In this document: in pieces, positions 1 through 64,000 of the stretch
Position numbering within the stretch: the stretch's first letter is position 1
How the letters are laid out: the number at the start of each line of letters is the position of its first letter
Origin: Candidatus Aminicenantes bacterium
GTDB taxonomy: Bacteria > Acidobacteriota > Aminicenantia > Aminicenantales > Aminicenantaceae
Assembly: GCA_011773465.1 (NCBI GenBank)
Contig: WVXO01000064.1
Coordinates: 57,929-121,928, forward strand
Direction of reading: 5' to 3'
DNA length: 64,000 nt
Translations under genes and position numbers: made by a program
The notes under the pieces: generated by a model
Database searches by the model: none
Seen by the model: only the letters and a program-made list of their open reading frames with translations
Told to the model about the DNA's origin: nothing

Positions 1-1
1 A

Positions 2-1645
2 GAAACAGAGATGAAAAGGTTTGCCCGGATATTTTTCATCGGAAACAGGCTCTTTCGTTTCCTGATTAGGTATTATAAACCACTGCTGCGCTGGTCCCTA
101 TTCCACAGAAAAACTGTTATATCTGCTGCTCTCCTAGCCTTTTTTATCGCTTTGTTTATCATTGGAGCCGGTGTAATAAAAGTAGATTTTTTCCCCAAGG
201 AAGACATGGGACGCTTTAATATAAATCTTGAGCTCCCAATGGGATCGACTGTAGAAAAGACTAACCGTATAACCCAGCATATTGAAAGGCTTATCGCCCA
301 GATTCCTGAGGTAAAGGAGTATGTTTCTACTATTGGCGATACAGGGATGGTAATGTCCGACCTTACCGAGACTGCAGGAGGTAGTTCTGGGCCTGAGTTT
401 GGAAAGATACTCGTTAATATAGGCTATGATAACGAGAGAAAACGAAGCCAGTCTGAAGTTATCGAAGAGTTGGATTCAAAGTTGGCCGAGATCCCAGGGA
501 TTGAATACAGCTTCTTCGAAGTGGAAATGGGACCGCCCGTAGGAAGACCTGTAGCAATACAAGTATACGGGGAAGATTTTGAGGAGCTTAAAAATATAAG
601 CCAAACAGTTGAAAAACATTTAAAAAGTATTCCTGGCACGAGAAACGTTCAAAACAGTTTTCAAGAAAATAAACCTCAGATATCTATCAAAGTTGACAGA
701 ACAAACGCAGCAAAGTACGGAATCACTGCCCAAGAAATAACAATTCAAGTAATGGCAGCATTTCTTGGCTATGAAGCTACCGAAATCATGCTTGGCGATG
801 AACTCGTTGATGTTCGGGTCATTAATAAAGAAGCTCACAGGCAAAATTTTGAGGATGTGCTTGATACGCCTATATTCAGCACTGCAGGTATTAAGATGCC
901 ATTAAGCCAGTTTGCTCAGGTGGAAATTACAAAAGGTATATATAGAATCGATCGTCGCAACTTAAGACGTTCGGTGACAGTTGGTTGCGACGTCGATAAA
1001 GGTTATACGCCGCAGGAAATCTTTGCTTCAGTCCAGAAGCTTATGGAATTCACCCCGCCACCACAGGGATACAAACTAGAATACGGTGGAGAAGAGGAGG
1101 AGCGGCAGAGATCTTTCCAATCAATGACACGTGTGATGTTCCTCGGACTGATTCTTATTTTCTTTGTTCTAACGGCTCAGTTCGACTCCTTCAAGCAACC
1201 TTTAGTTATTCTTTTCACGGTTCCGCTTTCCATAATTGGTGTAGTAACAGGTCTGCTGATAACGAAGCTGACATTCAGTTTTATGGCTTTTGTTGGTGTC
1301 GTTGCCCTTGTTGGCATTGTGGTAAACGACGGTATAGTACTTATTGACTTCATAAATCAAAGACGTCGTCATGGAGTTGATCTCATAACGGCCATCTTCG
1401 ATGCCGGACCAAGAAGATTGAGGCCAGTTATGCTAACCACTGCTACAACAATCGGAGGACTCTTGCCTATCACACTCAACCTTGGAGGAGGGGGATCGTT
1501 CTGGGCGCCGCTAGGCACATCAATCATATTCGGATTATTATTCGCGACGATGCTGACTCTGGTTGTTGTGCCTTCTCTCTATTCCATCTTTGAAAGAAAG
1601 GCTTACAAAGAAGCTCTTTCTAAACATAGATCTCTAGGGGATTGA
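2..1645 (+). CDS. RND efflux transporter permease (AcrB/HAE1 family), C-terminal half. The gene is 5'-truncated by the window edge.
   Basis: The translation aligns with the AcrB periplasmic porter subdomain and TM7-12. Supporting segments include 'FFPKEDMGRFNINLELPMGSTVEKT', 'FMAFVGVVALVGIVVNDGIVLIDF' and 'RLRPVMLTTATTIGGLLPI'. The reading frame stays open to the window start. Confidence 0.85.
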   Translation, partial: ETEMKRFARIFFIGNRLFRFLIRYYKPLLRWSLFHRKTVISAALLAFFIALFIIGAGVIKVDFFPKEDMGRFNINLELPMGSTVEKTNRITQHIERLIAQIPEVKEYVSTIGDTGMVMSDLTETAGGSSGPEFGKILVNIGYDNERKRSQSEVIEELDSKLAEIPGIEYSFFEVEMGPPVGRPVAIQVYGEDFEELKNISQTVEKHLKSIPGTRNVQNSFQENKPQISIKVDRTNAAKYGITAQEITIQVMAAFLGYEATEIMLGDELVDVRVINKEAHRQNFEDVLDTPIFSTAGIKMPLSQFAQVEITKGIYRIDRRNLRRSVTVGCDVDKGYTPQEIFASVQKLMEFTPPPQGYKLEYGGEEEERQRSFQSMTRVMFLGLILIFFVLTAQFDSFKQPLVILFTVPLSIIGVVTGLLITKLTFSFMAFVGVVALVGIVVNDGIVLIDFINQRRRHGVDLITAIFDAGPRRLRPVMLTTATTIGGLLPITLNLGGGGSFWAPLGTSIIFGLLFATMLTLVVVPSLYSIFERKAYKEALSKHRSLGD

Positions 1646-1710
1646 TTCATCAAATCCGCCTTATTGTAGGGGCTTGATTTATCAAGCCCGCATTAGTGTA
1701 TGAGCTTGCC
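1637..1710. repeat. REP-like element (family A): two adjacent units, GTAG + GGGCTTGAT-TT-ATCAAGCCC palindrome.
   Basis: 'tgtaggggcttgatttatcaagccc', preceded by a degenerate copy 'ggggattgattcatcaaatcc'. Convergent intergenic region. Confidence 0.8.
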
Positions 1711-1811
1711 ACGTCGCTGCACTCCTCGCAATAACAATTCTTTTAGAGAGATTGCCGCGCTCCGTTCAGTCGCTCACAATGACATAGAAACACACGATTT
1801 TAGAAAAATAC

Positions 1812-3536
1812 CTATTTTTTATATCGTACTTTACCACCCACAATGGTAAAGACAATCTCAGTGTCTAAGATTTCATCATCGGGAACAGACATGATATCTT
1901 TGGAGAGAACTGTAATATCAGCCAGCTTTCCCGGCGTTAATGATCCCAGAATATCCTCTTGGAAAGCAGCATAGGCGCAATTTAGAGTGTATGAACGCAA
2001 GGCTTCTTCTCTGCTCATCCGCTGATCAGGATAAAATATTGTTCCATCCTTTAATTTTCGCGTAACCGTAGCATGAAAACAGGCTATGGGATCTATATAC
2101 TCAACCGGGACATCTGTTCCGTTGCAGATAATGGCTCCTGATTTCATCAGCTTTTGCCATACATAAGCACCTTCTTCAGCTCGTTTTTGCCCTAATCGCT
2201 TGATCACGTACGGGGCATCAGAAGTACAGTGAATTCCTTGCATTGAGGCAACGACTCCCAGTTGGCCGAATCTGGGGATATCGTCTGGGTGAAGATGCTG
2301 CGAGTGTTCAATGCGCCAGCGCAGGTTTTTTTTATCTGGATGAGCTTTGAATGCTCCCTCAAAAATGTTCAGAGTTTCCTGGTTAGCTCTATCTCCAATA
2401 GCATGTACACAAAGCTGGAAATCATCCTCAATCGCTATCTGCGCCGTTTCTTTGACAGAATCAACGGTAGAAGTATTCAAACCAGTGCTGGATGGAAGAT
2501 CTTCATACGGTTTAAGCAACCAGGCTCCGTGAGGGCCCAATGCACCGTCAAGCGAACGCTTAATGGCCCTTACAGTTAAATGATTTTTCCCGTTCCCGAT
2601 GATTTTATATTCAGAAAGACGTTCCTTCAGACGTTCGTTGCTGTCCCTAATCATGACCCAAAGCCGCATTCCAAGCTTGCCTTCCTCTGCTAGTTTCCTG
2701 AAGAGATCGATTGTTTCGAATGAGGAACCTGCATCATGAAAACTGGTAACTCCATTGGATAGACATTCCTCCACAGCAAGCTCAATCCCCCGCAGTTGTT
2801 CAGCTCTAACTTCTTCAGGGGTACGATTCTCTAGATAACGGCTCGATGCTCTGCGCAGCAGCCGCTGTGCTGTCTCTCTGAATGCCCCGATAGGATTTCC
2901 TTCAGAATCCTTTACAATTTCTCCTCCTGGCGGATCTTGTGTATCCTTTGAAATTCCTGCCAGCTCCATTGCCTTGGCGTTAGCAAAGGAAGCATGACCG
3001 CTGGCATGGGAGAATAAAGCTGGATTATCAGGAGAAACTTTGCTCAAAGTATGATGAAACGGTAGCCCGTCTACGTTTGGCTCGGGTGTCTTATCCCATT
3101 TTTCCTGATGCCAGCCTCTGCCAAAAATCCATTCCCCAGGTTTTGCTTTCTTTACTGCTTCCTTCGTCATCGCCACAACTTCATCCCAGTCCTTTACTTC
3201 CATAAAATTGAGAACCATCTTGGATCGCCCCAGACTTGTAAAATGGCCATGGCCATCAATGAAGCCAGGAATGGCCAAGTTCCCTTCCATGTCGATCACT
3301 TCAGTTTTTTCGGCTATGTAGGACCTTATTTCATCATTACTTCCTACAGCTATGATTCTATCTCCACTTACCGCCAATGCTTGTACCTCTGGTTTCGCAT
3401 CATCAACCGTAACTATCTTTCCGTTCATCAAAACCAGATCAGCTTTCTCTGGCTTCTGTAGCTCGCTTATACACGAACCGATAATCAAAAGACTTAAAAT
3501 GATAAAGAATAACTTGGAATATAGTCGATAAAACAT
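1812..3536 (-). CDS. Amidohydrolase family protein (amidohydrolase-3 / YtcJ-like metal-dependent hydrolase), secreted or lipoprotein.
   Basis: N-terminal signal with 'IIGSCIS'. The HxH metal motif 'GFIDGHGHF', plus 'HAIGDRA', 'HSQHL' and 'NGTDVPV', are typical of the TIM-barrel amidohydrolase fold. Length is 574 aa. Confidence 0.75.
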   Translation of the reverse strand: MFYRLYSKLFFIILSLLIIGSCISELQKPEKADLVLMNGKIVTVDDAKPEVQALAVSGDRIIAVGSNDEIRSYIAEKTEVIDMEGNLAIPGFIDGHGHFTSLGRSKMVLNFMEVKDWDEVVAMTKEAVKKAKPGEWIFGRGWHQEKWDKTPEPNVDGLPFHHTLSKVSPDNPALFSHASGHASFANAKAMELAGISKDTQDPPGGEIVKDSEGNPIGAFRETAQRLLRRASSRYLENRTPEEVRAEQLRGIELAVEECLSNGVTSFHDAGSSFETIDLFRKLAEEGKLGMRLWVMIRDSNERLKERLSEYKIIGNGKNHLTVRAIKRSLDGALGPHGAWLLKPYEDLPSSTGLNTSTVDSVKETAQIAIEDDFQLCVHAIGDRANQETLNIFEGAFKAHPDKKNLRWRIEHSQHLHPDDIPRFGQLGVVASMQGIHCTSDAPYVIKRLGQKRAEEGAYVWQKLMKSGAIICNGTDVPVEYIDPIACFHATVTRKLKDGTIFYPDQRMSREEALRSYTLNCAYAAFQEDILGSLTPGKLADITVLSKDIMSVPDDEILDTEIVFTIVGGKVRYKK

Positions 3537-3854
3537 GGTAGTATACCTCCTTTTTCTTAACTTTATGAATTAAATGAATAAATTGTCTTTCTTTTTCCAG
3601 CCATTGTTCGTTTGATGAAAACATATTATTTTCTTTACTGCGAGAATTCAAGCATTTTTGTGATTATCGGTGTGCCACTTCATAATAAGGCCTGATCCAA
3701 GGGATAGAAAGCGCGAGTAACTATTTTTTTTAGCCAGTTAACAAAGAAAACCTGTTTGATAAAGATCACACAAAAATAAATCATGGAAATATAAGAATAA
3801 AATGTTATAATACTTTGCCAACGCCTACCGTCACTTTTAGCAAAAAAGAAAACT

Positions 3855-5165
3855 ATGTCAAGAAATCTCGATAATTTACAGAATAACAGAGAAAAAAAAT
3901 TCATCTCCCTTCAGGTGGGAATCTCATTTCTACAGACGCTTCTCTCATTTTTCGTACCAGGAGGAGTTCTCGTCCTGGCAGTATCATTTCTTCTGCTTCG
4001 AGGATTGCCAACCCTTACTTTACCTCTGCTGATCCGCATGTGTCCGTATGCTGTTTTGGCTGCTGGGATATGGTTCGGATGGCGTTTTAACCGAAGCAGG
4101 TTGATTTTTGTCATTATTGTTCTAGCGTTAGCTGACAGATCATTGCTGATCTTTGCAGAAGGTAGTGGGGCTTCAGTAGGTGCGGGGCGTATTGTGTATA
4201 ATGCTATCTGCATCCTGTTACCGGCGAATCTAGTTGTGTTTTCCTTTATTAAGGAGCGGGGGTTTTTAACCTGGCATGGTAAGTGGCCCCTGGGCATGAT
4301 TCTTTTCCAGATAATTGCCGTTATACTGATTGGCGCTTGGAAGCAGTTAGGCTTGAGCCCTTATCTGGAATACTCATTTATAAAAATGCGTTTATTCAGC
4401 CTTATACCCATGGCCCAGCCAGGCTTGATAGCATTTGGAGCAGCCTTTTTTATTCTTATATTTCGCTATGTTCAGCACCGGGGTTCGATCGAGTGCGCTT
4501 TTTTCTGGACATTAGTCTCATCATTTTTTGCTCTGGCATTGGGCGATATAGGTCCCATGTCCACAATCTTTTTCGCCACAGCAGGCCTTGTCCTTGTCAT
4601 CTCGGTGCTTGAGACATCTTTTAACTTCGCCTTCTACGACGATTTGACCGGTTTGCCGGCCCGTCGAGCCTTTAACGAAACTCTCTCTAAGATTGGACGC
4701 CACTTTACAGTCGCGATGATTGAAGTAGACTCTTTTAAGAAAATAAACGACCGTTATGGCCTTCTTGTTGGGGATCAAGTTCTGCGTATGGTTGCCACAA
4801 AGCTTGAAAAAGTAACTGGAGGCGGTCTATCCTATCGTTATAGCGGACAAAGGTTCGGAGTAGTTTTTCCTGCCAAGTTTGTGGACGAAACAATTCCCCA
4901 TCTGGAAAGCCTGAGGAAGGGCGTCGAGATATATGGCTTCATTCTCCGCGGTGCAAAGCGTCCACGCAAGAAACCCGCGAATCCAGAAAAGTATAGAGGA
5001 CCTCAAAAGAGAGTTCCCCTTACTATTGCCATCGGCGCGGTAGAAAGGGAAGACACCAGTGTAAAGCCAAAGTATGTAATCAAGGCCGCGGATCAAGCGC
5101 TTTTAAATGCTCAAAATATGGGGGGCAACCAAATCGCCACCCAACCTCCTAAACCTTCTTATTGA
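3855..5165 (+). CDS. Polytopic membrane protein with a C-terminal degenerate GGDEF domain (likely inactive diguanylate cyclase or c-di-GMP receptor).
   Basis: About 6-7 hydrophobic helices are followed by 'DDLTGLPARRAFNE...IEVDSFKKINDRYG...GDQVLRMVA'. The catalytic GG(D/E)EF site reads 'RYSGQRF'. A lysine/arginine-rich ~30 aa insert follows. Confidence 0.7.
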   Translation: MSRNLDNLQNNREKKFISLQVGISFLQTLLSFFVPGGVLVLAVSFLLLRGLPTLTLPLLIRMCPYAVLAAGIWFGWRFNRSRLIFVIIVLALADRSLLIFAEGSGASVGAGRIVYNAICILLPANLVVFSFIKERGFLTWHGKWPLGMILFQIIAVILIGAWKQLGLSPYLEYSFIKMRLFSLIPMAQPGLIAFGAAFFILIFRYVQHRGSIECAFFWTLVSSFFALALGDIGPMSTIFFATAGLVLVISVLETSFNFAFYDDLTGLPARRAFNETLSKIGRHFTVAMIEVDSFKKINDRYGLLVGDQVLRMVATKLEKVTGGGLSYRYSGQRFGVVFPAKFVDETIPHLESLRKGVEIYGFILRGAKRPRKKPANPEKYRGPQKRVPLTIAIGAVEREDTSVKPKYVIKAADQALLNAQNMGGNQIATQPPKPSY

Positions 5166-5470
5166 AGAAGTCAGTAAATACGTCTAATTTATTTGACCTG
5201 GAATTTTAAAGAGAAACTACCTTTTTTCTCGACAACTGGTAATGTAAAAAAAAGTAAAAAAAGGGACAGGCTACTTTTTGGAAAGGAAGAAAGCTATCTT
5301 TACCCAGGAATTGGCCTCAAAGAAAAAGGTGCTTCCCCTTATGAAAAAGTATTGACTTCGCGCTATGGTCTATATAAATTAGCATGCTAGTTTACAAGCA
5401 TTCTTGACTAAGGACATGTTCGCAGTGAGCATGATCGATCAAACACTTATCCCAATAATCAACAAGTACG

Positions 5471-5630
5471 GGCTTGATAAATCAAGCCCCTACATGAATT
5501 AAGCCTCTGCATGAATTAAGCCTCTGCATGAATCAAGCCCCTGCGTGAATCAAGCCCCTACATGAATCAAGCCCCTACATGAATCAAGCCCCTACATGAA
5601 TCAAGCCTCTACATGAATTAAGCCCTAATA
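5471..5630. repeat. Family A palindrome followed by 8 tandem 17-bp half-site units (atgaatcaagcccctac).
   Basis: Directly read. The units abut with no spacers and vary at 1-3 positions (tt/tc, ctc/ccc). Confidence 0.9.
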
Positions 5631-5703
5631 TAAATAAAGCTCAGATAAAAAAATCCTGGAATCAAAAAGAATACAAAATATTTATGATGTTTACTTAATC
5701 AAC

Positions 5704-6363
5704 TTAGATTGTAAAGATTAGCTGGCTATCTTGCTTTTTATCTATTTTTGCATAGTGATCAAAAAAATTAAGCATTTCAGTGAGACTTTTTCCGGCCTCT
5801 ATCTTCTCTATTACTTTCTTTTCTATTATTTGAATGTTTTGAGCTGTATCTAAAACTTCAGCAGCTTCCTTTTCACTCATGACAATTATTCCGTCATCGT
5901 CGCCAATAATGATATCCCCTGGTGAAACAGATACTCCGCCGCAATTTACGCTCTCTTGTGTGGGAAAAATCTTAGAGGCTGTTCCTGCCATAGGAGTAAT
6001 ATACCTGGCGTAAACAGGAAAATTAATATTGCGTATTCCTTTTATGTCACGGCAAGCACCATCTACGACAATCCCTGCCAGCTTTTTCCTTTGAGCCTCG
6101 AGTGCAAATAATTCACCTACAAAAGCTATCTTATCTCCTTCTCCATCAATTACCAAAACCTCATCTTCGCTTGCATCGTGGAGAGCCTTCAGGACTGAAA
6201 GAAAATCACGTTTACAATGAACGGTTCGGGCGATGCCTATCATTTTTGTGCCATGGTTAACAGGACGCATTTCAGGATCCATTACCCTCAACTTTTCATT
6301 TACATCATAAATACAAGCCGTATCCAAGTTAGTTAGTCTTTCTTTTAATTTTATAAAATCCAT
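5704..6363 (-). CDS. RraA-family protein (4-hydroxy-4-methyl-2-oxoglutarate aldolase / oxaloacetate decarboxylase-like).
   Basis: 'EDEVLVIDGEGDKIAFVGELFALEAQRKKLAGIVVDGACRDIKGI' matches the RraA/MenG-like core 'VLVID...G..A..G.AG.V.DG..RD'. Confidence 0.75.
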   Translation of the reverse strand: MDFIKLKERLTNLDTACIYDVNEKLRVMDPEMRPVNHGTKMIGIARTVHCKRDFLSVLKALHDASEDEVLVIDGEGDKIAFVGELFALEAQRKKLAGIVVDGACRDIKGIRNINFPVYARYITPMAGTASKIFPTQESVNCGGVSVSPGDIIIGDDDGIIVMSEKEAAEVLDTAQNIQIIEKKVIEKIEAGKSLTEMLNFFDHYAKIDKKQDSQLIFTI

Positions 6364-6689
6364 AGTTCCTCCTTAGGATCTGTATTTTTTATGGTTTAAA
6401 ATACCTCATTCTTGACATTGAATAGCAGTTATTTTTATATATGTTATTGTGACGGTGAAAACAAGTAAATTCTGTGTCTAAGTTCCAATTCCTTGATGTT
6501 AGGCCTGAAACAGACACGCCCTTTCTGGTCATTGCAAAAGTCCCGGAAAAAAAGAATAGCATAATATCATAATATAATATTGAAAAACATAGATCCAATT
6601 GCCTAAAAAGGAGGTTTTCAATTACAGAACTGCACCATAAAATCGATAAATATCTGGTATGTTTATACGGAAATGATACCAAAGGTCGT

Positions 6690-6989
6690 TTGACCCGAAT
6701 TGATGACAAAGAAATTCTTCTTTATTCAGAGGGAAAGCTTGTAGGACATGCCTCTTTTGCTAAGGAAGGAAATAAGACTGGAGACTTGCATGTTTACCAA
6801 GATGTGATATATTTCCGCGCACATAACTCCCAATACCACCAGATTATAGACCTATTACGGAATGAGAATCCTGTCTATATCGGTTGGTATCCTAAGGCAG
6901 ATTCAACAGAGCAAAATGATGGATGCATATTTCACCACCTCTGGAGAGCCGCCCCGAGAAGACGAATGTTATCCGAAATAAAAGCCTGA
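6690..6989 (+). CDS. Hypothetical small protein (99 aa). The start codon is uncertain: TTG, or an upstream ATT.
   Basis: An ORF only. An 'AAAAAGGAGG' Shine-Dalgarno lies ~75 nt upstream with no ATG between. A sigma70-like TTGACA lies at 6408. Confidence 0.25.
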   Translation: MTRIDDKEILLYSEGKLVGHASFAKEGNKTGDLHVYQDVIYFRAHNSQYHQIIDLLRNENPVYIGWYPKADSTEQNDGCIFHHLWRAAPRRRMLSEIKA

Positions 6990-7051
6990 TAGAAAATAAA
7001 TCAAAGCAAAAGGAACTGCCTTTGCCTCTTGATATACTCCTTATATTAATC

Positions 7052-8284
7052 CTATGGCCCAAAAACATGGACCATATTATTCCAAGAATCCACAACATAT
7101 AGATTGTTGTCTATATCAAAACAAACTCCCCAGATTCCAGGGGCAACAACAAACTCCTCAATGAATCCTCCATATTCATCATATATCTGAATCATCCCAT
7201 CATGTCTGTCTGCTACATACACAAGCCCAAAGTTGTCTACACCAAGTCCCAAACAATTAACACACTGGCCCGGGGCTGTTCCAGCACCAACAAACTGGCT
7301 TAGATATACACCGTTATTCGTGAATACCTGAACACGGTCGTTTGCTTGATCCATAATATACAATCTTCCGCCGTCGGGGCTTGCTTTTATGATCCATAGG
7401 TTGGTGAACTGGCCTGGTCCAGTGCCCACGCCGCCCCATGTGAGCCTGAGGACAAATGTGGGATCAAACCATCTTACCAAATTGTTTGTATTATCGGGCA
7501 CATAGATATCGCCGTTCTCCGCGATGAAGCTGTCCCCTGGTCCTCCTACAGTAGCAAATTGGCCAATATAAGTTCCACTCGTATCAAATATCTGGACTCT
7601 GTTATTACCCCAATCCCCGACATACAGATTTCCATCAGGTGCATATTCAATATAGGTGGGAGTACCAAACTGACCATTTCCAGTCCCCTGGGAACCCCAT
7701 TGAGCAAGGTAGTTTCCGTCAGAATCAAATTTTTGGATTCGAAAATTATCCGAATCAGCGACAAAGATATTTCCGTCTTCATCTACAGCAACATCTCCGG
7801 GGAACTTAAACTCTCCATCTCCAGTCCCGAAACTTCCGAATGAAAATTTGAGAAGATACAGCCCTGTGAGTATAACCTCGTTGCTCGGAGTGGATGCTCC
7901 TGAAAGATTGTAGGAATAAACTTTATAGTAATAATAATTCGTTGGCTTTGTGCCAAACTCATCCTCGTAAAAAGCAGAATACCTGTTGGTAATGGTTGTA
8001 ACTAAAGTGGAACTGTCTGTTACACCTGGAGAGTCTGAGCGATATAACCTGTATTCTTGGAAGTTACCATCCACATTGATTGTCCATGAAATAACGGCTG
8101 ATGCTGTGGCGCTGTTAAATCGTGGTGTTGACAGATATACTGCACTTGGATTTGCAGGATCGCCCGGATCTCCTGGGTCCCCCTGGGGTCCTTGAGGTCC
8201 TGCTGATCCCGCTGGCCCCTCACATCCCGGAGTAAAAACCAGGATTAAAATAAATAAAGCAGTTAGACACATCACTTTCTTCAT
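7052..8284 (-). CDS. Lipoprotein with a collagen-like Gly-X-Y repeat, an FN3-like domain and NHL beta-propeller repeats.
   Basis: Signal plus lipobox 'LVFTPGC'. The Gly-X-Y run is 'GPQGPQGDPGDPGDP'. NHL repeats are recognisable, for example 'DGNIFVADSDNFRIQKFDSDGNY' and 'DGNLYVGDWGNNRVQIFD'. Confidence 0.75.
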   Translation of the reverse strand: MKKVMCLTALFILILVFTPGCEGPAGSAGPQGPQGDPGDPGDPANPSAVYLSTPRFNSATASAVISWTINVDGNFQEYRLYRSDSPGVTDSSTLVTTITNRYSAFYEDEFGTKPTNYYYYKVYSYNLSGASTPSNEVILTGLYLLKFSFGSFGTGDGEFKFPGDVAVDEDGNIFVADSDNFRIQKFDSDGNYLAQWGSQGTGNGQFGTPTYIEYAPDGNLYVGDWGNNRVQIFDTSGTYIGQFATVGGPGDSFIAENGDIYVPDNTNNLVRWFDPTFVLRLTWGGVGTGPGQFTNLWIIKASPDGGRLYIMDQANDRVQVFTNNGVYLSQFVGAGTAPGQCVNCLGLGVDNFGLVYVADRHDGMIQIYDEYGGFIEEFVVAPGIWGVCFDIDNNLYVVDSWNNMVHVFGP

Positions 8285-8521
8285 TTTAATTTCCTTTCTG
8301 CATATTTGCTTTTGAGTAGACTTTTATCACGGCCGAGAATTCCTGTCAAGATTTTTTCTCAGTTTCTCAGAAGTCAGAGCTCTGAAATAGTAATCACATT
8401 CCCCTGACTTTCTTAAACAAGCTTGAGAGTTTAGCTATCTTTAATTTTTTTGTGTGAACCTTAAAGCAATCAGGTAGAAAAATCTCATGAAAAATGGTAA
8501 ATTTTTACAATTATTGCTGTT

Positions 8522-9016
8522 ATGAGAAAGATTAATAACAATCAAAAAACTACTAATATCAGCATAACAAAGGCTCTGGGATGGCTTTTTGCATTATGTG
8601 TTATCTTGATCATAGCTTTTCTTTTTACTTCCTATCAGGTGGGACCTGTTAAAAAAACGCGCGGAATAGTATTACTTGAATATATCGGGCTTATTAAAGA
8701 CGAAAGAAGTAATGAGGAACTTATCAAGTATTTAAATAGCAGTGATGAGGTGGAGCAATTTGAGGCTATAGCTGCCATAGCCCAGAGAAGATATTCCCCG
8801 GATAACGCTCAGGCATTATTGAGCTATTTGAAATCAGGCATAGGCACAAAAAGAGTAAGAAATATTGCTGTTTGGGCCTTGGGGGAATTGCATGCCCAGG
8901 AAGCGAAGGAATTTCTCTATTCTTTAATAGGCAATGAGAATTTCGACCAGTATGAAGTTGACAAAGCAATAAAAAAAATTGAAGGAAAAATTCCAAAACC
9001 ATTTTGGAGAAGATAA
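8522..9016 (+). CDS. Membrane-anchored HEAT-repeat (PBS-lyase-like) protein.
   Basis: An N-terminal TM helix is followed by HEAT-like repeats 'QFEAIAAIAQRR...' and 'VRNIAVWALGELHAQEAKEFL'. Confidence 0.5.
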   Translation: MRKINNNQKTTNISITKALGWLFALCVILIIAFLFTSYQVGPVKKTRGIVLLEYIGLIKDERSNEELIKYLNSSDEVEQFEAIAAIAQRRYSPDNAQALLSYLKSGIGTKRVRNIAVWALGELHAQEAKEFLYSLIGNENFDQYEVDKAIKKIEGKIPKPFWRR

Positions 9017-9134
9017 AGTCCAGAATTGGCCTATCCGAAAGAACTTATATCGCTTCGCCTGACTGAACAAAGAAAGGACACTTCACTAACCGGAACCTCT
9101 TAAAATCAGTAACTTCATGGATTCAAATTTTACA

Positions 9135-9163
9135 TTGTAAAAATAACCGATCATTCCTATAAT
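9135..9163 (+). promoter_or_regulatory. Sigma70-like promoter TTGTAA-N17-TATAAT upstream of the lipoprotein gene at 9242.
   Basis: Hexamers and 17-nt spacer read directly. About 75 nt upstream of the start codon. Confidence 0.5.
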
Positions 9164-9241
9164 TATACAAATTAATATGAAACTAATATTGAATTGACAA
9201 AAATAAAAGAAGAAAAAACAAAAAACCTAGGGAGGCAATAA

Positions 9242-10126
9242 ATGTTTCACAAGAAAGCCTTTAAAACCCAGCTGGTATCTTTATCCATCATTCTGGCCTT
9301 CTCTATTCTAGTCGGATGTGCTGCTAAACTTCCTATCTGGGGAGATCCTCAAACAGGCCTGATCCTTCGATACCGAATGGCAGAAGACCAGGTGCTGAAA
9401 TATCAGTTAACGATTAAACAAACTCAGGACGTAGAGGTCATGGGTCAGCAAATGAAAACCGAGACAAAAGGTGAAATTGCCTTCACGGCAAAATCAAAAG
9501 GCCTGAAGGAAAATAATCATCAACTTGGTATCACTATTGATTCTATGAATATCAATATCAACAGTCCTCAAGGTGAAATTTCTCCGGACATGAGTAGTGT
9601 AGAGGGAAAAAGTTTTGACATGACTATGTCTGCGTTAGGAAAAGAATTGGATTTATCGGGCGCAGAATCTATCCAGTATGATTTAGGCCAGGCGGGCAAG
9701 CGTGATGTTGCCACAAATTTCCAGGCCGTATTCCCAGACTTGGCTAATAAGCCTGTAAAGGTCGGAGATACCTGGGCAAGTAAAGATGGTATTAATGAAA
9801 AAATTGGCAGCGGTGAAATCAAGATAAGTCTGGAAAGTCTTAATACCCTGGAAGGATTCGAGACTGTAGATGGACTGGAATGCGCCAAAATAACTGCAAA
9901 AATAACAGGAACCCTTGAAGGTGGAGGGAATCAAGGAGGCGCGGACCTGGCCTTTAAGGGAGACATAGAAGGCACTGAAACATGGCATTTTGCTTATAAA
10001 GAAGGTCTTTTTGTCAAACAGATTGCTGATGTGTTTACAAAAGGGACTGTTAGCGTCCGCGGACCACAGGAAATGTCTATTCCCCTGGCACAAAATATGA
10101 AAATTGAAATTAAACTGATCAAATGA
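9242..10126 (+). CDS. Hypothetical lipoprotein.
   Basis: Signal peptide with lipobox 'ILVGCAA'. No recognisable catalytic motif. Preceded by the canonical promoter at 9135-9163. Confidence 0.55.
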   Translation: MFHKKAFKTQLVSLSIILAFSILVGCAAKLPIWGDPQTGLILRYRMAEDQVLKYQLTIKQTQDVEVMGQQMKTETKGEIAFTAKSKGLKENNHQLGITIDSMNININSPQGEISPDMSSVEGKSFDMTMSALGKELDLSGAESIQYDLGQAGKRDVATNFQAVFPDLANKPVKVGDTWASKDGINEKIGSGEIKISLESLNTLEGFETVDGLECAKITAKITGTLEGGGNQGGADLAFKGDIEGTETWHFAYKEGLFVKQIADVFTKGTVSVRGPQEMSIPLAQNMKIEIKLIK

Positions 10127-10352
10127 GCAACTCAATAATTAACGATTGTTAAGATCGCATTTTTTTTGCCGATTGATCTAATAAATCATCTTAAAATCAA
10201 AAGGCATAAGCATCGGTCTTTTTTCTGTTCATAACGTTCCTCTCCTTTCTTCATTCGAAGTTGAACTAAGTTTTTTCTTGTTATATAAACCGTAGAAGAG
10301 CCCAGATGATAAAAATCACACTCTACTCAGGACATTTTAAATATTCAGGGCA

Positions 10353-11684
10353 TTGGATATTTTCCAGCAAATGAAAAATAAAGAAACTCCTAAGTTAAGA
10401 AGCGTAATGGGCCTGCCACACGCGACTGCAATGGTTGCTGGCACCATAATCGGCGCAGCGATTTTTGTCCAGCCTTCAGAAATAACCGGACAGGTTCCCT
10501 CAGTAGGCGGGATTTTCCTTGTTTGGTTGATTGCAGGCATATTGACATTTTTCGGAGCCTTGGTTTGTGCTGAGTTGTCTTCAATTTTTGCTCAATCTGG
10601 GGGAGTGTATATTTATCTGAAAGAGGCATTTTCTCCTTCCATTGGCTTTTTGTGGGGATGGAGCATGTTTTGGAGTATACATTCAGGAATTATCGCCGCG
10701 ATTGCAGTTATATTTGCTCGCTACATCGGTTTTTTTGTTGCCATGAGCGATGCCACAATTAAAGTCGTTGCCATTGGCGTTATCATCGTAATTTCTGCTA
10801 TCAATTACGTAGGTGTAAAACAGGGCAGCACAGTACAAACACTATTTACGTTGGGAAAAGTGGTGGCCATAGTTTTTATTGTTATCTTTGGTTTTGTGTT
10901 CGGCTCAAAAGTTCCTGGGCATTTTGTAACGAGAGGTATCGCTACTAATGAAATTTCCATCAGTCATTTCTTCCTCGCTTTGGTTGCCGGTCTATTCGCT
11001 TTTGGCGGCTGGCATATGGTTACCTACAACTCTGAGGAAACCATTAATCCCCGCAAAACTATTCCGCGCGCCTTGATGTTAGGAACAGTGATAGTCACTC
11101 TGTGCTATATCGCTATGAATGCGGTGTACATGTACATTTTACCGTTAAATGTAGTAGCCTCATCCAAGCGAATTGCCGCGGATGCGGCAAACACACTGCT
11201 AGGTTACGGAGGCGGTTCGCTCATGTCCGCCTTAGTTATATTTTCAACCTTTGGTGCTTTAACTGGTATTATCCTTTGTGGGCCTCGTGTCTATTATTCC
11301 ATGGCAAGAGATGGCCTGCTGTTCCGTTGGATTGGCGCAATACATGAACGGTACCGAACCCCTCACAGAGCTATTGTCATACAAACAGTCTGGTCATCGA
11401 TTCTGGTAGTAACCGGCACATATAAAAGGCTCTTCACTAGAGTAATCTATACCGAATGGATTTTCTTCTGTTTAATGACCATCGGTTTATTCTTGCTTCG
11501 ACGCAGGCCTGGCATTGCCCGAGGTTTCAGTATCTGGGGCTATCCTGTAATTCCAGCCATTTTTATCCTCTCGTCAGTTGCCATAGTAACCAATCAAATT
11601 ATATCTGACCCCTTAGAAAGTTTGTTTGGACTAGCCTTAGTTTTAGTTGGATTACCAGTCTATTTATTATGGATAAAAAAATAA
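10353..11684 (+). CDS. APC-superfamily amino acid permease.
   Basis: Twelve hydrophobic segments. The N-terminal signature 'ATAMVAGTIIGAAIFVQPSE...FFGALVCAELSS' is typical of the APC family. Confidence 0.8.
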   Translation: MDIFQQMKNKETPKLRSVMGLPHATAMVAGTIIGAAIFVQPSEITGQVPSVGGIFLVWLIAGILTFFGALVCAELSSIFAQSGGVYIYLKEAFSPSIGFLWGWSMFWSIHSGIIAAIAVIFARYIGFFVAMSDATIKVVAIGVIIVISAINYVGVKQGSTVQTLFTLGKVVAIVFIVIFGFVFGSKVPGHFVTRGIATNEISISHFFLALVAGLFAFGGWHMVTYNSEETINPRKTIPRALMLGTVIVTLCYIAMNAVYMYILPLNVVASSKRIAADAANTLLGYGGGSLMSALVIFSTFGALTGIILCGPRVYYSMARDGLLFRWIGAIHERYRTPHRAIVIQTVWSSILVVTGTYKRLFTRVIYTEWIFFCLMTIGLFLLRRRPGIARGFSIWGYPVIPAIFILSSVAIVTNQIISDPLESLFGLALVLVGLPVYLLWIKK

Positions 11685-11715
11685 TTTTTGAAAAAAATTT
11701 TAAGGAGTTTTAAAT

Positions 11716-12702
11716 ATGACCATTATCGATTTTCACAACCATTTTTATCCTCCCCAATACATTGAAGCTTTACAAAGCGGACCAAGCAATATCAAAGTGT
11801 CATTTGATTCTGAAAACAATCCGCTTCTACATTATCCGGGAGATTATAATATAGTTGTTCGGGAACACACGGATATTGACTTTCGGGCAGGGATTCTGAA
11901 AGAGGCTGGAATTGATAAACAGATTCTCACTTTTACTACTCCTGGAACCCATATCGAGTCTCCTGAACGTTCCGTTGAGTTAGCCCGCATGGTCAATAAC
12001 AGTTTCGCCAAAATAATGGATGAGCCCCAAGACTATTTCACAGCATTAGCCACACTTCCGCTCAACGACCCCCAGGCCTCGGTTGTTGAGCTAGAACGCG
12101 CCCTTAATGATCTGGGATTTAGAGGAGTGATGGTTTACAGCAATATCAACGGAACAGCACTGAGTGATAAATGCTTTTGGCCGTTATACGAAAAAGCCAA
12201 TGATTTAAATGCTGTGTTTTATATTCACCCCAGTTTTCCTGTGGGGGTGGAGGCAATGACTGATTACTGGCTTATGCCCCTGGTTGGATTCACCTTTGAT
12301 ACTACGTTGGCGGCGGCAAAACTGGTTTTTAGCGGAGTAGCCGAAAAATTTCCAAGAATAAGATGGGTTCTGGCCCATCTGGGCGGTGCAATTCCTTATC
12401 TTGCAGAGAGGCTTGATAGAGGATATTTTGCCTTCAAGGAATGCCGGGAGAATATCAATAAACCGCCGAGCGAATACCTTAAGAACTTTTACTATGATAC
12501 GGTAAACTTTGATCTAAATGCACTGAAGCTTGCGGTTGACTTTGCCGGTGCAGAGCATTTAGTCGCTGGAAGCGATTATCCTCATCAGATTGGAAGCCTG
12601 GGAAAAATGGTTGATAGCATCGAGAAGTTGAATATTTCTTCAAAAGAAAAAGAAGCTGTATACGGCGGAAATGCCAGCAAGCTATTGGAGATCATTCCCT
12701 AG
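11716..12702 (+). CDS. Amidohydrolase-2 family protein (ACMSD-like metal-dependent decarboxylase/hydrolase).
   Basis: 'IIDFHNHF' (HxH), 'VLAHLGGAIPY' and 'GSDYPH' are characteristic of PF04909-type TIM-barrel enzymes. Confidence 0.7.
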   Translation: MTIIDFHNHFYPPQYIEALQSGPSNIKVSFDSENNPLLHYPGDYNIVVREHTDIDFRAGILKEAGIDKQILTFTTPGTHIESPERSVELARMVNNSFAKIMDEPQDYFTALATLPLNDPQASVVELERALNDLGFRGVMVYSNINGTALSDKCFWPLYEKANDLNAVFYIHPSFPVGVEAMTDYWLMPLVGFTFDTTLAAAKLVFSGVAEKFPRIRWVLAHLGGAIPYLAERLDRGYFAFKECRENINKPPSEYLKNFYYDTVNFDLNALKLAVDFAGAEHLVAGSDYPHQIGSLGKMVDSIEKLNISSKEKEAVYGGNASKLLEIIP

Positions 12703-13702
12703 GATTAAAGGGATATGACTTTCCCAGGAATGAAAGGTTGCCGTCAGAATCAACAATGATGGCGCCGTAATCGAGGTATCTCTCTAATATTTTTGTCGGC
12801 TCCTGGCTTACAAACAGGGCCGTTGAGAGAGCATCACAAATAAGAGTTTCGGGCCCACAGACTGTTACGCTCTGTTTGCCTTGAGCAGGGTATCCTGTGC
12901 GTGGGTCAAAAACGTGATGGTAGCGAACTCCGTCCTTTAAAAAATATCTTTGATAATCACCTGTTGTTGCTGCTCCAAGGTTTGAGATTGATAAGACACC
13001 AAGAAAGCCGCTTTCCCGAGGATGCTTTATACCGATATTCCAGGATTGATCACTAGGATTTTTCCCCCAGCAGTAAAGATCGCCTCCAGCGTTTATAAAT
13101 CCCCTTGATATTCCCATCTGGAGTAAAGATTTCGACGCAAGGTCTATCCCGAAACCCTTGGCAATTGCTCCCCAATCAAGTTCCATGCCAGGCAGAAGGA
13201 TAAGAGCCTCATTTCTCTGTTCTATCTTTTCCATTCCGATGACTTTTAAAACAGATTTTATTTTTTCCGGGGCTGGCACAACATAGGATTTGTCAAAGAA
13301 TCCCCAAACTCGGGATAGCGGGGCTACTGTGACATCAAAACATCCATCGGAGTCATGATAAACTTTTAAGCTTCTCTCGAAAAGTTCTAAAACGAGCGGA
13401 GATGAGTAATCATCAGCTCCGGGTGAGAAGAGAGACTCTATTTCAGAAAATACTCGTTGCACCTCTTCCTGAGCTGATTTAGACATAGATGCTGAACTGA
13501 AGATATTTATCTCACAAATAGTATCAAAAGCAAGGATTGTTGATGTCTGCCACTTCTCTTTTGTACCACAACCAGGGAGAAGAAAAATAGAACCAAGCAG
13601 AAGGATACAGAGTTTTCTAGCCAATGGAAGTATCAATATGACTGGGTCCTTGTATTTCCAGGAAAAAATGGTTTGGAACACAGATAATCCTTTCTCCAGC
13701 AA
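12692..13702 (-). CDS. apbE: FAD:protein FMN transferase (ApbE family), lipoprotein.
   Basis: Lipobox 'FLLPGCG'. ApbE motifs include 'DVTVAPLSRVWGF', 'AIAKGFGIDL', 'INAGGDL', 'TTGDYQRYF' and 'HHVFDPRTGYPA'. The real start is probably downstream of the annotated one, as the signal begins near residue 30. Confidence 0.8.
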   Translation of the reverse strand: MLEKGLSVFQTIFSWKYKDPVILILPLARKLCILLLGSIFLLPGCGTKEKWQTSTILAFDTICEINIFSSASMSKSAQEEVQRVFSEIESLFSPGADDYSSPLVLELFERSLKVYHDSDGCFDVTVAPLSRVWGFFDKSYVVPAPEKIKSVLKVIGMEKIEQRNEALILLPGMELDWGAIAKGFGIDLASKSLLQMGISRGFINAGGDLYCWGKNPSDQSWNIGIKHPRESGFLGVLSISNLGAATTGDYQRYFLKDGVRYHHVFDPRTGYPAQGKQSVTVCGPETLICDALSTALFVSQEPTKILERYLDYGAIIVDSDGNLSFLGKSYPFNPRE

Positions 13703-14351
13703 AAGAAACGGGTGGAGAAGAGAGGCAGATTTTATGGCGGCAGGAAGATTCTGAGACCCAAGATTTTCTATCGTTGACTCTGAGAGTTATTTTTCCTCCT
13801 CTGGCTATGTATGATCTTGTGACATTTTCCTCCAAGGAAATCATCTCTGTCTTGCGACCATCCTTGTATACAGAAACATATTTTCCAGAGAAGAGGCGAG
13901 ATTGCCTGCTTTTAAATGAAACAATTGTCAAACAGGAGGAGAGCATGTGATTTTTATTCATTTCTCTCCAGAGAGAGTAGAATTTGCGAGATCTTATATC
14001 CCAGATTCTCCCTTCTTTTATTAGAGTGAAGGAAGGCAGATTTTTTCTGTGAAGAGGCCTGAATGAAAAGGTCAAACCAGCTTGGGTGGGTTTATGGACA
14101 TAGGTCAAGCCCCTCTGAGAGAGAATACGCCTTAGACCATTCTCACGGGGATGAGAATTGAGAAAAGAAAAGCTGTTTCCGTAGTTTGCGACATAATTAT
14201 GCAATTCTTCAAGGATTAAGGAGAAGATCTCTTCAGGATTGTCTGCAATAAGATAAAGCTCGCAGCCGCCTTTCCCTTTTTTTGCTGCCAGGAAAAGAGG
14301 AGTGAGAACAGGAGTTAAGATAACTTTTTTAAAAAAATCACGCCTCTCCAT
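13617..14351 (-). CDS. Hypothetical protein with a twin-arginine-like signal (start taken at MERRDFFKK).
   Basis: 'MERRDFFKKVILTPVLTPLFLAAK' resembles a Tat signal. Its 3' end overlaps the apbE start by ~86 nt, suggesting co-transcription. No known domain recognised. Confidence 0.45.
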   Translation of the reverse strand: MERRDFFKKVILTPVLTPLFLAAKKGKGGCELYLIADNPEEIFSLILEELHNYVANYGNSFSFLNSHPRENGLRRILSQRGLTYVHKPTQAGLTFSFRPLHRKNLPSFTLIKEGRIWDIRSRKFYSLWREMNKNHMLSSCLTIVSFKSRQSRLFSGKYVSVYKDGRKTEMISLEENVTRSYIARGGKITLRVNDRKSWVSESSCRHKICLSSPPVSFAGERIICVPNHFFLEIQGPSHIDTSIG

Positions 14352-14426
14352 TGCCGTCTCTTTCTTTATTATCTTAATAAAGCTATTGCTCAAAATTTTT
14401 ATTGAATTCTCATAGAAAGTCAACGG

Positions 14427-14539
14427 GGTCAGACCTTTCAAACTTTTATAAGTTGTATATTTTGGTATAATCTTATAAAGAACTGGGCCATTAAACAAGC
14501 TTCAAATGAAAAAATCATGAAAATTTGAAAGGTCTGACC
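14427..14539. promoter_or_regulatory. 16-bp inverted repeat (ggtcagacctttcaaa / tttgaaaggtctgacc) bracketing an extended -10 promoter-like TGGTATAAT (14463-14471).
   Basis: Both half-sites read directly and are perfect reverse complements ~80 bp apart. TTGACA-N17-TATTTT (14548-14576) follows. Upstream of the DoxX / Gfo-Idh-MocA operon. Confidence 0.45.
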
Positions 14540-14724
14540 ACGAAGTATTGACACGCCTTCTAAATCTGTATATTTTAGTGCTGATTTATTGGGTATCTTT
14601 TCTTAATCATGAACTCACGTAGTTTAAAACAAACTCTGAGCTATCGAAGAGTAAAATCTTACGTCTGCGAATGACTTATTGCAATATTTATGATTTTCTA
14701 TCCAAAACATAAGGTAGGGGAGAG

Positions 14725-15249
14725 ATGTTGAAAAAAACATTATTTTATCTAGCATTATATCCAACTCGGCTGCCAAATTATACTACGACTCAATTAACTG
14801 CTCTGATCGTTCTGAGGGTTCTTATTGGCTGGCATTTTCTGTATGAGGGTATCGTAAAAGTGCTTAATCCATATTGGTCTTCAGCTGGATTTCTTATAGA
14901 GGCAAAAGGAATATTTTCAGGACTGGCAACTTCTATAGTGGCCAGCCCCGAAGCTTTAAGAATAGTTGACTTTTTAAATATGTGGGGATTGATTGCGATC
15001 GGGTTGGGATTGATAGCAGGATGTCTGACTCGTATTGCAAGTGTTTCTGGAATTGCACTTTTATTTTTCTATTACGTTTTTAATCCGCCGTTTATCGGGT
15101 ATACATACTCAACCCCTGTCGAAGGAAGCTATATAATCGTTAACAAGAACTTAATAGAAATGTGTGCCTTGTTTGTTCTGACAATATTTCCTACGGGAAC
15201 AATCATCGGATTAGACAGGTTGATTTTCGTGAAAAAGAAACCTGAATAA
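14725..15249 (+). CDS. DoxX-family membrane protein.
   Basis: Four TM helices. 'TALIVLRVLIGWHFLYEGIVKV' matches the DoxX N-terminal signature. Confidence 0.65.
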   Translation: MLKKTLFYLALYPTRLPNYTTTQLTALIVLRVLIGWHFLYEGIVKVLNPYWSSAGFLIEAKGIFSGLATSIVASPEALRIVDFLNMWGLIAIGLGLIAGCLTRIASVSGIALLFFYYVFNPPFIGYTYSTPVEGSYIIVNKNLIEMCALFVLTIFPTGTIIGLDRLIFVKKKPE

Positions 15250-15283
15250 AAAATTCTGAAAATATTTTTTTGGAGGAATTCGA

Positions 15284-16981
15284 ATGAACCAGAAAAAAAA
15301 GAAAAAATCCTCTGATAAGCAGCGCAAAAAATCTACTATAAAAGAAAAGGTATCTGGCAAGATGAGCAAAAAGCCAGACAAGAAAGGAAAAGTGATGGAT
15401 CAAATAAGCAGAGAGCCTGAAAAAGAAGATAAGGTAAGTCTCGGGCGAAGGGATATTCTCAAAGCACTGGCGACAATTCCTGTATTTGGCCCGTTTTTAT
15501 ATGCCTTTTTAAAAAAGAAAATATCAGACGATTTTAAGAAAAAGGAGATTCTCGCGGAACTGGGCATAAGCAGGAAAGCACCAGCCGTTCTTCCTAAAAC
15601 CATCTTAAAAAAGTCCAAGGAACTCGTAAGGTTGGGAATTATCGGTTTCGGAGTCAGGGGCGAAGACCTCGTGCGTGGCGCTGGCTATGCTCATCCTGAC
15701 TGGATAGAGAAAAAAAAGAAACAAGCCAAAGAAAACAAATTGGATAAAGGCTTAGAAACATTCTTAAATCAGGAGGACTTGAATGTGGTTCTGTCCGGAG
15801 TCTGCGATGTGTTTGATGTCCGAGCAGAGAGAGGCATCGCTGCGTCTCTGAATGATGTCAGGCCCGGCGGAGGCTCTGGGTTATTAAAAGGAGCAAAACG
15901 TTATATTCACTACCAGGATCTTATCCAGAGCAATGATGTTGACGCTGTTATCATTGCAACCCCTGATCACTGGCATGCTCAAATGACTATCGATGCTGTC
16001 AACGCAGGAAAACATGTTTACTGCGAGAAGTGTATGACCAGGACCGTTGATGAAACATTTAAGATCAGCGAAGCTGTTAAGAACAGCGGAAAGGTTTTCC
16101 AATTAGGTCATCAAGGCCGACAACAGGAAAGCTATATCAAAGCCAAACAAATAGCGGAAAAGAATATTCTTGGAAAAATTACCCTCGTTGAGACAACAAC
16201 AAACCGCAACTCTCCCCAAGGAGCCTGGGTTTACGATATTCACGAAGAAGGAAGCCCTGAAACGATAGACTGGGAGCAGTTTCAAGGACCAGCTCCCCAC
16301 AAAGTGCCCTTCAGTCTCGAACGGTTTTTCCGCTGGCGCTGCTGGTTTGATTATGGAACGGGTCTCTCCGGTGATCTATTATCGCATGAATATGATGCTG
16401 CTAATCAGATCTTGGAGCTTGGCATTCCTAAATCAGTAGTGGCTTCTGGCGGCATCTTTTTTTTCAAAGACGGACGAGATGTCCCTGATGTTTTCCAAGC
16501 CGTGTATGAATACCGTGACAGGGATTTGACGCTTGTCTACAGCGCAACTCTCGCCAATGGCAGACACCGTGGGAAAATATTTATGGGCCATGACGCTTCA
16601 ATGGAGGTCGGCTCCAGCCTGACAGTCACAGCTGACTGGGAATCAACGCGGTATAAAGAAAAAATTATGAACAAGATCATAAACACATCATTACCGTTAT
16701 TCACCTACCAGCCCGGCTTAAAAGGAATTGACACAGTCACCTCAGCAACAGAAAGATATTTCGCCACTAGGGGGCTAATGTATACCATGAGAGGAGGAAG
16801 GCCGGTTAATACAACTCATCTCCATATCAAAGAATGGCTTGACTGTATCAGGAACGGCGGACAACCGAGTTGCAATATAGACCGCGGCTTCGAAGAAGCG
16901 ATAACCTGTCACATGGCAACTATTTCTTATCTGGAGGGGCGCAAGGTAGAATGGGACTCAGTGAACAAGAAAATTGTCTAA
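15284..16981 (+). CDS. Tat-exported Gfo/Idh/MocA-family NAD(P)-dependent oxidoreductase (glycoside 3-dehydrogenase-like).
   Basis: Lys-rich N-terminal extension, then Tat signal 'SLGRRDILKALATIPVFG'. Rossmann 'LGIIGFGVRGEDL' and 'VDAVIIATPDHWHAQMTIDAVNAGKHVYCEK' follow. The real start is probably an internal Met at about 15362 or 15395. Confidence 0.8.
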   Translation: MNQKKKKKSSDKQRKKSTIKEKVSGKMSKKPDKKGKVMDQISREPEKEDKVSLGRRDILKALATIPVFGPFLYAFLKKKISDDFKKKEILAELGISRKAPAVLPKTILKKSKELVRLGIIGFGVRGEDLVRGAGYAHPDWIEKKKKQAKENKLDKGLETFLNQEDLNVVLSGVCDVFDVRAERGIAASLNDVRPGGGSGLLKGAKRYIHYQDLIQSNDVDAVIIATPDHWHAQMTIDAVNAGKHVYCEKCMTRTVDETFKISEAVKNSGKVFQLGHQGRQQESYIKAKQIAEKNILGKITLVETTTNRNSPQGAWVYDIHEEGSPETIDWEQFQGPAPHKVPFSLERFFRWRCWFDYGTGLSGDLLSHEYDAANQILELGIPKSVVASGGIFFFKDGRDVPDVFQAVYEYRDRDLTLVYSATLANGRHRGKIFMGHDASMEVGSSLTVTADWESTRYKEKIMNKIINTSLPLFTYQPGLKGIDTVTSATERYFATRGLMYTMRGGRPVNTTHLHIKEWLDCIRNGGQPSCNIDRGFEEAITCHMATISYLEGRKVEWDSVNKKIV

Positions 16982-17084
16982 ACCGATTTCAGCTTTTTAA
17001 ATATGAATTTGAAAGGCACCCCGATAGTAACAATTCTACTAAATAGAAAAAAGCTATCGACTCATAAATGAAAGTGAGGTCAGC

Positions 17085-18302
17085 ATGAACGTAAAACTAC
17101 GCCTTGGCGTGATGATGTTTTTACAGTATGCAATCTGGGGCGCATGGGCTCCCGTGCTTTCAGCCTATTTAAAAGAAACCCTTGGATTCAGCGGACTACA
17201 CATTGGGATCATTTACAGCCTGCTACCTCTGGCTACGATAATTGCACCATTTATAGGCGGACAAATTGCTGACCGTTATTTCGCCTCCCAGAAAGTCGTG
17301 GGTTTCTTGCAGCTTACAGGCGGCGCTCTGCTTGTTATTATCTCAAATGTTACAGATTACAGAACCATGATGTGGCTGATGTTGTTTTACTGTCTCCTTT
17401 ATGCTCCAACACTTGCTTTGACCAATTCCATCGCTTTCATAAATCTCAAGGACCCTGAAAGGGACTTCGGGATAATAAGAGTATGGGGAACGATAGGATG
17501 GATCGTAGCGGGTCTTGTTCTAATGGGATGGAGATACACAGCCAAATCCTTTGAATCCGTAGTGTTTGCAGGAGACACTTTGCTTCTGGCTGGCATTTTT
17601 TCCCTTATTATGGGTATCCAGTCTTTCGCCTTGCCTCATACACCGCCCAAGAAAGAGGCGGCAAAGCCCTGGGCTTTCCTTGAAGCGCTCAAGATGATGA
17701 AGGAAAAAAACTTCGCTGTCTTCATCATTATTGCTTTTGTTGTGGCTACAGAGCTTATGTTCTACTACATCCTGACAGCACCCTTTCTGACATCGGAAAA
17801 AATAGGCCTTTCGAACGCTGCAATCCCGGGCGTGATGGTTATTGCCCAGGTGGCCGAGATCTTCGTCCTGGCGATTCTCCTGCCTTATCTTATTAAGAGA
17901 ATTGGCATCCGAAACATCCTGGTCATCGGTGTCTTAGCCTGGCCTGCCCGGTATATCATTTTCGCCATAGGTAAACCTTCATGGCTGGTCATCGCCTCAT
18001 TATCCCTTCATGGTTTCTGCTTTGTTTTCTTTTTTGCCGCAGCATTTATTTACGCTGATATGGTGGCACCAAGAGATATCCGGCATTCCGCGCAAAGCTT
18101 CATCATCCTTGTTACCTATGGAATCGGAAATTATTTAGGAAGCCTTTTTGCCGGCTGGATTCATGATTATTTCACGATAGCAGAAATAACAAATTGGACA
18201 GCTGTTTTTCTTGTCCCCTGCGTGTTGACTGTGCTCTGTGCTGTTGCCTTTCTGCTTTTCTTTAAACCGAAACAAACAGCAGTTCATCAGGAAAAGCGCT
18301 GA
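17085..18302 (+). CDS. MFS transporter of the nucleoside:H+ symporter (NupG/XapB-like) family.
   Basis: 'MNVKLRLGVMMFLQYAIWGAWAPVLSAYL' parallels the NupG N-terminus. Twelve TM helices. Confidence 0.7.
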   Translation: MNVKLRLGVMMFLQYAIWGAWAPVLSAYLKETLGFSGLHIGIIYSLLPLATIIAPFIGGQIADRYFASQKVVGFLQLTGGALLVIISNVTDYRTMMWLMLFYCLLYAPTLALTNSIAFINLKDPERDFGIIRVWGTIGWIVAGLVLMGWRYTAKSFESVVFAGDTLLLAGIFSLIMGIQSFALPHTPPKKEAAKPWAFLEALKMMKEKNFAVFIIIAFVVATELMFYYILTAPFLTSEKIGLSNAAIPGVMVIAQVAEIFVLAILLPYLIKRIGIRNILVIGVLAWPARYIIFAIGKPSWLVIASLSLHGFCFVFFFAAAFIYADMVAPRDIRHSAQSFIILVTYGIGNYLGSLFAGWIHDYFTIAEITNWTAVFLVPCVLTVLCAVAFLLFFKPKQTAVHQEKR

Positions 18303-18538
18303 GTTATGAGTGGTGGGGTATGTACAGCAAATTATAGATATCATGCCATGGAAAGTTAATTAAGGAAAGTCAGTTATGAGTAGCTAGTTATAAAACTTGG
18401 GTTATAAGTTCGGAGTTTTAGAAAATTTTAAATTTATTTCTTCCTGGCAATTCATCACTCACGACTCATGATTATTGGCCTGAACCCCGAACTAACAAAA
18501 CTTAACTCTTACTATTTCTATTAAAGGAGAAGGAGAAA

Positions 18539-19789
18539 ATGGCAAAAAGAAAATTGGGCGTTGGATTTATAGGAGCAGGTTTTATTACAAGATTTCACAT
18601 CCGCTCCTGGCTTAGTATCCGCGATGCAGATATTCTGGGAATAGTCTCCAGAACAGAGGAGAGAGCCAAAGAAGCCGCCGCCCTTGCCAAAAAACTCAAT
18701 GTTGGCGAGGCGAAAGCCTATAAATCGATAACCGACATGGTGGCTGATCCCGCAATAGATGCCATCTGGATATGTGCGCCGAACTTTGCTCGCCTTGAGA
18801 ATATGGAGGAGATTGTTGACGCACTAGAAAGAGGGAAAGGAGAACTAATCGGAGTTACGTGCGAAAAACCCCTTGGAAGAAACGTGAAAGAAGCACGAGC
18901 CATGCTCGAGCTTGTTCAAAAGGCAGGGCTTCTGGATGGATATCTTGAAAACCAGGTTTTTGCACCTTCTGTTGTCAGAGGAAAAGAGATTATCTGGACG
19001 CGCGGGGCTGCCATATCAGGGCGCCCCTATCTTGCCCGGGCAGCAGAAGAACACAGTGGCCCTCATATGCCCTGGTTCTGGGAAGGCGAGCTTCAGGGCG
19101 GCGGAGTACTCAATGATATGATGTGCCATTCTGTTGAAGAGGCCCGTTTCATGCTGACTCCTCCGGGTGCTGATAGAAACGCTCTCACACCTGTAAAAAT
19201 AAATGCTCATACTTCATGTTTGAAATGGCAGATTCCCGATTATGCAAGAATTCTCTATGAAAACAGCGGCGGCAAAACAGACTACATCAGAAGGCCTGCT
19301 GAAGATTTCGCCCGCTCTCTGTTAGAATACAAAGATGAAAATGGTGAGAAACTGATAGTCGAGACCACAACATCATGGAGCTTTGTGGGGGCTGGCCTTC
19401 GTTTGAGCATGGAATTGCTGGGGCCGGAATATTCTCTTTTGATCAACACCCTGGATTCAGGCTTAAAGGTGTTTTTTAGCCGGAATGTAAAGGGGAGCGC
19501 GGGAGAGGACCTTGTAGAAAAACAAAACGCTGAAATGGGACTCATGCCCGTAGTGAGTGATGAAGAGAGTGAATACGGATACATAGCGGAAAACCGCCAC
19601 ATGATTCTGTCTTTCCTGCGGGGTAAACGTCCAGAAGAAAACTTCGCTGATGGCGTTAATGTAACAGAGCTCCTGATGACAGCCTACATGAGCGCCGAGC
19701 AAGAGAAGACAATCGCCTTTCCACCTCCTGATCTTGATTCATTTGTACCGGCTGTTGCCAAAGGAGAATGGAACCCAAAGAAATCCTGA
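18539..19789 (+). CDS. Gfo/Idh/MocA-family oxidoreductase (cytoplasmic).
   Basis: 'KLGVGFIGAGFITRFHIRSW' Rossmann motif and 'AIWICAPNFARLENMEE'. No signal peptide. Confidence 0.75.
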   Translation: MAKRKLGVGFIGAGFITRFHIRSWLSIRDADILGIVSRTEERAKEAAALAKKLNVGEAKAYKSITDMVADPAIDAIWICAPNFARLENMEEIVDALERGKGELIGVTCEKPLGRNVKEARAMLELVQKAGLLDGYLENQVFAPSVVRGKEIIWTRGAAISGRPYLARAAEEHSGPHMPWFWEGELQGGGVLNDMMCHSVEEARFMLTPPGADRNALTPVKINAHTSCLKWQIPDYARILYENSGGKTDYIRRPAEDFARSLLEYKDENGEKLIVETTTSWSFVGAGLRLSMELLGPEYSLLINTLDSGLKVFFSRNVKGSAGEDLVEKQNAEMGLMPVVSDEESEYGYIAENRHMILSFLRGKRPEENFADGVNVTELLMTAYMSAEQEKTIAFPPPDLDSFVPAVAKGEWNPKKS

Positions 19790-19967
19790 TAAGAATCAAA
19801 GCCATGCTATTTAGACAGGAGACATCATGAAAAAGAAGCATCGCCAAATCAGTGATTGGAGAAGGTTTTGGGAAATAGCCTAGCTCCCTTCAGATTTTTA
19901 ACGCCATTCTCCATTCGCTCTTCTCGGCGTCTGCGTAACTCGCTCCGCTCAGACATACTCGCCAAAA

Positions 19968-20006
19968 AATGGGCGCCAAAAAATGGGGACAGGCCCCATT
20001 TTTGTA
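19968..20006. repeat. Family C palindrome (A-run, GGGGNC hairpin, T-run), terminator-like.
   Basis: 'aaaaaatgggcgccaaaaaatggggacaggccccatttttg'. Confidence 0.6.
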
Positions 20007-20042
20007 GGAGAGAGGATACCCTCGACTTGTGGACAGAACATC

Positions 20043-20072
20043 AGAAAATGGGGCCTGTCCCCATTTTTTGCC
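20043..20072. repeat. Family C palindrome, reverse complement of the 19975-20000 copy.
   Basis: 'agaaaatggggcctgtccccatttttt'. Confidence 0.6.
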
Positions 20073-20184
20073 CCTCGAAGAGCGAATTCCGAAGGCTAAA
20101 TCTTCAATGGTCGCTGCAGCTATTTCCCAAAACCTTTGTCCTGAACATAGCAACCGGTTATCACGCAAATGGAGGTATTTACTC

Positions 20185-21672
20185 ATGAAAAAGAAATTTT
20201 ACCTATTCATTGCCTTTGTGTTTATTATCTCAATTCCTTTCCAGGGCGAGGATCAGATAAAAAAAGCTGAAAAGAAAATCAGGCAGTCTGATATATCAGA
20301 AATTAAAGAAGAGGTGGCGAAGACAAATTGGGAGGCTGTTCGGATAAAAAAATTCCCGATTTCAGTGCAGTGCTGGACATTCAGGAAGTTTACATTTTTT
20401 GAAACACTGAAAAAGGTAAAAGAACTCGGTCTAAATCATTTGCAGCCCTATCCAGGTCAGCCGCTCAGCCACGATATGCCTGATGTTAAATTTGACCACA
20501 ACCTCAGCGATGTTCTCATAAACAGAGTGAAAAGTACATTAAAGGATCATGGAATTTCCCTTGTCAGTTACGGAGTTGTGGGTTTTGAAAACAATGAAGA
20601 AAGCATGCGGAAGGTTTTTGATTTTGCAAGAAAAATGGAAATTAGAACTATCGTCACTGAACCGGAATTTGATGACTACTCTCTCATTGAACAAATGGTC
20701 AAGGAATACAACATAAATATTGCCATTCATAATCATCCCGAGCCTTCAAAATATGCCCGCCCCGAAACAGTTCTTGACCATGTTAAGGGGCTCGACACGC
20801 GAATTGGCTCATGCGCAGATACCGGACACTGGATGCGCGCCGGCCTTAAACCTGTGGAGGCACTCAGGTTGCTCAAGGGACGCATCCTGGATGTTCATCT
20901 AAAGGACCGGAATAAATTCGGCACTGAAGGAGCCTACGATGTTCCTTTTGGAAAGGGAATGGCAAATATCAAGGACATACTTGCTGAACTTACCCTGCAG
21001 AATTTTTACGGCTACCTTGCCGTAGAGTATGAAAACCCGGATGAAGTCGACAATCCCTCGCCTTTAGTCAAAAAAAGCATCGAATACATAAAAAGTATAA
21101 CCTACTATGAGGGGTACGAAGAGATATTAAAAAGAACTCATGGTAGATACTCCAAGCATGGCTGGAACCATTATGGACCCGGCTACTTTGAACTTGATGA
21201 GAAAACTGGAATACTGAAAGGGCAGGGCGGAATGGGTCTTTTCTGGTACAGCGTGAAGAAGTATCAAAATTTTGTCATGGAACTTGACTATAAGTGTGCG
21301 GATAAAGCTACAAATTCAGGAATTTTTATTAGAGTTCCTGATATGCCGAAAAACGATGATTATATTTATCATTCCTTCGAGATTCAGATCAACGACGTCG
21401 GCAAGGGAATTCATAAGACAGCTGCTGTCTATGATGCAGAAGCACCCAGTTCTGATGCCTTCAAAGAGCCAGGTGAATGGAACCACTTCAAGATCACATT
21501 TAAAGATAAAAATATCCAGGTAGAATTAAACGGTACTCAGGTGATTGACTGGGATGCTGAGCCGAGAGGAAAAGTCAGAGATTTTGCAGAGGAGGGTTAC
21601 ATTGGTTTACAGAACCATGACAGCCAATCACCGGTTTATTTCAGGAATATCTTTGTAAAAGAATTAAAATAA
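20185..21672 (+). CDS. Secreted fusion protein: sugar-phosphate isomerase/epimerase (xylose-isomerase-like TIM barrel) N-terminal domain plus DUF1080 (3-keto-glycoside hydrolase-like) C-terminal domain.
   Basis: Signal peptide 'MKKKFYLFIAFVFIISIPFQG'. The TIM-barrel region includes 'IAIHNHPEP...GSCADTGHWMRAG...DVHLKD'. The C-terminus 'GIFIRVPD...SFEIQINDVGKG...GEWNHFKITFKDKNIQVELNGTQV...GYIGLQNHDSQSPVYFRNIFVKEL' matches DUF1080. The start is moved to the signal-peptide Met. Confidence 0.7.
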   Translation: MKKKFYLFIAFVFIISIPFQGEDQIKKAEKKIRQSDISEIKEEVAKTNWEAVRIKKFPISVQCWTFRKFTFFETLKKVKELGLNHLQPYPGQPLSHDMPDVKFDHNLSDVLINRVKSTLKDHGISLVSYGVVGFENNEESMRKVFDFARKMEIRTIVTEPEFDDYSLIEQMVKEYNINIAIHNHPEPSKYARPETVLDHVKGLDTRIGSCADTGHWMRAGLKPVEALRLLKGRILDVHLKDRNKFGTEGAYDVPFGKGMANIKDILAELTLQNFYGYLAVEYENPDEVDNPSPLVKKSIEYIKSITYYEGYEEILKRTHGRYSKHGWNHYGPGYFELDEKTGILKGQGGMGLFWYSVKKYQNFVMELDYKCADKATNSGIFIRVPDMPKNDDYIYHSFEIQINDVGKGIHKTAAVYDAEAPSSDAFKEPGEWNHFKITFKDKNIQVELNGTQVIDWDAEPRGKVRDFAEEGYIGLQNHDSQSPVYFRNIFVKELK

Positions 21673-21743
21673 ATTAGAAAAGAACTCAGAATATAATAAA
21701 TATGGCAAATAAGAAGAAACTTATATTATAATAAAGTCTCAAA

Positions 21744-23966
21744 ATGGAGGGAAAAATGAAGAAAGGGATCGCATCAATCTTTATCGCAGCATTTATTTTT
21801 TTCTTCTCTCTTTATGGATTTCAAGAACAACAAGAGCAATTTCCGCCTGAAAAATACGAGGTTGAAGTCAGGCTGATTTTAGTTGATGTCATCGTGACAA
21901 AGGATGGGGAATTTGTAAAAGACCTAACCCAAGAGGACTTTGAACTCTACGAAGACGGGAAAAAAGTCCCCATAAACTCGTTTGAACTCGTGAGCTTTGA
22001 GGAAAGAGAGCTGAAGATTTTAGAAGAGCCGGAGGAAAAAAGATCTGTTCTTCCTAAGAAAAAACTTGCTGTCATATTTGACGCCATCAATTCCTGGAAG
22101 AGAGAAGTCAAGATAGAAAGCGAAAAAATCGTTGATCAACTTTTTTCATTAATCAAACTTGGCCATGAGGTGATGATACTTCAACTTGACAGGAGAAGGG
22201 GGCTTGAAATCCTCCAACCTTTCACAACCAGCGAGGCTTTCATAAGAAAAGCTGTTGAGAAGGCCTCAGGCACCATATGGAAGCTAGGCTATGATATAGC
22301 CGAGCCCATTGATGAGACAACACGGGATTTCACACCTTCCAGAGGCACTGGAGGGCGAGAGGATGACAGGCTCGTCTCTGACGCTGAGTATTATAAGAAC
22401 ATGACAAGACTGGAGTACTTGTATTTAGAACAACAGAAATTTGAGAAAACAATCGGAGGAATCTTGGCCTCGTGTAATATGTTAAGGAATCTGCCAGGCA
22501 GGAAATCCATACTCCTTATAAGTGCCGGCATTCCAGACCTTTCTCCAGGGGATATGCTCCCCAAAATTCGATCCGGCATCGCAGGCGAAGAAATAGAAAG
22601 GGTTCGCGATGATAAATTATATGCATCGATTCAAAATATGCGAGTATTTGATCCCTTTAACATCTTGAAGGGAAAGACCTTCAGAGATGGAGAAGAAGTC
22701 ATAAAAGAGGTAATCCGCTATGCTAATGCTCAAAATGTCTCACTCTATTCTTTAGACTCTGATATATATGTAAAAAATATCTATTCTGGCACCACTGCAG
22801 AATATTACCAACAATACCAAGCAGAACATCTCAAGACCAGAGAGCAAGATAAGATTAGGAAGGTCCAAAACTTAGCTTGGTTGTCTGAAGATACAGGGGC
22901 AGAGTCATTGAGGGGGGCCAAGAAATTCGATCAATTCCTCCAGGTCATGAGTACAGATTTAACCTACTATTACCAATTGAGTTTTTACCCGCAGAGGCCA
23001 GAGGCGGATGACAAGTACCACAAATTAAAGGTCAAAGTAAAGCGCAAAGGTGTTGACGCGCGTTTTAGAAAAGGATACACAGACTACTCCCTGGAAGAAT
23101 TCAATAAAATGCTTCTTATCACTGCTTATTATAATCCTTCTGTGTTTGAACAATTGCCTTTCAAAGGAGAGTATGTCCCCTTCATTACCAAAGCTGGAAA
23201 ATATGAGCCCTGGATGAATATTGCCCTGCCGGCGAGGGATATTTTCATAGAGAGATTCATCGAGCATGCACCAAAAATATTTGACCTTCATATCTGGATA
23301 AGCGATAAAAGAAGCGGAGAGAAGAGCTTCAGTGGAGATATAAAACTTCCATTTAACATAAATCCTTCTTTCATGGATTTTGTAAAAAAAGTTGACTATC
23401 TAACCTTTCACTTCAAAGGTCCAGAGCTTCCTTTCAAGCATAATGAGTATAAAGCAGTTTTAGCTCTTGTTGACCCTCAAACCAATGAAATCGGCGCCTG
23501 GGAATCATCGCTTGCTATTCCTGATTTTAGGAAGAGCAAAGAGGCAGCGGTAGTAAATTGTGTCTTGGGCGATTTGACTCAAAATCCCAAACCGGCAAGA
23601 AAATCTTTTGCGCTCTCTAAACAAGATGGAGGCCTCGAGTATGGTCCAATAAAGTTTTATCCAAAAGTGACCAACCAGTTCTTCAAGCAGGAAAAAGCCT
23701 CTGTTTTTGCGCAGATCTATCTTCCTCAGGGAAAAGAAGATATTCAGCCTGAATTCATAATCAGGAGTGAAGACAAATCCATTCGTTATGTTCCAGGAGA
23801 GCTTGTTGCTGAGTCTTGGGATAAAAAATCAAAAATCTGGAGTGCGATATTTTCTTTAGATTTTAACCAAGCAACCCTCGGAGAAAATATTTTCAGGATT
23901 GAAATGGCTGGAACTGGGGAAAAGGTTGTTTCAAGCAGAGAGATCGAGCTGACTATACTCTACTAA
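21744..23966 (+). CDS. VWFA-related acidobacterial-domain protein (large secreted protein).
   Basis: Signal peptide. 'VRLILVDVIVTKDGEFVKDLTQEDFELYEDGKKVPINSFE' is the hallmark start of the VWFA-related Acidobacterial domain (TIGR03436-type). Confidence 0.65.
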   Translation: MEGKMKKGIASIFIAAFIFFFSLYGFQEQQEQFPPEKYEVEVRLILVDVIVTKDGEFVKDLTQEDFELYEDGKKVPINSFELVSFEERELKILEEPEEKRSVLPKKKLAVIFDAINSWKREVKIESEKIVDQLFSLIKLGHEVMILQLDRRRGLEILQPFTTSEAFIRKAVEKASGTIWKLGYDIAEPIDETTRDFTPSRGTGGREDDRLVSDAEYYKNMTRLEYLYLEQQKFEKTIGGILASCNMLRNLPGRKSILLISAGIPDLSPGDMLPKIRSGIAGEEIERVRDDKLYASIQNMRVFDPFNILKGKTFRDGEEVIKEVIRYANAQNVSLYSLDSDIYVKNIYSGTTAEYYQQYQAEHLKTREQDKIRKVQNLAWLSEDTGAESLRGAKKFDQFLQVMSTDLTYYYQLSFYPQRPEADDKYHKLKVKVKRKGVDARFRKGYTDYSLEEFNKMLLITAYYNPSVFEQLPFKGEYVPFITKAGKYEPWMNIALPARDIFIERFIEHAPKIFDLHIWISDKRSGEKSFSGDIKLPFNINPSFMDFVKKVDYLTFHFKGPELPFKHNEYKAVLALVDPQTNEIGAWESSLAIPDFRKSKEAAVVNCVLGDLTQNPKPARKSFALSKQDGGLEYGPIKFYPKVTNQFFKQEKASVFAQIYLPQGKEDIQPEFIIRSEDKSIRYVPGELVAESWDKKSKIWSAIFSLDFNQATLGENIFRIEMAGTGEKVVSSREIELTILY

Positions 23967-24120
23967 ACACCTACAGCTTATTTAAGCAGTATCTTTGTAA
24001 GGGAAATAAAATAAACATAAAAAAGACAGTAATCGGCTCGGAGGGGGAGATAATTTCTTAAAATATATTTAGCGTTTTATTCCTGAAGGGCAGTTAGTTT
24101 CAGAATCTTTTGATTAGAAC

Positions 24121-24543
24121 CTAATCCTGGTTTGATATCCATTCCTTTATAAGCTTATCAATCTTATCGCGAACCTCTCGAAATTTTTGCAGTTTCTCCT
24201 CTTCAGATCCCATCTGCATAGCAGGATCTTCTATATCCCAATGAATCCTTTCGCCCGCACCTAGAAATACCGGGCACTGCTTCTCGGCATTGGCGCAAAC
24301 AGTGATCAAGTAATCAAAATCTATTTTTCCCATGTATTCATCCACATGTTTGGAACCATGTCCTTCTAAGCTAATCCCAACCTCTTCCATAACTCTTATC
24401 GTGTAGGGAGCAATCCCTAATGGTCTTATTCCAGCGCTGTAGGCTTCGAATTCATCGCCAGCATATTTCCTGAGAAATGCCTCTGCCATCTGACTGCGCG
24501 CGGAATTTCCGGTACAAATAAAAAGAACTTTTGCCTTCTTCAT
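24121..24543 (-). CDS. arsC: Arsenate reductase / low-molecular-weight protein-tyrosine phosphatase family (ArsC, LMW-PTP type).
   Basis: P-loop 'CTGNSARS' (CX5R) at the N-terminus. 140 aa. 'ITVCANAEKQCPVF' carries the downstream Cys pair of thioredoxin-coupled ArsC. Confidence 0.75.
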   Translation of the reverse strand: MKKAKVLFICTGNSARSQMAEAFLRKYAGDEFEAYSAGIRPLGIAPYTIRVMEEVGISLEGHGSKHVDEYMGKIDFDYLITVCANAEKQCPVFLGAGERIHWDIEDPAMQMGSEEEKLQKFREVRDKIDKLIKEWISNQD

Positions 24544-24743
24544 AACAAACTCTCTCTTAATTTTTTATGCATCTCTATAAAATCCCCCCAATAACCCTTT
24601 AACAACAACAACGACATATTATTATAACACCGATCGGGATTTTAATGCTCCTGGAATTTTATGATGTGGAAAGAGTGAAAAAAGAAAACAATCCCTTTAT
24701 CTTATGTTCTGTCCCAGAGTAGAAACCGTCCGCTTTCTTTCGG

Positions 24744-24788
24744 GAAATGGGGCCTGGCCCCATTTTAGTGGCCCCATTTTAGCAATTT
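24744..24788. repeat. Family C palindrome plus an adjacent half-site, in a divergent promoter region.
   Basis: 'gaaatggggcctggccccattttagtggccccatttt'. Confidence 0.6.
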
Positions 24789-24825
24789 TGGAAATTTGGA
24801 TAGACTATGATATTAATAATTTAAT

Positions 24826-25806
24826 GTGGAGGCTATGATGAAAGCAACAAACCTTGAACTCAGTTCTATGAATCGGCGCGAATTTTTCACATTAGCTGCT
24901 GGGATGAGCACATCAATGTTCCTTTCGCATCCGGAGATAATAAGTCTCTTACATAGAAATGGAAATTTTTATAGTTCCCGGGAAAAACTGGTGGGAACTG
25001 CTCAGGTCAAGCTGTCAAAGACTCAACAAATTTTCTATAAAATTATTAGGCAGGCCAGGAAAGAGGGCTGGTCATCTCTTTCTATCGGAGCATGTATGGG
25101 GAAAGTCGCCCTGCTTTTTCTAAATACAGAGTATGTCGCAGGAACGCTTGAAGGAGAAGGCCCGGAAATCTGCAGAGTTGACCTCACAGGATTGGACTGC
25201 GTAACCTTTTTTGAAAACGTGTTGTGTATTTCAAGAATCTTAAAAAAAGATAAAACATCATTTGACGATCTTAAGGGTGAACTTACTTTTACCCGATATA
25301 GAGAGGGGATACTGACTGACTACACCTCACGCTTGCACTACACTTCTGACTGGATTTATGACAACGAAAAGAAAAAGGTAGTAAGGAATATCACTAAGGA
25401 AATCGGTGGTGAAGAATTTCTCTTAAAGATCTCATTCATATCAAAAAATCCGCATTATTATCAGGCCCTGAAGGAATTTCCAGAATTTATAGTGACAATA
25501 GCTAATCTTGAAAAAGAAATAAACAAGCGCCAGCACTGGTATATTCCCAAAATTAAGATTAAAGGAGCGCAAAAACATATTCAAACAGGAGATATTATTG
25601 CCCTGGTAACAGATAAAGAGGGCCTGGATTATGGACATACAGGTCTGGGTTATCAAGATGAGAGAGGGAAAATAAGATTTCTACATGCTTCGCTCAAAGA
25701 AAAAAAAGTGGTCCTGGATGCAGAACTCTATGAATATGTGCAATCTGTCGAAACACATACTGGCATTACAGTAGCAAGACCGTTAGAAATTAAGCGGGTG
25801 AAGTAG
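24826..25806 (+). CDS. Tat-signal secreted protein, putative NlpC/P60-superfamily-like hydrolase (DUF1460-like).
   Basis: 'NRREFFTLAAGMSTSM' Tat motif. 'GLDCVTFFENVLCISR' is a cysteine-containing motif. The real start is likely ATG 24838, after the GGAGG at 24827-24831. Confidence 0.35.
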   Translation: MEAMMKATNLELSSMNRREFFTLAAGMSTSMFLSHPEIISLLHRNGNFYSSREKLVGTAQVKLSKTQQIFYKIIRQARKEGWSSLSIGACMGKVALLFLNTEYVAGTLEGEGPEICRVDLTGLDCVTFFENVLCISRILKKDKTSFDDLKGELTFTRYREGILTDYTSRLHYTSDWIYDNEKKKVVRNITKEIGGEEFLLKISFISKNPHYYQALKEFPEFIVTIANLEKEINKRQHWYIPKIKIKGAQKHIQTGDIIALVTDKEGLDYGHTGLGYQDERGKIRFLHASLKEKKVVLDAELYEYVQSVETHTGITVARPLEIKRVK

Positions 25807-25846
25807 GGAATGGGGACGTATAATTAAGCTTATCTAATCTCGCACT

Positions 25847-27514
25847 TCATATTTTAAATATCTGCAGCATGAAAATTCCTATGATCCCCGCCATAATAAG
25901 ATAATATATCATCGGGATTAGTGTTTTGCGGATGAGTAAGCCCTCTCTTCCCAGAAGGCCGACAACTGCCGACGCGGCGACGACATTATGAACACAGATC
26001 ATATTCCCTGCAGCCCCTCCCACTGCTTGAAGGGCAACAATTACAACAGGAACAGCGCCTATCTTCAGGGCAGTGGCAAACTGAAAAAGGGAAAACATCA
26101 TGTTGCTGAAAGTATTGCTTCCGGCAATGAAAGCTCCCATTGCTCCTATTACAGCGGCAAAGGCGGTCCAGCCTTTTCCTATAAGGGCCGCTGTAGCGCT
26201 GGCCAACACAACAGGCATCTTGTCCAATCCTCCTGAGACTCCGCTGTTAATAAAAACTTTGACCATAGGAACTGCAAACCCGAGAGCGATTGCAGGACCG
26301 AGAAGCATTCTAAAAGAACGATCTGCAGCCTTCCTGACCTGGTTTCTCGACATTTTCTGAATGAAGATTGCCATACCAGCCACAACCAAAAACAAGAAAC
26401 CAGGCAAATAGAAAGGTTGAAAGCTAGTACTGATAGAAGTCTGAAAAATATTGGTCCACTTTATAGAAACAGAAGCCAGAGCATTTTTTAGAAAAGGCCA
26501 GAGGCGGCTGAAGAGGAGAAACAGTGCAACAAGAATATAAGGAAGCCAAGCTCTAAAAATGCTTATTTCCGATTTTAAATCATTTCCTTCTTCTATTTTT
26601 TGAGCTATCCAGTCTTGAGGCCACGTTTCTTTTGTCGGAAAGTCCCAGACCTTCCTGGGCATAAGAAAACCTGCCTTTGCCAGGGGAACAACGATTAAGA
26701 GCCCTAAAAGGGATCCCACCAGAGAAGGGAACTCTGGTCCTAGGAATACTCCAGTCAGAGTATAAGGAACTGTAAAGCAGAGACCAGCAAAGAGGGCGAA
26801 GGGAAAAATGGAAAGACCTTCCTTCCAACTTCTCTTTTGGCCGAAAAAACGGGTCATCATAACTACAAGGATTATGGGAATAAGAGTTCCGGTGATTCCA
26901 TGAATAATAGCCACTTTTCCCCCGATCGAATTCAAATAGAGAGCGAAATCTAAATTGTGTGTGTTCAAATAGTTTACGACTTCAATTTGCCCGTTTAATC
27001 CTGCGCTAACGCCGATCAGGATTGGAGTGCCAACCGCTCCGAAAGAAACGCAAGTACTCTGAATAATCAAGGATACCATTACAGCCGCCATAGCTGGAAA
27101 ACCTATGGCTACCAGCAAAGGGGCCGCCACCGCAGCAGGCGTCCCAAAGCCAGCAGATCCTTCGATGAAAGAGCCGAATAGAAAAGCAATAATTATCGCT
27201 TGAGCTCGGCGATCGGGGGAGATGAGGAACATGCTCTTCCTGATAGAGAAGATTGCGCCGCTCTCCTGCTGGAGATTCAAGAGAAGAATGGCACCCAGGA
27301 TAATATAAAGAATTGAGGCTGCTGTTATCAGGCCATCGATAGAAGCAGCAGCTAACTGAGAAAAAGGAACTTTCCAGACTATAAAAGCTAAGAAGCAAGT
27401 AATGAGATAAGCAATGGGCATGGCTCTTGTTGCCGGCCATCTAAAAAGGACTATAAGCCCGAATACTGAGATTATAGGCAAAAGAGCAACTAGAGCTAAA
27501 ACACCCAGGCTCAT
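25847..27514 (-). CDS. lctP: L-lactate permease (LctP family).
   Basis: 555 aa polytopic protein. '[33 protein letters not shown]' and overall topology are typical of LctP. Confidence 0.8.
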
Positions 27515-27700
27515 TCACAAAGTCCTTTAATTAGCCTCTTCCTTGACTTTATTTAATTCCTCGACTTTATAAATCAAGAAGAGCTTCGTGTCAAATAAAT
27601 CTCAGTTTCTTGGCTTTGAAATCCAAATTATGCTGCAAAAAAACTGACAGATGTTAAATACTAATTTGATAATAAATAGAAAGCTCATTTTATATTTCAT

Positions 27701-27729
27701 TTGACTATCATCTAAGCAATTGATATAAT
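27701..27729 (+). promoter_or_regulatory. Sigma70-like promoter TTGACT-N17-TATAAT, about 480 nt upstream of the Ser/Thr kinase gene.
   Basis: Consensus-quality hexamers with exact 17-nt spacing, inside a 690-bp AT-rich intergenic region. Confidence 0.5.
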
Positions 27730-28207
27730 CATGAAGAATTTGTGCAGGGAGCGCGGGTAATAAAATATCCAAAAACTAATTTAAAAAGAGCTGTATTGCA
27801 TCTTTTCATTGCAGCTATCTCCGTTTTCAGGAGAAAAAAGGATCAATTTTTAAGAAACAAAACTATTAGCAACAAAATCATGGTTAGTTTTGTCCACCTT
27901 AAGCCCATCAGATGGATATACCGTGCATTGCCTGCTGCGCTATATTTACTTATAGAAAATAGTCTAGATAAGCGCGCATATCTTGCTGTGCTGCTAGCAG
28001 CCAAAATAAAACATAACACTTATTCAACTAATCAGCTTATGAAAAAAGTAGTAAAAAAACCTTCTATCCAGTTCCCATCGATCAAAAATAGGCATATGTG
28101 TTTGATATGTCAAACACGTACACAACGTGAATCAAGCTCTATCAGAATTGACTATTTTCTAAGTAATTGATAATATTTGCCATAGTAAAGGCAGGAAGCA
28201 GTGGTAC

Positions 28208-30247
28208 ATGATATGTCCTAAATGTCACTTTGATAATCCCGCTGACACTAGCTCTTGCGGCAAGTGTGGGGAACATCTTTTTCTGTCGAATAAGGTTCCT
28301 CGTTCTAAGACAGAAACTATTCTAGCACCCAAGCCAGAATTAAGCGTGGGGACAACGTTTGCCGGAAGGTACCGCATAATAGAAGAGCTGGGCAGAGGGG
28401 GAATGGGCAAAGTCTACAAGGTAGTCGATAGTGAAATCAAGGAAAGCATGGCCTTAAAACTCTTAAATCCTGAGATTGCTGTAGACAAGAGCACACTTGA
28501 TCGCTTCCGAAACGAACTGAAATTTGCCCGCAAGATCACTCACAAGAATGTCTGTCGGATGTATGACCTCAACAAGGAAAAAGAAAACTACTATATTACT
28601 ATGGAGTATATGCCCGGTGAGGATTTAAAAAGTTCGCTTAGAAGAGCAGGGCGAATAAGTGTAGGGAAAGCTATCTTCATTGCTAAGCAGGTATGTGAAG
28701 GCTTGGCCGAAGCTCACCGCTTGGGAGTTGTGCATCGGGATCTAAAGCCGCAAAACATCATGATCGATAAAAAAGGGAATGCACACATTCTGGATTTTGG
28801 CATAGCTCGGTCTCTTAAGGCAAAAGGGATAACGGTGACGGGGACGATGATTGGAACGCCGGACTACATGTCACCTGAACAGGTTGAAGCAGAAGAGATA
28901 GACCAGCGTTCTGATATCTATGCTCTAGGCGTGATCCTTTATGAAATGCTTACAGGGACACTTCCTTTTGAAGGGAATACTCCTTTAAGCATTGCCGTGA
29001 AGCAAAAAACAGAGAAACCTCCGAATCCCAGAGACCTCAATCCTAAGATATCTGAAGAATTAAGCCAAGTGATACTTAGATGTATGACTAAGGAAAAAAA
29101 TAGAAGATATCAAAAAGCAGAGCATCTCCTTACTGACTTGGAAAATATAGATAAAGGCCTACCAACTACAGATAAGTTTCTCCCTGAGATAGAATTTAAG
29201 AAGGCAACTACAAGAAAGCATCTTGTACCCTGGGCTCTTCTTTTCATCGCTGTGATTACAATCACCGGATATTTATTCTATGATAAAGTTCTGCGCGGAG
29301 GACAGAAGGAGCAGGAGAACTCGGCTATGATTGCTGAACCCATTGCTGAGGAAAATTCTGTGTCGGCTTCTCAGTCTGGATTTATGGAAATTAATTCTAT
29401 CCCCGAAGGCGCAGGTGTTTATATTGATAATAAATACGAAGGAATAACGCCGATCAAACATGGGATTCTTCCCGGAACTTACAGAATAAGAATAAAAAAA
29501 GATCCTGAGTATGAAGAGATATCAGATGAAATCGAAGTAAAAACTAGGGAGACGTCTTCAAAAAACTATGTGTTAAGTGCAGCATACTTCCTTGAGGTAA
29601 AGACAGTTCCAGAAGGGGCCGATGTAAGAATTGACGGTAATTATAAAGGCAAGACACCTATAAAAGTAGAACTACCCAAGAGAACATGCCGATTGAAGAT
29701 AGAAAAAGGAGGGGAATGGTCGAATATTGATGAGTCGCTAACTTTAAATCCTGGCATAAACTCCTTCGAACGCTCTCTAAGAAGAATAACGCACAGCCTA
29801 TCCATAAAAACAGACCCACCCGGGGCAGGTGTTTCAATCGGGGGTGAGCCAATAGGAATAACTCCTGTGAAAAAAATGGATTTATTCGGCAACTACTACA
29901 TAAAAATAGAGAAGAAAGGCTATGAAACAATCGAAGAGCCGATTAATGTAGAGGCTGACACTGAAAAGACATACGACTTAATAAAACTTGAGAATAAAGT
30001 AGGTAAAATCATATTAAAAGTTCACCCTTATGCTAATGTTTTTTTAGATGGAAAATTAATCGGAGAAGTTCCGCCCACAATAATTCAAGAAGTTAAGGAA
30101 GGAAAACATACGATTGAATTTGTTTCGCAAAAACTAAGTAAAAAGATTACAGTTGAGCTGGAAATTAATGGCGAAGAAACCAAAGAAATCCGAATGAATA
30201 TGAAGTCAGGAAAAAAAGAAATATTGAAATTGAATTCAGAACAATAA
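28208..30247 (+). CDS. Ser/Thr protein kinase with an N-terminal zinc ribbon, one TM helix and extracytoplasmic PEGA domains.
   Basis: Zinc ribbon 'CPKCHFDNPADTSSCGKCG'. Kinase motifs 'GRGGMGKVYK', 'HRDLKPQNIM', 'DFGIAR' and 'SPEQ'. TM helix 'WALLFIAVITITGYLF'. PEGA repeats 'INSIPEGAGVYIDNKYEGITP', 'VKTVPEGADVRIDG' and 'IKTDPPGAGVSIGG'. Confidence 0.9.
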   Translation: MICPKCHFDNPADTSSCGKCGEHLFLSNKVPRSKTETILAPKPELSVGTTFAGRYRIIEELGRGGMGKVYKVVDSEIKESMALKLLNPEIAVDKSTLDRFRNELKFARKITHKNVCRMYDLNKEKENYYITMEYMPGEDLKSSLRRAGRISVGKAIFIAKQVCEGLAEAHRLGVVHRDLKPQNIMIDKKGNAHILDFGIARSLKAKGITVTGTMIGTPDYMSPEQVEAEEIDQRSDIYALGVILYEMLTGTLPFEGNTPLSIAVKQKTEKPPNPRDLNPKISEELSQVILRCMTKEKNRRYQKAEHLLTDLENIDKGLPTTDKFLPEIEFKKATTRKHLVPWALLFIAVITITGYLFYDKVLRGGQKEQENSAMIAEPIAEENSVSASQSGFMEINSIPEGAGVYIDNKYEGITPIKHGILPGTYRIRIKKDPEYEEISDEIEVKTRETSSKNYVLSAAYFLEVKTVPEGADVRIDGNYKGKTPIKVELPKRTCRLKIEKGGEWSNIDESLTLNPGINSFERSLRRITHSLSIKTDPPGAGVSIGGEPIGITPVKKMDLFGNYYIKIEKKGYETIEEPINVEADTEKTYDLIKLENKVGKIILKVHPYANVFLDGKLIGEVPPTIIQEVKEGKHTIEFVSQKLSKKITVELEINGEETKEIRMNMKSGKKEILKLNSEQ

Positions 30248-30303
30248 AATTACTTATATATTTTAAAATCGCGCCTTAATAACTATAACCAAAAAAAACA
30301 ATT

Positions 30304-32265
30304 ATGGCAGTCAATAAAATATATAAGTCAAAATTTTTAGCTTATTTGCTAATTTTCTCCTTTCTCTTTTTGATAACCACAGAAGCCTTGCCAAACACAG
30401 TAAATTCTGATTCTGATGAAGAATTTAAGCCTGTGGTGAGAGTACAAGAGGAAAAAGAAAAAATCCCAGATACCCAAAAAGATCGCTTTGACAAATTATT
30501 TGAGGAAGGGAAGAAGCTTTGCCAAGAAGAGATGGATTATGAAGGTGCAATAGAAAAATTTAATGAAGCATTAGACCTTGCTGTAACAAAAGCACAAAAA
30601 GCAGACGTTTTTTATCATATGTCTCTTGCTCATTATGGGGATCTAGGCAGGAAGGGAACCAAAGAGCTTTACGAGATAATAGGAAAGCTTATAGAAGTGG
30701 ATTATTATCGAGAACTGGACGAGATTTTATCCCCACTGAAGTATGTAGAATTATTCGAAGAGATAAAAAAAGAATATGGAGCTTTGAAAGTACAATCAAA
30801 GCCAGCGGGAGCAGATGTCTATTTAAGAGACAGTGAAATTCCTGCAGGAAAGACGCCTTTAATAATTGGTGCCAAGGCAGGGCCGCTGACAATAAAAATA
30901 AAAAAGGGAAATAAGACGAAAAGCGATATCCTCAAGGTGGTTGCCGGGAAAGAAACAACATCATCAGTCTATGTCTTAAAGGGTGGATCAACTTTATTAT
31001 ATGTCTTAGGAGGTATAGCGTTAGCAGCAGGTACAGGAGCTGTCTTATTATTAAAAGGCGGAGCTGGAGCAACAACCGGTAGTATTCAGGTTAATTCCAC
31101 TCCACAAGGAGCAAGCATATACCTTAACGGGAAAGATACAAGGCAAACGACAAACTCCACCCTAATTGATGTATCCCCTGGAAGTCATACTGTAACACTG
31201 GTTAAAGAAGGATATGAAGATTATGAAGAGAATATTTCTGTAACAGCAGGGCAAACAACAACTGTAAACGCAAATCTAGCGGCAGTCATCATAACAGTAA
31301 CAAATCCTACAAGCAGCACTATCTGGACGAAGGGAGTTGAAGTGGAGATAACATGGGGAAGCAGCGGTTCACCTAGTTTTCAAGCAAATGTTAAAAAAAG
31401 CGCCAGATTAAATCTTTTATCAAAATCAGGGAGAAATCCATTGCCATCCTTTCGCAGAAGAGCTCTTAGATCCAGACATTATTTTCGGAGCTTAATAAGG
31501 ACAAGAAGAGAGTTAAATAACAAAAGTAATATGGACCTGTCGAGCATTATGGAAATAAGTTCGTCCAAAACTACAGAAATAAATTTAAATAGATCATCCA
31601 ACTCTCCAGATGCCTTAAGAAAGCTTTCCGCCGGTCATAAAGAAGTCAATATCTCTCATCAGAGAGCAAAAAACTTAGGTGTCATAAAAAAGAATAAAAG
31701 CTACACAAAGGTTAATTCGCCTATTTCTAAAGCAATTTCTCCTCAAATATTTAAATCATCAAACAAGGCAAGTGCGTTGTCTTTAACAAATGTGAAGATT
31801 GACCTCTACAAAGGAGGTATCTTCCAGGAAACAATTGAATCCGAAACAGAGAATGATGGCACGTATACATGGACAGTGAATACATCTCTTGCAGACGGCT
31901 CAGACTATAGGGTGAGGATCTCTTCTGTCAGTGAACCTGGAATCTATGATGAAAGTGATAATTTCACGATTGAAGTAAAATCTATCAACGTCATTGAGCC
32001 TGCAAGTAGCACTACCTGGATAAAAGGTAATTCAGCTACTATCAATTGGACATCTGCAGGAACAATAAACGATGTGAAGATTGAGCTCCATAGAGGAGGC
32101 AGCTTCGTACAAACAATCGTATCCAGCACAACAGATAATGGCGTCTATACATGGACACAGGTGAATCCAGCTCTTCCAGCTGCGCCGAATTACAAGGTAA
32201 AGATCATCTGTATCAGTGTTCCTGAAATTTACGATGAAAGTGATAATTTCACAATCACTGACTAA
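30304..32265 (+). CDS. Secreted protein with PEGA domains and two C-terminal Kre9/KNH-like repeats. The first repeat is split by an AT-rich basic insertion.
   Basis: Signal peptide. PEGA repeats 'VQSKPAGADVYLRD' and 'VNSTPQGASIYLNGKD...VKEGYEDYEE'. Repeats 'TNPTSSTIWTKGVEVEITW...' and 'IEPASSTTWIKGNSATINW...YDESDNFTI'. Confidence 0.6.
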   Translation: MAVNKIYKSKFLAYLLIFSFLFLITTEALPNTVNSDSDEEFKPVVRVQEEKEKIPDTQKDRFDKLFEEGKKLCQEEMDYEGAIEKFNEALDLAVTKAQKADVFYHMSLAHYGDLGRKGTKELYEIIGKLIEVDYYRELDEILSPLKYVELFEEIKKEYGALKVQSKPAGADVYLRDSEIPAGKTPLIIGAKAGPLTIKIKKGNKTKSDILKVVAGKETTSSVYVLKGGSTLLYVLGGIALAAGTGAVLLLKGGAGATTGSIQVNSTPQGASIYLNGKDTRQTTNSTLIDVSPGSHTVTLVKEGYEDYEENISVTAGQTTTVNANLAAVIITVTNPTSSTIWTKGVEVEITWGSSGSPSFQANVKKSARLNLLSKSGRNPLPSFRRRALRSRHYFRSLIRTRRELNNKSNMDLSSIMEISSSKTTEINLNRSSNSPDALRKLSAGHKEVNISHQRAKNLGVIKKNKSYTKVNSPISKAISPQIFKSSNKASALSLTNVKIDLYKGGIFQETIESETENDGTYTWTVNTSLADGSDYRVRISSVSEPGIYDESDNFTIEVKSINVIEPASSTTWIKGNSATINWTSAGTINDVKIELHRGGSFVQTIVSSTTDNGVYTWTQVNPALPAAPNYKVKIICISVPEIYDESDNFTITD

Positions 32266-32440
32266 AAGTCTATAACTGCAATTGAATAAATAATCAAAAC
32301 TGTTTGAAATAAAGTTAATTCATCTGATATCGGCGAGGCATCCAAATATATATTAAATTGTTTAGCGATCAATCTTCAAAAAATTTGCCAGATAAGAAAC
32401 ACCAAACACAGAAGAGAACAAATAAGAAAGATAAGAAAGC

Positions 32441-32947
32441 ATGAAAAAAATTTATAAGCCAATCATTACTTTTTTAATTTTGCTTAATATCTCATTATCT
32501 GCATCGCTTACTTGTTTCAGTCAGGATGAAAAGGAGAAAAAAGGAACCTTAAATCCCAAAAAAATAAGCTCTCTCCAAAAATCATTATTAATCCCGGGTT
32601 GGGGTCAGATAGCAGAAAAGAGATATCTGGAAGGAATTTTATTCTTATCAGCAGAAATCTTTTGTTTTTATAAGATATTTTCATATAATCACAAGGGGAA
32701 TGATTATTATAATCTATACAAAAGAGCGGATAATGTCAGTGATGCCACCAAATACAGAGACCTGACAGAGAAGTTTGACACCAAGAGGAACAGGTTTATT
32801 CTGGCGGCGGCGAGTGTCTGGATCATTAATCTTATTGACATATATATTATTGTAAAAAAAAAGGATGAAAAAGAGAGAAATCTAAGATTAAAGTTTAAGT
32901 TCAATGAAAATAAAGATCTGGCATTTACCATTTCTTATAGCTTTTAG
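32441..32947 (+). CDS. Small membrane protein with a PGWGQ motif (DUF5683-like).
   Basis: Signal or TM segment. 'LLIPGWGQIAEKRYLEGILFLSAEIF' and a second TM helix 'FILAAASVWIINLIDIYII'. Confidence 0.35.
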   Translation: MKKIYKPIITFLILLNISLSASLTCFSQDEKEKKGTLNPKKISSLQKSLLIPGWGQIAEKRYLEGILFLSAEIFCFYKIFSYNHKGNDYYNLYKRADNVSDATKYRDLTEKFDTKRNRFILAAASVWIINLIDIYIIVKKKDEKERNLRLKFKFNENKDLAFTISYSF

Positions 32948-33632
32948 TATTCTTCTTCACCCGTCCTGCAAGGACCGCCTATTCGACAATCCCTTTGATC
33001 CCGAGGCAGGGGAAATCGTCTTTGAGGTAGTTAGCACTATTTTAACTCCTTCCTACGTCCCGCTCTGCCTTACCTGGGACGGCAGCACCATATGGAATGT
33101 CGATGGCTACAATGAGACGCTCTACAGCCTCGACAAGCTTAGTGGAGCTCAAGTTAGAGCTTTAACATCTCCTCTTCCGGGAACAACAGGAATAGCCTAC
33201 GACGGCCAAGACCTCTGGGTATGCAGTGAATTGTCTGTTGATGTTTATAAAATAAATCTGTTAAACGGTGTGATCCAAAAAAGGCTCAATTTGCAAAGAG
33301 GCTCTTTTACAGCTATCGAGTATGGCTTGGATTCTTTATGGCTAGCTGATATTCAATCAAACATGATAATCAGGGTGGACCCAGAAACCGCTGAGATAAT
33401 CTCTTCATTTTCCAATCCGGGCGTTAGCGTAGATGGCTTAGCCTTTGACGGGAATGATTTTTGGATTTCTGACTCTTCAACCCTTACTATCTATCAAGTA
33501 ACCACTGAGGGGAGAGTCTTGAGGACTTTCCTTTCCCCTGGCCAATCTCCTCGAGGATTAGCTTTTGATGGGCATTATCTATGGAATGTGGATGGGGATC
33601 GAAAAATATATCAGTTGAGATTTCAAAATTGA
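32904..33632 (+). CDS. Lipoprotein made of 'DG..LW..D' beta-propeller-type repeats.
   Basis: Lipobox 'LLHPSC'. Four repeats, for example 'LTWDGSTIWNVDGYNETLYSLD' and 'LAFDGHYLWNVDGDRKIYQL'. The same repeat type occurs in CDS 48747-50372. Confidence 0.5.
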   Translation: MKIKIWHLPFLIAFSILLHPSCKDRLFDNPFDPEAGEIVFEVVSTILTPSYVPLCLTWDGSTIWNVDGYNETLYSLDKLSGAQVRALTSPLPGTTGIAYDGQDLWVCSELSVDVYKINLLNGVIQKRLNLQRGSFTAIEYGLDSLWLADIQSNMIIRVDPETAEIISSFSNPGVSVDGLAFDGNDFWISDSSTLTIYQVTTEGRVLRTFLSPGQSPRGLAFDGHYLWNVDGDRKIYQLRFQN

Positions 33633-35506
33633 ATTCTCTTAAAAATTTTACCCTAGTTTTTTTGCTTCTTTTCCTCATTTCTAGAGAAACTAATGCTTCA
33701 AATATGGGCTTGACGAATCAAATCCCTACAAAAGAAGATACATTGATTAGTTTAAAAGGCGAATACCTGGCCTACAGTTATGACTTTAATCAATTATACG
33801 GAGAAAATGTTGAATTCGAATTCTCTTCGTATAGTGTTTCCTGCCGTCAAATAAAGATAGATATTACTCCCAGAATATTTTATGCCTTTGGAGAAGTCAT
33901 TTTAAAAAAGGAGGATGAGAAACTAAATGGAGATGAATTCTTATTTGACTCTCAGGCAAAAAGAGGAACACTTATTAGCTACGGAGAAAAGATTGAAGTT
34001 AAAGAAATTGATAATGAGGGAAAGGAAATTTCTTTAAAAAAAAATGATGTTTTGACCGAGTTAACTCTTGCAAAAATTCAAAAATCATTGATTTATTTCG
34101 CTGGTCAGACGATCCATATAACAACCGATTTTGAAGTCTACGGATACAATGTGACTCTATTTGTAGAAGGCTTAGAATCCGTTAAGTTTAAGAAATTTAG
34201 ATTATCTGGCGGCATTGGCCAAAGAAGAAACGGAATTTCTTTAAACAGAGTATGGTATACAAAGTCCCAGGGCTTGATAGGGAGGGTGAGTTATTCCTAT
34301 GAAAAAGAGAAAAAAGTAAATAGTTTAACCCAGCTCAACTATGAAGAACATTCGTTCTTAAAAAATTATTCTGGGCTTAAGCGACAGGTAGACATTATTA
34401 GCTCAACAACCATAAATCTAAAAGATGATTTAAATCTTGGTCTAGCAGGAAACTATAATTCGAGTAATCTCTGGAATACACTCTTTTGGTTGAATAAAAA
34501 CTGGAGTAAAAAAATTAGTACGCAAGTAAATTTTTCATACAACAAGCCTATAAACCTTAAAGGAGAAGCCTGGTTTGGTCTTCAATCAAACATTGATACA
34601 GGAAAATTTGGAAATATTTCATTTTCAGGTAAATACGAGATTCAAAATCAGATGTTGGCCAATTTTTCATACGGAAATACTTTTTTGAAAAATATCAATT
34701 TCCTTTTATCCTCCACTTATTCCCAGATTAAGATTACTGAGAGCTCTGATTATTCTAAAATATTCTCGGGCGCAGTTAACCTCTCTTATAGTTCTCGAAT
34801 ATTTAATGTTTCCACGGATTATTTCTTGAATTATGACCTTTTTGGGGATCAACTCCTTTCACAGCCGCAACTCAGATTGGGGCTTAATCCATTTCAATTT
34901 TATGGGGGGCTAATATCTGCCAACATTTACAATATATTTATCTATAATAATTTGAAAAGAGGCGGAACCGAGGAAGACAGCTATAGTAATAATACAGTTC
35001 TCACTCTTTCAACCCAACCTGTTTTTCTCCATAAAAGCATGAGTCTAAATTATAGTTTTTCTCTCGAACAATTTGTCGAAAAAGAAGGAAGGAATTTCAC
35101 CTCTGGCGGATTTATCTTTAATCTAAACAAAAGTATTGTAAAGGGTATTTCTTTAGAAGGCCTCTACAGCCTTCAATCGAGAAGGAAAACAGAGGATTGG
35201 CTCATTGAGGGGACGACAAGTCAAGACTTGAGTGCTGTCTTAAAAGTTAATCCTTCAGAAAGATTAAATGGATGGATCTCTTTTTCTTACGACCCTAAAA
35301 ATAGTCAGTGGCGGCAGTCATTTGCTGATATTTCGGTAGGAATTATTAGGTACTGGAAACTTCATACTTTAATTCATTATGACTTTCTTTTAGAAAAGAT
35401 AAACAACGTCGATTTATATTTGATCCGTGATGCCGGAAGATTTCAGCTAAGGTTTATCTGGCGGAGTCTTTCCAAACAGTTTCTGATCGAATTGGTCCCA
35501 AGATGA
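33581..35506 (+). CDS. Large beta-rich hypothetical protein, possibly an outer-membrane protein. Start uncertain.
   Basis: Hydrophobic signal-like segment 'FTLVFLLLFLISRETNASN'. Asn/Ser/Tyr-rich alternating beta-strand character and a C-terminal aromatic residue near the end. The annotated start overlaps the upstream gene, so the true start is probably internal. Confidence 0.35.
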   Translation: MECGWGSKNISVEISKLNSLKNFTLVFLLLFLISRETNASNMGLTNQIPTKEDTLISLKGEYLAYSYDFNQLYGENVEFEFSSYSVSCRQIKIDITPRIFYAFGEVILKKEDEKLNGDEFLFDSQAKRGTLISYGEKIEVKEIDNEGKEISLKKNDVLTELTLAKIQKSLIYFAGQTIHITTDFEVYGYNVTLFVEGLESVKFKKFRLSGGIGQRRNGISLNRVWYTKSQGLIGRVSYSYEKEKKVNSLTQLNYEEHSFLKNYSGLKRQVDIISSTTINLKDDLNLGLAGNYNSSNLWNTLFWLNKNWSKKISTQVNFSYNKPINLKGEAWFGLQSNIDTGKFGNISFSGKYEIQNQMLANFSYGNTFLKNINFLLSSTYSQIKITESSDYSKIFSGAVNLSYSSRIFNVSTDYFLNYDLFGDQLLSQPQLRLGLNPFQFYGGLISANIYNIFIYNNLKRGGTEEDSYSNNTVLTLSTQPVFLHKSMSLNYSFSLEQFVEKEGRNFTSGGFIFNLNKSIVKGISLEGLYSLQSRRKTEDWLIEGTTSQDLSAVLKVNPSERLNGWISFSYDPKNSQWRQSFADISVGIIRYWKLHTLIHYDFLLEKINNVDLYLIRDAGRFQLRFIWRSLSKQFLIELVPR

Positions 35507-35964
35507 AAAAATATTTAGTTGTTTTTGTTCTTGTTATATCATTAGTATTTTTCTGGAATTGTATCTCGTTCAAGGCTGGTAACCTTTTACCATCTGAGAA
35601 CCAGGTTGAATCTATTCATTTATGTAAAAAAATAGATGACAGCAGTGACTTACTAAAGCCTTTAGATATTCAGTCCGAATTCACTCTTAAGGATGATCGT
35701 GTTATCTGTTTTATAAAATTAAAAGATATCTCCACAAAGATTGACTTAAAATGGAAATGGTATTCTCCTGATAAGAAGTTGGTAAGGGATACCGGAAATA
35801 TAATCGTAAGTAAGGGCGACAGATATCTTGCGGCCGCCACTGCTTATGACATGTACAAACTTAATCCTGAGAATATCGCTGAAGGGCAATGGACTGTAGT
35901 CATTTTTATGAATGATAAATTTATTGGAAAAAAATTGTTTCAAATTTTACCATCCTCGCGATAG
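35503..35964 (+). CDS. Hypothetical secreted or membrane protein.
   Basis: ATGA start/stop overlap with the upstream gene, giving operon coupling. Signal 'KYLVVFVLVISLVFFWNC'. Confidence 0.4.
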   Translation: MKKYLVVFVLVISLVFFWNCISFKAGNLLPSENQVESIHLCKKIDDSSDLLKPLDIQSEFTLKDDRVICFIKLKDISTKIDLKWKWYSPDKKLVRDTGNIIVSKGDRYLAAATAYDMYKLNPENIAEGQWTVVIFMNDKFIGKKLFQILPSSR

Positions 35965-36027
35965 CCTTGACTGCTTTCCGAGATAATTTTTTCATTCTTC
36001 TTGCAAACTGCCCGTTTCATATGAATA

Positions 36028-36822
36028 ATGTTAATAATGAAAAATAGTGATAATTCAGAAAAAAATTCTGTTCCCTCAATATTGGCAGCTCTGAAGTCAT
36101 ATGATGGATGCGAGTTTGATGTAAGGTTAACAAAAGACAGAGCTTTGGTCCTTTACCACGATGCTAAGTACAATGGCCGTAGACTTCTTGAAACAAATTT
36201 CAAAGACCTTAATGGAGTGCATACTCTCCAGGAACTGGTCGGTCACCCTCAAGTAATAGAATCAATCAATAATAACGGTAAAACACTCTGGATAGAAACA
36301 AAAGAGGATACCACTTTGGGAATAAAAAGAGACCTTGTCTACTGCCAAGAATTGGCCAGGAGTATTACAGACCTGTTAAATGATTCTTATTTGAAATCAG
36401 AAAATATCCGAATAATTTCTTTCAGTTCAGAAATCTTAAAACACATAAAGGGTTTCCTCACCTGCAGGATAGTCCCTTACATTTTTACAAGAACGGATTC
36501 ATTAATCCGATACTACAACCATAAAACAATCTTCCAGATGTTTATATCCCTTCGACGGTACATCCTGGATACTAAAAAAATGGGGATCAATGGCCTTCTT
36601 TTCTATAAGCGGTATTTGCGGGGATTCTTCTCACTTTTTCAGCCATCACTGGAAGAGATCAAATTGCTAGGAAAAGATAATTTCATCCTAGGGACCGGTG
36701 TGGAAACACTCGAAGAAGAAAAGTTTTTCAAAGATATTGTTTGCGTCACTGATTATCGTGGGGAGCGAAAAGGCGGAAGAGGTAAAGATGCCGGCCCTCT
36801 TATTTGTCACAGAGGATTATGA
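36028..36822 (+). CDS. Glycerophosphodiester phosphodiesterase-like (GDPD family) protein.
   Basis: 'GCEFDVRLTKDRALVLYHD' matches the GDPD 'E.D(V/L)..T.DG..V..HD' motif. Confidence 0.5.
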   Translation: MLIMKNSDNSEKNSVPSILAALKSYDGCEFDVRLTKDRALVLYHDAKYNGRRLLETNFKDLNGVHTLQELVGHPQVIESINNNGKTLWIETKEDTTLGIKRDLVYCQELARSITDLLNDSYLKSENIRIISFSSEILKHIKGFLTCRIVPYIFTRTDSLIRYYNHKTIFQMFISLRRYILDTKKMGINGLLFYKRYLRGFFSLFQPSLEEIKLLGKDNFILGTGVETLEEEKFFKDIVCVTDYRGERKGGRGKDAGPLICHRGL

Positions 36823-37703
36823 CTATGAAGGGAATACTCAGAATTTTTAAGAAAAAGAAGCCAAAGTGGGCCTTAGTGCTTATGGGAGGCGGTTCTAGAG
36901 GACTAGCACACATAGGGATACTCGATGTCCTCCAAAAGAATGGATTAATTCCAGATATTATCGTAGGAACTTCCATGGGAGCTGTAATCGGAGGGCTCTT
37001 TGCATCTGGAATTTCTCCGACAAAATTGAAAGAGATAGCGAATGATTTTAACATAAATAATTTTATCGAAAGGCCTAACCTGCCTATTTTATCAAAAAAA
37101 TCACAAATCAATATTTTAGATTTCCTTATGCTCGAAAGTTATAAGAGCAAGCTTCTGAAGAAATTGGGGCTTAATAGGGAAGATAAAATAGAAGCCTATT
37201 TAAGAAGCTTAATAGGAGAAATTTGCATAGAAGAGCTACCTATGAAATTTGCATGTAATGCAGTTGATTTAATATCTGGAAAGGAGATTATTTTCAAAAA
37301 AGGAAAACTCTATAAAGCTCTTCGGGCTACAATGTCTCTGCCAATCTTATTTGAACCAACAAGTATTGATGATATGCTGCTCCTGGATGGAGGAGTTCTC
37401 AACAATGCACCTGTGGGAATAGCAAGAAATCTCGATGCCCATAAGGTAATTCTTGTGGATGTGCATAAAGACCTAAAAGAAGTTCCTACAGAAGAAATAA
37501 AGAATACATTCCAGCTTCTTTATAGGATGGTGGAAACCATGGTGGACTATAAAACAGAAGAGAAGATAAAGACAGCGGATTTTGTAATTAGAGTTGATTT
37601 AGAAATGGATGCACTCGATTACTCTGATCCTTTAGGTATAGTTGAAGCAGGAGAGAATACCGCAAACGAAAATATCAATAAAATCAAGAGCTTTGTTTCT
37701 TAA
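36804..37703 (+). CDS. Patatin-like phospholipase.
   Basis: Oxyanion 'MGGGSRG', nucleophile elbow 'GTSMG' and catalytic 'DGG' ('LLDGGVLNN'). Confidence 0.85.
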   Translation: MSQRIMTMKGILRIFKKKKPKWALVLMGGGSRGLAHIGILDVLQKNGLIPDIIVGTSMGAVIGGLFASGISPTKLKEIANDFNINNFIERPNLPILSKKSQINILDFLMLESYKSKLLKKLGLNREDKIEAYLRSLIGEICIEELPMKFACNAVDLISGKEIIFKKGKLYKALRATMSLPILFEPTSIDDMLLLDGGVLNNAPVGIARNLDAHKVILVDVHKDLKEVPTEEIKNTFQLLYRMVETMVDYKTEEKIKTADFVIRVDLEMDALDYSDPLGIVEAGENTANENINKIKSFVS

Positions 37704-37766
37704 AATCTGAAGGTTCTTTGTTTGCCTTGAGTAAGGTATGATTAATACTATATATGGGTTAATATT

Positions 37767-37795
37767 ATGTAGGGGCTTGATTCATCAAGCCCACC
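37767..37795. repeat. REP-like element, family A, single copy.
   Basis: 'atgtaggggcttgattcatcaagccc'. Confidence 0.8.
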
Positions 37796-37899
37796 TGTTG
37801 AATATAAAAAGAATTTGTATGTTTCTGATTTATCAAATACACATTTTAATATCATAAAAAGGTGGATTTGATAAGTCAAATCCCTGCAAAAATAAAATT

Positions 37900-38436
37900 A
37901 TGGCTCAGCCAAAGCCTTTCTCGCCAGCGAAGCTTATCTGCGGGATTATTTCCTCCAAAGAGCTTCCTTTTAAAAAAGCAGAAGAACGCCTTGTTCAGCT
38001 TTATGGTTCTGTAGACATAACAAGTCCTCTATTCAAATTCAACTTTACTGATTATTATGAAAAACAGATGGGCAAAAATCTAAAAAGAAAATTTTTAAGC
38101 TTTGCTGAGCTTATTATTCCTGAAAAGTTAGGTGAGATAAAGCTTCAGACAAACGAACTTGAAGAAGAAATAAGAGAAGAATTAAAGGAAAGCCGAAGAG
38201 TTGTCAACCTTGATCCAGGCTATTTGACTCAGTCTGCTTTAATCATGGCAACTGCCAAAGATTTTGCTCATCGGATTCCTCTTCAGCACGGAATTTATGC
38301 CCATCTAGAATTGTTATTCAGCAAAAAAAGCATCAAAACTCTGGACTGGACGTATCCTGATTATAGAACCGAAGAATATCATAAATTTTTTATGGAAGTC
38401 AGGCGGACTTATCTCTCTCAGCTGGCGAATTTGTAA
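37900..38436 (+). CDS. Conserved hypothetical protein (DUF4416-like).
   Basis: A 178 aa soluble protein. Assignment is from memory of the family; no motif-level proof. Confidence 0.3.
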   Translation: MAQPKPFSPAKLICGIISSKELPFKKAEERLVQLYGSVDITSPLFKFNFTDYYEKQMGKNLKRKFLSFAELIIPEKLGEIKLQTNELEEEIREELKESRRVVNLDPGYLTQSALIMATAKDFAHRIPLQHGIYAHLELLFSKKSIKTLDWTYPDYRTEEYHKFFMEVRRTYLSQLANL

Positions 38437-38455
38437 TCCGGTTGGGCCCTGCTTA

Positions 38456-39247
38456 TTACAATCTACTACTTCTTATGAAGATCAAATAATCTTTTAAGGA
38501 TGGATCTTTTCCAAGGAGCGCTTCAGAAGAGTGTACGGCCGCCAAAATTTCTTTATCCAGGGGGTCAAGGATGGCAGCATCTAAGCCCTTCTGGAGAGCA
38601 AGCACAAGAAAAGCCCTGTTCAACGATTTCCGTCTTGGAAGGCCAAAAGACACATTGCTCACTCCAGCAATCGTATTCACTGATGGCAAATTCTCCTTTA
38701 TTTTCTCGAGAGTTTCAAGAAAAAGCTCTCCAGCTTTCTGGTCGACGCCGATGGGACGGACCAGAGGATCTATGAATATGTCTTTATGATTCACTCCCTC
38801 TTTGTCCAGTAGATTAACCATTTTGCGAGCTATCGAAAGCTCTTTATCAGAGGTTTTTGGCAGACCCTCATCATCAAGGCAGAGGACGATTACGCGAGGC
38901 CTCCACTCCTTGATAAGGGGAAGAAAAGTCTTTATTCTATTTGTCTCACCACTAAGAGAATTCACCAGGGCCCGTCCGTTATGAATTCTTAATCCTGCTT
39001 CCATGGCTTCAGGATTGGGAGTATCAATGGAGAGAGGAATGCTCAGCTCTTTTTGAAGGAGAGGGATAGTCCATTTGAGTGTTTGCACTTCTTTATCCAT
39101 AAGGGCAGCAGTATTAAGATCTATATAACTGGCCCCGGCTTTCTCTTGTTTTTTAGCTTGATTAACAAGGTATTTTTTATCCTTACGGTTTAAGGCTTCC
39201 AAGACAGGACGCCTGCTGGAATTAAGTCTTTCCCCAACAATAATCAT
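38456..39247 (-). CDS. Pterin-binding methyltransferase of the AcsE/MtrH family (methyltetrahydrofolate:corrinoid methyltransferase-like).
   Basis: 'MIIVGERLNSS' start and 'IDLNTAAL', 'LSIDTPNPEAMEAGL', 'IDPLVRPIG' and 'GVSNVSFGLP' are collinear with AcsE/MtrH pterin-binding barrels. Confidence 0.7.
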   Translation of the reverse strand: MIIVGERLNSSRRPVLEALNRKDKKYLVNQAKKQEKAGASYIDLNTAALMDKEVQTLKWTIPLLQKELSIPLSIDTPNPEAMEAGLRIHNGRALVNSLSGETNRIKTFLPLIKEWRPRVIVLCLDDEGLPKTSDKELSIARKMVNLLDKEGVNHKDIFIDPLVRPIGVDQKAGELFLETLEKIKENLPSVNTIAGVSNVSFGLPRRKSLNRAFLVLALQKGLDAAILDPLDKEILAAVHSSEALLGKDPSLKDYLIFIRSSRL

Positions 39248-39277
39248 CGGTTTTAGTTAATCTATTATGGTCTTAAA

Positions 39278-39450
39278 GGTGGGCTTGATAAATCAAGCCC
39301 CTACAAATGAATCAAATCCCCACATTTTATATTATGTAGGTGTTTGATTTATCAAACACACATCTATGATTATTCAAATAAACAAGGCTTGATAAATCAA
39401 ACCCCTACAAATAAATCAGGCCCTTACAATCTAATTCAATTAAGGTTTGG
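39278..39450. repeat. Composite cluster of family A REP-like units in both orientations.
   Basis: 'gggcttgataaatcaagcccctacaaatgaatcaaatcccc', 'gtaggtgtttgatttatcaaacac' and 'ggcttgataaatcaaacccctacaaataaatcaggccc'. Confidence 0.8.
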
Positions 39451-39469
39451 TGAATTAAACCGGCACATT

Positions 39470-40627
39470 TTAATCTTCTTCAATATCGAGCGCAGAAATT
39501 TCTCTCAGCTTTCTCACAATTTCTGGAAGCTCTTCCAGGACAGTTTTAACATCTTCTTCAGTATTAAAGCGGCCTAAAGACATTCGGATGGAGGAGCGGG
39601 CAACTTCAGGCCTAAGTCCTATAGCTTCGAGAACATGTGAGACTTCCTCGGCTCCTTCGCTGCACGCAGAACCAGTCGAGACATAGATTTCCTTCGTGGC
39701 CAGTGCTAAAAGAATGGCTTCTGCTTCTAAACCATAGAAGGAAAAATTCAAAGTCCCTTTAATCCTCTTTATCTCATGGCCGTTGAATTTCACTTTTGGT
39801 ATTTTTTCCTTAATTCCCTGTTTCAGCTGTTCGGCCAGCTTTGCTATCCTTTTTTTATCCTTATCTTTTTTTTCTGTAATGATCCTTACGGCTTCTCCAA
39901 AGCCAACGATGCCTATTGTATTCTCGGTACCAGCTCTCATTTCTCGCTCTTGATGTCCACCATAAATAAGCGGCAGGATATCTGTCCCTTTCCTAATATA
40001 GAGAGCACCAACTCCTTTAGGTCCATAGATCTTATGAGCGGAAACCGAAAGCAGGTCCACACCCAACTTATTAACATTGACATCTATCTTGCCGAAAGCC
40101 TGAACAGCATCGGTATGAACCAGGACCCCTCTTTCTTTTGCAATTTTGCTTATTTTCTCGATGGGCTGGATTGTTCCCAACTCATTATTAGCAAGCATGA
40201 TTGAGATAAGAGCTGTCTGAGAGGTAATCGCCTTCTTGAGAAAATCGACATCCACGGTCCCATATTGATCCACTGGCACATAAGTGACTTTCATACCCTT
40301 CTCCTCCAGATAGCCAGCTGTATTCATAACAGCTGGGTGTTCAATAGCAGAGGTGATAATTTCGTTTTTTTCAGGCAAAGCATCGAGAATACCTCGAATA
40401 GCAAAATTATCTGACTCTGTTCCTGAAGCAGTAAAGATAATTTCAGTCCTCACAGCTCCTAAAGCCTTGGCAATGACTTCTCGGGCTTCAGTGATGATAT
40501 CTTTGACTTTTCTTCCGATAGGGTAAAGAGAAGACGGGTTTCCGAAGTGTTCTTTGCTAAATTGAGACATTTTTTCCGCGACAGCTGGGTCTAGAGGAGT
40601 TGTCGCATTATTATCTAGGTATATCAT
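39470..40627 (-). CDS. nifS: Cysteine desulfurase (NifS/IscS class V aminotransferase).
   Basis: 'MIYLDNNATTPLDP' start. PLP-lysine motif 'SVSAHKIYGPKG'. Active-site Cys loop 'STGSACSEG'. Confidence 0.9.
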   Translation of the reverse strand: MIYLDNNATTPLDPAVAEKMSQFSKEHFGNPSSLYPIGRKVKDIITEAREVIAKALGAVRTEIIFTASGTESDNFAIRGILDALPEKNEIITSAIEHPAVMNTAGYLEEKGMKVTYVPVDQYGTVDVDFLKKAITSQTALISIMLANNELGTIQPIEKISKIAKERGVLVHTDAVQAFGKIDVNVNKLGVDLLSVSAHKIYGPKGVGALYIRKGTDILPLIYGGHQEREMRAGTENTIGIVGFGEAVRIITEKKDKDKKRIAKLAEQLKQGIKEKIPKVKFNGHEIKRIKGTLNFSFYGLEAEAILLALATKEIYVSTGSACSEGAEEVSHVLEAIGLRPEVARSSIRMSLGRFNTEEDVKTVLEELPEIVRKLREISALDIEED

Positions 40628-40663
40628 TTAAAAACCTCTTTTTTCGTATAATACGTTTATAAT

Positions 40664-40795
40664 GTGGGCTTTATGAATCAAGCCCCTACAAATTAATCAC
40701 GTTTCTTCAAAATAAACAAGGTGGGTTTGATAAATCAAACCCCTACAAATCAATCAAATCCTAGCAATTTATCAAGCCCCTACAATCTAATCAGG
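40664..40795. repeat. Composite cluster of family A REP-like units.
   Basis: 'gggctttatgaatcaagcccctacaaatt...gggtttgataaatcaaacccctacaaatcaatcaaatcc...atcaagcccctacaatctaatc'. Closely similar to the 39361-39445 portion on the other side of nifS. Confidence 0.8.
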
Positions 40796-40807
40796 TTCCT
40801 CCTTTTC

Positions 40808-42133
40808 TTATTCGTCCAAAGGATTCATAACCAGGCCAGACTTGAGCTTGGGAAAAAAGTCAGTGGACTTATGAGGCATGAGTTCCCCGTTCTCGACGAC
40901 GTCTCTGATTTGATGAAGAGAAACAGGCTTCAGAAGAAAAATCATTTGAAATTCTCCCTGCTTAACCTCATCAATCCCCTGGTCAAGATTCCTTATGTAG
41001 TTCACGTTGTTCTCCAGGGAGAAAGGTTCAGAAGATAAGGCTTCGAGCTTATCGATGATGAGAGAATGGAGAATAGCCACATCCAAACGTTTCCACTCTC
41101 TGGATCTCTCTTCGATTATTTCCTTATCTAAAAGATCTTCAGACTTGAGATTAAAGATGAAAAACTTTTCAAATTGAGAAATATAAGCAGCAAAAGTATG
41201 ACTCTCGTTGAGGACTTTATTTTGAGCTTCTTCAAGCTTGGATTTATCTGAAGTGTCGGGCCAGTCTATCTCAGATATTTCAAAATAGGGGAGGAGGAGA
41301 TTCTTGAGTTCCTCTTCTGAAAGTTTATCCAGACCCTTAACCAGCCTGTACGTGGGCAGAATCACCAGCCCTGGATCCTCAAGCTTAAAAAGAGTCATCA
41401 TGATGTAGTTGAAAGGTTCATCGCCCTTAGCTTCTTTCATTTTTTTGAGGACTTCTTTTTGATAGTTGAGGGAAGTTTCATAACGGTGATGTCCATCGGC
41501 AATGATCAGCACTTTATCTGCCATAGCTTCCTGAATCCTCTGGATCAACTCTTTTTCTTTAATGATCCATAATCGATGGAGAAAATTAGCGTCATCTCTC
41601 GTTTCTGCTCCAGGCTCCGCATTTTGCCTGGCTCTTTCGATTGCCTGAGAGACATTGTTTTTGTCATCGCTGTAAAGGAGGAAGATCTGACCCGTGTTTG
41701 TGTTTGTAGCCCGTAAGAGGTTCAACCTATCTATTTTATGTTTGGGAAAGGTTTTCTCGTGAGGGAGAACTTTTTTTGAAGAGAATTCTTCAAGTTTTAC
41801 CCTTGTGATAAGCCCTGTTCTTTTTTTATTTTCGCCTCTAATCTGGAATTCCTGTTCATAAAGATAGAGAGCGTCTTGATTTTCTCTGATAAGAAGGCCT
41901 TCCTTCTCCCATTCATCCAAGTAGATCTTGGCTCTTTTATATCTATCCTTTTCAACATGGTCGGGGTCATCATCTTTTCCCAGGATAATTCTCACCACAT
42001 TATAAGGATTCCTTCTATAATAATCTTCCTGCATTGCTGGAGTAATCCGGTCATAGGGCTCGGTGATGACCTCCTCCAATTTTATTTTCTGAATATTATA
42101 TCGCAAACCTTTGAAAGGTCTTATTTCTGCCAT
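40808..42133 (-). CDS. DUF1015-family protein.
   Basis: 'IRPFKGLRYN' N-terminus typical of DUF1015. 441 aa. Confidence 0.6.
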   Translation of the reverse strand: MAEIRPFKGLRYNIQKIKLEEVITEPYDRITPAMQEDYYRRNPYNVVRIILGKDDDPDHVEKDRYKRAKIYLDEWEKEGLLIRENQDALYLYEQEFQIRGENKKRTGLITRVKLEEFSSKKVLPHEKTFPKHKIDRLNLLRATNTNTGQIFLLYSDDKNNVSQAIERARQNAEPGAETRDDANFLHRLWIIKEKELIQRIQEAMADKVLIIADGHHRYETSLNYQKEVLKKMKEAKGDEPFNYIMMTLFKLEDPGLVILPTYRLVKGLDKLSEEELKNLLLPYFEISEIDWPDTSDKSKLEEAQNKVLNESHTFAAYISQFEKFFIFNLKSEDLLDKEIIEERSREWKRLDVAILHSLIIDKLEALSSEPFSLENNVNYIRNLDQGIDEVKQGEFQMIFLLKPVSLHQIRDVVENGELMPHKSTDFFPKLKSGLVMNPLDE

Positions 42134-42225
42134 TTTACCTCCGTTCTAATCCCAATCTTATTGAGCTAATTGCTTATGATGGCTGCACCATCCACTGATA
42201 AGGAAAATGCTATTTTAAATAATTT

Positions 42226-43137
42226 CTAAGCTAATCTCTCTTTTAGAATCTTGACAACCTCCATACCTGCTCTTTTTTGGCCTTCCTTGGCAGCAGCCCC
42301 GATATGAGGGGTTGCAATCACATTTGGATTATCGATAAGAGAGAAATCATCCGGCGGTTCTTTCTCATATACGTCCATCCCTGTGGCTCTGACTTTTCCA
42401 GATTCGAGAGCCCGGAGAAGTGCGCCCTCGTCCACAGTCCCTCCCCGTGAGGCGTTGATGATGATAACTCCCTCCTTCATTTTTTCGAACTCAGGCTCGC
42501 TTATTATATGTTTCGTATCTTCTGTTAAGGGCACATGAAGAGTGATGATGTCTGCCTGTGCAATAAGTTCTTCAAGACTAACCTGTTTTAGGTCAAGATC
42601 TGTTTTTACATCAATAACATCATAGGCGATGACTTTCATGCCAAAGGCGAGGGCGCGCCGGGCAACCTCTTGGCCAATTCTTCCTATGCCGATGATCCCC
42701 AGAGTTTTTCCGTATAGCTCTGTTCCTGAGAGAATTTTTTTCTCCCACTTGTGCTCTTTCATGGAAAGATTTGCTCTTCCGTGGTTTCTAACAGCAGCTA
42801 GCATCAATCCAAAAGTATGTTCTGCAACGGAAATAGATGTTGCGGCAGGTGTATTTGCTACCTGAATTCCTTTTTCCTGAGCTGCAGCGACATCGATGTT
42901 ATCAAGACCTATTCCGGCTCTAACGATGAGCTCCATGTTTGAGGCAGCCTCGATAGCATTTTTAGTAACTTTTGTCGCTCCTCTAACGACAGCCGCATGA
43001 AAATCGGGGATTGTTTTGATCAATTCCTCTTCATCCATTCCTGTTTTTAAAGTGACTTCAAAACCCGGAATGGATTTGAGTTCTTCAAAAGCTTCCGGGC
43101 TTAAAGGATCGGCTACGAGTATTTTTTTCATTCCCAA
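42226..43137 (-). CDS. serA: D-3-phosphoglycerate dehydrogenase / D-isomer-specific 2-hydroxyacid dehydrogenase (short form).
   Basis: NAD fold 'LGIIGIGRIGQEVARRALAFGMKVIAYD', catalytic region 'NASRGGTVDE' and 'TPHIGA'. Confidence 0.8.
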   Translation of the reverse strand: MGMKKILVADPLSPEAFEELKSIPGFEVTLKTGMDEEELIKTIPDFHAAVVRGATKVTKNAIEAASNMELIVRAGIGLDNIDVAAAQEKGIQVANTPAATSISVAEHTFGLMLAAVRNHGRANLSMKEHKWEKKILSGTELYGKTLGIIGIGRIGQEVARRALAFGMKVIAYDVIDVKTDLDLKQVSLEELIAQADIITLHVPLTEDTKHIISEPEFEKMKEGVIIINASRGGTVDEGALLRALESGKVRATGMDVYEKEPPDDFSLIDNPNVIATPHIGAAAKEGQKRAGMEVVKILKERLA

Positions 43138-44273
43138 TTCTCCTTTAAAATAGCTTCAGCTGCCCCTACAGCACTTCCTCTCTCAAAATCAAATCCCAGT
43201 TCAGAGAGTGTCATCTCAAGCGCTGTGAGAGCAGTTATTATATCGAAGCCTCCCATGTATCCAAGGTGGGCTATCCGGAATATCTTTCCTTTGTAGGGAT
43301 CTTGGCCGCCTGCAATGTAGGCCATGTACTTTCCCTGCATGGTCTTAACAAGTTTCAAACCATCAATTCCGGCAGGAACCTTAACAGCTGTCAGGATGTT
43401 TCCAGGACTTTTAGAGAGAAGCTCCAGACCGATAGCTTTTACTCCTGCCCTTGTAGCATCGCCCAGGATGCGGTGATGTTCAAAAAGCTTCTCCAAGCCT
43501 ACTGATTTAATAATATCCAGAGCTTTTTTCTGCTGGATTATGAGCGAAACTGCAGGAGTATAGGGTGTTGTTCTTTTTTCCAAGTTTTTCTTATATTTTT
43601 TGGCATCAAAATAAAATTTTGGCAGAGTTGATTTTTCCACTAAATCCCAGGCTTTGGGACTAAAAGAAAGGTAGGCGAGGCCGGGCGGGATCATGAATGA
43701 CTTTTGGGAACCTGCAACCATAACATCCACCTTCCACCCGTCTACGGGACAGGGAGTAGCCCCTAGTCCAGAAATTCCGTCAACGACTAGGATTGCATCT
43801 GACTTAGCTAAAACCTCTCCGAATCCCTGAATGTCATAAACTGTCCCCGAAGAAGTTTCAGAAAGGGTAGCAAAAACCGCCTTTGTTTCAGGGTTGGCTT
43901 TTAGTTCTTCTGCAAGCTGGTCTTTAGAAAACGGCTCACCCCATTCCAGAATGACTTCTCTAACTTCTGCTCCATAACTCCGGCAAATTTGACCCCATCT
44001 CTCGCCGAATTTTCCTCCGCTGAGAGTGATTACTTTTTCCCCCGGGTTGAGAGTACTGCAAACAGCAGCTTCCATGGCTCCTGTTCCAGATGAAGTTAAA
44101 ACAAATACATCTTGCTCTGTCTCAAATACGTACTTCAGCCCCTCTGTCACTTCCATAAAAATATCTGAAAATTCAGGAGTTCGGTGATGGATAATTGGAT
44201 TTGCGGCTGCAGATAGTACATTTTCAGGAACAGGCGTAGGACCGGGAGAAAGAAGGTAATATTTTTTTATCAT
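43128..44273 (-). CDS. Class V aminotransferase (serine-pyruvate / alanine-glyoxylate / archaeal-type phosphoserine aminotransferase).
   Basis: 'LLSPGPTPVPENV' N-terminus. PLP-lysine region 'VDVMVAGSQKSFMIPPGL'. Overlaps serA by 10 nt. Confidence 0.8.
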   Translation of the reverse strand: MIKKYYLLSPGPTPVPENVLSAAANPIIHHRTPEFSDIFMEVTEGLKYVFETEQDVFVLTSSGTGAMEAAVCSTLNPGEKVITLSGGKFGERWGQICRSYGAEVREVILEWGEPFSKDQLAEELKANPETKAVFATLSETSSGTVYDIQGFGEVLAKSDAILVVDGISGLGATPCPVDGWKVDVMVAGSQKSFMIPPGLAYLSFSPKAWDLVEKSTLPKFYFDAKKYKKNLEKRTTPYTPAVSLIIQQKKALDIIKSVGLEKLFEHHRILGDATRAGVKAIGLELLSKSPGNILTAVKVPAGIDGLKLVKTMQGKYMAYIAGGQDPYKGKIFRIAHLGYMGGFDIITALTALEMTLSELGFDFERGSAVGAAEAILKENWE

Positions 44274-44452
44274 ATGAGTCCTCCTTTTGATACATAAATT
44301 ATCGAGTCTTCCCCTATGAGATTTATATATCTCTCAAGGAGCGATTCTTATAAAATAATACAAATCTAACGGGATGAATAACGATAATTTAAATCATATA
44401 AATCGGGATAGATCCGACAATTTAAACTAACAAAATTTGGGGTGTCAGTCAA

Positions 44453-45583
44453 TCAAAGTCTGATTAGTATTTCTGTCAGGAGAGCTGTTCTCTCTATGAG
44501 AGAGGATAGAATGAGGTGCTCGTTTTCCGCATGAATTCCTTCTCCGTCAGGACCCAGGCCATCCAGAGTAGGGATTCCAAGGCTGGAAGCTATCGAAGCA
44601 TCAGAGCCACCTCCAGTCTTGCCCGCATCCAGTTTCATATCCAAAGACGAAGCAATTTTTCTGACTTCAGAGAGGAGATCCGTCGAAGCTTCTGTTTTTT
44701 CCATAGGAGGAGCAAAGCTTTCTATAGAAAATTTGATTTTAGCGCCTTTGAGGATTGGTTTCAGATGCTTCAGAGACGTGACGAGTTTTTCCTTCTGGAT
44801 TTTTTGCCAGAACCTTATATCCAGAATGGCCCAAGCTTTCTCAGCCACTATGTTTGGCTTTTCTCCTCCTCCTATCAAGCCGGTGTTGATCGTTATGTTT
44901 TTTGTTTTTAGCTTTTGGACTCGGCCAAGCTGCAGCATTAGTTCATCAATAGCGTTGATTCCTTTCTCGGGAGTTCCCGCATGAGCTGCTTTACCTTTGG
45001 CTTCCAAGCGGATAACAATACGACCTTTTCTTTGCATCTTTAATGCCCCTCCTGGAAGGGAAGGCTCAAGGCAAAGCACATAGTCTGATTTTCTTGATAA
45101 GGTTCTAATGGCATCATAAGATATATCACTGCCTATCTCTTCGGCTGAATTTATGAAAACGGCAATTTTCTTTTTGGGCTGGATATCTAGCTCTTTTAGT
45201 GCCCTGAGAGAATATATGGCCATAACGAGACCAGCCTTCATATCCAAGGCTCCGGGGCCGAACACCTTATTTTCAGATACATAAAAGGGCATTTTGCGAA
45301 TCTTCCCCACAGGCCAAACCGTATCGATATGAGTAAGGATTAGAATCTGCTCCTTTTTATCTTTAAGGCCAGAAGAAGGATACTCAGCAAGGTAAAATGT
45401 GCCTAGCTCTTTTTGGGGAAATCGAGTTATTTTGGCGCCAGTTTTTTTTAACTCATCTATGACATAAGAAGAGCACGTATCTACAGCCTTTTTTTCTCCA
45501 GAGGGAGATTCGCGGCCCACTATTTCTTTCAGAAGGCGTATCATCTCTCCCTGGCGAGATCTAAAGTAATGAAAGAAATCCAT
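44453..45583 (-). CDS. M20-family metallopeptidase (ArgE/DapE/carboxypeptidase G2-like).
   Basis: 'LILTHIDTVWP', 'GPGALDMKAGL' and 'NSAEEIGS' are M20 metal and catalytic motifs. Confidence 0.8.
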   Translation of the reverse strand: MDFFHYFRSRQGEMIRLLKEIVGRESPSGEKKAVDTCSSYVIDELKKTGAKITRFPQKELGTFYLAEYPSSGLKDKKEQILILTHIDTVWPVGKIRKMPFYVSENKVFGPGALDMKAGLVMAIYSLRALKELDIQPKKKIAVFINSAEEIGSDISYDAIRTLSRKSDYVLCLEPSLPGGALKMQRKGRIVIRLEAKGKAAHAGTPEKGINAIDELMLQLGRVQKLKTKNITINTGLIGGGEKPNIVAEKAWAILDIRFWQKIQKEKLVTSLKHLKPILKGAKIKFSIESFAPPMEKTEASTDLLSEVRKIASSLDMKLDAGKTGGGSDASIASSLGIPTLDGLGPDGEGIHAENEHLILSSLIERTALLTEILIRL

Positions 45584-45718
45584 GAATTCTCCTCCTCTCT
45601 GCGATTATAAATGTATCATATAAAAAGGAGACAGGCTACTTTTTTATCCTCAGTGCTGCTCTCTTTGTGGCCTTTTTAAACCTCATTTCCAGGCCTGAAA
45701 AATAAATAGCGCCTTTTC

Positions 45719-46897
45719 TCAAATAAACAAAGATTTGGCCTTTCTAAAAGACTCGCTAACTCCTCTAAAAATTCTTCCCAAAGGGCGCTGCCCGAGCTTA
45801 ATGGCCTGGAAGCGGCAAACCTCATGGCAGCACATACAGTGGATACAGCGGCCTCTATCTATCCAAACTGAATCCCCGTCAAATCTTGCTGCTCCTTTAG
45901 GGCATATGTTTACACACTCCACACATAAAGTGCATTTATTCATGACAATCCTTGGAGCGAGTGTCAGCTGGCTTTGGACGAAACCGTGAAGGAATGAGGG
46001 GATCTTTCTCTTGATAAAACCCGCAGCAACAGCTGAATGTTTAAAATTCCTTACTTCAACACCACTTATATCTTCTCCTGCAATCTCTATCTTCTCGATT
46101 TTGCCTATTCCTAAGCCCCTTTCGTGAGCGTTCTGAGTCGTGAAGATGTTCATAGGATTAAAACCCACAATTCTTGATGCAACAGCATCCACTGCTACGC
46201 TATCTTGAGAGGCAATGATGAGCCCAACTCTTTTAGGATTTCCTCCGGATGGTCCTTCACCCTGCATACCTACTATCGCGTCCATGATGGTCAGATGCGG
46301 CGGAGCACAAGAGAAGATATCCACGAGCATCTGGCTAAAAACATCGTTCCCTTTATACAGGCGATGATAATCGAGGCGAAGTCCGTACGGGATTATGCCG
46401 AACATGTTTTTCACGGCCCCTGTTAATGCAGTAAGAGAATGGGTCTTCAATTTGGGAAGATTCAGGATATATTCTGCTTCATGAATAAAAGGAGAAATAA
46501 GGACCTTTTTTAAAATTTGCCCCTTGCAGTTGATTTCTCTAAATCCTCTTTCCTTCAAGTTGACAAGGGGGACACCCAGATCATTGCAGATCCGACGGTA
46601 ACCGGAGAGAAGGAAGCCATCTTTCTCCTTTGATTGGATGTCATCTCCAACTGTTATATCAATATTTAATTCTAACAAAAGGAGCAGGACTTCTCTTGTA
46701 AAGGAAGGATGAGTTACGATAGCATCATCTGGAGATGAAGGAGGGGAGAGATGATTTATTTTGACAAAGACTTTGCTTCGAGGCTTAATGATTTTCTCTA
46801 AGTCGCCCAGAAGAGACAGGTTCCTCTTCAAAGCAGTATGGATCTCTTCACTATTATAGTCAGCAACTTTTACTATCGAGACTTTTGCCTTTTTCAT
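45719..46897 (-). CDS. DUF362-domain protein with a C-terminal 2x[4Fe-4S] ferredoxin domain.
   Basis: C-terminal cysteines 'CTLCVECVNICP' and 'CIHCMCCHEVC'. The N-terminal 'KVSIVKVADY' region is DUF362-like. Confidence 0.65.
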   Translation of the reverse strand: MKKAKVSIVKVADYNSEEIHTALKRNLSLLGDLEKIIKPRSKVFVKINHLSPPSSPDDAIVTHPSFTREVLLLLLELNIDITVGDDIQSKEKDGFLLSGYRRICNDLGVPLVNLKERGFREINCKGQILKKVLISPFIHEAEYILNLPKLKTHSLTALTGAVKNMFGIIPYGLRLDYHRLYKGNDVFSQMLVDIFSCAPPHLTIMDAIVGMQGEGPSGGNPKRVGLIIASQDSVAVDAVASRIVGFNPMNIFTTQNAHERGLGIGKIEKIEIAGEDISGVEVRNFKHSAVAAGFIKRKIPSFLHGFVQSQLTLAPRIVMNKCTLCVECVNICPKGAARFDGDSVWIDRGRCIHCMCCHEVCRFQAIKLGQRPLGRIFRGVSESFRKAKSLFI

Positions 46898-46982
46898 TTT
46901 TTTATTATATGCAAGAAAAGATAGAAAGGCGAGACTATAAATGGAGTCTTCATATGATGATATTTGGGGGATGGCATCGCTC

Positions 46983-47128
46983 CCAAAAGATTTTTTACAC
47001 CATTCAAATTCCGCACTTCTCGGCGGCTGCGTAACCCGCGCTACTCAAACATACTCGCTGGTCCACTACGTGGACTCCCTTCGAAGAACAGAATTTAAAG
47101 GCTAAATCTTTTAAGGTCGCTTCATCCA
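46983..47128. repeat. Family B repeated element (copy 2), with a short central hairpin 'ggtccactacgtggac'.
   Basis: 'ccattcaaattccgcacttctcggcggctgcgtaacccgcgctactcaaacatactcgct' ... 'cagaatttaaaggctaaatcttttaaggtcgc'. Immediately upstream of CDS 47150. Confidence 0.7.
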
Positions 47129-47149
47129 TCCCTCAAATACTCCTGCGTT

Positions 47150-48589
47150 ATGACAAATTACTTACTCATCATGGAGAACGATGTGCTTAAGGCAAGACAA
47201 AGAGGATTGACAAGGAAGGATGAGTTTATTACTTTCTTGGCTATGAATATCTTAATCATCGCTGGCGGAATTTCATTAATCATCTTGATCTGTTTTTTCT
47301 TTCTGTTTGCCCTTTACAGTCTTCTGGAGAAAGAAAAAAGAGCTTTCTGGCGCAGCAGCGTTGTCGTTCTTCTTTTAATTATAATAAGCCTTATTTTTTT
47401 CCTAGTTGAACCCCCGTTAAAAAATTGGCTGTTTGCCATCGCCCTTATTGTACTCTTACTGGATCTTGTAATCCTGCTCTTTTCTCCTTTAAAAAGAAAA
47501 TCAACAGAAATTGTAGGGAAACAGAAAAAAATTGATGAAAGAGATGTTATCTTTGCTCGTTTTGAATATAAGGAAGGCACTGCGACTTATAAGGAGTATT
47601 ATACGAGAAAACCTGAATGCAAGAAGATAGATGATGAAATAAGAAGAATTCCTGACATCCTCTCTCCTCCTCATCTGAAAAAACATCCACATCTTTTCTC
47701 TCTGGCTTCTGCAGAGTTTGGCTTTCTTGAACATCAATTAACTCAGGTAAGTGGAAGAGAAAGTAGAGAAAAGTCTCAATTATCACCTTCTGAAAGCACT
47801 CGAATAATAAAGGAAATTATAAAATATTTGGGTTCTGATCTGTGCGGCATCTCTTCTTTAGATCAAGCTTATGTTTACTCCCATGTGGGGAGAGGGCCAG
47901 AACATTATGGTGAGGAAATAAAGCTTGAGCACACTTACGCCATTACTTTTGCTTTAGAGATGGATTTAGGGATGGTTGCAACTGCGCCTAAAGAACCTGT
48001 TATTGTCGAGACTGGGAAGAAATATATCGAAGCGGCAAGAATATCTATCATCGTTGCTGATTTCATCCGCCGCCTTGGATATCCAGCCAGAGCCCATATC
48101 GCGGGAAGCAATTATCAGGCTATGCTACCTCCACTCGCCTGGCTGGCTGGATTAGGAGAATTAGGAAGGCTGGGGATTCTTATCACCTCCAAATACGGGC
48201 CCAGAGCGAGATTAGGGCTTATTACAACCGATATTCCTCTGATTGAGGATAAACCGAAAAAATTGGGTATCCAGAATTTCTGCCAGAAATGCTATAAATG
48301 CGCTAGAAATTGTCCGGCCCAGGCTATTCCTTACGAAAAGAAGGTAGAGGTAAACGGAGTGTTGAAATGGGCGCTTAATCGAGAGGAATGCTATAAATTC
48401 TGGAGAAGAGCAGGTACTGACTGTGCTGTTTGTATTTATGTCTGCCCTTACAGCAAATCGGACAATGCCTTCCACGGCTTTATCAGGAAAGTTATGGAAA
48501 ATTCTGCTGTTGCCCAGTCCTTTTCAGTCTGGGCTGATGACTTTTTCTACGGTCGCGTTCCCCTTCGCAGAAAATCACCTTTAGGTTAA
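47150..48589 (+). CDS. Membrane-anchored reductive-dehalogenase / epoxyqueuosine-reductase (RdhA/QueG)-like Fe-S protein.
   Basis: Three N-terminal TM helices. 'AGLGELGRLGILITSKYGPRARLGLITTDIPL...FCQKCYKCARNCPAQAI...CAVCIYVCP' parallels RdhA/QueG cores. Confidence 0.6.
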   Translation: MTNYLLIMENDVLKARQRGLTRKDEFITFLAMNILIIAGGISLIILICFFFLFALYSLLEKEKRAFWRSSVVVLLLIIISLIFFLVEPPLKNWLFAIALIVLLLDLVILLFSPLKRKSTEIVGKQKKIDERDVIFARFEYKEGTATYKEYYTRKPECKKIDDEIRRIPDILSPPHLKKHPHLFSLASAEFGFLEHQLTQVSGRESREKSQLSPSESTRIIKEIIKYLGSDLCGISSLDQAYVYSHVGRGPEHYGEEIKLEHTYAITFALEMDLGMVATAPKEPVIVETGKKYIEAARISIIVADFIRRLGYPARAHIAGSNYQAMLPPLAWLAGLGELGRLGILITSKYGPRARLGLITTDIPLIEDKPKKLGIQNFCQKCYKCARNCPAQAIPYEKKVEVNGVLKWALNREECYKFWRRAGTDCAVCIYVCPYSKSDNAFHGFIRKVMENSAVAQSFSVWADDFFYGRVPLRRKSPLG

Positions 48590-48626
48590 GATGTGATGAA
48601 TCAGACCCATTCAAATATGAAAAAAG

Positions 48627-48758
48627 TGCGGGTTTGATAAATCAAACTCTTACAGATTCTAAGAAAAAATGAGCTCGATGAATCAAGCCCCTACAATAAA
48701 TAAAGGTGGGCTCGATGAATCAAGCCCCTACAGATGAATCAAGCCCCTACTTAATGGG
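48627..48758. repeat. Cluster of family A REP-like units.
   Basis: 'gggtttgataaatcaaactcttaca', 'gctcgatgaatcaagcccctacaa' and 'gggctcgatgaatcaagcccctacagatgaatcaagcccctac'. Confidence 0.8.
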
Positions 48759-50372
48759 CTTATTGTATTTTTTTTCTCCCAGGGGAGACCACATTCCATA
48801 GCTTTCTTCATGGATCCGGCATTTGCCTTCAGATGTCCAACTGAATCCGTAGTTATAGCCGAACCACAGGTATTTATCTCCGCCTCCATTCTCGGTGGTG
48901 ATGATATAGCGAGCAGCTACATTCCCGATTCCAAGCACCTTTCTCCCTGGCAAATTTGTATCTCCTTTATTAGCATCAAAAGGAATCCAGCCATAAGGTG
49001 GGAGATAAACTTCAGTCCAGCGGTGATAGACATCATCATAGCTGGCGTCATCTCCACGGCGGCTGACTGCGCCCACATAGCGAATGGGAACTCCCAGAGT
49101 TCGGCAGAGGGCAATCATAGAATATGAATATTCTGAGCAGGAAGCCGTGCCTCGTTTAAGAACTGTAGGAGCAGGATTCCAGCCTCCCAAAGGCTTGAGG
49201 TTATAAGTCAGGTGATTTCCTAGAAAATCATAGATGCGGCGGGCAATCCAGTAAGGATTCTTTTCCTTTCCAGCGATTTTTTGAGCAAGATTCTTGATAT
49301 AAGGATCATTGATACAATATTTATCCCCATCCTGGGTATATTTTTTTCTTATTTCTTTAGGGATGTCTTCCAGGCCGCCTATTTTATCCGGATAAATAAA
49401 GTACTCCGCAGCATATATGTTTGCTTTCACTTTCCAGCCTGGCTTGACGACTGAATTGCCTTTTAAATCTTTGAAATTAAAATGAGCAATTTTCTGTCCC
49501 CAGCTATCTTCGATAATTTCACTCGGTTCAAGGTCAAACCCGACAGGTTCCAGGAGCGATTGATTGTCACGGATTTGGGGAATAGGAAGATAGATGTCTA
49601 AAGTCTTTACTGTCCCTGGACCGTAGTTTCGAAATTCTTTTATAAAATGAAGGGACATCTGACGCTCATCCCACTTGGAGAAAATATCTTTACTGAAGAC
49701 ATCTATCTTGTATATCTCATCATTTTCATAATCGACATTCCAAAGTGAATTATCTCCCCAGGCTAGGCCATAGGCGAACGGACCATAGGCACGCAGAGAA
49801 GAAAGGCACAGTCCATCAGAAGGATTGACTAGATAAATCCGGTCTTCACTCCTATCTGTTACCCATAAATATTTACCGTCATATGCGATACCTGCTGGTT
49901 CTTGGGCCGGAGAGGGAAAGTTTTGGACCATCATCCCGTCCTCGGGGGAAACTTTGATCAGGATATCTCTCCTGTAGTCAACGATCCAGACATATTTTCC
50001 GTCCCAGGCAAGATCACGAGGATTGGAGCTGTTTGATTCCAGGATCGATAGAGCTCTTCCTGTTTCAGGGTCTAAGAGGTACATGTATTTCTCCCCAGAA
50101 TCTATATGCCAGAGATGTTTTCCGTCCCAAGCCAGCCCTTCAGGATGGTGGCCAGGAGAGTCAAAACTTTTAATAATTTTTCCACTCTCTGGATTTACCT
50201 TGTAGATTTTATCTGTAAAATTATCCGCAAGCCAAAGATTTTTCCCATCATAGGTTAGACCTGTCGGGCACGGCCCGGGCGTTTTTATTACTTTTTGGAT
50301 GTCTCCAACTTTTGCCCAGGATAAAGATGAAAGAAGAATCAAAATACAAATGCCTATGCTTATCCTTTTCAT
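48747..50372 (-). CDS. Secreted protein with N-terminal 'DG..LW..D' beta-propeller repeats and a C-terminal transglutaminase-like cysteine protease domain.
   Basis: Signal peptide. Repeats 'LTYDGKNLWLADNFTDKIYKVN' (four copies). Transglutaminase core 'GTASCSEYSYSM...HRWTEVYLPPYGWIPFDANKGD' (Cys-His-Asp). Confidence 0.7.
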   Translation of the reverse strand: MKRISIGICILILLSSLSWAKVGDIQKVIKTPGPCPTGLTYDGKNLWLADNFTDKIYKVNPESGKIIKSFDSPGHHPEGLAWDGKHLWHIDSGEKYMYLLDPETGRALSILESNSSNPRDLAWDGKYVWIVDYRRDILIKVSPEDGMMVQNFPSPAQEPAGIAYDGKYLWVTDRSEDRIYLVNPSDGLCLSSLRAYGPFAYGLAWGDNSLWNVDYENDEIYKIDVFSKDIFSKWDERQMSLHFIKEFRNYGPGTVKTLDIYLPIPQIRDNQSLLEPVGFDLEPSEIIEDSWGQKIAHFNFKDLKGNSVVKPGWKVKANIYAAEYFIYPDKIGGLEDIPKEIRKKYTQDGDKYCINDPYIKNLAQKIAGKEKNPYWIARRIYDFLGNHLTYNLKPLGGWNPAPTVLKRGTASCSEYSYSMIALCRTLGVPIRYVGAVSRRGDDASYDDVYHRWTEVYLPPYGWIPFDANKGDTNLPGRKVLGIGNVAARYIITTENGGGDKYLWFGYNYGFSWTSEGKCRIHEESYGMWSPLGEKKYNKPIK

Positions 50373-50536
50373 GAAAACCTCCTTTAAACGCTTCTAGCTT
50401 TCTCCAATTATAAAAAAAAGATAAGTCTTTAGCAAAGATTTTTGATTTATTATTTTAGGAAGGCTCTTTGGTTTGACAGTCGAGCTTTAAATAATATATG
50501 GTTAAAAAAATCAACCCAATTTGAAAGGAGAAGGGA

Positions 50537-51862
50537 ATGGATACCACTCGTAGGAATTTTCTTAAAAGCATTGGTTTGGGCATCGGGAGTTTAAGTGTTT
50601 TTGGTTTATCCGCAAAAAGCGCCCAAGCTGAACTCAAGAAAAAATTGGCCAAGATAAAAGATTCATCTCCAACCGATATCGCGCAAGATGAAGATTTCTG
50701 GTTCTATGTCCAGCAGGCATTTGATTGTGACCGAAGTATCATAAATCTTAACAACGGAGGTGTTCATCCAGCCCCAAAAATTGTCATGGATGCTGTTCAC
50801 AGATATCTTGATTTCGCTAACGGCGCTCCTGTTTATAACTCATGGCAAGTCCTCCGGCCCAGAAAAGAACTCATAAGAAAAAAACTGGCTGATACTTTCG
50901 GGTGCTCGCCTGAGGAGATTGCCATCACCAGGAATGTAACTGAAGCCATGCAGATAGGTCTCCTTGGGATAGATCTTAAGCAGGGTGATGAACTCTTGAC
51001 CACAACCCATGACTATCCTTCCATGAAATATGCCCTTTTGCAGAGAGAAAAAAGGGAAGGAGTCAAAGTCAAGATGTTTCCTTTTTGCTATCCGCCCAAA
51101 AACATAAATGAACTGGCTGATGCCTTTAAGAAAAATATCACTCCCAGGACCAAGCTCATTGAAGTCTGTCACATCACCAATTTGACGGGTCAGATCTTTC
51201 CGATTAGAGAAATCTGCCAGATGGCAAAAGAGCGAGGAATAGAAGTGGTGGTAGACGGAGCTCATGCTTTTGGACACTTCGAGTTCAAGCAGAAGGACCT
51301 CGACTGCGATATCTACGGTGCTAATCTCCACAAATGGATGATGGCTCCTATAGGCACAGGTTTTCTCTATGTAAAAAAAGAAAAAATCAAGAAGATATGG
51401 CCCCTTTTTCCTGCTCTTGATCCTCAAGGTGATGACATCAGAAAATTTGAACACATCGGAACTCATCCTGATTACCTGGAGCTTGCCGTAGGTGAGGCCT
51501 TGGCCTTCCATCATGGGATCGGTGGTAAGAGAAAAGAAGAGAGAATGCGCTATCTGAGGAATTACTGGGCAAGAGCTCTTGAAAAGCTTCCCGGCGTAAA
51601 AATTCTAACTTCTTATGACCCAGAACAGTCTTGTGGTATAGGAACTTTCACAGTAGAAAACATGGATCTGTCTAAGTTGGTACAGATTCTGTTCGAGAAA
51701 CATAAAATCTACATCATCACAGTCGGAGTGCCATCTTTTGAACTGGATGGTGAACAGATTACTGGGATACGCGTAACGCCAAGCATCTACACAACCCTTC
51801 GCGAATTGGATACCTTTATCGAAGCAGTTTCCTATTATGTAAAACACGGGCTTCCGCAATGA
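50537..51862 (+). CDS. Tat-exported class-V-fold PLP-dependent enzyme (isopenicillin-N-epimerase / cysteine-desulfurase-like).
   Basis: 'TTRRNFLKSIGLGIGSLSVFGLSAKSAQA' Tat signal. 'VVVDGAHAFGH' and 'NLHKWMMAPIGTGFLYV' with PLP lysine. Confidence 0.7.
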   Translation: MDTTRRNFLKSIGLGIGSLSVFGLSAKSAQAELKKKLAKIKDSSPTDIAQDEDFWFYVQQAFDCDRSIINLNNGGVHPAPKIVMDAVHRYLDFANGAPVYNSWQVLRPRKELIRKKLADTFGCSPEEIAITRNVTEAMQIGLLGIDLKQGDELLTTTHDYPSMKYALLQREKREGVKVKMFPFCYPPKNINELADAFKKNITPRTKLIEVCHITNLTGQIFPIREICQMAKERGIEVVVDGAHAFGHFEFKQKDLDCDIYGANLHKWMMAPIGTGFLYVKKEKIKKIWPLFPALDPQGDDIRKFEHIGTHPDYLELAVGEALAFHHGIGGKRKEERMRYLRNYWARALEKLPGVKILTSYDPEQSCGIGTFTVENMDLSKLVQILFEKHKIYIITVGVPSFELDGEQITGIRVTPSIYTTLRELDTFIEAVSYYVKHGLPQ

Positions 51863-52001
51863 AGAAATGAAATCTCTTCTCTCGAAGATATCTCGAATAG
51901 AGATACTTAGCAGAGGTAAAAACAATTACCCAAGACACGGATATTTAGCAAGGATAAAGATAATCACCTGAGATAAAGATATTTGAGGAGTATAGCACAA
52001 G

Positions 52002-53225
52002 ATGAGATGGAATTTGGAACATGATCTTGATTTGATAAGGAAGGAATTCCCGATTTTAGAACGCTGTGTTTATCTCATCAGCAATTCATTGGGAGCTGTT
52101 CCCGGGAGAGCGCTGGAGAATCTACAGAAATTTTATCAGATTTGGGCAGAGGAAGGTGTGAGCGCTTGGGAGAAGGAATGGTGGGGCCTTTCGCGAAAAG
52201 TAGGAAATCAGGTGGCTTATTTTCTGGGAGCAGGCGAAGATGAAGTGACAATGATACCTAATGCAACTCACTGTCATTGGGTCGCTCTTTCGACTAAATT
52301 TCTTGCCCAAGACGAGAGAAGAAAAAAGATTGTCATGACAGACCATGACTTTCCTTCCATGATATACGCGGTCTCAAGAATCTCAGACTTCAGGGGATGG
52401 AAGGTTGAGATAGTGAGAAGTAACGGCAATCCAGGAATTGACGTCGAAGATATTTTAAAACGAATAGATGAAGAAACCCTTTTTGTTGCCACCTCCCATG
52501 TTTATTATAAATCAGCTTATATCCAGAACATAAAACAGATTTCTTCCAGGGCACGAGAAGTAGGCGCTCTGACTCTTATCGACGGCTATCATGCACCGGG
52601 TATCATTCCCGTGGATGTCAAACAACTTGATGCAGACTTTTATATAGGAGGCTGTCTGAAGTGGCTGTGCGGAGGGCCGGGAAACGCTTTCCTTTATGTT
52701 AGACCAGAGCTTTCAGAGAATCTCGATCCTCAGTTAACTGGCTGGTTTGCTCACCGAGAACCTTTCCTTTTTGCTCAAGATATGGAGTATGCCAGGGGAG
52801 GACAAAAGTTCATGTCAGGTACTCCGCCGGTACCTTGCCTTTACACAGCAAGGGCTGGCCTGGAGATCCTGAAAAAAATTGGAATCCCTGAAGTACGGGA
52901 TAAGTCGCTCTCCCTTACTGAGTTGATCATAAAAAAAGCCAAAGAAAGAGGATATCGTATTTTCACACCTGAAGAGAATAACCTCAGGGGAGGATCAGTC
53001 TCAATCAGCTTGCCCCATGCTTTTCCCCTTAAGCAGGCTCTAGATAAGCGTAGAGTTAAGGTTGATTTCAGGAAAGGGGATGATAAAGAACCAGATGTTA
53101 TAAGAGTGGGCCCTCATTTTTACAATAACGATGAAGAAATCGATATCTTATTCAAAGAAATCGATGCTATTTATGCTTCAGGAGAATTTAAGAAATTTCC
53201 AACGGGAATAAAGCATGTGACCTGA
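52002..53225 (+). CDS. Kynureninase-like class-V-fold PLP-dependent enzyme.
   Basis: 'YLISNSLGAVPG' (compare kynureninase 'YLDGNSLGA.P') and 'GGCLKWLCGGPG' (compare 'SYKYLN.GPG'). Confidence 0.5.
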   Translation: MRWNLEHDLDLIRKEFPILERCVYLISNSLGAVPGRALENLQKFYQIWAEEGVSAWEKEWWGLSRKVGNQVAYFLGAGEDEVTMIPNATHCHWVALSTKFLAQDERRKKIVMTDHDFPSMIYAVSRISDFRGWKVEIVRSNGNPGIDVEDILKRIDEETLFVATSHVYYKSAYIQNIKQISSRAREVGALTLIDGYHAPGIIPVDVKQLDADFYIGGCLKWLCGGPGNAFLYVRPELSENLDPQLTGWFAHREPFLFAQDMEYARGGQKFMSGTPPVPCLYTARAGLEILKKIGIPEVRDKSLSLTELIIKKAKERGYRIFTPEENNLRGGSVSISLPHAFPLKQALDKRRVKVDFRKGDDKEPDVIRVGPHFYNNDEEIDILFKEIDAIYASGEFKKFPTGIKHVT

Positions 53226-53237
53226 TGCAAAATTAAG

Positions 53238-54272
53238 ATGGAAAAAATATCAAGGCGGAATTTTTTGGATGATTCATTGTTTTTAATGGGTTCTGCTCTT
53301 TTTCTCCCCTTTAGTTCACTCCGCTTGAAAGGGAAGGCTTTCTTGGATAACAGGGAAAATTCGAAAGAATACCCTTCTTACCTCGCACTTGATAAGAAAG
53401 GGACGCTTTCCGAGCGCGAAGAGAAATTGTATTCAATATATGAGAACTGCCATCTTTGTCCCCGAGATTGTCGCGTCAACAGGAAGGAAGGCCAAGTTGG
53501 AAGATGTCAGGCTACTTCCAGGGTAAAAATTTCAAGTGCTGCTCCCAGTTTTGATGAAGAACCCCTTTTGGTAGGGAAAAGCGGGTCTGGCGCCATATTC
53601 TTTTCCAACTGCGGGTTAAGGAGTGTTTACAGCCATGATTATAAGATTAGTATCGAAGGGGAGGGGATAGAAATATCAGACCAGAAATTGGCAGAAGAGA
53701 TGGTCAAACTCCAAAAAAAAGGATGTCACAATATCAATCTTGTTACTCCCACTCACTACGCACCCAACATCGTCAGCGCCATCCAGAAGGCTATCCCCCT
53801 GGGTTTCCGAATTCCTGTGGTCTATAATACACGCGGGTATGAGAAACAGGAAACTTTACAGCTTCTGGACGGCATAATCGATATCTACCTTACTGAGTGC
53901 AAATACATGGATTCTGAGCAGGCAGGTAAGTACTCGGCTGAGGCTTACAATTATCCTCACCATGCTAAGCTTGCCATTAAAGAGATGTACCGGCAGGTCG
54001 GGGATCTAAAATTAGATTCAAGAGGAATTGCTGTACGAGGATTGATTGTGAGGCATCTGATCCTCCCCAACAGGATAGCTGGAACAGAGAAATTTTTAAT
54101 ATTCATTGCCGAAAACCTTTCCAAGACTACCTACATTAATATTATGAATCAGTATCAACCTCGATACAAAGCCTCCGAATATCCTGAAATAGCCCGGAGC
54201 ATTAAGAGAAGCGAGTATAATGAAGCTCTAAAATGGGCCAAGAAATATGGCCTTACTCACCTGGCAAGATAG
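53238..54272 (+). CDS. PflX-type (COG1313) radical-SAM-fold protein with a degenerate CxxxCxxC motif and a Tat-like N-terminus.
   Basis: 'CHLCPRDCRVNRKEGQVGRC' matches the PflX N-terminal 'C.LCPR.C.V.R..G..G.C'. 'EEPLLVGKSGSGAIFFSNCGLRSVYSHD' aligns with 'EEP..SG..GSGTIFFSGCNLRCVFCQN', with two Cys replaced by Ser. N-terminus 'MEKISRRNFLDDSLFLMGSALFLP'. Confidence 0.55.
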   Translation: MEKISRRNFLDDSLFLMGSALFLPFSSLRLKGKAFLDNRENSKEYPSYLALDKKGTLSEREEKLYSIYENCHLCPRDCRVNRKEGQVGRCQATSRVKISSAAPSFDEEPLLVGKSGSGAIFFSNCGLRSVYSHDYKISIEGEGIEISDQKLAEEMVKLQKKGCHNINLVTPTHYAPNIVSAIQKAIPLGFRIPVVYNTRGYEKQETLQLLDGIIDIYLTECKYMDSEQAGKYSAEAYNYPHHAKLAIKEMYRQVGDLKLDSRGIAVRGLIVRHLILPNRIAGTEKFLIFIAENLSKTTYINIMNQYQPRYKASEYPEIARSIKRSEYNEALKWAKKYGLTHLAR

Positions 54273-54454
54273 GTTAAGAAATAATAGAAAAAACCTGAAA
54301 TTTAGCCAGAGATTTACGGGTGGGGGGTGTCTAAAATATAAGTTCTGAGAGATCATTTCAGCATTCAGTAAAGGACCGACAAACTTGTTGATTTAGTTTT
54401 AGATTTGCCTTAAATTAATTATTGGAAGACATTTGTGCTTAGAGGATTATTTTA

Positions 54455-56815
54455 ATGAAAATCCTTAGAATTTTTCTCCTTACTCTCATTTCATTTTGCC
54501 TACTGCTTCAAGGAATTCATGCTGAAATTGACTATCGATGGAAGGATGTCTACATAGGCGCTTTGGAGGCCAAGGCCTGGGGCGGCCTTGTCCTTGCTCC
54601 AAGTCAAGATAGTGTATTTGCTTTTCGAATCCAAATTGAAAAAGAAAATGAAGTTGCTGACGGAAATGACATTTTATATCTCATATCTGAAGTTGGCCCC
54701 CACTCTCCCGACTGTTCGTATGCAAGGATAAAACTGGATTTGAGCCTTCCTTTTAAAAGAGGGAATGAAACTCCGGTTCTTATAAAGCCTCCCTCAAGAT
54801 CAGATACATTAGTTTTGGAGTGGTCACGTCAGGATGAGCGAACAGTCATAGGAAGGATAACTTCTCCACCGAATGTAAAGATTAATCTTATTCATTATTT
54901 CCCCTGGAATTTTGAAGGAACATATCTCATTCTTCCTGATGGCCAGATAAAAGGAGAGAGTTCGGGTGTAATTAAATATCATTATTTGCTCTGGACAGAT
55001 ACAAAAGGAGATCTAATCACAGATTCTCTTGGTGATGAGTTGGCTGTTTCTTTCTTTATGGAAGATAATAGAGCTATTTATTTTGTGGCAGGAGTAGGGA
55101 AGGAAGAAAAGATTTTGAGCGCCCGCACGTATCGCTATAAAAACAAAGGAGCAATCGATTCTATGCTAGAGGAGGAAAGAAACAGATATAGAGGCAAAAG
55201 AGTAAGAATAGAGGGACTCCACGAAGGCACGGCACGGGCAATCACAAATAACCTATTCTGGATGGTGCTTTATCAACCTGGCAGCCATAGACTTTACACG
55301 CCAGGAGGGCGCGGATTGATCTTTTCCACTCCCGAAGGAAATCCTGGTCATTGGACGATATTCGAATGGGATTCATTCTTCAACGCCTTAGGGGCATCTG
55401 TGGAAAGTTCTAAGCATGCGAAAGACATTTTAAAGGCTGTCCTGGAAACTCAGTACGCTAATGGCAATATCCCTAACTGGAGAAGCCGGTTTGGAGGGAC
55501 ACCAGACAGGTCTCATCCTCCAATAGGTTCTTATATTGTCTTGAAATTATTCCAGAGGCTGGGAGATTTGGACTTTCTGAGATATGCTTATCCTTATCTT
55601 ATAAGGTGGCATTATTTCTGGAAGCAGGAGAAAGATAACGGACAACTTCGCCGGGATGGAAATAGAGATGGTCTTCTTGAATGGGGAACAGATACAGAAT
55701 TTTTGCCTCAGAGTGTTCCCCCCTGGAAAGAAAATATAGAAGGAAAAAAACGAGCTATGCGAGAGTCAGGACAGGATGATCTGCCTAATTGGGACGATGC
55801 TCCCTTCAGTCAGGAAACGGGAACGTTAATTATGAACTGCATCGATTTAAACAGCCTCTATACTCTCGACGCTTGGTGCCTGGCTGAAATTGCAAATATC
55901 CTTGATAAAAGAGACGATTATAACAACTTCTTCTCCGAATATGAGGCTATGAAGGAGCTTATAAACGAGCATCTTTGGGATGAGAGAGAAGGATTTTATT
56001 TTGATCGCTACTGGGATAGCAGATTCTCAACAAGAAAAGCAGCCTCGAATTTTTATCCTCTGCTTGCCGGTATTCCAGATAAAACGAGGGCCTTACGAAT
56101 GCTCAGACATCTCCTTGATCCTGAAGAGTTCTGGGGTGAATTCGTAATACCTACGATCTCCCGGGATGATCCCTCTTATAAAGATCAGCAGCGCTGGAGA
56201 GGGGCAATCTGGCCTCCTACCAATTATTTAATTTATCAAGGTTTAAAGGCTTATCATTTTGATGCTATAGCTTCTGAGCTAGCCAAAAAAAGCTCTGACT
56301 TGTTCCTCCGGACATGGGAAAATTTCCAGCTTTGTCCAGAAAATTTTGATTCAAGGACAGGAGAAGCAGGAGGGCAAAGATTCCAGAGTTGGGGTTCTCT
56401 TTTTGCTTTAATTGCTCTGGAAGAGTACTTAGATTTTACTCCCTGGGAGGGATTCAGGTTTGGAATGATTGATCCTGATGGAAGAGGCAAGCTTTCCAGA
56501 ATTTCCATCCAGGATCGTCACTATGATGTAGAGGTTTCACCCTCTGGGATTAGGCTTAAAGAAGAAGGTAAAGAGATTTTTAGGGCGAAGGGAAGCGCCG
56601 TTTTTCGCCAGTTTCTTTATTCTGAAAATGAAATCTCATTTGAAGTGATAACGTTAGAGAGAAGAGAGATAAGGATTCAATTTCTAACCAAAGGAAAATA
56701 TGAACTTTTGGTGGATGACGAGACAAAAAAGGTGTTTAAAGGAAAAGGAGTGAAGTTTAGAGTTCCTGAAGGCGAACATTCTGTTTTGATTCTTCTTTTA
56801 GAAAAACAGGGATAA
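54455..56815 (+). CDS. Secreted (alpha/alpha)6-barrel glycoside hydrolase, GH63-like (processing alpha-glucosidase / mannosylglycerate hydrolase family).
   Basis: Signal peptide. 'HWTIFEWDSFFNALG' resembles the GH63 'FLWDEGFH' motif. Trp and acidic residue-rich C-terminal barrel. Confidence 0.45.
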   Translation: MKILRIFLLTLISFCLLLQGIHAEIDYRWKDVYIGALEAKAWGGLVLAPSQDSVFAFRIQIEKENEVADGNDILYLISEVGPHSPDCSYARIKLDLSLPFKRGNETPVLIKPPSRSDTLVLEWSRQDERTVIGRITSPPNVKINLIHYFPWNFEGTYLILPDGQIKGESSGVIKYHYLLWTDTKGDLITDSLGDELAVSFFMEDNRAIYFVAGVGKEEKILSARTYRYKNKGAIDSMLEEERNRYRGKRVRIEGLHEGTARAITNNLFWMVLYQPGSHRLYTPGGRGLIFSTPEGNPGHWTIFEWDSFFNALGASVESSKHAKDILKAVLETQYANGNIPNWRSRFGGTPDRSHPPIGSYIVLKLFQRLGDLDFLRYAYPYLIRWHYFWKQEKDNGQLRRDGNRDGLLEWGTDTEFLPQSVPPWKENIEGKKRAMRESGQDDLPNWDDAPFSQETGTLIMNCIDLNSLYTLDAWCLAEIANILDKRDDYNNFFSEYEAMKELINEHLWDEREGFYFDRYWDSRFSTRKAASNFYPLLAGIPDKTRALRMLRHLLDPEEFWGEFVIPTISRDDPSYKDQQRWRGAIWPPTNYLIYQGLKAYHFDAIASELAKKSSDLFLRTWENFQLCPENFDSRTGEAGGQRFQSWGSLFALIALEEYLDFTPWEGFRFGMIDPDGRGKLSRISIQDRHYDVEVSPSGIRLKEEGKEIFRAKGSAVFRQFLYSENEISFEVITLERREIRIQFLTKGKYELLVDDETKKVFKGKGVKFRVPEGEHSVLILLLEKQG

Positions 56816-56837
56816 TTTAGATAGTCTCTTATCCCTT

Positions 56838-57683
56838 CTATTTTTTCCATTCTAAATAGGCCCTTTTCAGCGTGTCACCTCTGACTCCCTGTCTTAGAGC
56901 CTCCAGAGCTAAAACCTCTTCTGGAGGGATATTGCCAAGGTTTACGTTAATCCCCAGGCGAAGGATTAAAGCTTGCTGCTGATTTTTCAAGGGAGCCTCC
57001 CACATTAAACAGTTCGTGTCTTTGACTCCAGCAATGATGTGATCGACTTCTTCGTGCTTGATCTCTCCTTCTTTGTCAAATATTCCTACGGACTTCCCGG
57101 CCTCTCTGGCTTCGATAATAACCTTAAAAGCTCCATTTTCCATATCTTCTCCTATCAACTGGTGAACAAGAGAAATAGGAAGAACTTCTTTTGGATCTTT
57201 TTTTCCTACTTCAGTAATGACTTTGAAGCCCTTATCCAAAGATTTTTTAATGGCATCCTGTCTGGTTTCTTTATCTATCTCGATCGTTCCATCAGAGACT
57301 TCAATCGCAGAAAATCCAAGCGTCTTGGCTAATTCTAAATATTCGTCAAAGACATCTTGCCAGATAGCTATCTCCAGAAAGGTGCCTCCGGGCATGACTT
57401 CTATATCGGAAGAAGTGATCATCTCATTCTTTTTGTTCAAAAGGTCCTTATCATAGAAGGCCGAAGTCCCAAAGGTCAGTTTGATGATATCGATGTAGTC
57501 GCCCTCAACCTGAATCAAATCTTCGAGGCGATGAAGGCCCATTCCTTTATCAATAACCATGGTTACGCCCGTCTCTCTGGGTTTGGATGTTCTCCCTTCA
57601 ACGGGCATCTTGATAATATCTCCCCAAGCTTTGCTCATCTTTATCTCCTTTTTGGTTTTTTCAGGGTCAGACTTTGTCATCAT
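56838..57683 (-). CDS. comA: (2R)-phospho-3-sulfolactate synthase (ComA) family protein.
   Basis: 'KPRETGVTMVIDKG', 'GDYIDIIKLTFGTS', 'ITEVGKK', 'IIEAREAGKSVGIFDK' and 'EAPLKNQQQALI...VNLGNI...LRQGVRGDT' are collinear with archaeal ComA. Confidence 0.75.
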   Translation of the reverse strand: MMTKSDPEKTKKEIKMSKAWGDIIKMPVEGRTSKPRETGVTMVIDKGMGLHRLEDLIQVEGDYIDIIKLTFGTSAFYDKDLLNKKNEMITSSDIEVMPGGTFLEIAIWQDVFDEYLELAKTLGFSAIEVSDGTIEIDKETRQDAIKKSLDKGFKVITEVGKKDPKEVLPISLVHQLIGEDMENGAFKVIIEAREAGKSVGIFDKEGEIKHEEVDHIIAGVKDTNCLMWEAPLKNQQQALILRLGINVNLGNIPPEEVLALEALRQGVRGDTLKRAYLEWKK

Positions 57684-57739
57684 ATTGAGAATTGGTCTGT
57701 ATTTTATTAGTGAACATCACCTCATGATAAAGTCTGACC

Positions 57740-58711
57740 CTATTTCAAAAGATCTCCCCAGCAATCATTTGGATTTGAGAGAACAGAAGCAATTTTAGTG
57801 ATTGTCTTGTGATGGATAAGCTGGCTTACATATTTTAACCTTGCCAGAGCCATTTCTTTCTTGTCGAATCCCAAAACTGGTATTTTATCGTAGAGAATCA
57901 CGTTCTCGGCTATTTTCTGGGAAATATTGTCAAACAAGGCTTTTGCGGCTTTTCTCGTATCGTCTATGAGATTCAGAAGAAAACCTTTTCGCCCTTCTTC
58001 AATCCGAGGAAACAATATTACGACAGACTTGGGAGTTTTGAGTTCTTCAAGGTCAGTTTTGTAGGGGGAGAGATCAAGGGCGATCTTTTTCTGCCATTCT
58101 TCACCAGCTTCTTGAGTTTCAATTTTTGGTAAGAACTGAGGAAAATCATGCATCAAGGTACCTAATCGCACGTTATCAACGAGCGAACCCATAAACCATG
58201 ATACGAGATCATTTTCAATTCGGAAGTGGAGGGTTTCTGTTGAAAAGAGTTTGAGCCCTTTGGCCAGGCCACTAAGGAGATAGACGGTTTTTCCGCTTCC
58301 AGCTCCTCCTATAACAACAAACATTTGATCTTTCTTTTCTTGGTAGAGCGCGCAGGCGTGAAAATTATAAATCCCGTGCTTTCTCTCCAGTAAATAAAGA
58401 GCATATCTATAAAGGAATCCCTGGTTTCCCCACAAACTAAACCGTAAGTCCGAAGCTTCTCGAGTGAGCTTAAGAAAAGGCCCCTTGAATCTGGCTTTTC
58501 CTCTTGAAAATTCGAAAGAAGGCTCCTCCATAGATTCTTCAACCGAGATATATCCATCAAGGTCTGCTGAATATGGTATGCTCTCAACATCTTTAAAATC
58601 TGTAAGAAGCGACATGACTTCCGTCTGGAGTGGAAAGTGAAAAAGGAGCTCTTCTCTATTAGATTCGATCCCGATTTTTGCCTCTAGTATCTTTATCCCT
58701 GCCTTGTACAC
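57740..58711 (-). CDS. HprK-related P-loop kinase-like protein. GTG start.
   Basis: 'HACALYQEKKDQMFVVIGGAGSGKTVYLLSGLAKGLKLFSTETL' parallels the HPr kinase C-terminal domain 'HG.L....G.GvLi.G.SG.GKSE.ALEL...G..L.ADD'. Confidence 0.4.
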   Translation of the reverse strand: MYKAGIKILEAKIGIESNREELLFHFPLQTEVMSLLTDFKDVESIPYSADLDGYISVEESMEEPSFEFSRGKARFKGPFLKLTREASDLRFSLWGNQGFLYRYALYLLERKHGIYNFHACALYQEKKDQMFVVIGGAGSGKTVYLLSGLAKGLKLFSTETLHFRIENDLVSWFMGSLVDNVRLGTLMHDFPQFLPKIETQEAGEEWQKKIALDLSPYKTDLEELKTPKSVVILFPRIEEGRKGFLLNLIDDTRKAAKALFDNISQKIAENVILYDKIPVLGFDKKEMALARLKYVSQLIHHKTITKIASVLSNPNDCWGDLLK

Positions 58712-58922
58712 AACTTTTTCCTTGTTTATCTTAGATAACTACATGATACAAAATAAAATTTAACTCTACAATAATTTGATGCGACAGGAATGAAAATAGA
58801 GTGCTGGCTGTTGGGGAGAAAATAAGCAAAAGGGGAAAAGGAGGATTAGATCCTGCCCAGCCAGCCTAGCAGGGTCATTAAGTTTAGTCGAGAAAATAGA
58901 GAAAAAATGGAAAAAACAATTC

Positions 58923-59615
58923 TTATTTGATAGCGGTGTGAATGGCAGAAACACCCAGGAAAAGTGACCGATAAGTAACCCGAGCGAATCCCGCCTCACG
59001 TAGTATCGAGGAAAATTCCTCAGGAGGAAAAAAGCGCGGGATCGTGTAAGCAAGATATCTGTAAGCGGCTTTAGAGCCTGAGAGAAGAGACCCTAGTTGT
59101 TTTACAGTCAGTCTTATATAAAGATGAAAAAGCCTCTGGATAATTCTCATAGAAGGCTGACTAGTTTCAAGATTCACAAAATGTCCTTCAGGCTTGAGAA
59201 CACGATGAAACTCCTTTAGATGGGCAACCAGCTCTCGTTTGTTAGGATATATGTTTCGGGTGGCAAAAGAGATGGTCACCAGGTTGAATGTCATGTCAAC
59301 AAAAGGCAAACGCCCTGACTCAGCAAGAACAAAAGAGAAGTTTGGAATTTCTCTTTTCTCTAGGGCTCTATTTATCATCGGATGACAGAAATCGACAGAA
59401 ACAATCTTAACTTTTTCACCTGCCAGACGTGAAAGGTTAAGAGCCATTTCTCCAGTACCGCTGCACACATCCAGCCATAGAAAGCCTCTTGCTTTGACCG
59501 CTTCCCTAGCTGCTTTTCTCCGCCAAAGAATATCAAGCCCAAATGTCAGGATATGATTGACAAGCTCATAAGTTTTTGCAGCTTCAGAAAATATTTTTTG
59601 AATGCCTTTTCTCAT
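58923..59615 (-). CDS. ubiE: Class I SAM-dependent methyltransferase, UbiE/MenG/COQ5-like.
   Basis: 'IFSEAAKTYELVNHILTFGLDILWRR' and SAM motif I 'LDVCSGTGEMAL'. Confidence 0.7.
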   Translation of the reverse strand: MRKGIQKIFSEAAKTYELVNHILTFGLDILWRRKAAREAVKARGFLWLDVCSGTGEMALNLSRLAGEKVKIVSVDFCHPMINRALEKREIPNFSFVLAESGRLPFVDMTFNLVTISFATRNIYPNKRELVAHLKEFHRVLKPEGHFVNLETSQPSMRIIQRLFHLYIRLTVKQLGSLLSGSKAAYRYLAYTIPRFFPPEEFSSILREAGFARVTYRSLFLGVSAIHTAIK

Positions 59616-59680
59616 TCATTACTCTCTAAACTTACTTTAAGAATTCGGCCTAGAATATATCCACAGAAAATATAATTAAG

Positions 59681-59905
59681 TTGGGCTTGATAAATCAAGC
59701 CCCTAAATAAGACAAATCAAGCCGTTGCAAAGAATATTTCCTGTCTCTTTCTTTTTTCCCTGTTTTATAAACTAAAAGCCATAAATATTAATAACGTGGG
59801 TTTGATAAATCAAGCCCCTACATAAGAAAATTCAATCCATCCAATATAATTACGTGGATCTGATATATCAAGCTCCTGCATAAAACAAATCAGACCGCTA
59901 TGTAA
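59681..59905. repeat. Cluster of family A REP-like units.
   Basis: 'gggcttgataaatcaagccccta', 'gggtttgataaatcaagcccctacat' and a degenerate 'ggatctgatatatcaagctcctgcat'. Confidence 0.75.
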
Positions 59906-60019
59906 GAAAAATTTGATCCCTGCAATATTTGTAGACCGGCATGTTATTTTTTGTTAGAATACTTTGCTTGCTGAGACGGGGAAGATTATTATTAATATTT
60001 TTTTATTGAAAGGAGGAAC

Positions 60020-61651
60020 ATGAAAATCAAAAAAAATCGTTTACTAATTTGTTTGTTTACCGTCACTCTGCTTCTCGCAGCCACCTCCTCAGCCAGAGTT
60101 ACTCCTACCTATGCTATTGTTAATTGCAAGATTATTTCTGTTACTGGTTCACCCATCGAGAAAGGAACCATCATCATCAGGGATGGACTTATCGAATCCT
60201 TGGGACCCCAAGGAAAAATTTCAATTCCAGAAGATGCTGAGATAATCAAAGCTGAAGGCCAGTTCGCTTATCCAGGCTTGATTGATGCCCATACAAATTC
60301 CTTTCTCGAGCTTCCTAAAGAAGAGCCAAGAAGACCAGGAGCTGCGAGTACAGCGGCGGTTGACCCTCAGCAAAAGGAGAAAGCCCAGCATCCTGATTTA
60401 ATGGCTCTTAAGCTTTTAAAACCCAAAAAAACAGCTGTAGCAGACCTTCATAAAATCGGAATCACAACTGTCCTGGTTGCACCTGAAAGAGGAATCTATG
60501 CCGGCCAAAGCGTTCTTTTGAATGTTAATGGAGAAAATGCAGAACCGATGGTTATTAAAAGCCCTGTTGCTCTTCATGTGAATTTTACGACCGCACGCGG
60601 AACCTACCCTTCCAGTTTGATGGGAACAATGGCTTTTCTCAGACAGTCTTTTCTGGATACTGGACATTACTCCTCTCATAAGTCTCTATTTACAAAATCA
60701 CCTCGAGGCCTTAAACGACCTGAACATAATCCTTTTTTAGAAGCTCTTTCACCCTATGCAGTTAAAAAAAGTCCTATCTTTTTTAATTGTGCAAACTTGG
60801 AAGACATCAAGCGTGCCCTCGGACTTATCAAGGAATTCAAGCTCAACGGCTTTCTCACCGGAGCAAATGAAGCCTGGAGAGTGGCCGACCTACTCACCAA
60901 GCATGCTAAAGTTCCACTTCTTGTATCTCTCAATTTCAAGCCTCCAATGACAAGCATTTATGTCAATCAAGGTGAAGAACTAAAGAAAAAAGCAGAAGAA
61001 GAAATTTATCCTGCTAATGCTGCGAACCTCTATAAAAAGAGATTAACGTTTGCGTTTACCTCCCAGGGATTAAAAAAATCATCAGACATTCCAAAAAACG
61101 TCCAAAAAGCTATTAAGGCCGGCTTACCTAAGGAAGAAGCTCTCAAGGCCATGACCATTATCCCCGCCAAATTCTTGGGAGTGAGCAGCTTTCTGGGGAG
61201 CCTTGAACCGGGAAAAATCGCAAATATTATTCTTACTTCCGGTGAAATCTTCGATGAGAAGACGAAGGTGAAAAGAGTGTTTGTCGACGGTATATCTTTT
61301 GAAATTAAAGAGCCCCCTAAGGGAGAGCAGCCTGCAAAGGTGAATATCGCTGGAAAATGGAGCGTCACAGTCTCCAGTCCTATGGGGGAGATGGAATCGA
61401 CTATGGAACTCGAACAAGAAGGAAACGAAATCAGCGGAAGCATCTCATCGAGCATGGGTAAATGGGAAATAAGAGACGGAATTTTAAGCGGAAATGAACT
61501 CGCCTTAAGCATAACAGCTACAATAATGGGAGAAACGATGGATATGTCTTTCAGCGGGACAGCAGAAAGAGACTCTATAGAAGGAACAATTACTATCATG
61601 GAATGGAGTGCAGAGCTGAAAGCAACAAGAATCCCTGACAGGGAATATTAA
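60020..61651 (+). CDS. Secreted amidohydrolase-family protein (first of three tandem paralogs) with an extra C-terminal beta domain.
   Basis: Signal peptide. Metal motif 'AYPGLIDAHTNSF'. 'NCANLED' and overall TIM-barrel amidohydrolase pattern. Confidence 0.65.
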   Translation: MKIKKNRLLICLFTVTLLLAATSSARVTPTYAIVNCKIISVTGSPIEKGTIIIRDGLIESLGPQGKISIPEDAEIIKAEGQFAYPGLIDAHTNSFLELPKEEPRRPGAASTAAVDPQQKEKAQHPDLMALKLLKPKKTAVADLHKIGITTVLVAPERGIYAGQSVLLNVNGENAEPMVIKSPVALHVNFTTARGTYPSSLMGTMAFLRQSFLDTGHYSSHKSLFTKSPRGLKRPEHNPFLEALSPYAVKKSPIFFNCANLEDIKRALGLIKEFKLNGFLTGANEAWRVADLLTKHAKVPLLVSLNFKPPMTSIYVNQGEELKKKAEEEIYPANAANLYKKRLTFAFTSQGLKKSSDIPKNVQKAIKAGLPKEEALKAMTIIPAKFLGVSSFLGSLEPGKIANIILTSGEIFDEKTKVKRVFVDGISFEIKEPPKGEQPAKVNIAGKWSVTVSSPMGEMESTMELEQEGNEISGSISSSMGKWEIRDGILSGNELALSITATIMGETMDMSFSGTAERDSIEGTITIMEWSAELKATRIPDREY

Positions 61652-61662
61652 AGGAGAGAGCC

Positions 61663-62988
61663 ATGAAGAGAAATACCATCGGTTTTATCTTAGTTGTGAG
61701 TCTTGTGATTTTTTCAAGCTTTTCCTTCGGACAGGATCTCCTGATAAAGAACGGTACCATACTCACGGTTACCAAAGGGACAGTACCCAAAGGAGACATT
61801 CTCATAATCAAAGGCATAATAAAGCAGATCGGAGAGAACATCAAAGCACCTAGAGGAGTAAAAATCATAGATGCGTCAGGGAAATATGTTATCCCGGGTA
61901 TAATAGATTCACACACGCATATAGCCCTCACAGGAACAAATGAAAGCGCTGAAGCAATAACCGCTGAAGTCAAAATGCGGGATGTTCTCAATGCTGAAGA
62001 CCGTTCCATCTATACTGCGATATCAGGTGGAGTGACCATGGTCCATACCATGCATGGTAGCGGCAACCCGATAGGAGGCGAGAACATCGTCATCAAGACG
62101 AAATGGGGAAAGACCTCAGAAGAGATGATCGTTCACGATGCATACAGAACCTTAAAATTTGCCTTGGGTGAAAATCCCAAGAGATCTAATTCTCGTACCA
62201 TAGGAACGCCTCGCTATCCACAATCCCGCATGGGAGTGAATGCCATTATACGCCGTGAGTTTCTTAAGGCAAAGAACTATATGGAACAGTGGGACCGTTA
62301 CTTAAAAGCGAAAAAATCCAAAAAGTCTGCAAAGAATTTGATCGCACCTCGCAAAGACCTAAGGATGGAGCAGTTGGCAGATATGCTTCGTGGAAAAATG
62401 ATAGCCCGTTGCCACAGTTATAGAGCTGATGAAACCCTGGAATTCATTAAACTTTCTAAAGAATTTGGATTTAAGATAGCCTGTTTTGAGCATGTATCTG
62501 AAGCTTTCAAAATAGCCAAGGAACTCGCTGAGGAAAAAATCGGCATCTCCGTCTTTCTTGATAACTGGGCCTATAAGGTCGAAGCTTCTGAAGGGATTGC
62601 CTACAGTGCTTCCTACTGCACAAAAAAAGGAGTCCTTGTTTCCCTAAATTCTGACAGCGGGGAGAGAATCCGGCGGTTATTCAATGATGCAGCTAAAGCC
62701 ATGAAATACGGACGGCTCTCTGAGGAGGAAGCCCTGAAGCTCGTCACCATCAACCCAGCCATCCAGCTTGGTGTGGAAAAGATTGCAGGAAGCCTGGAAG
62801 TCGGCAAGCATGGAGATATCGCCATCTTTAATGAACATCCTTTGATCGCCTATACCCACTGTGAAAAGACAATAATCGAGGGAGAAGTCTATTTTGATCG
62901 AACTCAGTATCTCAAAGAGAGAGAAGAGATGGAGAAAAGAAAGAAAGAAGAAGAGAAAAAGAAAGAGAAAAAGGGAGGGAAAAAATGA
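61663..62988 (+). CDS. Secreted amidohydrolase-family protein (second paralog) with a Lys/Glu-rich C-terminal tail.
   Basis: Signal peptide. 'VIPGIIDSHTHIALTG' (HxH) and 'GDIAIFNEHPL'. The tail is 'KRKKEEEKKKEKKGGKK'. Confidence 0.7.
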   Translation: MKRNTIGFILVVSLVIFSSFSFGQDLLIKNGTILTVTKGTVPKGDILIIKGIIKQIGENIKAPRGVKIIDASGKYVIPGIIDSHTHIALTGTNESAEAITAEVKMRDVLNAEDRSIYTAISGGVTMVHTMHGSGNPIGGENIVIKTKWGKTSEEMIVHDAYRTLKFALGENPKRSNSRTIGTPRYPQSRMGVNAIIRREFLKAKNYMEQWDRYLKAKKSKKSAKNLIAPRKDLRMEQLADMLRGKMIARCHSYRADETLEFIKLSKEFGFKIACFEHVSEAFKIAKELAEEKIGISVFLDNWAYKVEASEGIAYSASYCTKKGVLVSLNSDSGERIRRLFNDAAKAMKYGRLSEEEALKLVTINPAIQLGVEKIAGSLEVGKHGDIAIFNEHPLIAYTHCEKTIIEGEVYFDRTQYLKEREEMEKRKKEEEKKKEKKGGKK

Positions 62989-64000
62989 CCAAGAGAACCT
63001 TCGTCTTTGCTGTAATTCTCATTATCTGTGCTTCTTTCTGCTTATCTCAAGAAAAAAGCCCGAGCGTTATTGCTATAAGAGGGGCGAATATCATCCCTGT
63101 TGTGGGTGAGGATATAACTGAAGGGACGATTCTTATAAAGGCTGGATTAATCGAAGCTGTCGGAAAGAACATTGATATCCCTGAGGGTGCAAAAATCATA
63201 AAAGCAGAAGGCCTTTTTGCCTATCCAGGCATGATCGACAGCTCATGTTATCTGGGCCTACAAGAGATAGGTTCTATAAGGGCAACTGTCGATTACAGAG
63301 AAACAGGCAGATTTAACCCCCAGGCTAAGACAGTGGAAGCTCTGCGACCTGACTCCATGCATATTCCTATCGCAAGGTCAAACGGGATAACAACGGCACT
63401 TGCAGCTCCTTCAGGCGGGCTAATTTCAGGTCAGAGTGGTTTGATCAGGCTGGTCGGCTGGACTCCTGAAGAGATGATAATTAAAAGTTCAGTCGCCATG
63501 CATATCCAATTTCCTTCCTTACCTCGGTTAAGGAGGAGAAGAGAAACGCAACCTCGGGAAGAGGCTTCTAAACAGATTCAAGAATTGAAGGAAATCCTGA
63601 AACAGGCTCGCTATTATCAGAAAAGAAAAGACGTAGCCAAGAAAAACTTGGGACTGCGTTTGCCTGAGTTTGATGAAAAATTAGAATTTCTTCTTCCTGT
63701 GGTTAACGGCGAACTTCCTGTCATGATTTCTGTTCACGCTGAGAAAGATATTAAAGCAGCTATCAAATTCGTCAAGGAAGAAAAGCTTAAGGCAATATTC
63801 TATGGCGTCACTGAAGGATGGAAGGTCGCTGAGGATATAAAAAAATCAGGAATTCCGGTTGTTTTCAGCTCTCTTAATTCAGTGCCTCCCAAATGGGAAG
63901 ACGGCTATGATGCATTCTACAGGAATCCTGGTGTCCTGGCAAAAGCTGGCGTCAAATTTGCTTTTTCCTCAGGAAGCGCAAGCCTAGCCAAGGATTTGCC
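62985..64000 (+). CDS. Secreted amidohydrolase-family protein (third paralog), 3'-truncated by the window edge.
   Basis: ATGA overlap with the previous stop. Signal 'FVFAVILIICASFC'. 'AYPGMIDSSCYLGL' aligns with the metal site of the two upstream paralogs. Confidence 0.6.
   Translation, partial: MTKRTFVFAVILIICASFCLSQEKSPSVIAIRGANIIPVVGEDITEGTILIKAGLIEAVGKNIDIPEGAKIIKAEGLFAYPGMIDSSCYLGLQEIGSIRATVDYRETGRFNPQAKTVEALRPDSMHIPIARSNGITTALAAPSGGLISGQSGLIRLVGWTPEEMIIKSSVAMHIQFPSLPRLRRRRETQPREEASKQIQELKEILKQARYYQKRKDVAKKNLGLRLPEFDEKLEFLLPVVNGELPVMISVHAEKDIKAAIKFVKEEKLKAIFYGVTEGWKVAEDIKKSGIPVVFSSLNSVPPKWEDGYDAFYRNPGVLAKAGVKFAFSSGSASLAKDL

Follow-up and report, generated by a model that had tools for sequence, protein, structure and literature searches.

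The 64-kb stretch of DNA analyzed here (referred to below as the window) carries a short palindromic sequence that recurs between its genes, which raises the question of what kind of repeat this is and how it was dispersed. An initial annotation described it as a palindrome preceded by GTAG and likened it to the REP elements recognized by RAYT proteins. In their anatomy, the repeats conform to GTAG-tagged REPs as defined in the literature (PMC3733652, PMC6006769); they very probably belong to this class and were presumably spread by a RAYT that is encoded outside the window or has since been lost.

A family of GTAG hairpins in the window

The window contains 12 hairpins built as GGGCTTGAT-NN-ATCAAGCCC, with arms of 9 nt each, where the chance expectation is none. 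Exact matches to GGGCTTGAT-N(1,2)-ATCAAGCCC are found 5 times, as against 0 in 100 shuffles, and GTAGGGGYTTGAT, searched with up to 2 mismatches, gives 28 matches (2.4 expected). A scan that is neutral with respect to arm sequence (9-nt arms ending or starting in AT, a centre of 2 nt, and at least 8 pairs) returns 13 sites, 12 of which belong to this family. Each of these 12 has a GTAG/CTAC foot, or a one-base variant of it, on one side, as the proposed association of GTAG with the palindrome would have it. Beside the intact hairpins are decayed copies and “half sites” that have one arm only; about 18 units are spread over nine loci in the 64 kb, all at gene ends or outside genes. The units are as follows.

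1634..1657, plus strand: decayed REP, CTAG-GGGATTGAT-TC-ATCAAATCC
1635-1708: tandem repeat with a 32-nt unit, 2.3 copies (TRF)
1666..1689, plus strand: canonical REP, GTAG-GGGCTTGAT-TT-ATCAAGCCC; single-stranded DNA fold -8.4 kcal/mol, z -4.65
5466..5493, minus strand: REP, hairpin at 5470-5489 followed by CTAC at 5490-5493 (GTAG of the minus strand); fold -10.5 kcal/mol, z -6.8; near “double foot,” with GTAC on the opposite side at 5466-5469
5480..5625, minus strand: tandem array of the 17-nt unit GTAGGGGCTTGATTCAT (given for the minus strand), 8.6 copies; TRF score 222, 91% matches
33706..33729, minus strand: decayed REP, GGGCTTGAC-GA-ATCAAATCC-CTAC, inside the longest ORF call (33581-35506) at its 5' end, the start of that gene being putative
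37769..37792, plus strand: canonical REP, GTAG-GGGCTTGAT-TC-ATCAAGCCC, then the tail ACC
37817..37887, both orientations: decayed head-to-head doublet, REPIN-like
37817-37840, plus strand: left unit of this doublet, GTAT-GTTTCTGAT-TT-ATCAAATAC
37864-37887, GTAG strand minus: right unit of this doublet, GGATTTGAT-AA-GTCAAATCC-CTGC
39281-39304, minus strand: REP, GGGCTTGAT-AA-ATCAAGCCC-CTAC, within 39281..39323
39311-39323, minus strand: trailing half site, ATCAAATCCCCAC
39336..39408, both orientations: head-to-head doublet with a 25-nt spacer between units
39336-39359, plus strand: left unit of this doublet, GTAG-GTGTTTGAT-TT-ATCAAACAC, with two compensated pairs
39385-39408: right unit of this doublet, AGGCTTGAT-AA-ATCAAACCC-CTAC
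39415-39427: extra half site beside this doublet
40666..40783, minus strand: cluster of two REPs and two half sites
40666-40689, minus strand: REP, GGGCTTTAT-GA-ATCAAGCCC-CTAC
40723-40746, minus strand: compensated variant REP, GGGTTTGAT-AA-ATCAAACCC-CTAC
40753-40765 and 40771-40783, minus strand: the half sites of this cluster
48630-48653, 48671-48694, and 48708-48731, minus strand: cluster of three REPs, within 48630..48750
48738-48750, minus strand: half site, 19-nt duplicated
59683-59706, minus strand: REP, GGGCTTGAT-AA-ATCAAGCCC-CTAA, between divergent genes
59716-59728, minus strand: half site beside the preceding REP
59798-59821, minus strand: REP, GGGTTTGAT-AA-ATCAAGCCC-CTAC
59856-59879, minus strand: decayed REP, GGATCTGAT-AT-ATCAAGCTC-CTGC

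The seven loci listed originally are all real, and the decayed copies at 33706-33729, 37817-37840, and 37864-37887 are additions to them. A centre of 1 or 2 nt had been proposed; in the GTAG hairpins it is 2 nt in every case and never 1 nt. The statement that the repeats are always intergenic holds for all 12 hairpins (coding sequence makes up 88% of the window), with two footnotes: the stop codon of ORF 48747-50372 (minus strand) is the TAG of GTAG in the half site 48738-48750, and the copy at 1634 provides, in its CTAG, the stop codon TAG of ORF 11-1645.

As single-stranded DNA, the window element folds into an 8-bp stem, with three G-C pairs at its base, and a 4-nt TTYA loop, leaving GTAG free. 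The window hairpins have folding energies between -7.3 and -10.5 kcal/mol and z-scores between -3.2 and -6.8. The copies are mostly singletons or head-to-tail arrays, and there are two inverted doublets (37817-37887 and 39336-39408). An Rfam scan of the entire window at the gathering threshold finds no match.

Arm-only half sites and arrays

About half of the copies consist of the foot and one arm, duplicated in tandem, and do not fold. Many of the motif matches are not palindromes, contrary to the module given in the initial annotation. In the 5480-5625 array, the repeated unit is the GTAG foot plus the 5' arm only; it forms no hairpin, and its fold is no better than those of shuffled sequences (z -0.59). 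A CRISPR-like reading of this 17-nt array is ruled out by the absence of spacers. The half sites and the arrays with 17- to 19-nt periods probably arose through local tandem duplication.

Covariation and occurrence in other genomes

Covariation was assessed on the window together with 116 related loci. In this set, 216 of 231 GTAGGGG-N14-CCC sites have every one of the six free positions paired; their different stems number more than 20, and the loop on the GTAG strand reads TT 122 times and TC 85 times. Across 53 distinct sequences, 96% of the cells are paired, compared with 24.5 to 46% in slid controls. Double changes are seen at all 6 variable pairs and account for 103 cells versus about 26.5 in shuffles, none of 500 shuffles reaching as high a count. 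These figures uphold, on much stronger evidence than the window alone offered, the covariation that had been taken as a sign of a hairpin. Among the compensatory variants cited for the window itself, GGGTTTGAT/ATCAAACCC and GTGTTTGAT/ATCAAACAC are genuine, whereas GGGCTCGAT/ATCAAGCCC contains a plain C-A mismatch.

The exact motif is found in more than 116 stretches from other genomes, and GTAG and the palindrome are linked throughout; the outcome that would have refuted the initial annotation, few further copies or no such linkage outside the window, is therefore not what is seen. The 144 exact copies from other genomes were chosen with the foot included, and 82% of the exact copies have T at position -1. 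The sister metagenome-assembled genome (MAG) CAYUXD01 has at least 13 loci with the exact motif, and the identical 24-mer is present under at least 15 phylum-level labels. Among the copies from Omnitrophota and Thermodesulfobacteriota, inverted doublets are the rule; in this family, the two halves of a doublet usually have different stems (heterodimers). In the sister MAG (L029), the spacer orthologous to the 48630-48750 site differs in REP content and is missing the 19-nt duplication; REP turnover is fast relative to this sister genome. In 44% of cases, CT occurs no more than 7 nt 3' of the stem, versus a background of 31%; since this enrichment is weak, no cut site is claimed. Viral contigs contain zero copies of the motif and thus give no sign of phage carriage. 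Clustering of the ORFs near the 116 REP loci shows that the recurrent families are all housekeeping ones.

A candidate RAYT partner

As stated in the initial annotation, the 64-kb window has no RAYT gene: neither a tblastn search with E. coli RayT nor a six-frame search with an HMM built from five seeds finds one. Likewise, no RAYT adjoins any of the 116 REP loci taken from genomes, except for a partial one in locus L013. There, the N terminus of a RAYT carries a REP in frame, and GGGCTTGATGAATCAAGCCCCTAC is located 240 nt upstream. A Pfam scan of this 91-aa fragment alone gives no Y1_Tnp match; the fragment is identified as a RAYT because of its full-length homologues, of which there are 23, about 150 aa long, with PF01797 on several and the name RayT given to some by JGI.

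The matching enzyme family consists of compact Y1/HUH proteins of about 150 aa. It has the HUH motif, a catalytic Tyr in a Y-I-x-x-N-P helix, and a WQ..YYEH region; in the family alignment (A2), H82 is invariant and H84 nearly so, and the other marked residues are W116, Y120, E122, Y137, and N141-P142. GT[AG]G hairpins are located inside the gene or within 400 nt of it at 77 of the 81 loci of this family. The exact window REP directly follows the RAYT gene on its 3' side in one metagenome contig (L128) and is found on both sides of the gene in another (L203, with L204 and L205). The L203 locus carries REPs with five different stems. In L121, the gene is bracketed by a GTAG-REP on one side and a REP-CTAC on the other, and in L132 a decayed RAYT is interrupted by the exact window REP. 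A partner enzyme as predicted for the repeats does exist, in the form of RAYT genes with the same 24-mer at their flanks in L128, L203, and, as a partial gene, L013. A Y1 transposase in L027 was also considered as a partner and rejected: it is flanked by an unrelated hairpin with a 20-bp stem, ACCACTCCCATACCGGGTTT..., and is a TIR-type relative, not a REP partner.

This enzyme family bears directly on the view that the repeats are miniature derivatives of IS200/IS605-type elements (TnpA/TnpB element ends) and not RAYT-served REPs. The two kinds of system do share a Y1/HUH enzyme, subterminal hairpins, and a 5' guide tetranucleotide (PMC6006769, PMC8266576). However, the family profile finds its best solved relative in E. 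coli TnpA-REP (4ER8, 2.8e-12), far ahead of the IS200/IS605 transposases (3e-4 to 5e-3), and it retains the WQ..YYEH region, which contacts GTAG in E. coli. The genes stand alone among housekeeping genes, without tnpB, and the same hairpin, inverted, is found on both sides of the gene, which is the layout of a REPtron and not of distinct left and right IS ends. An IS200/IS605 origin is therefore highly improbable.

Termination and operator functions

That the hairpins serve primarily as intrinsic terminators or mRNA 3'-end stabilizers, with the likeness to REPs being secondary, is unlikely, even though in other bacteria REPs have been reported to end transcription and to stabilize mRNA (PMC6006769). 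On the GTAG strand, T-rich tails of the ACCTTT type come after several copies, but the T-run begins 3 nt past the stem. A lenient terminator scan flags five sites (48727-48708, 48690-48671, 40742-40723, 39405-39384, and 37883-37864), and six of the seven window clusters lie downstream of a gene in its sense orientation. In the larger set of the window plus 116 loci, however, singletons are found 37 times in the sense and 27 times in the antisense orientation, and 23 to 28 copies lie between divergent genes; with no significant orientation bias relative to transcription, termination was dropped as the main explanation. It would also leave unexplained the conserved unpaired GTAG, the strand-specific TY loop, the arm-only arrays that do not fold, and the presence of copies beside or within RAYT genes. 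Even less credence can be given to the palindrome as a double-stranded operator of a dimeric regulator, with the half-site arrays as iterated binding sites. Its palindromic core and the direct half-site arrays at 17- to 19-nt spacing would fit such a role, but the stem sequence, of which there are more than 20 versions, varies freely as long as a change in one arm is matched in the other, whereas a base-reading protein would conserve sequence and not complementarity. In addition, the element is asymmetric, with a one-sided foot and a TY loop that is always on the foot strand, and the copies are not found preferentially in promoter regions.

Relation to known REP systems and proposed mechanism

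GTAG-tagged REPs have stems of 6 to 9 bp, TY loops, and head-to-head heterodimers (Di Nocera 2013, PMC3733652); those of subclass 2.4, which include GTAGGGGCGCGATTCATCGCGCCC, have three basal G-C pairs and sometimes a double foot (Quentin 2018, PMC6006769). The elements described here share with this superfamily the unpaired 5' GTAG at the hairpin foot, the perfect 8- to 9-bp stem with three basal G-C pairs, the TY or TTYA loop, the occasional double foot (GTAG...CTAC), and the formation of subfamilies by compensated stem changes. They also share its arrangement as singletons, head-to-head heterodimers, and clusters and its intergenic location, with some copies overlapping gene ends and some inside the RAYT reading frame. 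In contrast, the stem GGGCTTGAT is missing from the supplementary tables of both surveys, neither of which describes arm-only half-site tails like those in the clade of the window. The hosts in these surveys are Proteobacteria or Cyanobacteria, whereas those found here are uncultured (Acidobacteriota/Aminicenantes-like, Omnitrophota, and others).

The E. coli REP/BIME-RayT system (4ER8) follows the same logic, in which a monomeric HUH/Y1 enzyme recognizes, in single-stranded form, a GTAG guide and a hairpin, and it has the REPtron layout in common with the RAYT family described here. The REPs of E. coli, however, are longer, and their stem is imperfect and includes an essential bulge. The RAYTs described here are also shorter, at about 150 aa compared with 165 aa in E. 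coli, and have no counterpart of the C-terminal tail with which the E. coli enzyme contacts the final two bases of GTAG. They resemble the “group 3” systems, in which the palindromes are small and perfect and the loop bases are decisive (PMC8266576). Doublets are found here as well as among the REPINs of P. fluorescens, where the inverted doublet is the likely mobile unit (Bertels & Rainey 2011, PMC3116915); in the window, only two are present and most copies lack this arrangement, a point against the favored reading.

RAYT (TnpA-REP) is a single-copy domesticated Y1/HUH transposase that binds its element as a folded single strand, reading the GTAG foot and the loop while the stem merely has to pair; it cuts at a neighboring CT or CA dinucleotide, followed by strand transfer (PMC8266576). 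Strand-specific binding and cleavage have been established in just three systems, those of E. coli, S. maltophilia, and Marinomonas (PMC8266576). The unit in the window is 24 nt long, comprising an unpaired GTAG foot, an 8- to 9-bp stem with three basal G-C pairs, and a TTYA loop, and single-stranded GTAGGGGCTTGATTTATCAAGCCC would be the expected binding and cleavage substrate of an L203/L128-type RAYT. The action of such an enzyme would disperse copies into intergenic DNA, and a RAYT-type protein encoded beyond the window, or since lost, probably spread the window copies in this way. Some of them may have been co-opted as stop codons or weak terminators.

A broader combination of ideas is tentative and rather doubtful as a whole. 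It joins a modular REP, a horizontally moved RAYT-REP package, and arrays left by abortive events. The GTAG foot, GGG/CCC clamp, and TTYA loop of the REP may be fixed while four stem pairs vary, and one compact RAYT of about 150 aa may serve several stems at once, L203 carrying five. The package may have moved horizontally across more than 15 phyla of uncultured, mostly anaerobic organisms, and the arm-only arrays may be footprints of abortive cut-and-join events and not of replication slippage. REPIN-RAYT systems have been described as vertically inherited in a lineage, whereas the 24-mer seen here is shared among many phylum labels; horizontal transfer, if true, would contradict a strictly vertical picture.

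Implications

As GTAG-tagged REPs, the repeats are a sound, ordinary addition to a known class, and their spread over many phyla, which bears on whether REP-RAYT inheritance is always vertical, is the sole mildly unusual feature. The literal motif was not found in the literature searched. These findings leave the known mechanism unchanged and extend the RAYT/REP system to uncultured lineages, for which the searchable literature makes no mention of it. They also supply cases from nature in which REPs with several different stems surround one RAYT gene. For genome annotation, the 24-mers and arrays should be treated as repeats and not as genes: they supply or shift the stop codons of real genes and yield spurious short ORFs, with peptides such as GLINQAPT, GLDKSSPY, and VGxxFIxP. 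The GLDKSSPY tail of protein P0026 is encoded by the CTCG stem variant and not by CTTG.

REP hairpins in the window

The hairpin GGGCTTGAT-NN-ATCAAGCCC occurs exactly 5 times in the window, compared with none in 100 shuffled sequences, and if up to 2 mismatches are allowed, the 13-mer GTAGGGGYTTGAT is found 28 times against 2.4 expected. A scan that is neutral to arm sequence (9-nt arms, the first ending and the second starting in AT, a 2-nt center, at least 8 pairs) returns 13 sites; 12 of these, none of them inside a gene, belong to the REP family. The shuffles and the arm-neutral scan confirm the REP-like family described in the initial annotation. All seven loci named there are real, and the center, given as 1 or 2 nt, in fact consists of two bases in every copy. 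Three decayed copies can be added:

33706-33729, decayed REP copy
37817-37840, decayed REP copy
37864-37887, decayed REP copy

Every hairpin in the window carries GTAG, or a one-base variant of it, on one side, and the copy at 5466-5493 has GTAC on the opposite side as well. As single-stranded DNA, the unit is predicted to form a stem of 8 bp and a loop of TTTA or TTCA, leaving GTAG (the foot) unpaired (-7.3 to -10.5 kcal/mol; z-scores of -3.2 to -6.8).

The window has about 41% G+C, is 88% coding, and contains chromosomal genes of an ordinary kind, including those for an RND permease, a GGDEF protein, NifS, a reductive-dehalogenase-like protein, and a VWA protein of the acidobacterial type. 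The gene at 47150-48589, which adjoins a REP cluster, scores above the cutoff of the reductive dehalogenase family TIGR02486. In two places a foot supplies a stop codon: the TAG of the foot at 48747-48750 terminates the ORF 48747-50372 on the reverse strand, and the RND permease ORF (11-1645) has its stop codon within the CTAG foot variant of the copy at 1634 (1642-1645). The counterpart of the former ORF in the sister MAG CAYUXD01 (locus L029) ends in a different sequence.

Covariation and asymmetry

Sites for the covariation analysis were selected solely by the pattern GTAGGGG-N14-CCC in the window and 116 loci from other genomes. All six free positions are paired in 216 of the 231 sites, with over 20 different stems among them; read on the GTAG strand, the loop is TT at 122 sites and TC at 85. 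Among the 53 distinct sequences, 96% of the cells are paired, and changes on both sides are seen at all six variable pairs. Double-change cells number 103, compared with 26.5 in shuffles (none of 500 as high), and sliding the partner by 1 to 3 columns leaves 24.5 to 46% paired. The foot and the pyrimidine-rich loop are on the same strand throughout, making the element asymmetric. Two of the three compensatory variants quoted in the initial annotation, GGGTTTGAT/ATCAAACCC and GTGTTTGAT/ATCAAACAC, are compensated, whereas GGGCTCGAT/ATCAAGCCC contains a mismatch.

Half sites and tandem arrays

About half of the matches to the GTAGGGGYTTGAT 13-mer are not hairpins; they consist of a foot and a single arm and follow a complete unit head to tail. 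The largest array of such half sites (5480-5625; 8.6 copies of a 17-nt unit) folds no better than its shuffles. A perfect 19-nt duplication of the same kind at 48714-48750 is missing from the orthologous spacer in L029, where the flanking DNA aligns at 91% and the encoded proteins are 92 to 94% identical. Half sites therefore appear to arise, at least in part, by local tandem duplication.

Relatives in other genomes

When 185,579 species genomes were scanned for GTAGGGGCTTGATNNATCAAGCCC, at least 116 stretches were identified, so that the expected copies with linked GTAG do exist outside the window; the scanned viral contigs contained no copies of the REP motif. Thirteen of the stretches listed come from CAYUXD01, a close relative of the window. 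The others carry at least 15 phylum-level labels, including Omnitrophota, Aminicenantes, Atribacterota, Elusimicrobia, Chloroflexota, Planctomycetes, Ignavibacteria, Thermodesulfobacteriota, Auribacterota, Zixibacteria, Methylomirabilota, WOR-3, and, on one short contig, Altiarchaeota. These are MAG labels, some of them plainly unreliable, and binning errors are likely behind some.

Among the matches listed, most of these genomes have the GGGCTTGAT hairpin as the right-hand unit of a head-to-head doublet composed of GTAG-GGG-NNNN-ATTYAT-NNNN-CCC, a short spacer, and GGGCTTGATRAATCAAGCCC-CTAC. The left stem varies by lineage (TTCG, TCGG, CTCA, CGCA, CGCC, or TTGG) and is self-complementary throughout. 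Singletons are the usual form in the clade of the window and in Aminicenantes MAGs; AAGGT or AGTGC precedes them, and half sites with A-rich spacing follow. In two MAGs, the doublet is enclosed in a composite element of ~135 nt, whose ends are 12-nt terminal inverted repeats, CTGTGTCRYAAT ... ATTRTGACACAG, with a compensated change of their own.

Loci with the ~135-nt composite element
Omnitrophota MAG: L006, L027, L049, L051, L071, L079, L092
Thermodesulfobacteriota MAG: L015, L030, L093

The identity of the CTTG stem across phyla is less striking than at first sight. Since the type of enzyme dictates foot, clamp, and loop, the window unit is set apart by just four stem pairs, and separate lineages could possibly have converged on CTTG. 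However, the same few stems recur together; these recurring sets and the presence of the composite under two labels point to some horizontal spread, which would agree with the patchy distribution already reported for RAYTs (PMC6006769), the Y1/HUH transposases (TnpA-REP) that serve REPs.

RAYT genes associated with the window unit

As stated in the initial annotation, no RAYT was found in the 64-kb window. Two matches emerged when a five-seed RAYT profile was run on the 116 loci in all six frames. One, in the region 4497-5375 of L027, is clearly a Y1 transposase (220 aa; PF01797) but was rejected as a partner: the hairpin that brackets it, ACCACTCCCATACCGGGTTT...AAACCCGGTATGGGAGTGGT, is long, perfect, lacks GTAG, and is unrelated. 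This protein is a TIR-type relative in a MAG rich in GTAG REPs. The other, a weak match at the end of contig L013, is the N terminus of an HUH protein (..GYYFITICT..STHIHVIF), with the REP GTAGGGGTTCGATTTATCGAACCC in frame near its start and the window's own REP 240 nt upstream. Its 23 homologs are about 150 aa long; several match PF01797, and some are named RayT at JGI. Many start with VGVRFIEP or end in GSDKSDPY or GRINPTPT, all of them translations of REP units.

In the profile of this compact family (A2), the HUH, WQ..YYEH, and Y-I-x-N-N-P positions are invariant or nearly so. It matches Escherichia coli TnpA-REP (4ER8) at 2.8e-12, as opposed to 3e-4 or worse for IS200/IS605 transposases. 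At E <= 1e-10, it retrieves 15,019 cluster representatives. In metagenomes, a scan with A2 yielded 80 loci, or 81 with L121, a contig in which the gene lies between GTAG-REP(TTCG) and REP(TCGG)-CTAC. Hairpins with GT[AG]G are found inside the RAYT gene or within 400 nt of it at 77 of the 81 loci. The closest relatives are accompanied by ATTYAT-centered REPs and more distant ones by REPs with other centers.

Three metagenome contigs display the predicted REPtron arrangement, a RAYT gene with its own REPs, for the exact window unit. In L128, the unit lies just 3' of the gene and again in a doublet downstream; in L132, it is inside a decayed RAYT. In L203 (2825-3523), it is found on both sides of a single gene along with four other stems, making five in all (CGCG, TCGC, CTTG, TCGG, and CTGG); these share foot, clamp, and loop, and one encodes the protein C terminus GLDESSPC.

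Assignment and alternative explanations

The anatomy, the covariation, and the RAYT genes adjoined elsewhere by the exact window unit support the REP/RAYT interpretation. In three studied systems, TnpA-REP is strand-specific in binding the folded single strand and needs both GTAG and the palindrome; small perfect palindromes require particular loop bases, and cleavage occurs at CT or CA dinucleotides, with strand joining possible (PMC8266576). The REP pattern fits this mode of recognition, with a constant foot, clamp, and loop, four stem pairs that are free but always paired, and several stems around one gene. The window copies were probably spread by a RAYT encoded elsewhere in the genome or now lost.

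A miniature IS200/IS605 element is disfavored by the affinity of the associated protein family, by the gene standing alone without tnpB, and by a single kind of hairpin flanking the gene in inverted orientation. Covariation and the strand asymmetry of foot and loop exclude a duplex operator for a protein. The hairpins could also act as transcription terminators or mRNA stabilizers, given the T-rich tail on the GTAG strand of some copies and the sense orientation of 6 of the 7 gene-adjacent clusters in the window; however, orientation is unbiased across the window and the 116 loci combined, and many of the copies are flanked by divergent genes. Such a role is possible as a secondary use and would not define the element.

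The window repeats are thus supported as a new member of a known REP class. The superfamily of GTAG-tagged REPs defined by Di Nocera et al. has stems of mostly 6 to 9 bp, loops that often fit TY, subfamilies separated by compensated changes, frequent head-to-head heterodimers, and REPs flanking RAYT genes (PMC3733652). According to Quentin et al., the stems of REPs beside TnpA-REP subclass 2.4 begin with three G-C pairs; some of these REPs have a "double foot" (GTAG...CTAC) and some are inserted in frame in the RAYT gene, and Table S1 of that study lists units of the same design, GTAGGGGCGCGATTCATCGCGCCC, GTAGGCGCGCGATTTATCGCGCGC, and GTAGGGGCGAATTCATTCGCCC (PMC6006769). The stem GGGCTTGAT was not found in the supplements of either paper, and the searchable literature contains no match to the window motif and no REP or RAYT tied to Omnitrophota or Aminicenantes.

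Other repeats

At 1694-1790, immediately after REPs, the window has two tandem copies, GAGCTTGCCACGTCGCTGCACTCCTCGCAATAACA and GAGATTGCCGCGCTCCGTTCAGTCGCTCACAATGACA, of a ~35-nt repeat that is unrelated to REPs and has no other locus in the window. When at most 1 mismatch is allowed, 29 copies of its core, CTCGCAATGACA, are spread over 19 of the 116 REP loci of other phyla, and the repeat resembles a second interspersed family of wide distribution. The palindrome AAAATGGGGACAGGCCCCATTTT, which lies between an A-run and a T-run, is found at 19982-20000, 20047-20065, and 24746-24764, as well as in related MAG loci L001, L018, L028, and L055; it has the look of a bidirectional terminator. Finally, 2.3 tandem copies of a 38-nt unit, ATAAAGATATTTAGCAGAGGTAAAAACAATCACCCAAG, are present at 51897-51984, in the spacer that separates ORFs 50537-51862 and 52002-53225.

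Follow-up and report, generated by a model that had tools for sequence, protein, structure and literature searches.

A probable periplasmic operon for oxidative (3-keto) glycoside cleavage in an Aminicenantes bacterium

Which chemistry is encoded by a run of five genes, all on the + strand, between positions 14725 and 21672 of the window, the 64,000-nucleotide stretch of Aminicenantes DNA analysed here? The earlier note had described this run as DoxX, a Tat-exported Gfo/Idh/MocA dehydrogenase, a NupG-like MFS symporter, a cytosolic Gfo/Idh/MocA protein and a secreted fusion of a TIM barrel and a DUF1080 domain, and all five genes are confirmed at their coordinates (Table 1). Its proposal that these genes form the set of an oxidative glycoside-cleavage route is also borne out, module by module, in the predicted locations and in the key residues. 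The four enzyme modules of the oxidative (3-keto) pathway are all encoded here, having conserved active-site residues, and the modules, their predicted locations and these residues match those of Alistipes AL1-4, Bacteroides BT2156-2159 and Agrobacterium AtOGE; the Bacteroides and Alistipes clusters also have a DUF6377 regulator, which is missing at this locus. From the sequence, it is very likely that the operon encodes the cutting of sugar–X bonds after prior oxidation of the sugar, and probable that the locus as a whole serves oxidative (3-keto) glycoside cleavage in the periplasm by the mechanism proposed below.

Table 1. Positions of the features of the locus in the window
Feature	Position	Strand	Evidence or remark
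ApbE (FAD:protein FMN transferase), probable lipoprotein	12692..13702	-	PF02424 E 8e-65
NusG_II-domain protein, Tat-like MERRDFFKK motif	13617..14354	-	PF07009 E 3e-15
DoxX-family membrane protein, about four transmembrane segments	14725..15249	+	PF07681 22.0 bits
Tat-exported Gfo/Idh/MocA, predicted glycoside 3-dehydrogenase	15395..16981	+	PF01408 E 5e-15
D-T-V-T-S-A-T, flavinylation-like motif of the ApbE type (ORF residues D483 to T489)	16730..16750	+	in Tat dehydrogenase
NupG/LacY-like MFS symporter, would import the released 3-keto-sugar	17085..18302	+	PF03825 Nuc_H_symport, 351 bits
Cytosolic Gfo/Idh/MocA, proposed 3-keto-sugar reductase	18539..19789	+	second Gfo/Idh/MocA
Palindromic insertion, 358 bp, 5' end of fusion gene	19838..20195	.	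empty site in L001
Secreted fusion protein, 495 aa: signal peptide, TIM barrel, DUF1080	20185..21672	+	
TIM-barrel domain, residues ~55-304, predicted metal-dependent 1,2-lyase for 3-keto-beta-glycosides	20347..21096	+	PF01261
DUF1080 jelly-roll domain, residues ~312-492, predicted lyase for 3-keto-alpha-glycosides and hydratase for 2-hydroxy-3-keto-glycals	21118..21660	+	PF06439 E 1e-35

The two active sites of the fusion protein

The mechanical reading frame of the fusion gene begins at a GTG at 20029; the real start is the ATG at 20185 (MKKKFYLFIAFVFIISIPF..., a Sec-type signal), in agreement with 120 homologs of 468-521 aa. In the numbering of the long reading frame, PF01261 extends from residue 128 to 356 (E 2e-20) and PF06439 from 377 to 544 (E 1e-35), and the N-terminal TIM-barrel and C-terminal DUF1080 assignments of the earlier note are upheld for one secreted polypeptide. 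The AlphaFold model, which is of high confidence (pLDDT 87.6, pTM 0.84), has a TIM barrel and a jelly roll. The fusion, which had been called unusual, is real but not rare, as the databases hold at least 1,867 homologs, of which the best 120 are all fused. These homologs occur in Aminicenantes, other Acidobacteriota, Latescibacterota, Calditrichota and Neomarinimicrobiota, and no published description of the fusion was found in the literature searched. At other loci the same operon has orthologs of the two domains as stand-alone genes (54-71% identity for the TIM domain, 68-73% for DUF1080), which makes this a Rosetta-stone fusion.

The structure closest to the TIM domain is 3p6l (TM 0.90, 37% identity), which, like the other nearest structures 4kw2 and 3lmz, is of unknown function. 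Profile comparison with AtOGE (8bvk) gives E 1.3e-3, and with AL1 or BT1 there is no detectable sequence match (E up to 1). His182, His184, Asp212, His238 and Glu281 are invariant across 43 homologs, and the H-x-H / D / H / E residues for metal binding and catalysis have a spacing (30/26/43) comparable to those in AtOGE (31/26/44) and AL1 (33/26/35). The first metal ligand is a histidine, as in the O-glycoside eliminases, whereas it is a glutamate in the C-glycoside enzymes. An endonuclease IV identity of this domain, which the earlier note had named as a finding that would speak against its proposal, is rejected by profile comparison.

The DUF1080 domain matches AL2 (8v31, E 2e-8) and BT2 (8tda/3osd, E 3e-7) by profile, and the folds agree too, as shown by the Foldseek matches (E about 1e-10 to 1e-11) with AL2, BT2 and 8rr2/9fbe, the latter being a '3-keto-glycoside eliminase/hydratase'. 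Equivalents of Asn134, Glu164, Gln166, Tyr190, Gln273 and His275 of BT2 are kept, and N377, E399, Q401, Y416, Q476 and H478 are invariant across 43 homologs. In the alignment with AL2 the NSG, E-x-Q, Y-D and Q-x-H positions, listed by its authors as the active site, are conserved. It is proposed that beta-linked 3-keto-glycosides would be cleaved by the TIM domain, working as a metal-dependent 1,2-lyase, and that the DUF1080 domain would act both as a lyase for alpha-linked 3-keto-glycosides and as a hydratase that converts 2-hydroxy-3-keto-glycal into the 3-keto-sugar. The fusion would then unite in one polypeptide a lyase with the hydratase that acts on the reactive enone it releases.

Oxidation, import and reduction of the sugar

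The reading frame of the Tat dehydrogenase opens at 15284 (15284-16981) and its probable start is at 15395, followed by an RRDILK twin-arginine motif (RR at 15446-15451) and a hydrophobic stretch. Among proteins of solved structure it is most closely related to the AL3 glucoside 3-dehydrogenase (8tdh/8tdf, E 1.6e-27), of which Gln161, Arg192, Asp248 and His252 are kept as Q277, R308, D364 and H368 (ORF numbering). The best NCBIfam model, BT_2158_fam, aligns over only ~190 residues with 128 bits, far under its equivalog cut-off of 750, so the enzyme is distant from the characterised one. From this homology and the conserved residues we infer that the dehydrogenase, with a tightly held NAD, would oxidise the C3 hydroxyl of the terminal sugar of a glycoside, and the conserved active sites of the fusion protein suggest that the glycoside activated in this way would be cleaved there.

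Gene linkage points to a third step, in which the MFS symporter would import the 3-keto-sugar and the second Gfo/Idh/MocA protein, which has no signal sequence, would reduce it to the ordinary sugar as the proposed equivalent of AL4/BT4 and the Agrobacterium Gfo oxidoreductase. Among the 56 loci with the full fusion that form the sample for the linkage counts, the symporter gene is present in 40 and the gene of the cytosolic enzyme in 49. The adjacent DoxX and Tat dehydrogenase genes are missing from 48 of these 56, which implies that the periplasmic oxidase is sometimes encoded elsewhere or is a different enzyme.

A flavinylation-like motif, ApbE and DoxX

The D-x-x-T-S-A-T motif of the Tat dehydrogenase, which is one residue off the ApbE flavinylation motif as defined in PMC12052999, lies in a 27-residue insertion specific to this subfamily. 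The strict pattern D-x-x-[ST]-[GSA]-A-[ST] is found in 115 of 120 close homologs, and with T-T-A-T and T-S-P-T variants admitted (one ortholog reads T-S-P-T) in 28 of 30 locus orthologs, against a background of 8 matches per 502,251 residues; within the operon it is confined to this family. Two distant representatives (39-42% identity) carry the canonical DAVSGAT, and these Bacteroidota-like relatives have neither ApbE nor DoxX nearby; the insertion is absent from 74 more distant Tat relatives (<39% identity). The motif has a serine at the consensus glycine position, where a change of glycine to alanine is reported to lower flavinylation to about 50%. No FMN_bind domain is detected in the profile search of the locus proteins. 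The motif region has a pLDDT <50, so the model does not place it relative to the NAD. The Gfo/Idh/MocA enzymes are not known to be flavoproteins.

The ApbE gene adjacent to the operon and this motif were both absent from the earlier note. The N-terminus of the ApbE protein is hydrophobic and has a lipobox-like site, LLPGC; its gene and the operon are transcribed divergently. In 19 of 28 related loci an ApbE gene lies <=4 kb from the Tat dehydrogenase gene, in four different arrangements whose ApbE proteins are only about 30% identical to each other; in the Gemmatimonadota-type loci it has the same direction and lies immediately upstream of DoxX and the dehydrogenase. ApbE is not found near the dehydrogenase in loci L047, L049 and L083 despite ample flanks, and it stays beside the cluster in Aminicenantes loci without the Tat dehydrogenase, so its presence may have a different purpose altogether. 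The NusG_II-domain protein, which lacks the motif, accompanies ApbE in Aminicenantes and flanks the cluster in many of their loci; its membership in the system is uncertain.

The motif is a candidate attachment site for a covalent flavin, by which the dehydrogenase could be connected with the respiratory chain. With a likelihood that we place just short of even, ApbE would attach FMN to T489, on the flexible insertion, and the tethered flavin would take the hydride from the bound NADH, being the second, oxidising substrate of a ping-pong cycle.

The DoxX protein falls just below the PF07681 gathering score of 23.6, which its orthologs exceed (25.9 and 26.7 bits). In 26 of 28 loci its gene is the direct upstream neighbour of the Tat dehydrogenase gene or overlaps it, as it frequently does, and the pairing is also seen in distant relatives with unrelated surroundings (L088, L090). 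DoxX/D-family proteins are parts of other redox enzymes, as the small membrane subunit of the dehydrogenase BtdLS of Aromatoleum and as DoxD in thiosulfate:quinone oxidoreductase. Nasseri et al. left the in vivo re-oxidation of AL3/BT3 open and wrote that dedicated proteins may take part. It is conceivable, as a more tentative suggestion that we hold to be rather doubtful, that the reduced flavin passes its electrons via the co-translated DoxX protein to quinone; this would make the first enzyme a glycoside:quinone oxidoreductase and not a redox-neutral transhydrogenase.

Alternative readings, and an insertion before the fusion gene

A redox-neutral 3-keto pathway, as proposed for AL3/BT3, is unlikely here, yet it has several points in its favour. 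The bound NADH would be re-oxidised by the released 3-keto-sugar or another carbonyl, the motif would be structural or substrate-binding, ApbE would serve other flavoproteins and DoxX would be a mere membrane anchor or unrelated. AL3 equilibrates pairs of glycosides and 3-keto-sugars without cofactor exchange, and its authors favour recycling by 3-ketoglucose; the departure of the motif from consensus at the glycine position, the ApbE genes beside Aminicenantes clusters even without the Tat dehydrogenase and the motif-bearing relatives without nearby ApbE in L083, L086 and L087 also fit. The linkage of cluster and ApbE in four independent arrangements across phyla, the co-directional ApbE immediately before DoxX and the dehydrogenase in Gemmatimonadota-type loci, the restriction of the motif to the Tat dehydrogenase among the operon proteins and the canonical SGAT in divergent members argue against this reading, and redox neutrality in the periplasm would leave the conserved importer and the cytosolic reductase without an obvious substrate.

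The assignment of the cleavage step meets alternatives of much lower probability. It is very improbable that DUF1080 is a non-catalytic, lectin-like or GH16-like carbohydrate-binding or hydrolase module on a sugar isomerase/epimerase TIM barrel, in an operon interconverting free sugars or cyclitols by IolG/IolE/IolI chemistry: this agrees with homolog names ('family 16 glycoside hydrolase' for some in NCBI, 'sugar phosphate isomerase/epimerase' in JGI) and with weak NCBIfam matches (79 bits for IolG, 37 bits for IolE), but the GH16 motif E-[ILV]-D-[IVAF]-[VILMF]0-1-E is not present, all Iol matches stay far under their cut-offs of 355 and 290, and the BT2/AL2 active-site residues are invariant in the 43 homologs. 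Inositol catabolism is moreover cytosolic, whereas the enzymes here are predicted to be periplasmic. Very improbable are nucleosides or ribosyl conjugates, C-glycosides (DgpA/DgpBC type) or levoglucosan (LgdA/LgdB type) as substrates, even though the transporter falls in Pfam Nuc_H_symport, both dehydrogenases have DgpA and levoglucosan dehydrogenase among their structural relatives and the fold of the TIM domain distantly matches DgpB-C. The hint at a nucleoside or ribosyl substrate in the earlier note is not sustained, as the symporter reaches 298 bits with the nucleoside-permease model TIGR00889 (cut-off 446) and is matched by LacY and oligosaccharide transporter models too. The levoglucosan dehydrogenase model gives 54-57 bits (cut-off 650), and the TIM domain, besides its histidine ligand in place of glutamate, is without the lid and second subunit of the C-glycoside enzymes. 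In this operon the enzymes of the first two steps are predicted to be exported, in contrast to the cytosolic Dgp and Lgd pathways.

The 358-bp insertion between the fusion gene and the upstream gene had been overlooked in the earlier note. No Rfam family matches it. When the loci are compared, L001 has the empty site and L002 the same insertion. A 13-bp duplication (TCATGAAAAAGAA) accompanies the insertion, and through it the start codon of the fusion gene is regenerated. The insertion contains nested perfect inverted repeats (19862-79/20119-36 and 19977-20002/20045-70), and such a hairpin-rich insertion could lower the co-transcription of the fusion gene in this genome.

Gene run and identity of the fusion protein

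Pfam and NCBIfam scans of the ORFs place the five-gene run that was reported in the earlier note at 14725-21672, where five consecutive ORFs of the + strand encode a DoxX protein, a Tat-type dehydrogenase, an MFS transporter, a second dehydrogenase and a fusion protein (see the table). The best genomic matches are Aminicenantes MAGs, with protein identities of 85-93%, and the gene downstream of the operon encodes an acidobacterial-type VWA protein. In the 236-bp gap between the genes of the MFS transporter and the cytosolic dehydrogenase no notable repeats are found, the matches of consensus promoter and terminator scans are no more frequent than in shuffled sequence, and an Rfam scan of positions 14000-25000 gives only two sub-threshold hairpin matches, which are taken as chance.

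Coordinates of the features in the window and, where a locus label (L) is given, in the related loci that are compared with it
Feature	Position	Strand	Remarks
NusG_II-domain protein	13617-14354	-	adjoins ApbE
DoxX	14725-15249	+	PF07681, 22.0 bits (gathering score 23.6)
Tat Gfo/Idh/MocA dehydrogenase	ORF 15284-16981, likely start ATG 15395	+	RRDILK motif, hydrophobic stretch after the motif
Lys-rich start of the dehydrogenase ORF	15284-15394		37 codons, MNQKKKKKSSDKQRKK...
Motif D-T-V-T-S-A-T of the dehydrogenase	16730-16750		ORF residues 483-489
MFS transporter	17085-18302	+	Nuc_H_symport PF03825, 351 bits
Second Gfo/Idh/MocA dehydrogenase, cytosolic	18539-19789	+	without signal sequence
Target-like duplication	19825-37, 20183-95		13 bp, TCATGAAAAAGAA
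Remnant ORF	at 19827		18 codons
Palindromic insertion	19838-20195		358 bp
Outer inverted repeat of the insertion	19862-79/20119-36		18 nt, perfect
Inner inverted repeat of the insertion	19977-20002/20045-70		26 nt, perfect
Fusion protein	mechanical ORF from GTG 20029; ATG 20185 preferred	+	PF01261 (E 2e-20), then PF06439 (E 1e-35)
Hairpin	24745-24765		AAATGGGGCCTGGCCCCATTT
Aminotransferase-like cluster	39470-53225		four class-V genes in 14 kb: 39470-40627, 43128-44273, 50537-51862, 52002-53225
GH63/MGH1-like glycoside hydrolase	54455-56815		mannosylglycerate-hydrolase-like, trehalase-like
DoxX and motif-bearing Tat dehydrogenase	L081 565-3023
DoxX and motif-bearing Tat dehydrogenase	L088 5055-7115		sulfatase, beta-helix, polysaccharide-lyase cluster
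DoxX and motif-bearing Tat dehydrogenase	L090 2392-4489
Dehydrogenases with motif D-A-V-S-G-A-T	L086 8001-9536, L087 8001-9497
Unfused operon	L083 13189-15911
Second TIM-barrel subfamily	L084 10554-11450, L085 6392-7336, L086 10019-10942		Tat signals RRQFL, RREFL, RRRFM

Translation of the fusion gene from the preferred ATG (MKKKFYLFIAFVFIISIPF...) gives a protein of 495 aa with a Sec-type signal peptide, and the best 120 homologs are 468-521 aa long. HMM searches find PF01261 in the N-terminal and PF06439 (DUF1080, annotated as '3-keto-disaccharide hydrolase') in the C-terminal part, confirming the proposed TIM-barrel/DUF1080 fusion. In the AlphaFold model (43 homologs, pLDDT 87.6, pTM 0.84) a TIM barrel (residues ~55-305) is followed by a jelly roll (residues ~312-493). 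The TIM domain residues H182-x-H184, D212, H238 and E281 are invariant in the 43 homologs, with a spacing of 30/26/43. This metal/catalytic pattern and its spacing match those of AtOGE, the O-glycoside beta-eliminase of Agrobacterium, whose TIM barrel is short and has no lid (H132/H134/D163/H189/E233, spacing 31/26/44; PMC10628242); the AL1 pattern is matched as well. The profile of the TIM domain matches AtOGE (8bvk) in register, at a marginal E-value of 1.3e-3, and profile comparison detects no sequence similarity to either AL1 or BT1, the TIM barrels of the Alistipes (AL) and Bacteroides (BT, BT2156-2160) 3-keto glycoside-cleavage systems. The closest structures are three Parabacteroides proteins without known function (3p6l, TM 0.90). 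The DUF1080 domain matches AL2 (8v31, E 2e-8) and BT2 (8tda and 3osd, E 3e-7) in profile searches, and the fold also agrees. When it is aligned to AL2, the NSG, E-x-Q, Y-D and Q-x-H motifs are kept, which are the metal/active-site positions of BT2 and are invariant in the 43 homologs; the conserved active-site residues are N377, E399, Q401, Y416, Q476 and H478. Judged from these sequence features, the fusion protein is probably a bifunctional 3-keto lyase/hydratase, and the operon is predicted to function in 3-keto glycoside cleavage.

Several other assignments have been considered. The N-terminal domain is not an ordinary endonuclease IV: endonuclease 4 (5zhz) is matched at an E-value of only 0.95 in the profile search, as compared with 1e-32 to 2e-67 for sugar isomerase-like proteins. 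Some of the fusion homologs are named 'family 16 glycoside hydrolase' by NCBI, and a GH16 hydrolase reading of the DUF1080 domain is rejected in view of the absence of the catalytic motif E-[ILV]-D-[IVAF]-[VILMF]0-1-E from the fusion protein; this motif is likewise absent from BT2. Scores far below the NCBIfam cut-offs speak against an inositol pathway (IolG 63-79 bits versus 355, IolE 37 versus 290) as well as a levoglucosan pathway (LevoglcsnDh 54-57 bits versus 650). In the earlier note the nucleoside-type symporter had been taken as a hint of a ribosyl or glycosyl conjugate. A nucleoside permease assignment is rejected, as the MFS protein scores 298 bits against the TIGR00889 (NupG/XapB) cut-off of 446 and only the wider PF03825 threshold is reached. 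The nucleoside hint is thus unsupported; the earlier interpretation is largely correct overall.

Relation to known oxidative glycoside-cleavage pathways

In the AL/BT systems, AL3/BT3 is a Tat-exported Gfo/Idh/MocA protein with tightly bound NAD, which oxidises C3; the 3-keto-beta-glucoside 1,2-lyase AL1/BT1 is a TIM barrel and, like the DUF1080 protein AL2/BT2, secreted, and AL4/BT4 is a cytosolic Gfo/Idh/MocA protein (Nasseri et al. 2024, 10.1101/2024.03.25.586180, where earlier work by Liou 2020 and Liu 2021 is cited). The proposal that the gene set is that of a known oxidative (3-keto) route is borne out by the presence of all four AL/BT modules at the same predicted locations and by the conservation of the AL3 and BT2/AL2 catalytic residues; in the window these are the predicted Tat 3-dehydrogenase, secreted TIM lyase, secreted DUF1080 lyase/hydratase and cytosolic Gfo/Idh/MocA protein. 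The window operon differs from the AL/BT cluster in that the lyase and the hydratase are a single polypeptide, the TIM domain belongs to another subfamily (3p6l-like, ~250 aa), without AL1/BT1 sequence match, and the dehydrogenase has four extra insertions, a flavinylation-like one among them. DoxX, ApbE and the MFS transporter are additional components, and the DUF6377 regulator (AL5/BT2160) is missing: no DUF6377 domain is found by Pfam among the 36 ORFs of the window.

The Agrobacterium tumefaciens GlycDH-AtOGE-AtHYD-Gfo pathway (Bitter et al. 2023, PMC10628242) has the same sequence of oxidation, beta-elimination, hydration and reduction, and its Gfo reductase regenerates glucose. The oxidation is carried out there by a flavoenzyme, which has a Tat partner of its own, unlike the Gfo/Idh/MocA oxidase of the window, and the hydratase AtHYD is a second TIM barrel instead of a DUF1080 protein; there is no fusion in this pathway. 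Periplasmic oxidation by a membrane-linked dehydrogenase, followed by the action of a secreted DUF1080 protein, would also be shared with Caulobacter LacABC and its DUF1080 proteins CCNA_01705 and CCNA_01698 (Price et al. 2022, PMC9007349). However, LacABC is a FAD/cytochrome-type membrane dehydrogenase that is unrelated to Gfo/Idh/MocA, and the Caulobacter DUF1080 proteins are without a fused TIM barrel.

Of the 56 loci that have the full fusion, 49 have the gene of the cytosolic dehydrogenase next to it, 40 the MFS gene, and only 8 the genes of DoxX and the Tat dehydrogenase. These counts identify the MFS transporter, the cytosolic dehydrogenase and the lyase/hydratase as the tightest unit, and the oxidase (DoxX plus Tat dehydrogenase) is a separable module. 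Read from this linkage, a 3-keto-sugar released in the periplasm would be imported by the MFS transporter and reduced in the cytosol. This reading resembles what has been suggested for Gfo in Agrobacterium and for Caulobacter, where the genes of a linked transporter and a sugar reductase have been proposed to salvage the 3-keto-sugar (PMC9007349).

A glycan context is absent among the window neighbours, which encode an amino-acid permease, an amidohydrolase, a VWA protein, an amidase and a lactate permease. Related loci adjoin fucose-utilisation genes, GH38, sulfatases or polysaccharide lyases. Since broad specificity has been reported for the AL/BT enzymes (10.1101/2024.03.25.586180), by analogy a broad exo-acting role of the operon enzymes on several glycosides is plausible. 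The oxidative 3-keto route is a recently recognised, broad alternative to classical glycosidases, cleaving alpha-, beta-, thio- and pseudo-glycosides, and it is widespread in uncultured sediment phyla (Aminicenantes, Gemmatimonadota, Neomarinimicrobiota, KSB1). Elsewhere in the window, the GH63/MGH1-like gene is the sole classical glycosidase-type gene seen, and the aminotransferase-like cluster, which also has DUF1015, an M20 peptidase and two 4Fe-4S proteins, is unconnected with the sugar operon.

The Tat dehydrogenase, DoxX and ApbE

The best solved relative of the Tat dehydrogenase is AL3 (8tdh/8tdf, E 1.6e-27), whose residues Gln161, Arg192, Asp248 and His252 correspond to Q277, R308, D364 and H368 (numbering of the long ORF). 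Foldseek searches with the AlphaFold model give only generic Gfo/Idh/MocA matches. Against BT_2158_fam the protein scores 128 bits versus a cut-off of 750, with profile positions 79-269 of 487 aligned, and this score, far under the cut-off, points to a relative and not an ortholog. The likely start is favoured by homologs of 525-545 aa; the extremely Lys-rich start of the ORF is, however, included in some homologs (565-609 aa), such that the true start is uncertain.

The dehydrogenase has the motif D-T-V-T-S-A-T, which agrees at six of the seven positions with the ApbE consensus D-x-x-[S/T]-G-A-[S/T], Ser replacing Gly. In ApbE substrates FMN is attached to the last residue of this consensus, and a Gly-to-Ala change left ~50% flavinylation (PMC12052999). 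The strict motif D-x-x-[ST]-[GSA]-A-[ST] is present in 115 of the 120 close homologs. When the T-T-A-T and T-S-P-T variants, each seen in one ortholog, are allowed, the motif occurs in 28 of the 30 locus orthologs, against a background of 8 in 502,251 ORF residues, and none of the remaining operon families has it. In representatives of clusters at 50% identity it is kept down to 39% identity, and two distant representatives (P0255, P0258) have the canonical D-A-V-S-G-A-T. Relatives with this canonical sequence, of 39-42% identity, lie in Bacteroidota-style polysaccharide-utilisation loci (L086 and L087), surrounded by SusD, T9SS tails, Laminin_G_3 proteins, sulfatases and a TIM barrel, with neither DoxX nor ApbE nearby. 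The motif lies in a segment of 27 residues (440-466, numbered on the 528-aa protein) that 74 more distant Tat-Gfo relatives lack entirely, and in the AlphaFold model the motif region (residues 427-455) has a pLDDT below 50. Pfam finds only Gfo/Idh/MocA domains in the dehydrogenase; FMN_bind, DUF2271, DUF3570, Flavodoxin_4 and FMN_red are absent.

The dehydrogenase is predicted to be extracytosolic from its Tat signal, and apbE is present in the same cluster. Of 28 related loci, 19 have a gene for ApbE (FAD:protein FMN transferase) no more than 4 kb away, and in six of the other nine the sequence available upstream is shorter than 2 kb; nearby ApbE is absent from L047, L049 and L083. In the window, ApbE ends 1.0 kb upstream of DoxX. 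Its arrangement is divergent and upstream in the window and its close relatives, convergent and downstream in Aminicenans sakinawicola and, separately, in Neomarinimicrobiota, and co-directional, immediately before DoxX, in Gemmatimonadota, L084 and L085. The ApbE proteins of these four arrangements are only ~30% identical to each other. ApbE is, however, beside the cluster even in Aminicenantes loci without the Tat dehydrogenase, which counts against the flavin proposal. So do the Ser and the variants of the motif, the lack of a detected flavin-binding domain, the poorly modelled segment, the three loci without nearby ApbE and the surroundings of the relatives with the canonical motif. ApbE has as its neighbour a NusG_II-domain protein with a separate Tat-like signal (MERRDFFKK) and a C-terminus rich in Cys, without the flavinylation motif; in Aminicenantes this protein is kept beside the sugar cluster through several rearrangements, at times across the cluster from ApbE.

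In 26 of the 28 loci the DoxX gene is the one immediately before that of the Tat dehydrogenase, and the two often overlap. The window protein falls at the border of the Pfam model, and its orthologs score 25.9 (L088), 26.7 (L070) and 23.2 bits (L084) against the gathering score of 23.6. In a hydrophobicity scan five hydrophobic windows with partial overlap are marked, which would correspond to about four transmembrane helices. In L088, a sulfatase and polysaccharide-lyase cluster, and in L090, DoxX precedes dehydrogenase relatives that are 44-51% identical, the L088 DoxX itself being 46% identical. As the pair is also found alone in such other surroundings, it behaves as a portable two-gene module. 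The loci in which DoxX and a motif-bearing Tat dehydrogenase occur alone are listed in the table.

How AL3/BT3 is re-oxidised in vivo was left open by Nasseri et al., dedicated proteins being one possibility (10.1101/2024.03.25.586180). According to PMC10084136, the BtdLS hydroxyhydroquinone dehydrogenase has a DoxX/D-family protein as its small membrane subunit, and DoxD is part of thiosulfate:quinone oxidoreductase; as described there, in BtdLS and DoxDA the gene of a small four-helix DoxX/D protein adjoins that of the soluble dehydrogenase subunit with which it works, and quinones serve as acceptors or arise as products, their substrates being unrelated to that of the window. From the motif, the linkage of ApbE and DoxX, this open re-oxidation step and the DoxX/D precedents, a mechanism can be proposed in which a tethered FMN would accept hydride from the bound NADH and the electrons would then pass via DoxX to quinone. 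It is quite possible, if not quite probable, that ApbE flavinylates the dehydrogenase, with FMN on T489; transfer of electrons through DoxX to quinone is suggested more tentatively. With similar caution, the subfamily might be a new class of ApbE substrates, in which FMN on the 27-residue arm would re-oxidise a non-exchangeable NADH, with the electrons passing to quinone via a dedicated DoxX.

This proposal agrees with the known ApbE-flavinylated extracytosolic redox proteins (Meheust 2021, PMC8238504; Huang 2024, PMC11334425; review PMC12052999) in the extracytosolic target, a D-x-x-[ST]-G-A-[ST]-like motif on an exposed loop or insertion, the presence of apbE in the cluster and the proposed link of a periplasmic enzyme to membrane electron carriers. 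It differs from them in that the candidate carrier is a Gfo/Idh/MocA NAD enzyme and that the motif Gly is Ser in most members. Gfo/Idh/MocA and DoxX are unmentioned in the two large flavinylation surveys (PMC8238504, PMC11334425), and text searches found no literature linking ApbE or flavinylation with either family.

The predicted flavinylated dehydrogenase, together with DoxX, is the most interesting result of this analysis. If the proposal is correct, the pair would form a portable 'glycoside:quinone oxidoreductase' linking sugar oxidation in the periplasm to respiration, with glycoside oxidation feeding directly into the respiratory chain. It would also answer how periplasmic NAD-bound dehydrogenases are recycled in vivo, add a new class of protein-flavinylation substrates and assign a function to the poorly understood DoxX family. 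Zymomonas glucose-fructose oxidoreductase, the precursor form of which (1h6a, PDB) is among the sequence relatives found, offers a further comparison. This enzyme is Tat-exported and has a non-dissociating nicotinamide cofactor and a ping-pong mechanism, in which a free sugar, and not a tethered flavin, serves as the second substrate. It is not known to have a lyase, hydratase or membrane partner.

Fused and separate forms, and an insertion at the fusion gene

The earlier note had described the fusion as unusual and had found no precedent for it. The latter stands, as no description of the fusion is found in the literature searched; the former does not, because a search of 5.8 billion proteins gives at least 1,867 homologs. 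The best 120 of these all have PF01261 and PF06439 in ~490 aa and carry generic names ('DUF1080 domain-containing', 'family 16 glycoside hydrolase', 'sugar phosphate isomerase/epimerase'). Among species-representative genomes it is found in Aminicenantes and other Acidobacteriota as well as in Neomarinimicrobiota and Calditrichota, and the protein search gives one homolog named as Latescibacterota. The fusion is common in nature and not exceptional. A signal peptide or lipobox is kept in all fusions checked.

Separate orthologs of either half occupy the same operon position elsewhere. TIM-only orthologs are 71% (L053) and 54% (L083) identical to the corresponding domain, and DUF1080-only orthologs, in Gemmatimonadota, L059 and L085, are 68-73% identical. 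In the unfused operon of L083, a lipoprotein-like TIM barrel of 275 aa stands alone, and the next gene encodes a protein of 618 aa in which DUF1080 occurs three times in tandem. Since the halves also stand alone at the same operon position, the protein can be regarded as a Rosetta-stone fusion of enzymes for successive intermediates. The lyase and hydratase modules have been repeatedly joined and split in evolution, and this provides independent genomic evidence for a shared intermediate. In loci that lack the window-type TIM domain, the DoxX-dehydrogenase module is found together with a second, unrelated AP_endonuc_2 TIM-barrel subfamily, the members of which have Tat signals.

The fusion gene of the window has, right behind its first 11 bases, a palindromic insertion with nested perfect inverted repeats. 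One related locus (L001) has the empty site, and another (L002) has the same insertion with a differing centre, which is the only further copy found in the window and 87 loci. The 13-bp target-like duplication includes the ATG and regenerates it, a GGAGG motif precedes the regenerated start, and a short remnant ORF is left at the original one. From its sequence organisation the insertion looks like a MITE; the fusion gene is intact, but its co-transcription with the upstream genes may be affected. A hairpin related to two hairpin arms within the insertion is located between the VWA region and the gene of an AmiA-like amidase, and the two may share a terminator-like or repeat motif.

Follow-up and report, generated by a model that had tools for sequence, protein, structure and literature searches.

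The two look-alike stretches that lie 27 kb apart in the window (the whole 64-kb stretch of DNA that was analysed) are very probably copies of a single MITE family that is widespread in Aminicenantes and presumably mobilised in trans, the first of them (copy 1) having inserted at the start codon of a DUF1080 gene. The family is previously undescribed, and we found no papers on MITEs or insertion sequences in Aminicenantes in the searchable literature. The full element is approximately 250-350 bp long and non-coding, with terminal inverted repeats of about 23 bp. It is unusual in its conserved, asymmetric structured core, in having a single nesting hot spot at its apex, in the survived insertion at a start codon and in a probable precise excision.

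The initial annotation placed two related stretches correctly: the strings CTTCTCGGCGNCTGCGTAAC and AAGGCTAAATCTTNNANGGTCGCT, common to both, are exact 20- and 24-mers that each occur exactly twice in the window, as compared to 0.00 times expected from shuffles, and a profile derived from relatives detects these two copies and no others in the 64 kb. The similarity is thus real, although the proposed identity of about 80% was too high, with 75% of the aligned positions identical (19887-19963 plus 20064-20120 vs. 46983-47128). The location of each copy also holds but not its size, both copies being longer (19834-20182 for copy 1 and approximately 46955-47190 for copy 2). What had been missed are the outer inverted repeats that flank each copy, the sequence of which differs between the copies and yet remains complementary. 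The parts of copy 1, and one related repeat outside it, are as follows.

19825..19833, no strand: left target-site duplication TCATGAAAA, identical to 20183-20191 and found as a single copy in L119, L120 and L121; the original ATG (19827-19829) lies within it, downstream of the original Shine-Dalgarno sequence AGGAGA (19817-19822)
19827..19883, + strand: 18-codon ORF created by the insertion, in which the original Shine-Dalgarno sequence and ATG read into the MITE as far as a TAG stop at 19881-19883
19834..20182, + strand: MITE copy 1, subfamily A, 349 bp including the nested insert, with profile matches at 19860-19963 and 20072-20136 and a left terminus that fits the consensus
19834..19858, + strand: left terminal inverted repeat AGAAGCATCGCCAAATCAGTGATTG (family consensus G[T/G]AAGCATCTCCAAATCCGTGAT)
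19864..19879, + strand: P1 left arm GGTTTTGGGAAATAGC, a perfect complement of 20119-20134
19884..19963, + strand: left half of the conserved core, with the invariant block CTTCTCGGCGTCTGCGTAAC plus CATACTCG
19964..20069, no strand: nested insert in place of the P7 hairpin
19960-19987: 14-nt tandem duplication CGCCAAAAAATGGG, part of the nested insert
19978-20069: second repeat element of about 90 bp, with inverted arms AAAAAATGGGGACAGGCCCCATTTTT and AAAATGGGGCCTGTCCCCATTTTTT
19981-20001, 20046-20066 and 24745-24765: GGGGCC palindrome arms
20070..20116, + strand: right half of the conserved core, CCCTCGAAGAGCG...AAGGCTAAATCTTCAATGGTCGCT
20119..20134, + strand: P1 right arm GCTATTTCCCAAAACC
20158..20182, + strand: right terminal inverted repeat TTATCACGCAAATGGAGGTATTTAC, which holds GGAGG (20171-20175) 9 nt before the ATG at 20185
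20183..20191, no strand: right target-site duplication TCATGAAAA, which holds the start codon (20185) of the xylose-isomerase-like/DUF1080 gene
24744..24788, no strand: solo arm of the nested palindromic repeat, AAATGGGGCCTGGCCCCATTT plus the partial repeat GGCCCCATTTTAG, outside the MITE

As first described, the centre of copy 1 carries roughly 100 extra bp with two inverted GGGGCC palindrome arms, a third arm lying elsewhere in the window (24745-24765). The nested element of about 90 bp, which has 25-bp inverted arms, also occurs in L035, L038, L063, L087 and L088, in either orientation and both inside and outside the MITE. In L027, a contig from another genome that carries the orthologue of copy 1, P6 and P7 are intact and a different repeat of about 190 bp lies a few bases further on. 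The earlier description of a hypervariable, insertion-prone stem is therefore apt, since the apex holds different nested repeats in the window and in L027 as well as across the family. The two ORFs called inside copy 1 are, as had been suspected, most probably spurious because they fall wholly within the non-coding repeat.

Copy 2 has the following parts.

46955..47190 (approximate), + strand: MITE copy 2, subfamily C, short form, with a profile match at 46961-47140 (E=7.6e-45)
46961-46974 and 47126-47139: P1 arms TATTTGGGGGATGG and CCATCCCTCAAATA
46978-47121: core, with an intact P7 (GTCCAC-TAC-GTGGAC) at 47061-47075, the short central hairpin that had been noted for this copy

Copy 2, which resembles the L099 and L031 elements (subfamily C), is an old, end-eroded copy common to related genomes. 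Its right outer arm can be followed as far as about 47190; on the left, the outer arm is eroded, and a target duplication is not recognisable. At the orthologous loci L122 and L123 the right arm is retained; one of the two has lost the core, and the core of the other is disrupted by a nested repeat. We had considered L122 as an empty site for copy 2, but since it keeps the right arm of the element it is a deletion derivative. The gene downstream of copy 2, whose product has two 4Fe-4S domains and is called reductive dehalogenase-like by some annotation sources, starts at 47243 rather than at the 47150 originally proposed: a 100%-identical database protein (P0121) has 448 aa, as do nearly all of its close orthologues, compared to 479 aa for the ORF from 47150. 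Given that start, the first 31 codons of the longer ORF are mostly MITE sequence. The other start codon proposed, at 20185, is correct. The position of the two copies just upstream of + strand genes is incidental: copy 1 was inserted into a 35-bp operon spacer, and some 52 nt separate the end of copy 2 from the true start of its neighbour.

The earlier suggestion of a MITE-like mobile unit is borne out: the element has terminal inverted repeats and target-site duplications, it is dispersed in many copies, and orthologous sites exist that are empty. Across 244 loci we detected 193 elements; those bounded by terminal inverted repeats are mostly 250-350 bp long (range 54-816 bp), and an alignment of copies shows single-column indels and covariation without a codon pattern. 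In full elements, outer arms beyond P1 end in the terminal inverted repeats, which for copy 1 lie at 19834-19858 and 20158-20182. In subfamily A the left terminus has the consensus G[T/G]AAGCATCTCCAAATCCGTGAT, and the terminal repeats are G[T/G]AAGCATCTCC... paired with ...GGAGATGCTTAC; the subfamily B repeat, GGTTCTCTTCCATTTTGTGTGG, is paired with its own reverse complement. Target-site duplications have a fixed length within each subfamily. For subfamily B, 17 of 23 copies match at 7 or more of 8 bp, compared to 15 of 506 controls in which the left flank of one copy was paired with the right flank of another; for subfamily A, 6 of 14 copies match at 8 or more of 9 bp (copy 1 of the window at 9/9), compared to none of 182 such controls. 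The target sites are AT-rich, with no strict consensus.

Several derivatives also speak to how the element behaves. A 54-bp version consists of the terminal repeats only (L058), copies in L035 and L064 lack the core so that their P1 arms abut, and in L124 and L231 the same terminal repeats surround unrelated cargo. Recombination between copies is documented by a chimera of subfamilies A and B that falls exactly at a synteny break between two genomes (L033 vs. L059). We looked for an autonomous partner in the window, 118 genome loci (about 0.8 Mb) and 120 metagenome loci by way of terminal-repeat pairs 1-6 kb apart, ORFs adjoining solo terminal repeats and multi-copy ORFs. Neither an autonomous element nor a transposase with terminal repeats of this kind turned up there, which counts against the reading; mobilisation in trans is therefore inferred. 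A DDE-type transposase supplied from elsewhere would recognise the terminal repeats and move the element by cut-and-paste or copy-paste, creating duplications of 9 bp (subfamily A) or 8 bp (subfamily B) at AT-rich targets. Once inserted, copies have gained further small repeats at their apex (P6/P7), recombine with one another and decay at their ends, and they can also be lost, presumably by slippage between the direct repeats that flank them.

The initial annotation had suggested looking for further copies, and these are abundant. A core pattern with 19 specified bases matches at least 118 stretches in a scan of a species-representative genome collection, and the subfamily B terminal repeat matches at least 120 metagenome contigs, many of them from sediment samples judging by the record names. 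Nearly all of the core-pattern matches listed are in Candidatus Aminicenantes MAGs, with about 33 assemblies represented and up to 15-17 copies per single assembly among the matches listed; several MAGs that bear the pattern carry the wrong label "Eubacteriales". No copies were found in viral contigs, plasmids or phages. Many copies are located at contig ends.

Most copies are intergenic (144 of 154), and their orientation relative to the neighbouring genes is random. Of these 154 copies, 60 have a downstream gene that shares their strand and 49 have one on the other strand (p=0.34); tandem contexts are divided 30 to 21, with 20 divergent and 19 convergent. A first sample had shown a skew of 33:19, but it was gone in the larger sample (60:49).

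The interior of the element is a long imperfect hairpin, into which each copy folds on either strand (z-scores between -4 and -10). It consists of stems P1-P5, of which P5 closes an asymmetric, highly conserved core with two small arms, P6 and P7. P6 encloses the invariant CTGCGTAAC...CATACTC, and P7 is a 6-bp hairpin that reads CCCGAC-TCC-GTCGGG in most copies. We tested a hand-derived eight-helix structure on an alignment of 49 distinct short-form copies (190 columns, 87% mean identity). The paired cells amount to 94.3%, a value reached by 0 of 500 shuffles, and changes on both sides are seen in 25 of 52 pairs as compared to 11.7 ± 1.8 in shuffles, again with 0 of 500 reaching the observed value; in P1 alone, 13 of 16 pairs show changes on both sides in the family alignment. 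When the 3′ partners are slid along the alignment, pairing drops to 36-48%. In a strand test by wobble pairs, the non-Watson-Crick cells comprise 36 G-U (G-T), 82 A-C and 64 other among 2548, which are small counts and not phylogenetically independent. G-U pairs make up 1.4% of the paired cells on the + strand and 3.2% on the - strand, a rarity more suggestive of a palindrome in DNA than of a typical RNA.

Interrupted cores account for 61 of 128 across the family. Most of the interruptions consist of a weakly conserved arm of 55-81 nt after model position ~84-90, which defines a long form that is dominant in GC-rich genomes; the others are nested repeats of 94-270 nt at positions 100-130. We considered whether the hypervariable arm of the long form (about 65-80 nt) might be a guide or cargo, but it folds weakly, and by eye it keeps the degenerate motifs GTGTTT and TTCCCTTTATC. 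In our reading it is instead an ancestral arm under less constraint, which the short forms have lost by deletion.

Two other explanations for the repeats need to be weighed against transposition. The initial annotation had offered, as its alternative to a mobile unit, a shared cis-regulatory or non-coding-RNA 5′ leader, that is, a riboswitch-like RNA common to the two downstream genes. The strong fold and covariation would suit such an RNA, and both window copies are in + orientation upstream of + strand genes. The wider sample disagrees: a leader should keep a fixed orientation and position relative to its gene, and the 154 copies show no such bias, with convergent (19) and divergent (20) contexts about as frequent as each other. 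Copy 1 is moreover an insertion that is absent from orthologous operons, and target-site duplications have no place in such a model. Nor does the window contain a match to any Rfam family at gathering score, riboswitches, 6S RNA and ribozymes included; a permissive Rfam search yielded nothing beyond generic long-hairpin matches, which fell on the nested palindrome. Scans of both copies for sigma-70 promoters and intrinsic terminators gave nothing exceeding shuffles inside the element, and a tRNA/tmRNA scan found none. We consider a leader shared by the two genes to be highly improbable.

The same low standing applies to the idea that these are REP/BIME-like or IS200/IS605-type hairpin repeats mobilised in single-stranded form by a tyrosine HUH transposase (RAYT/TnpA), or else integron attC-type sites. 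In favour of it, the element has a strong hairpin with a structure kept through compensatory change, and some copies are inserted into loops of further small palindromes, as in L050, L056, L065 and L114, the flanks of which form GGGTTT...AAACCC. However, these systems make no 8-9-bp target duplications, and such duplications are clearly present; an associated Y1 HUH transposase gene did not come to notice either. Integron attC sites would be expected in same-orientation arrays that separate cassettes; our copies are dispersed singly, in either orientation, and form no cassette arrays. The conservation of the terminal repeats around unrelated cargo points to recognition of double-stranded ends by a transposase.

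Copy 1 sits in the 35-bp spacer of a GFO/IDH/MocA-DUF1080 operon, exactly at the start codon of the DUF1080 gene. Three contigs (L119, L120 and L121), in which the downstream protein is 85-86% identical to that of the window (its closest homologues), have the empty site: about 35 bp between the same two genes, an uninterrupted GACAGGAGACATCATGAAAAAGAAATTTT and a single copy of the 9-mer. The filled sites are those of the window and L027, which agree in insertion site, orientation and derived terminal changes. One of these is GGAGG at the right end, where the family consensus has GGAGA (ATCACGGAAATGGAGATGCTTAC), and two other terminal changes are likewise common to both. Insertion duplicated TCATGAAAA and parted the native Shine-Dalgarno sequence from the DUF1080 ATG. 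Judging from its geometry, with GGAGG placed 9 nt upstream of the ATG at 20185, the right end of the element most probably now serves as the ribosome-binding site of the DUF1080 gene, which is an intact 495-codon ORF with identifiable xylose-isomerase-like and DUF1080 domains in both the window and L027. An element of L014 at 2412-2716 was examined as a possible orthologue of copy 1 and set aside; the element of L014 that matters here lies at 5156-5382, roughly 25 nt upstream of the orthologous gene, and represents an independent insertion of subfamily B.

The distribution of filled and empty sites does not fit a single gain. L027 (filled) and L120 (empty) are mutually closest on both flanks of the site (92% and 91.5% nucleotide identity), and the window lies outside them. 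One plausible history is a single gain followed by precise loss in the L120 lineage, by slippage between the 9-bp direct repeats across the hairpin; slippage of this kind is known for palindromic transposons. Another possible history is that two insertions hit one and the same nucleotide. Those terminal changes that are common to the window and L027 favour the former, and precise excision in the L120 lineage is probable.

The interior core is the most conserved part of the element across GC-poor and GC-rich genomes, with stems that change by compensation: it is retained from genomes of about 41% GC to GC-rich ones even where the sequence of P1 has been wholly replaced. Between the window and L027, the interior differs at 3 of approximately 157 nt, which is the amount of change since insertion if the two copies share it by descent, and the element is 94-97% identical, with 6 of 46 terminal positions differing; four-fold degenerate sites in the flanking genes are 63-71% identical. 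Similarly, L015 and L093 are 80% identical in the element and 69-75% in the flanks, and L009 and L018 are 92% identical in the element and 73% in the flank. For the 4-6 orthologous pairs available, element identity in positional orthologues equals or exceeds that of the mostly coding flanks. This conservation is unlike that of most MITEs, and plain neutral decay of a dead insertion does not explain the interior of copy 1. The slow change of the core could reflect either purifying selection or gene conversion from other copies, the latter being considered because recombination between copies is documented.

If selection is responsible, the conserved core might be a functional module that the MITE has spread through the phylum, a proposal that adds to the MITE reading rather than competing with it and that we put forward only tentatively. 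It might act as a hairpin in mRNA stability or processing, modulate translation, or offer a protein of the host or of the element a platform on the DNA. The invariant unpaired blocks adjoin co-varying helices, the core is kept while P1 is replaced, orthologous elements are conserved at least as much as flanking coding DNA, and both genomes that bear copy 1 have the derived GGAGG at its right end. On the other hand, with random orientation to transcription a sequence-specific RNA function would be needed from both strands, the scarcity of G-U pairs is DNA-like, and the core has been lost or replaced with no visible consequence at the copy 2 locus (L122, L123) and in core-less derivatives. Concerted evolution can also mimic constraint, given recombination between copies, and the orthologous comparison extends to 4-6 pairs only. 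The more specific version, in which the phylum-wide core (P5-P7 with its invariant loops) would be a structured module kept by purifying selection at fixed loci and acting in RNA-level control of mRNA fate or translation, or as a DNA platform for a protein, seems to us rather doubtful. Were it true, the MITE would be supplying the genomes of Aminicenantes with regulatory hairpins and Shine-Dalgarno sequences in ready-made form.

These results document an abundant repeat family in an uncultured phylum and correct one gene start; without them, the repeat would be taken for a regulatory RNA or appear in annotations as two spurious ORFs. Copy 1 provides a clean natural example of a MITE that landed on a start codon and a gene that survived, the element end appearing to replace the ribosome-binding site. 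For MAGs, the many copies at contig ends imply that the family probably fragments assemblies; it also marks rearrangement breakpoints, and sites polymorphic for its presence (filled/empty) could be used to mark strains. The slow, compensatory evolution of the core poses the question of whether the interior of a MITE is held by selection or by gene conversion.

Among known transposons, IS66 has ends that those of subfamily A resemble. IS66 terminal repeats begin with GTAAGCG and are accompanied by 8-bp duplications (PMC11946415), and one published example is GTAAGCGTCCGGCGAACTCACCTT (PMC12888890). Subfamily A termini read GTAAGCATC..., with a consensus that begins GTAAGCA or GGAAGCA (AGAAGCA in the window copy), as compared to GGTTCTC in subfamily B. 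The likeness stops at the target site, since subfamily A, with its GTAAGC ends, duplicates 9 bp where IS66 duplicates 8, and neither an IS66 nor any other transposase partner was found in the loci searched. The GGTTCTC ends of subfamily B presumably resemble ISL3-type ends (GG, 8 bp); a literature check of ISL3 terminal repeats found nothing.

Among small repeats, the ERIC/IRU elements known from enterobacteria and Vibrio are likewise imperfect palindromes, intergenic and between a hundred and a few hundred bp in length. They share with our family sequence conservation across genera, size variants made by insertions at fixed internal sites, and occurrence in either orientation. They belong to another host phylum, and the likeness drawn here is one of description; the Aminicenantes element differs in its clear terminal inverted repeats, 8-9-bp duplications, empty sites and asymmetric three-way core. 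The Correia elements of Neisseria (CREE/NEMIS), which duplicate TA and are 100-155 bp long, are likewise abundant MITEs whose transcripts form hairpins, often gene-adjacent, with long and short forms that arise by internal deletion and ends that can supply expression signals. The Aminicenantes element instead duplicates 8-9 bp and is 250-350 bp long, and no promoter or IHF-type site was identified in it. Finally, the nested and composite MITEs of repeat-rich bacterial genomes, such as those of the Nezha type in cyanobacteria, resemble ours in that small repeat families nest within one another and copies recombine to give rearrangement breakpoints, whereas in Aminicenantes the nesting is concentrated at the hairpin apex and the core around it is strongly conserved.

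The dispersed, hairpin-forming, non-coding elements (MITEs) in this family include subfamilies A and B, told apart by their terminal inverted repeats, and several loci from other genomes and metagenomes bear on where they insert and what they can carry:

L014:5156-5400, independent subfamily B copy, a more GC-rich relative
L124:6300-6631 and L231:7830-8157, subfamily B terminal repeats around an unrelated interior
L033:1937-2123 compared with L059:4944-5128, MITE at a recombination or rearrangement breakpoint

The L014 copy lies about 25 nt 5′ of the orthologue of the window's DUF1080 gene, the gene that follows copy 1, implying that this short spacer was struck twice, in different lineages. 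At L124 and L231, a wholly different interior of about 320 bp lies between the subfamily B terminal repeats, which argues that these repeats form a mobility module able to bear other cargo. The L033 and L059 loci are 96-99% identical in their right flanks and unrelated in their left flanks, and the L033 element is a chimera whose left half belongs to subfamily A and right half to subfamily B; a recombination or rearrangement breakpoint lies within the MITE. In the JADHWO assembly (L050, L056, L065 and L114), several subfamily B copies are inserted into the loop of another, small hairpin repeat, in the arrangement AGGGGTTTGATTTAT / element / GATTTATCAAACCC. Other palindromic repeats may be preferred targets of the MITE, or may tolerate its presence.

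Aminicenantes-type elements were also seen on contigs labelled as other taxa, including Syntrophobacteria (L099, JARFUL010000156.1), Zixibacteria (L053) and many "Eubacteriales" binchicken MAGs. These contigs could be mis-binned or mislabelled, or could reflect true spread outside the phylum.

For the gene downstream of copy 2, the ORF-based start at 47150 is wrong: the annotated protein, P0121, which matches at 100% identity, begins at the ATG at 47243, as do almost all close orthologues. The block immediately 5′ of this ATG, GATTGACAAGGAAGGAnGAGTTTATTACTTTCTnGGCTATGA, is near-invariant across three genomes and contains TTGACA at 47207-47212. It has no Shine-Dalgarno motif ahead of the ATG, and the mRNA may be leaderless.

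Two further repeat families, both separate from the MITE, and one local duplication were found:

L027:5640-5840, repeat of about 190 bp, TGCCTGGCGAAGGCTGTATGGTGAAAAAACCGTGAGAAAGGCTGAGCGGGCATGG..., with many other loci, including L013, L018, L020, L024, L088 and the flanks of L002, L028, L037, L047 and L093
Window 19960-19987, 14-nt tandem duplication, CGCCAAAAAATGGG twice, at the left junction of the copy 1 MITE core and its nested element
Window 19978-20069 and 24744-24788, L035:3511-3600, L063:6754-6840 and L087:1048-1135, repeat of about 90 bp

The ~190-bp repeat is frequently nested within the hairpin apex of the MITE and also occurs solo; a search of the 64-kb window found no copy. The 14-nt duplication looks like a slippage scar. 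The ~90-bp repeat occurs in both orientations, at the MITE apex and elsewhere, and no clear target duplication was seen around its copies. Its conserved centre of about 40 bp (GTAAGAAAGAGGACATTCTCAACTTGAGGACA...) lies between inverted 25-bp arms of the form AAAAATGGGGnCnGGCCCCATTTTT, each of which is a hairpin by itself, flanked by A- and T-runs and resembling a two-way terminator.
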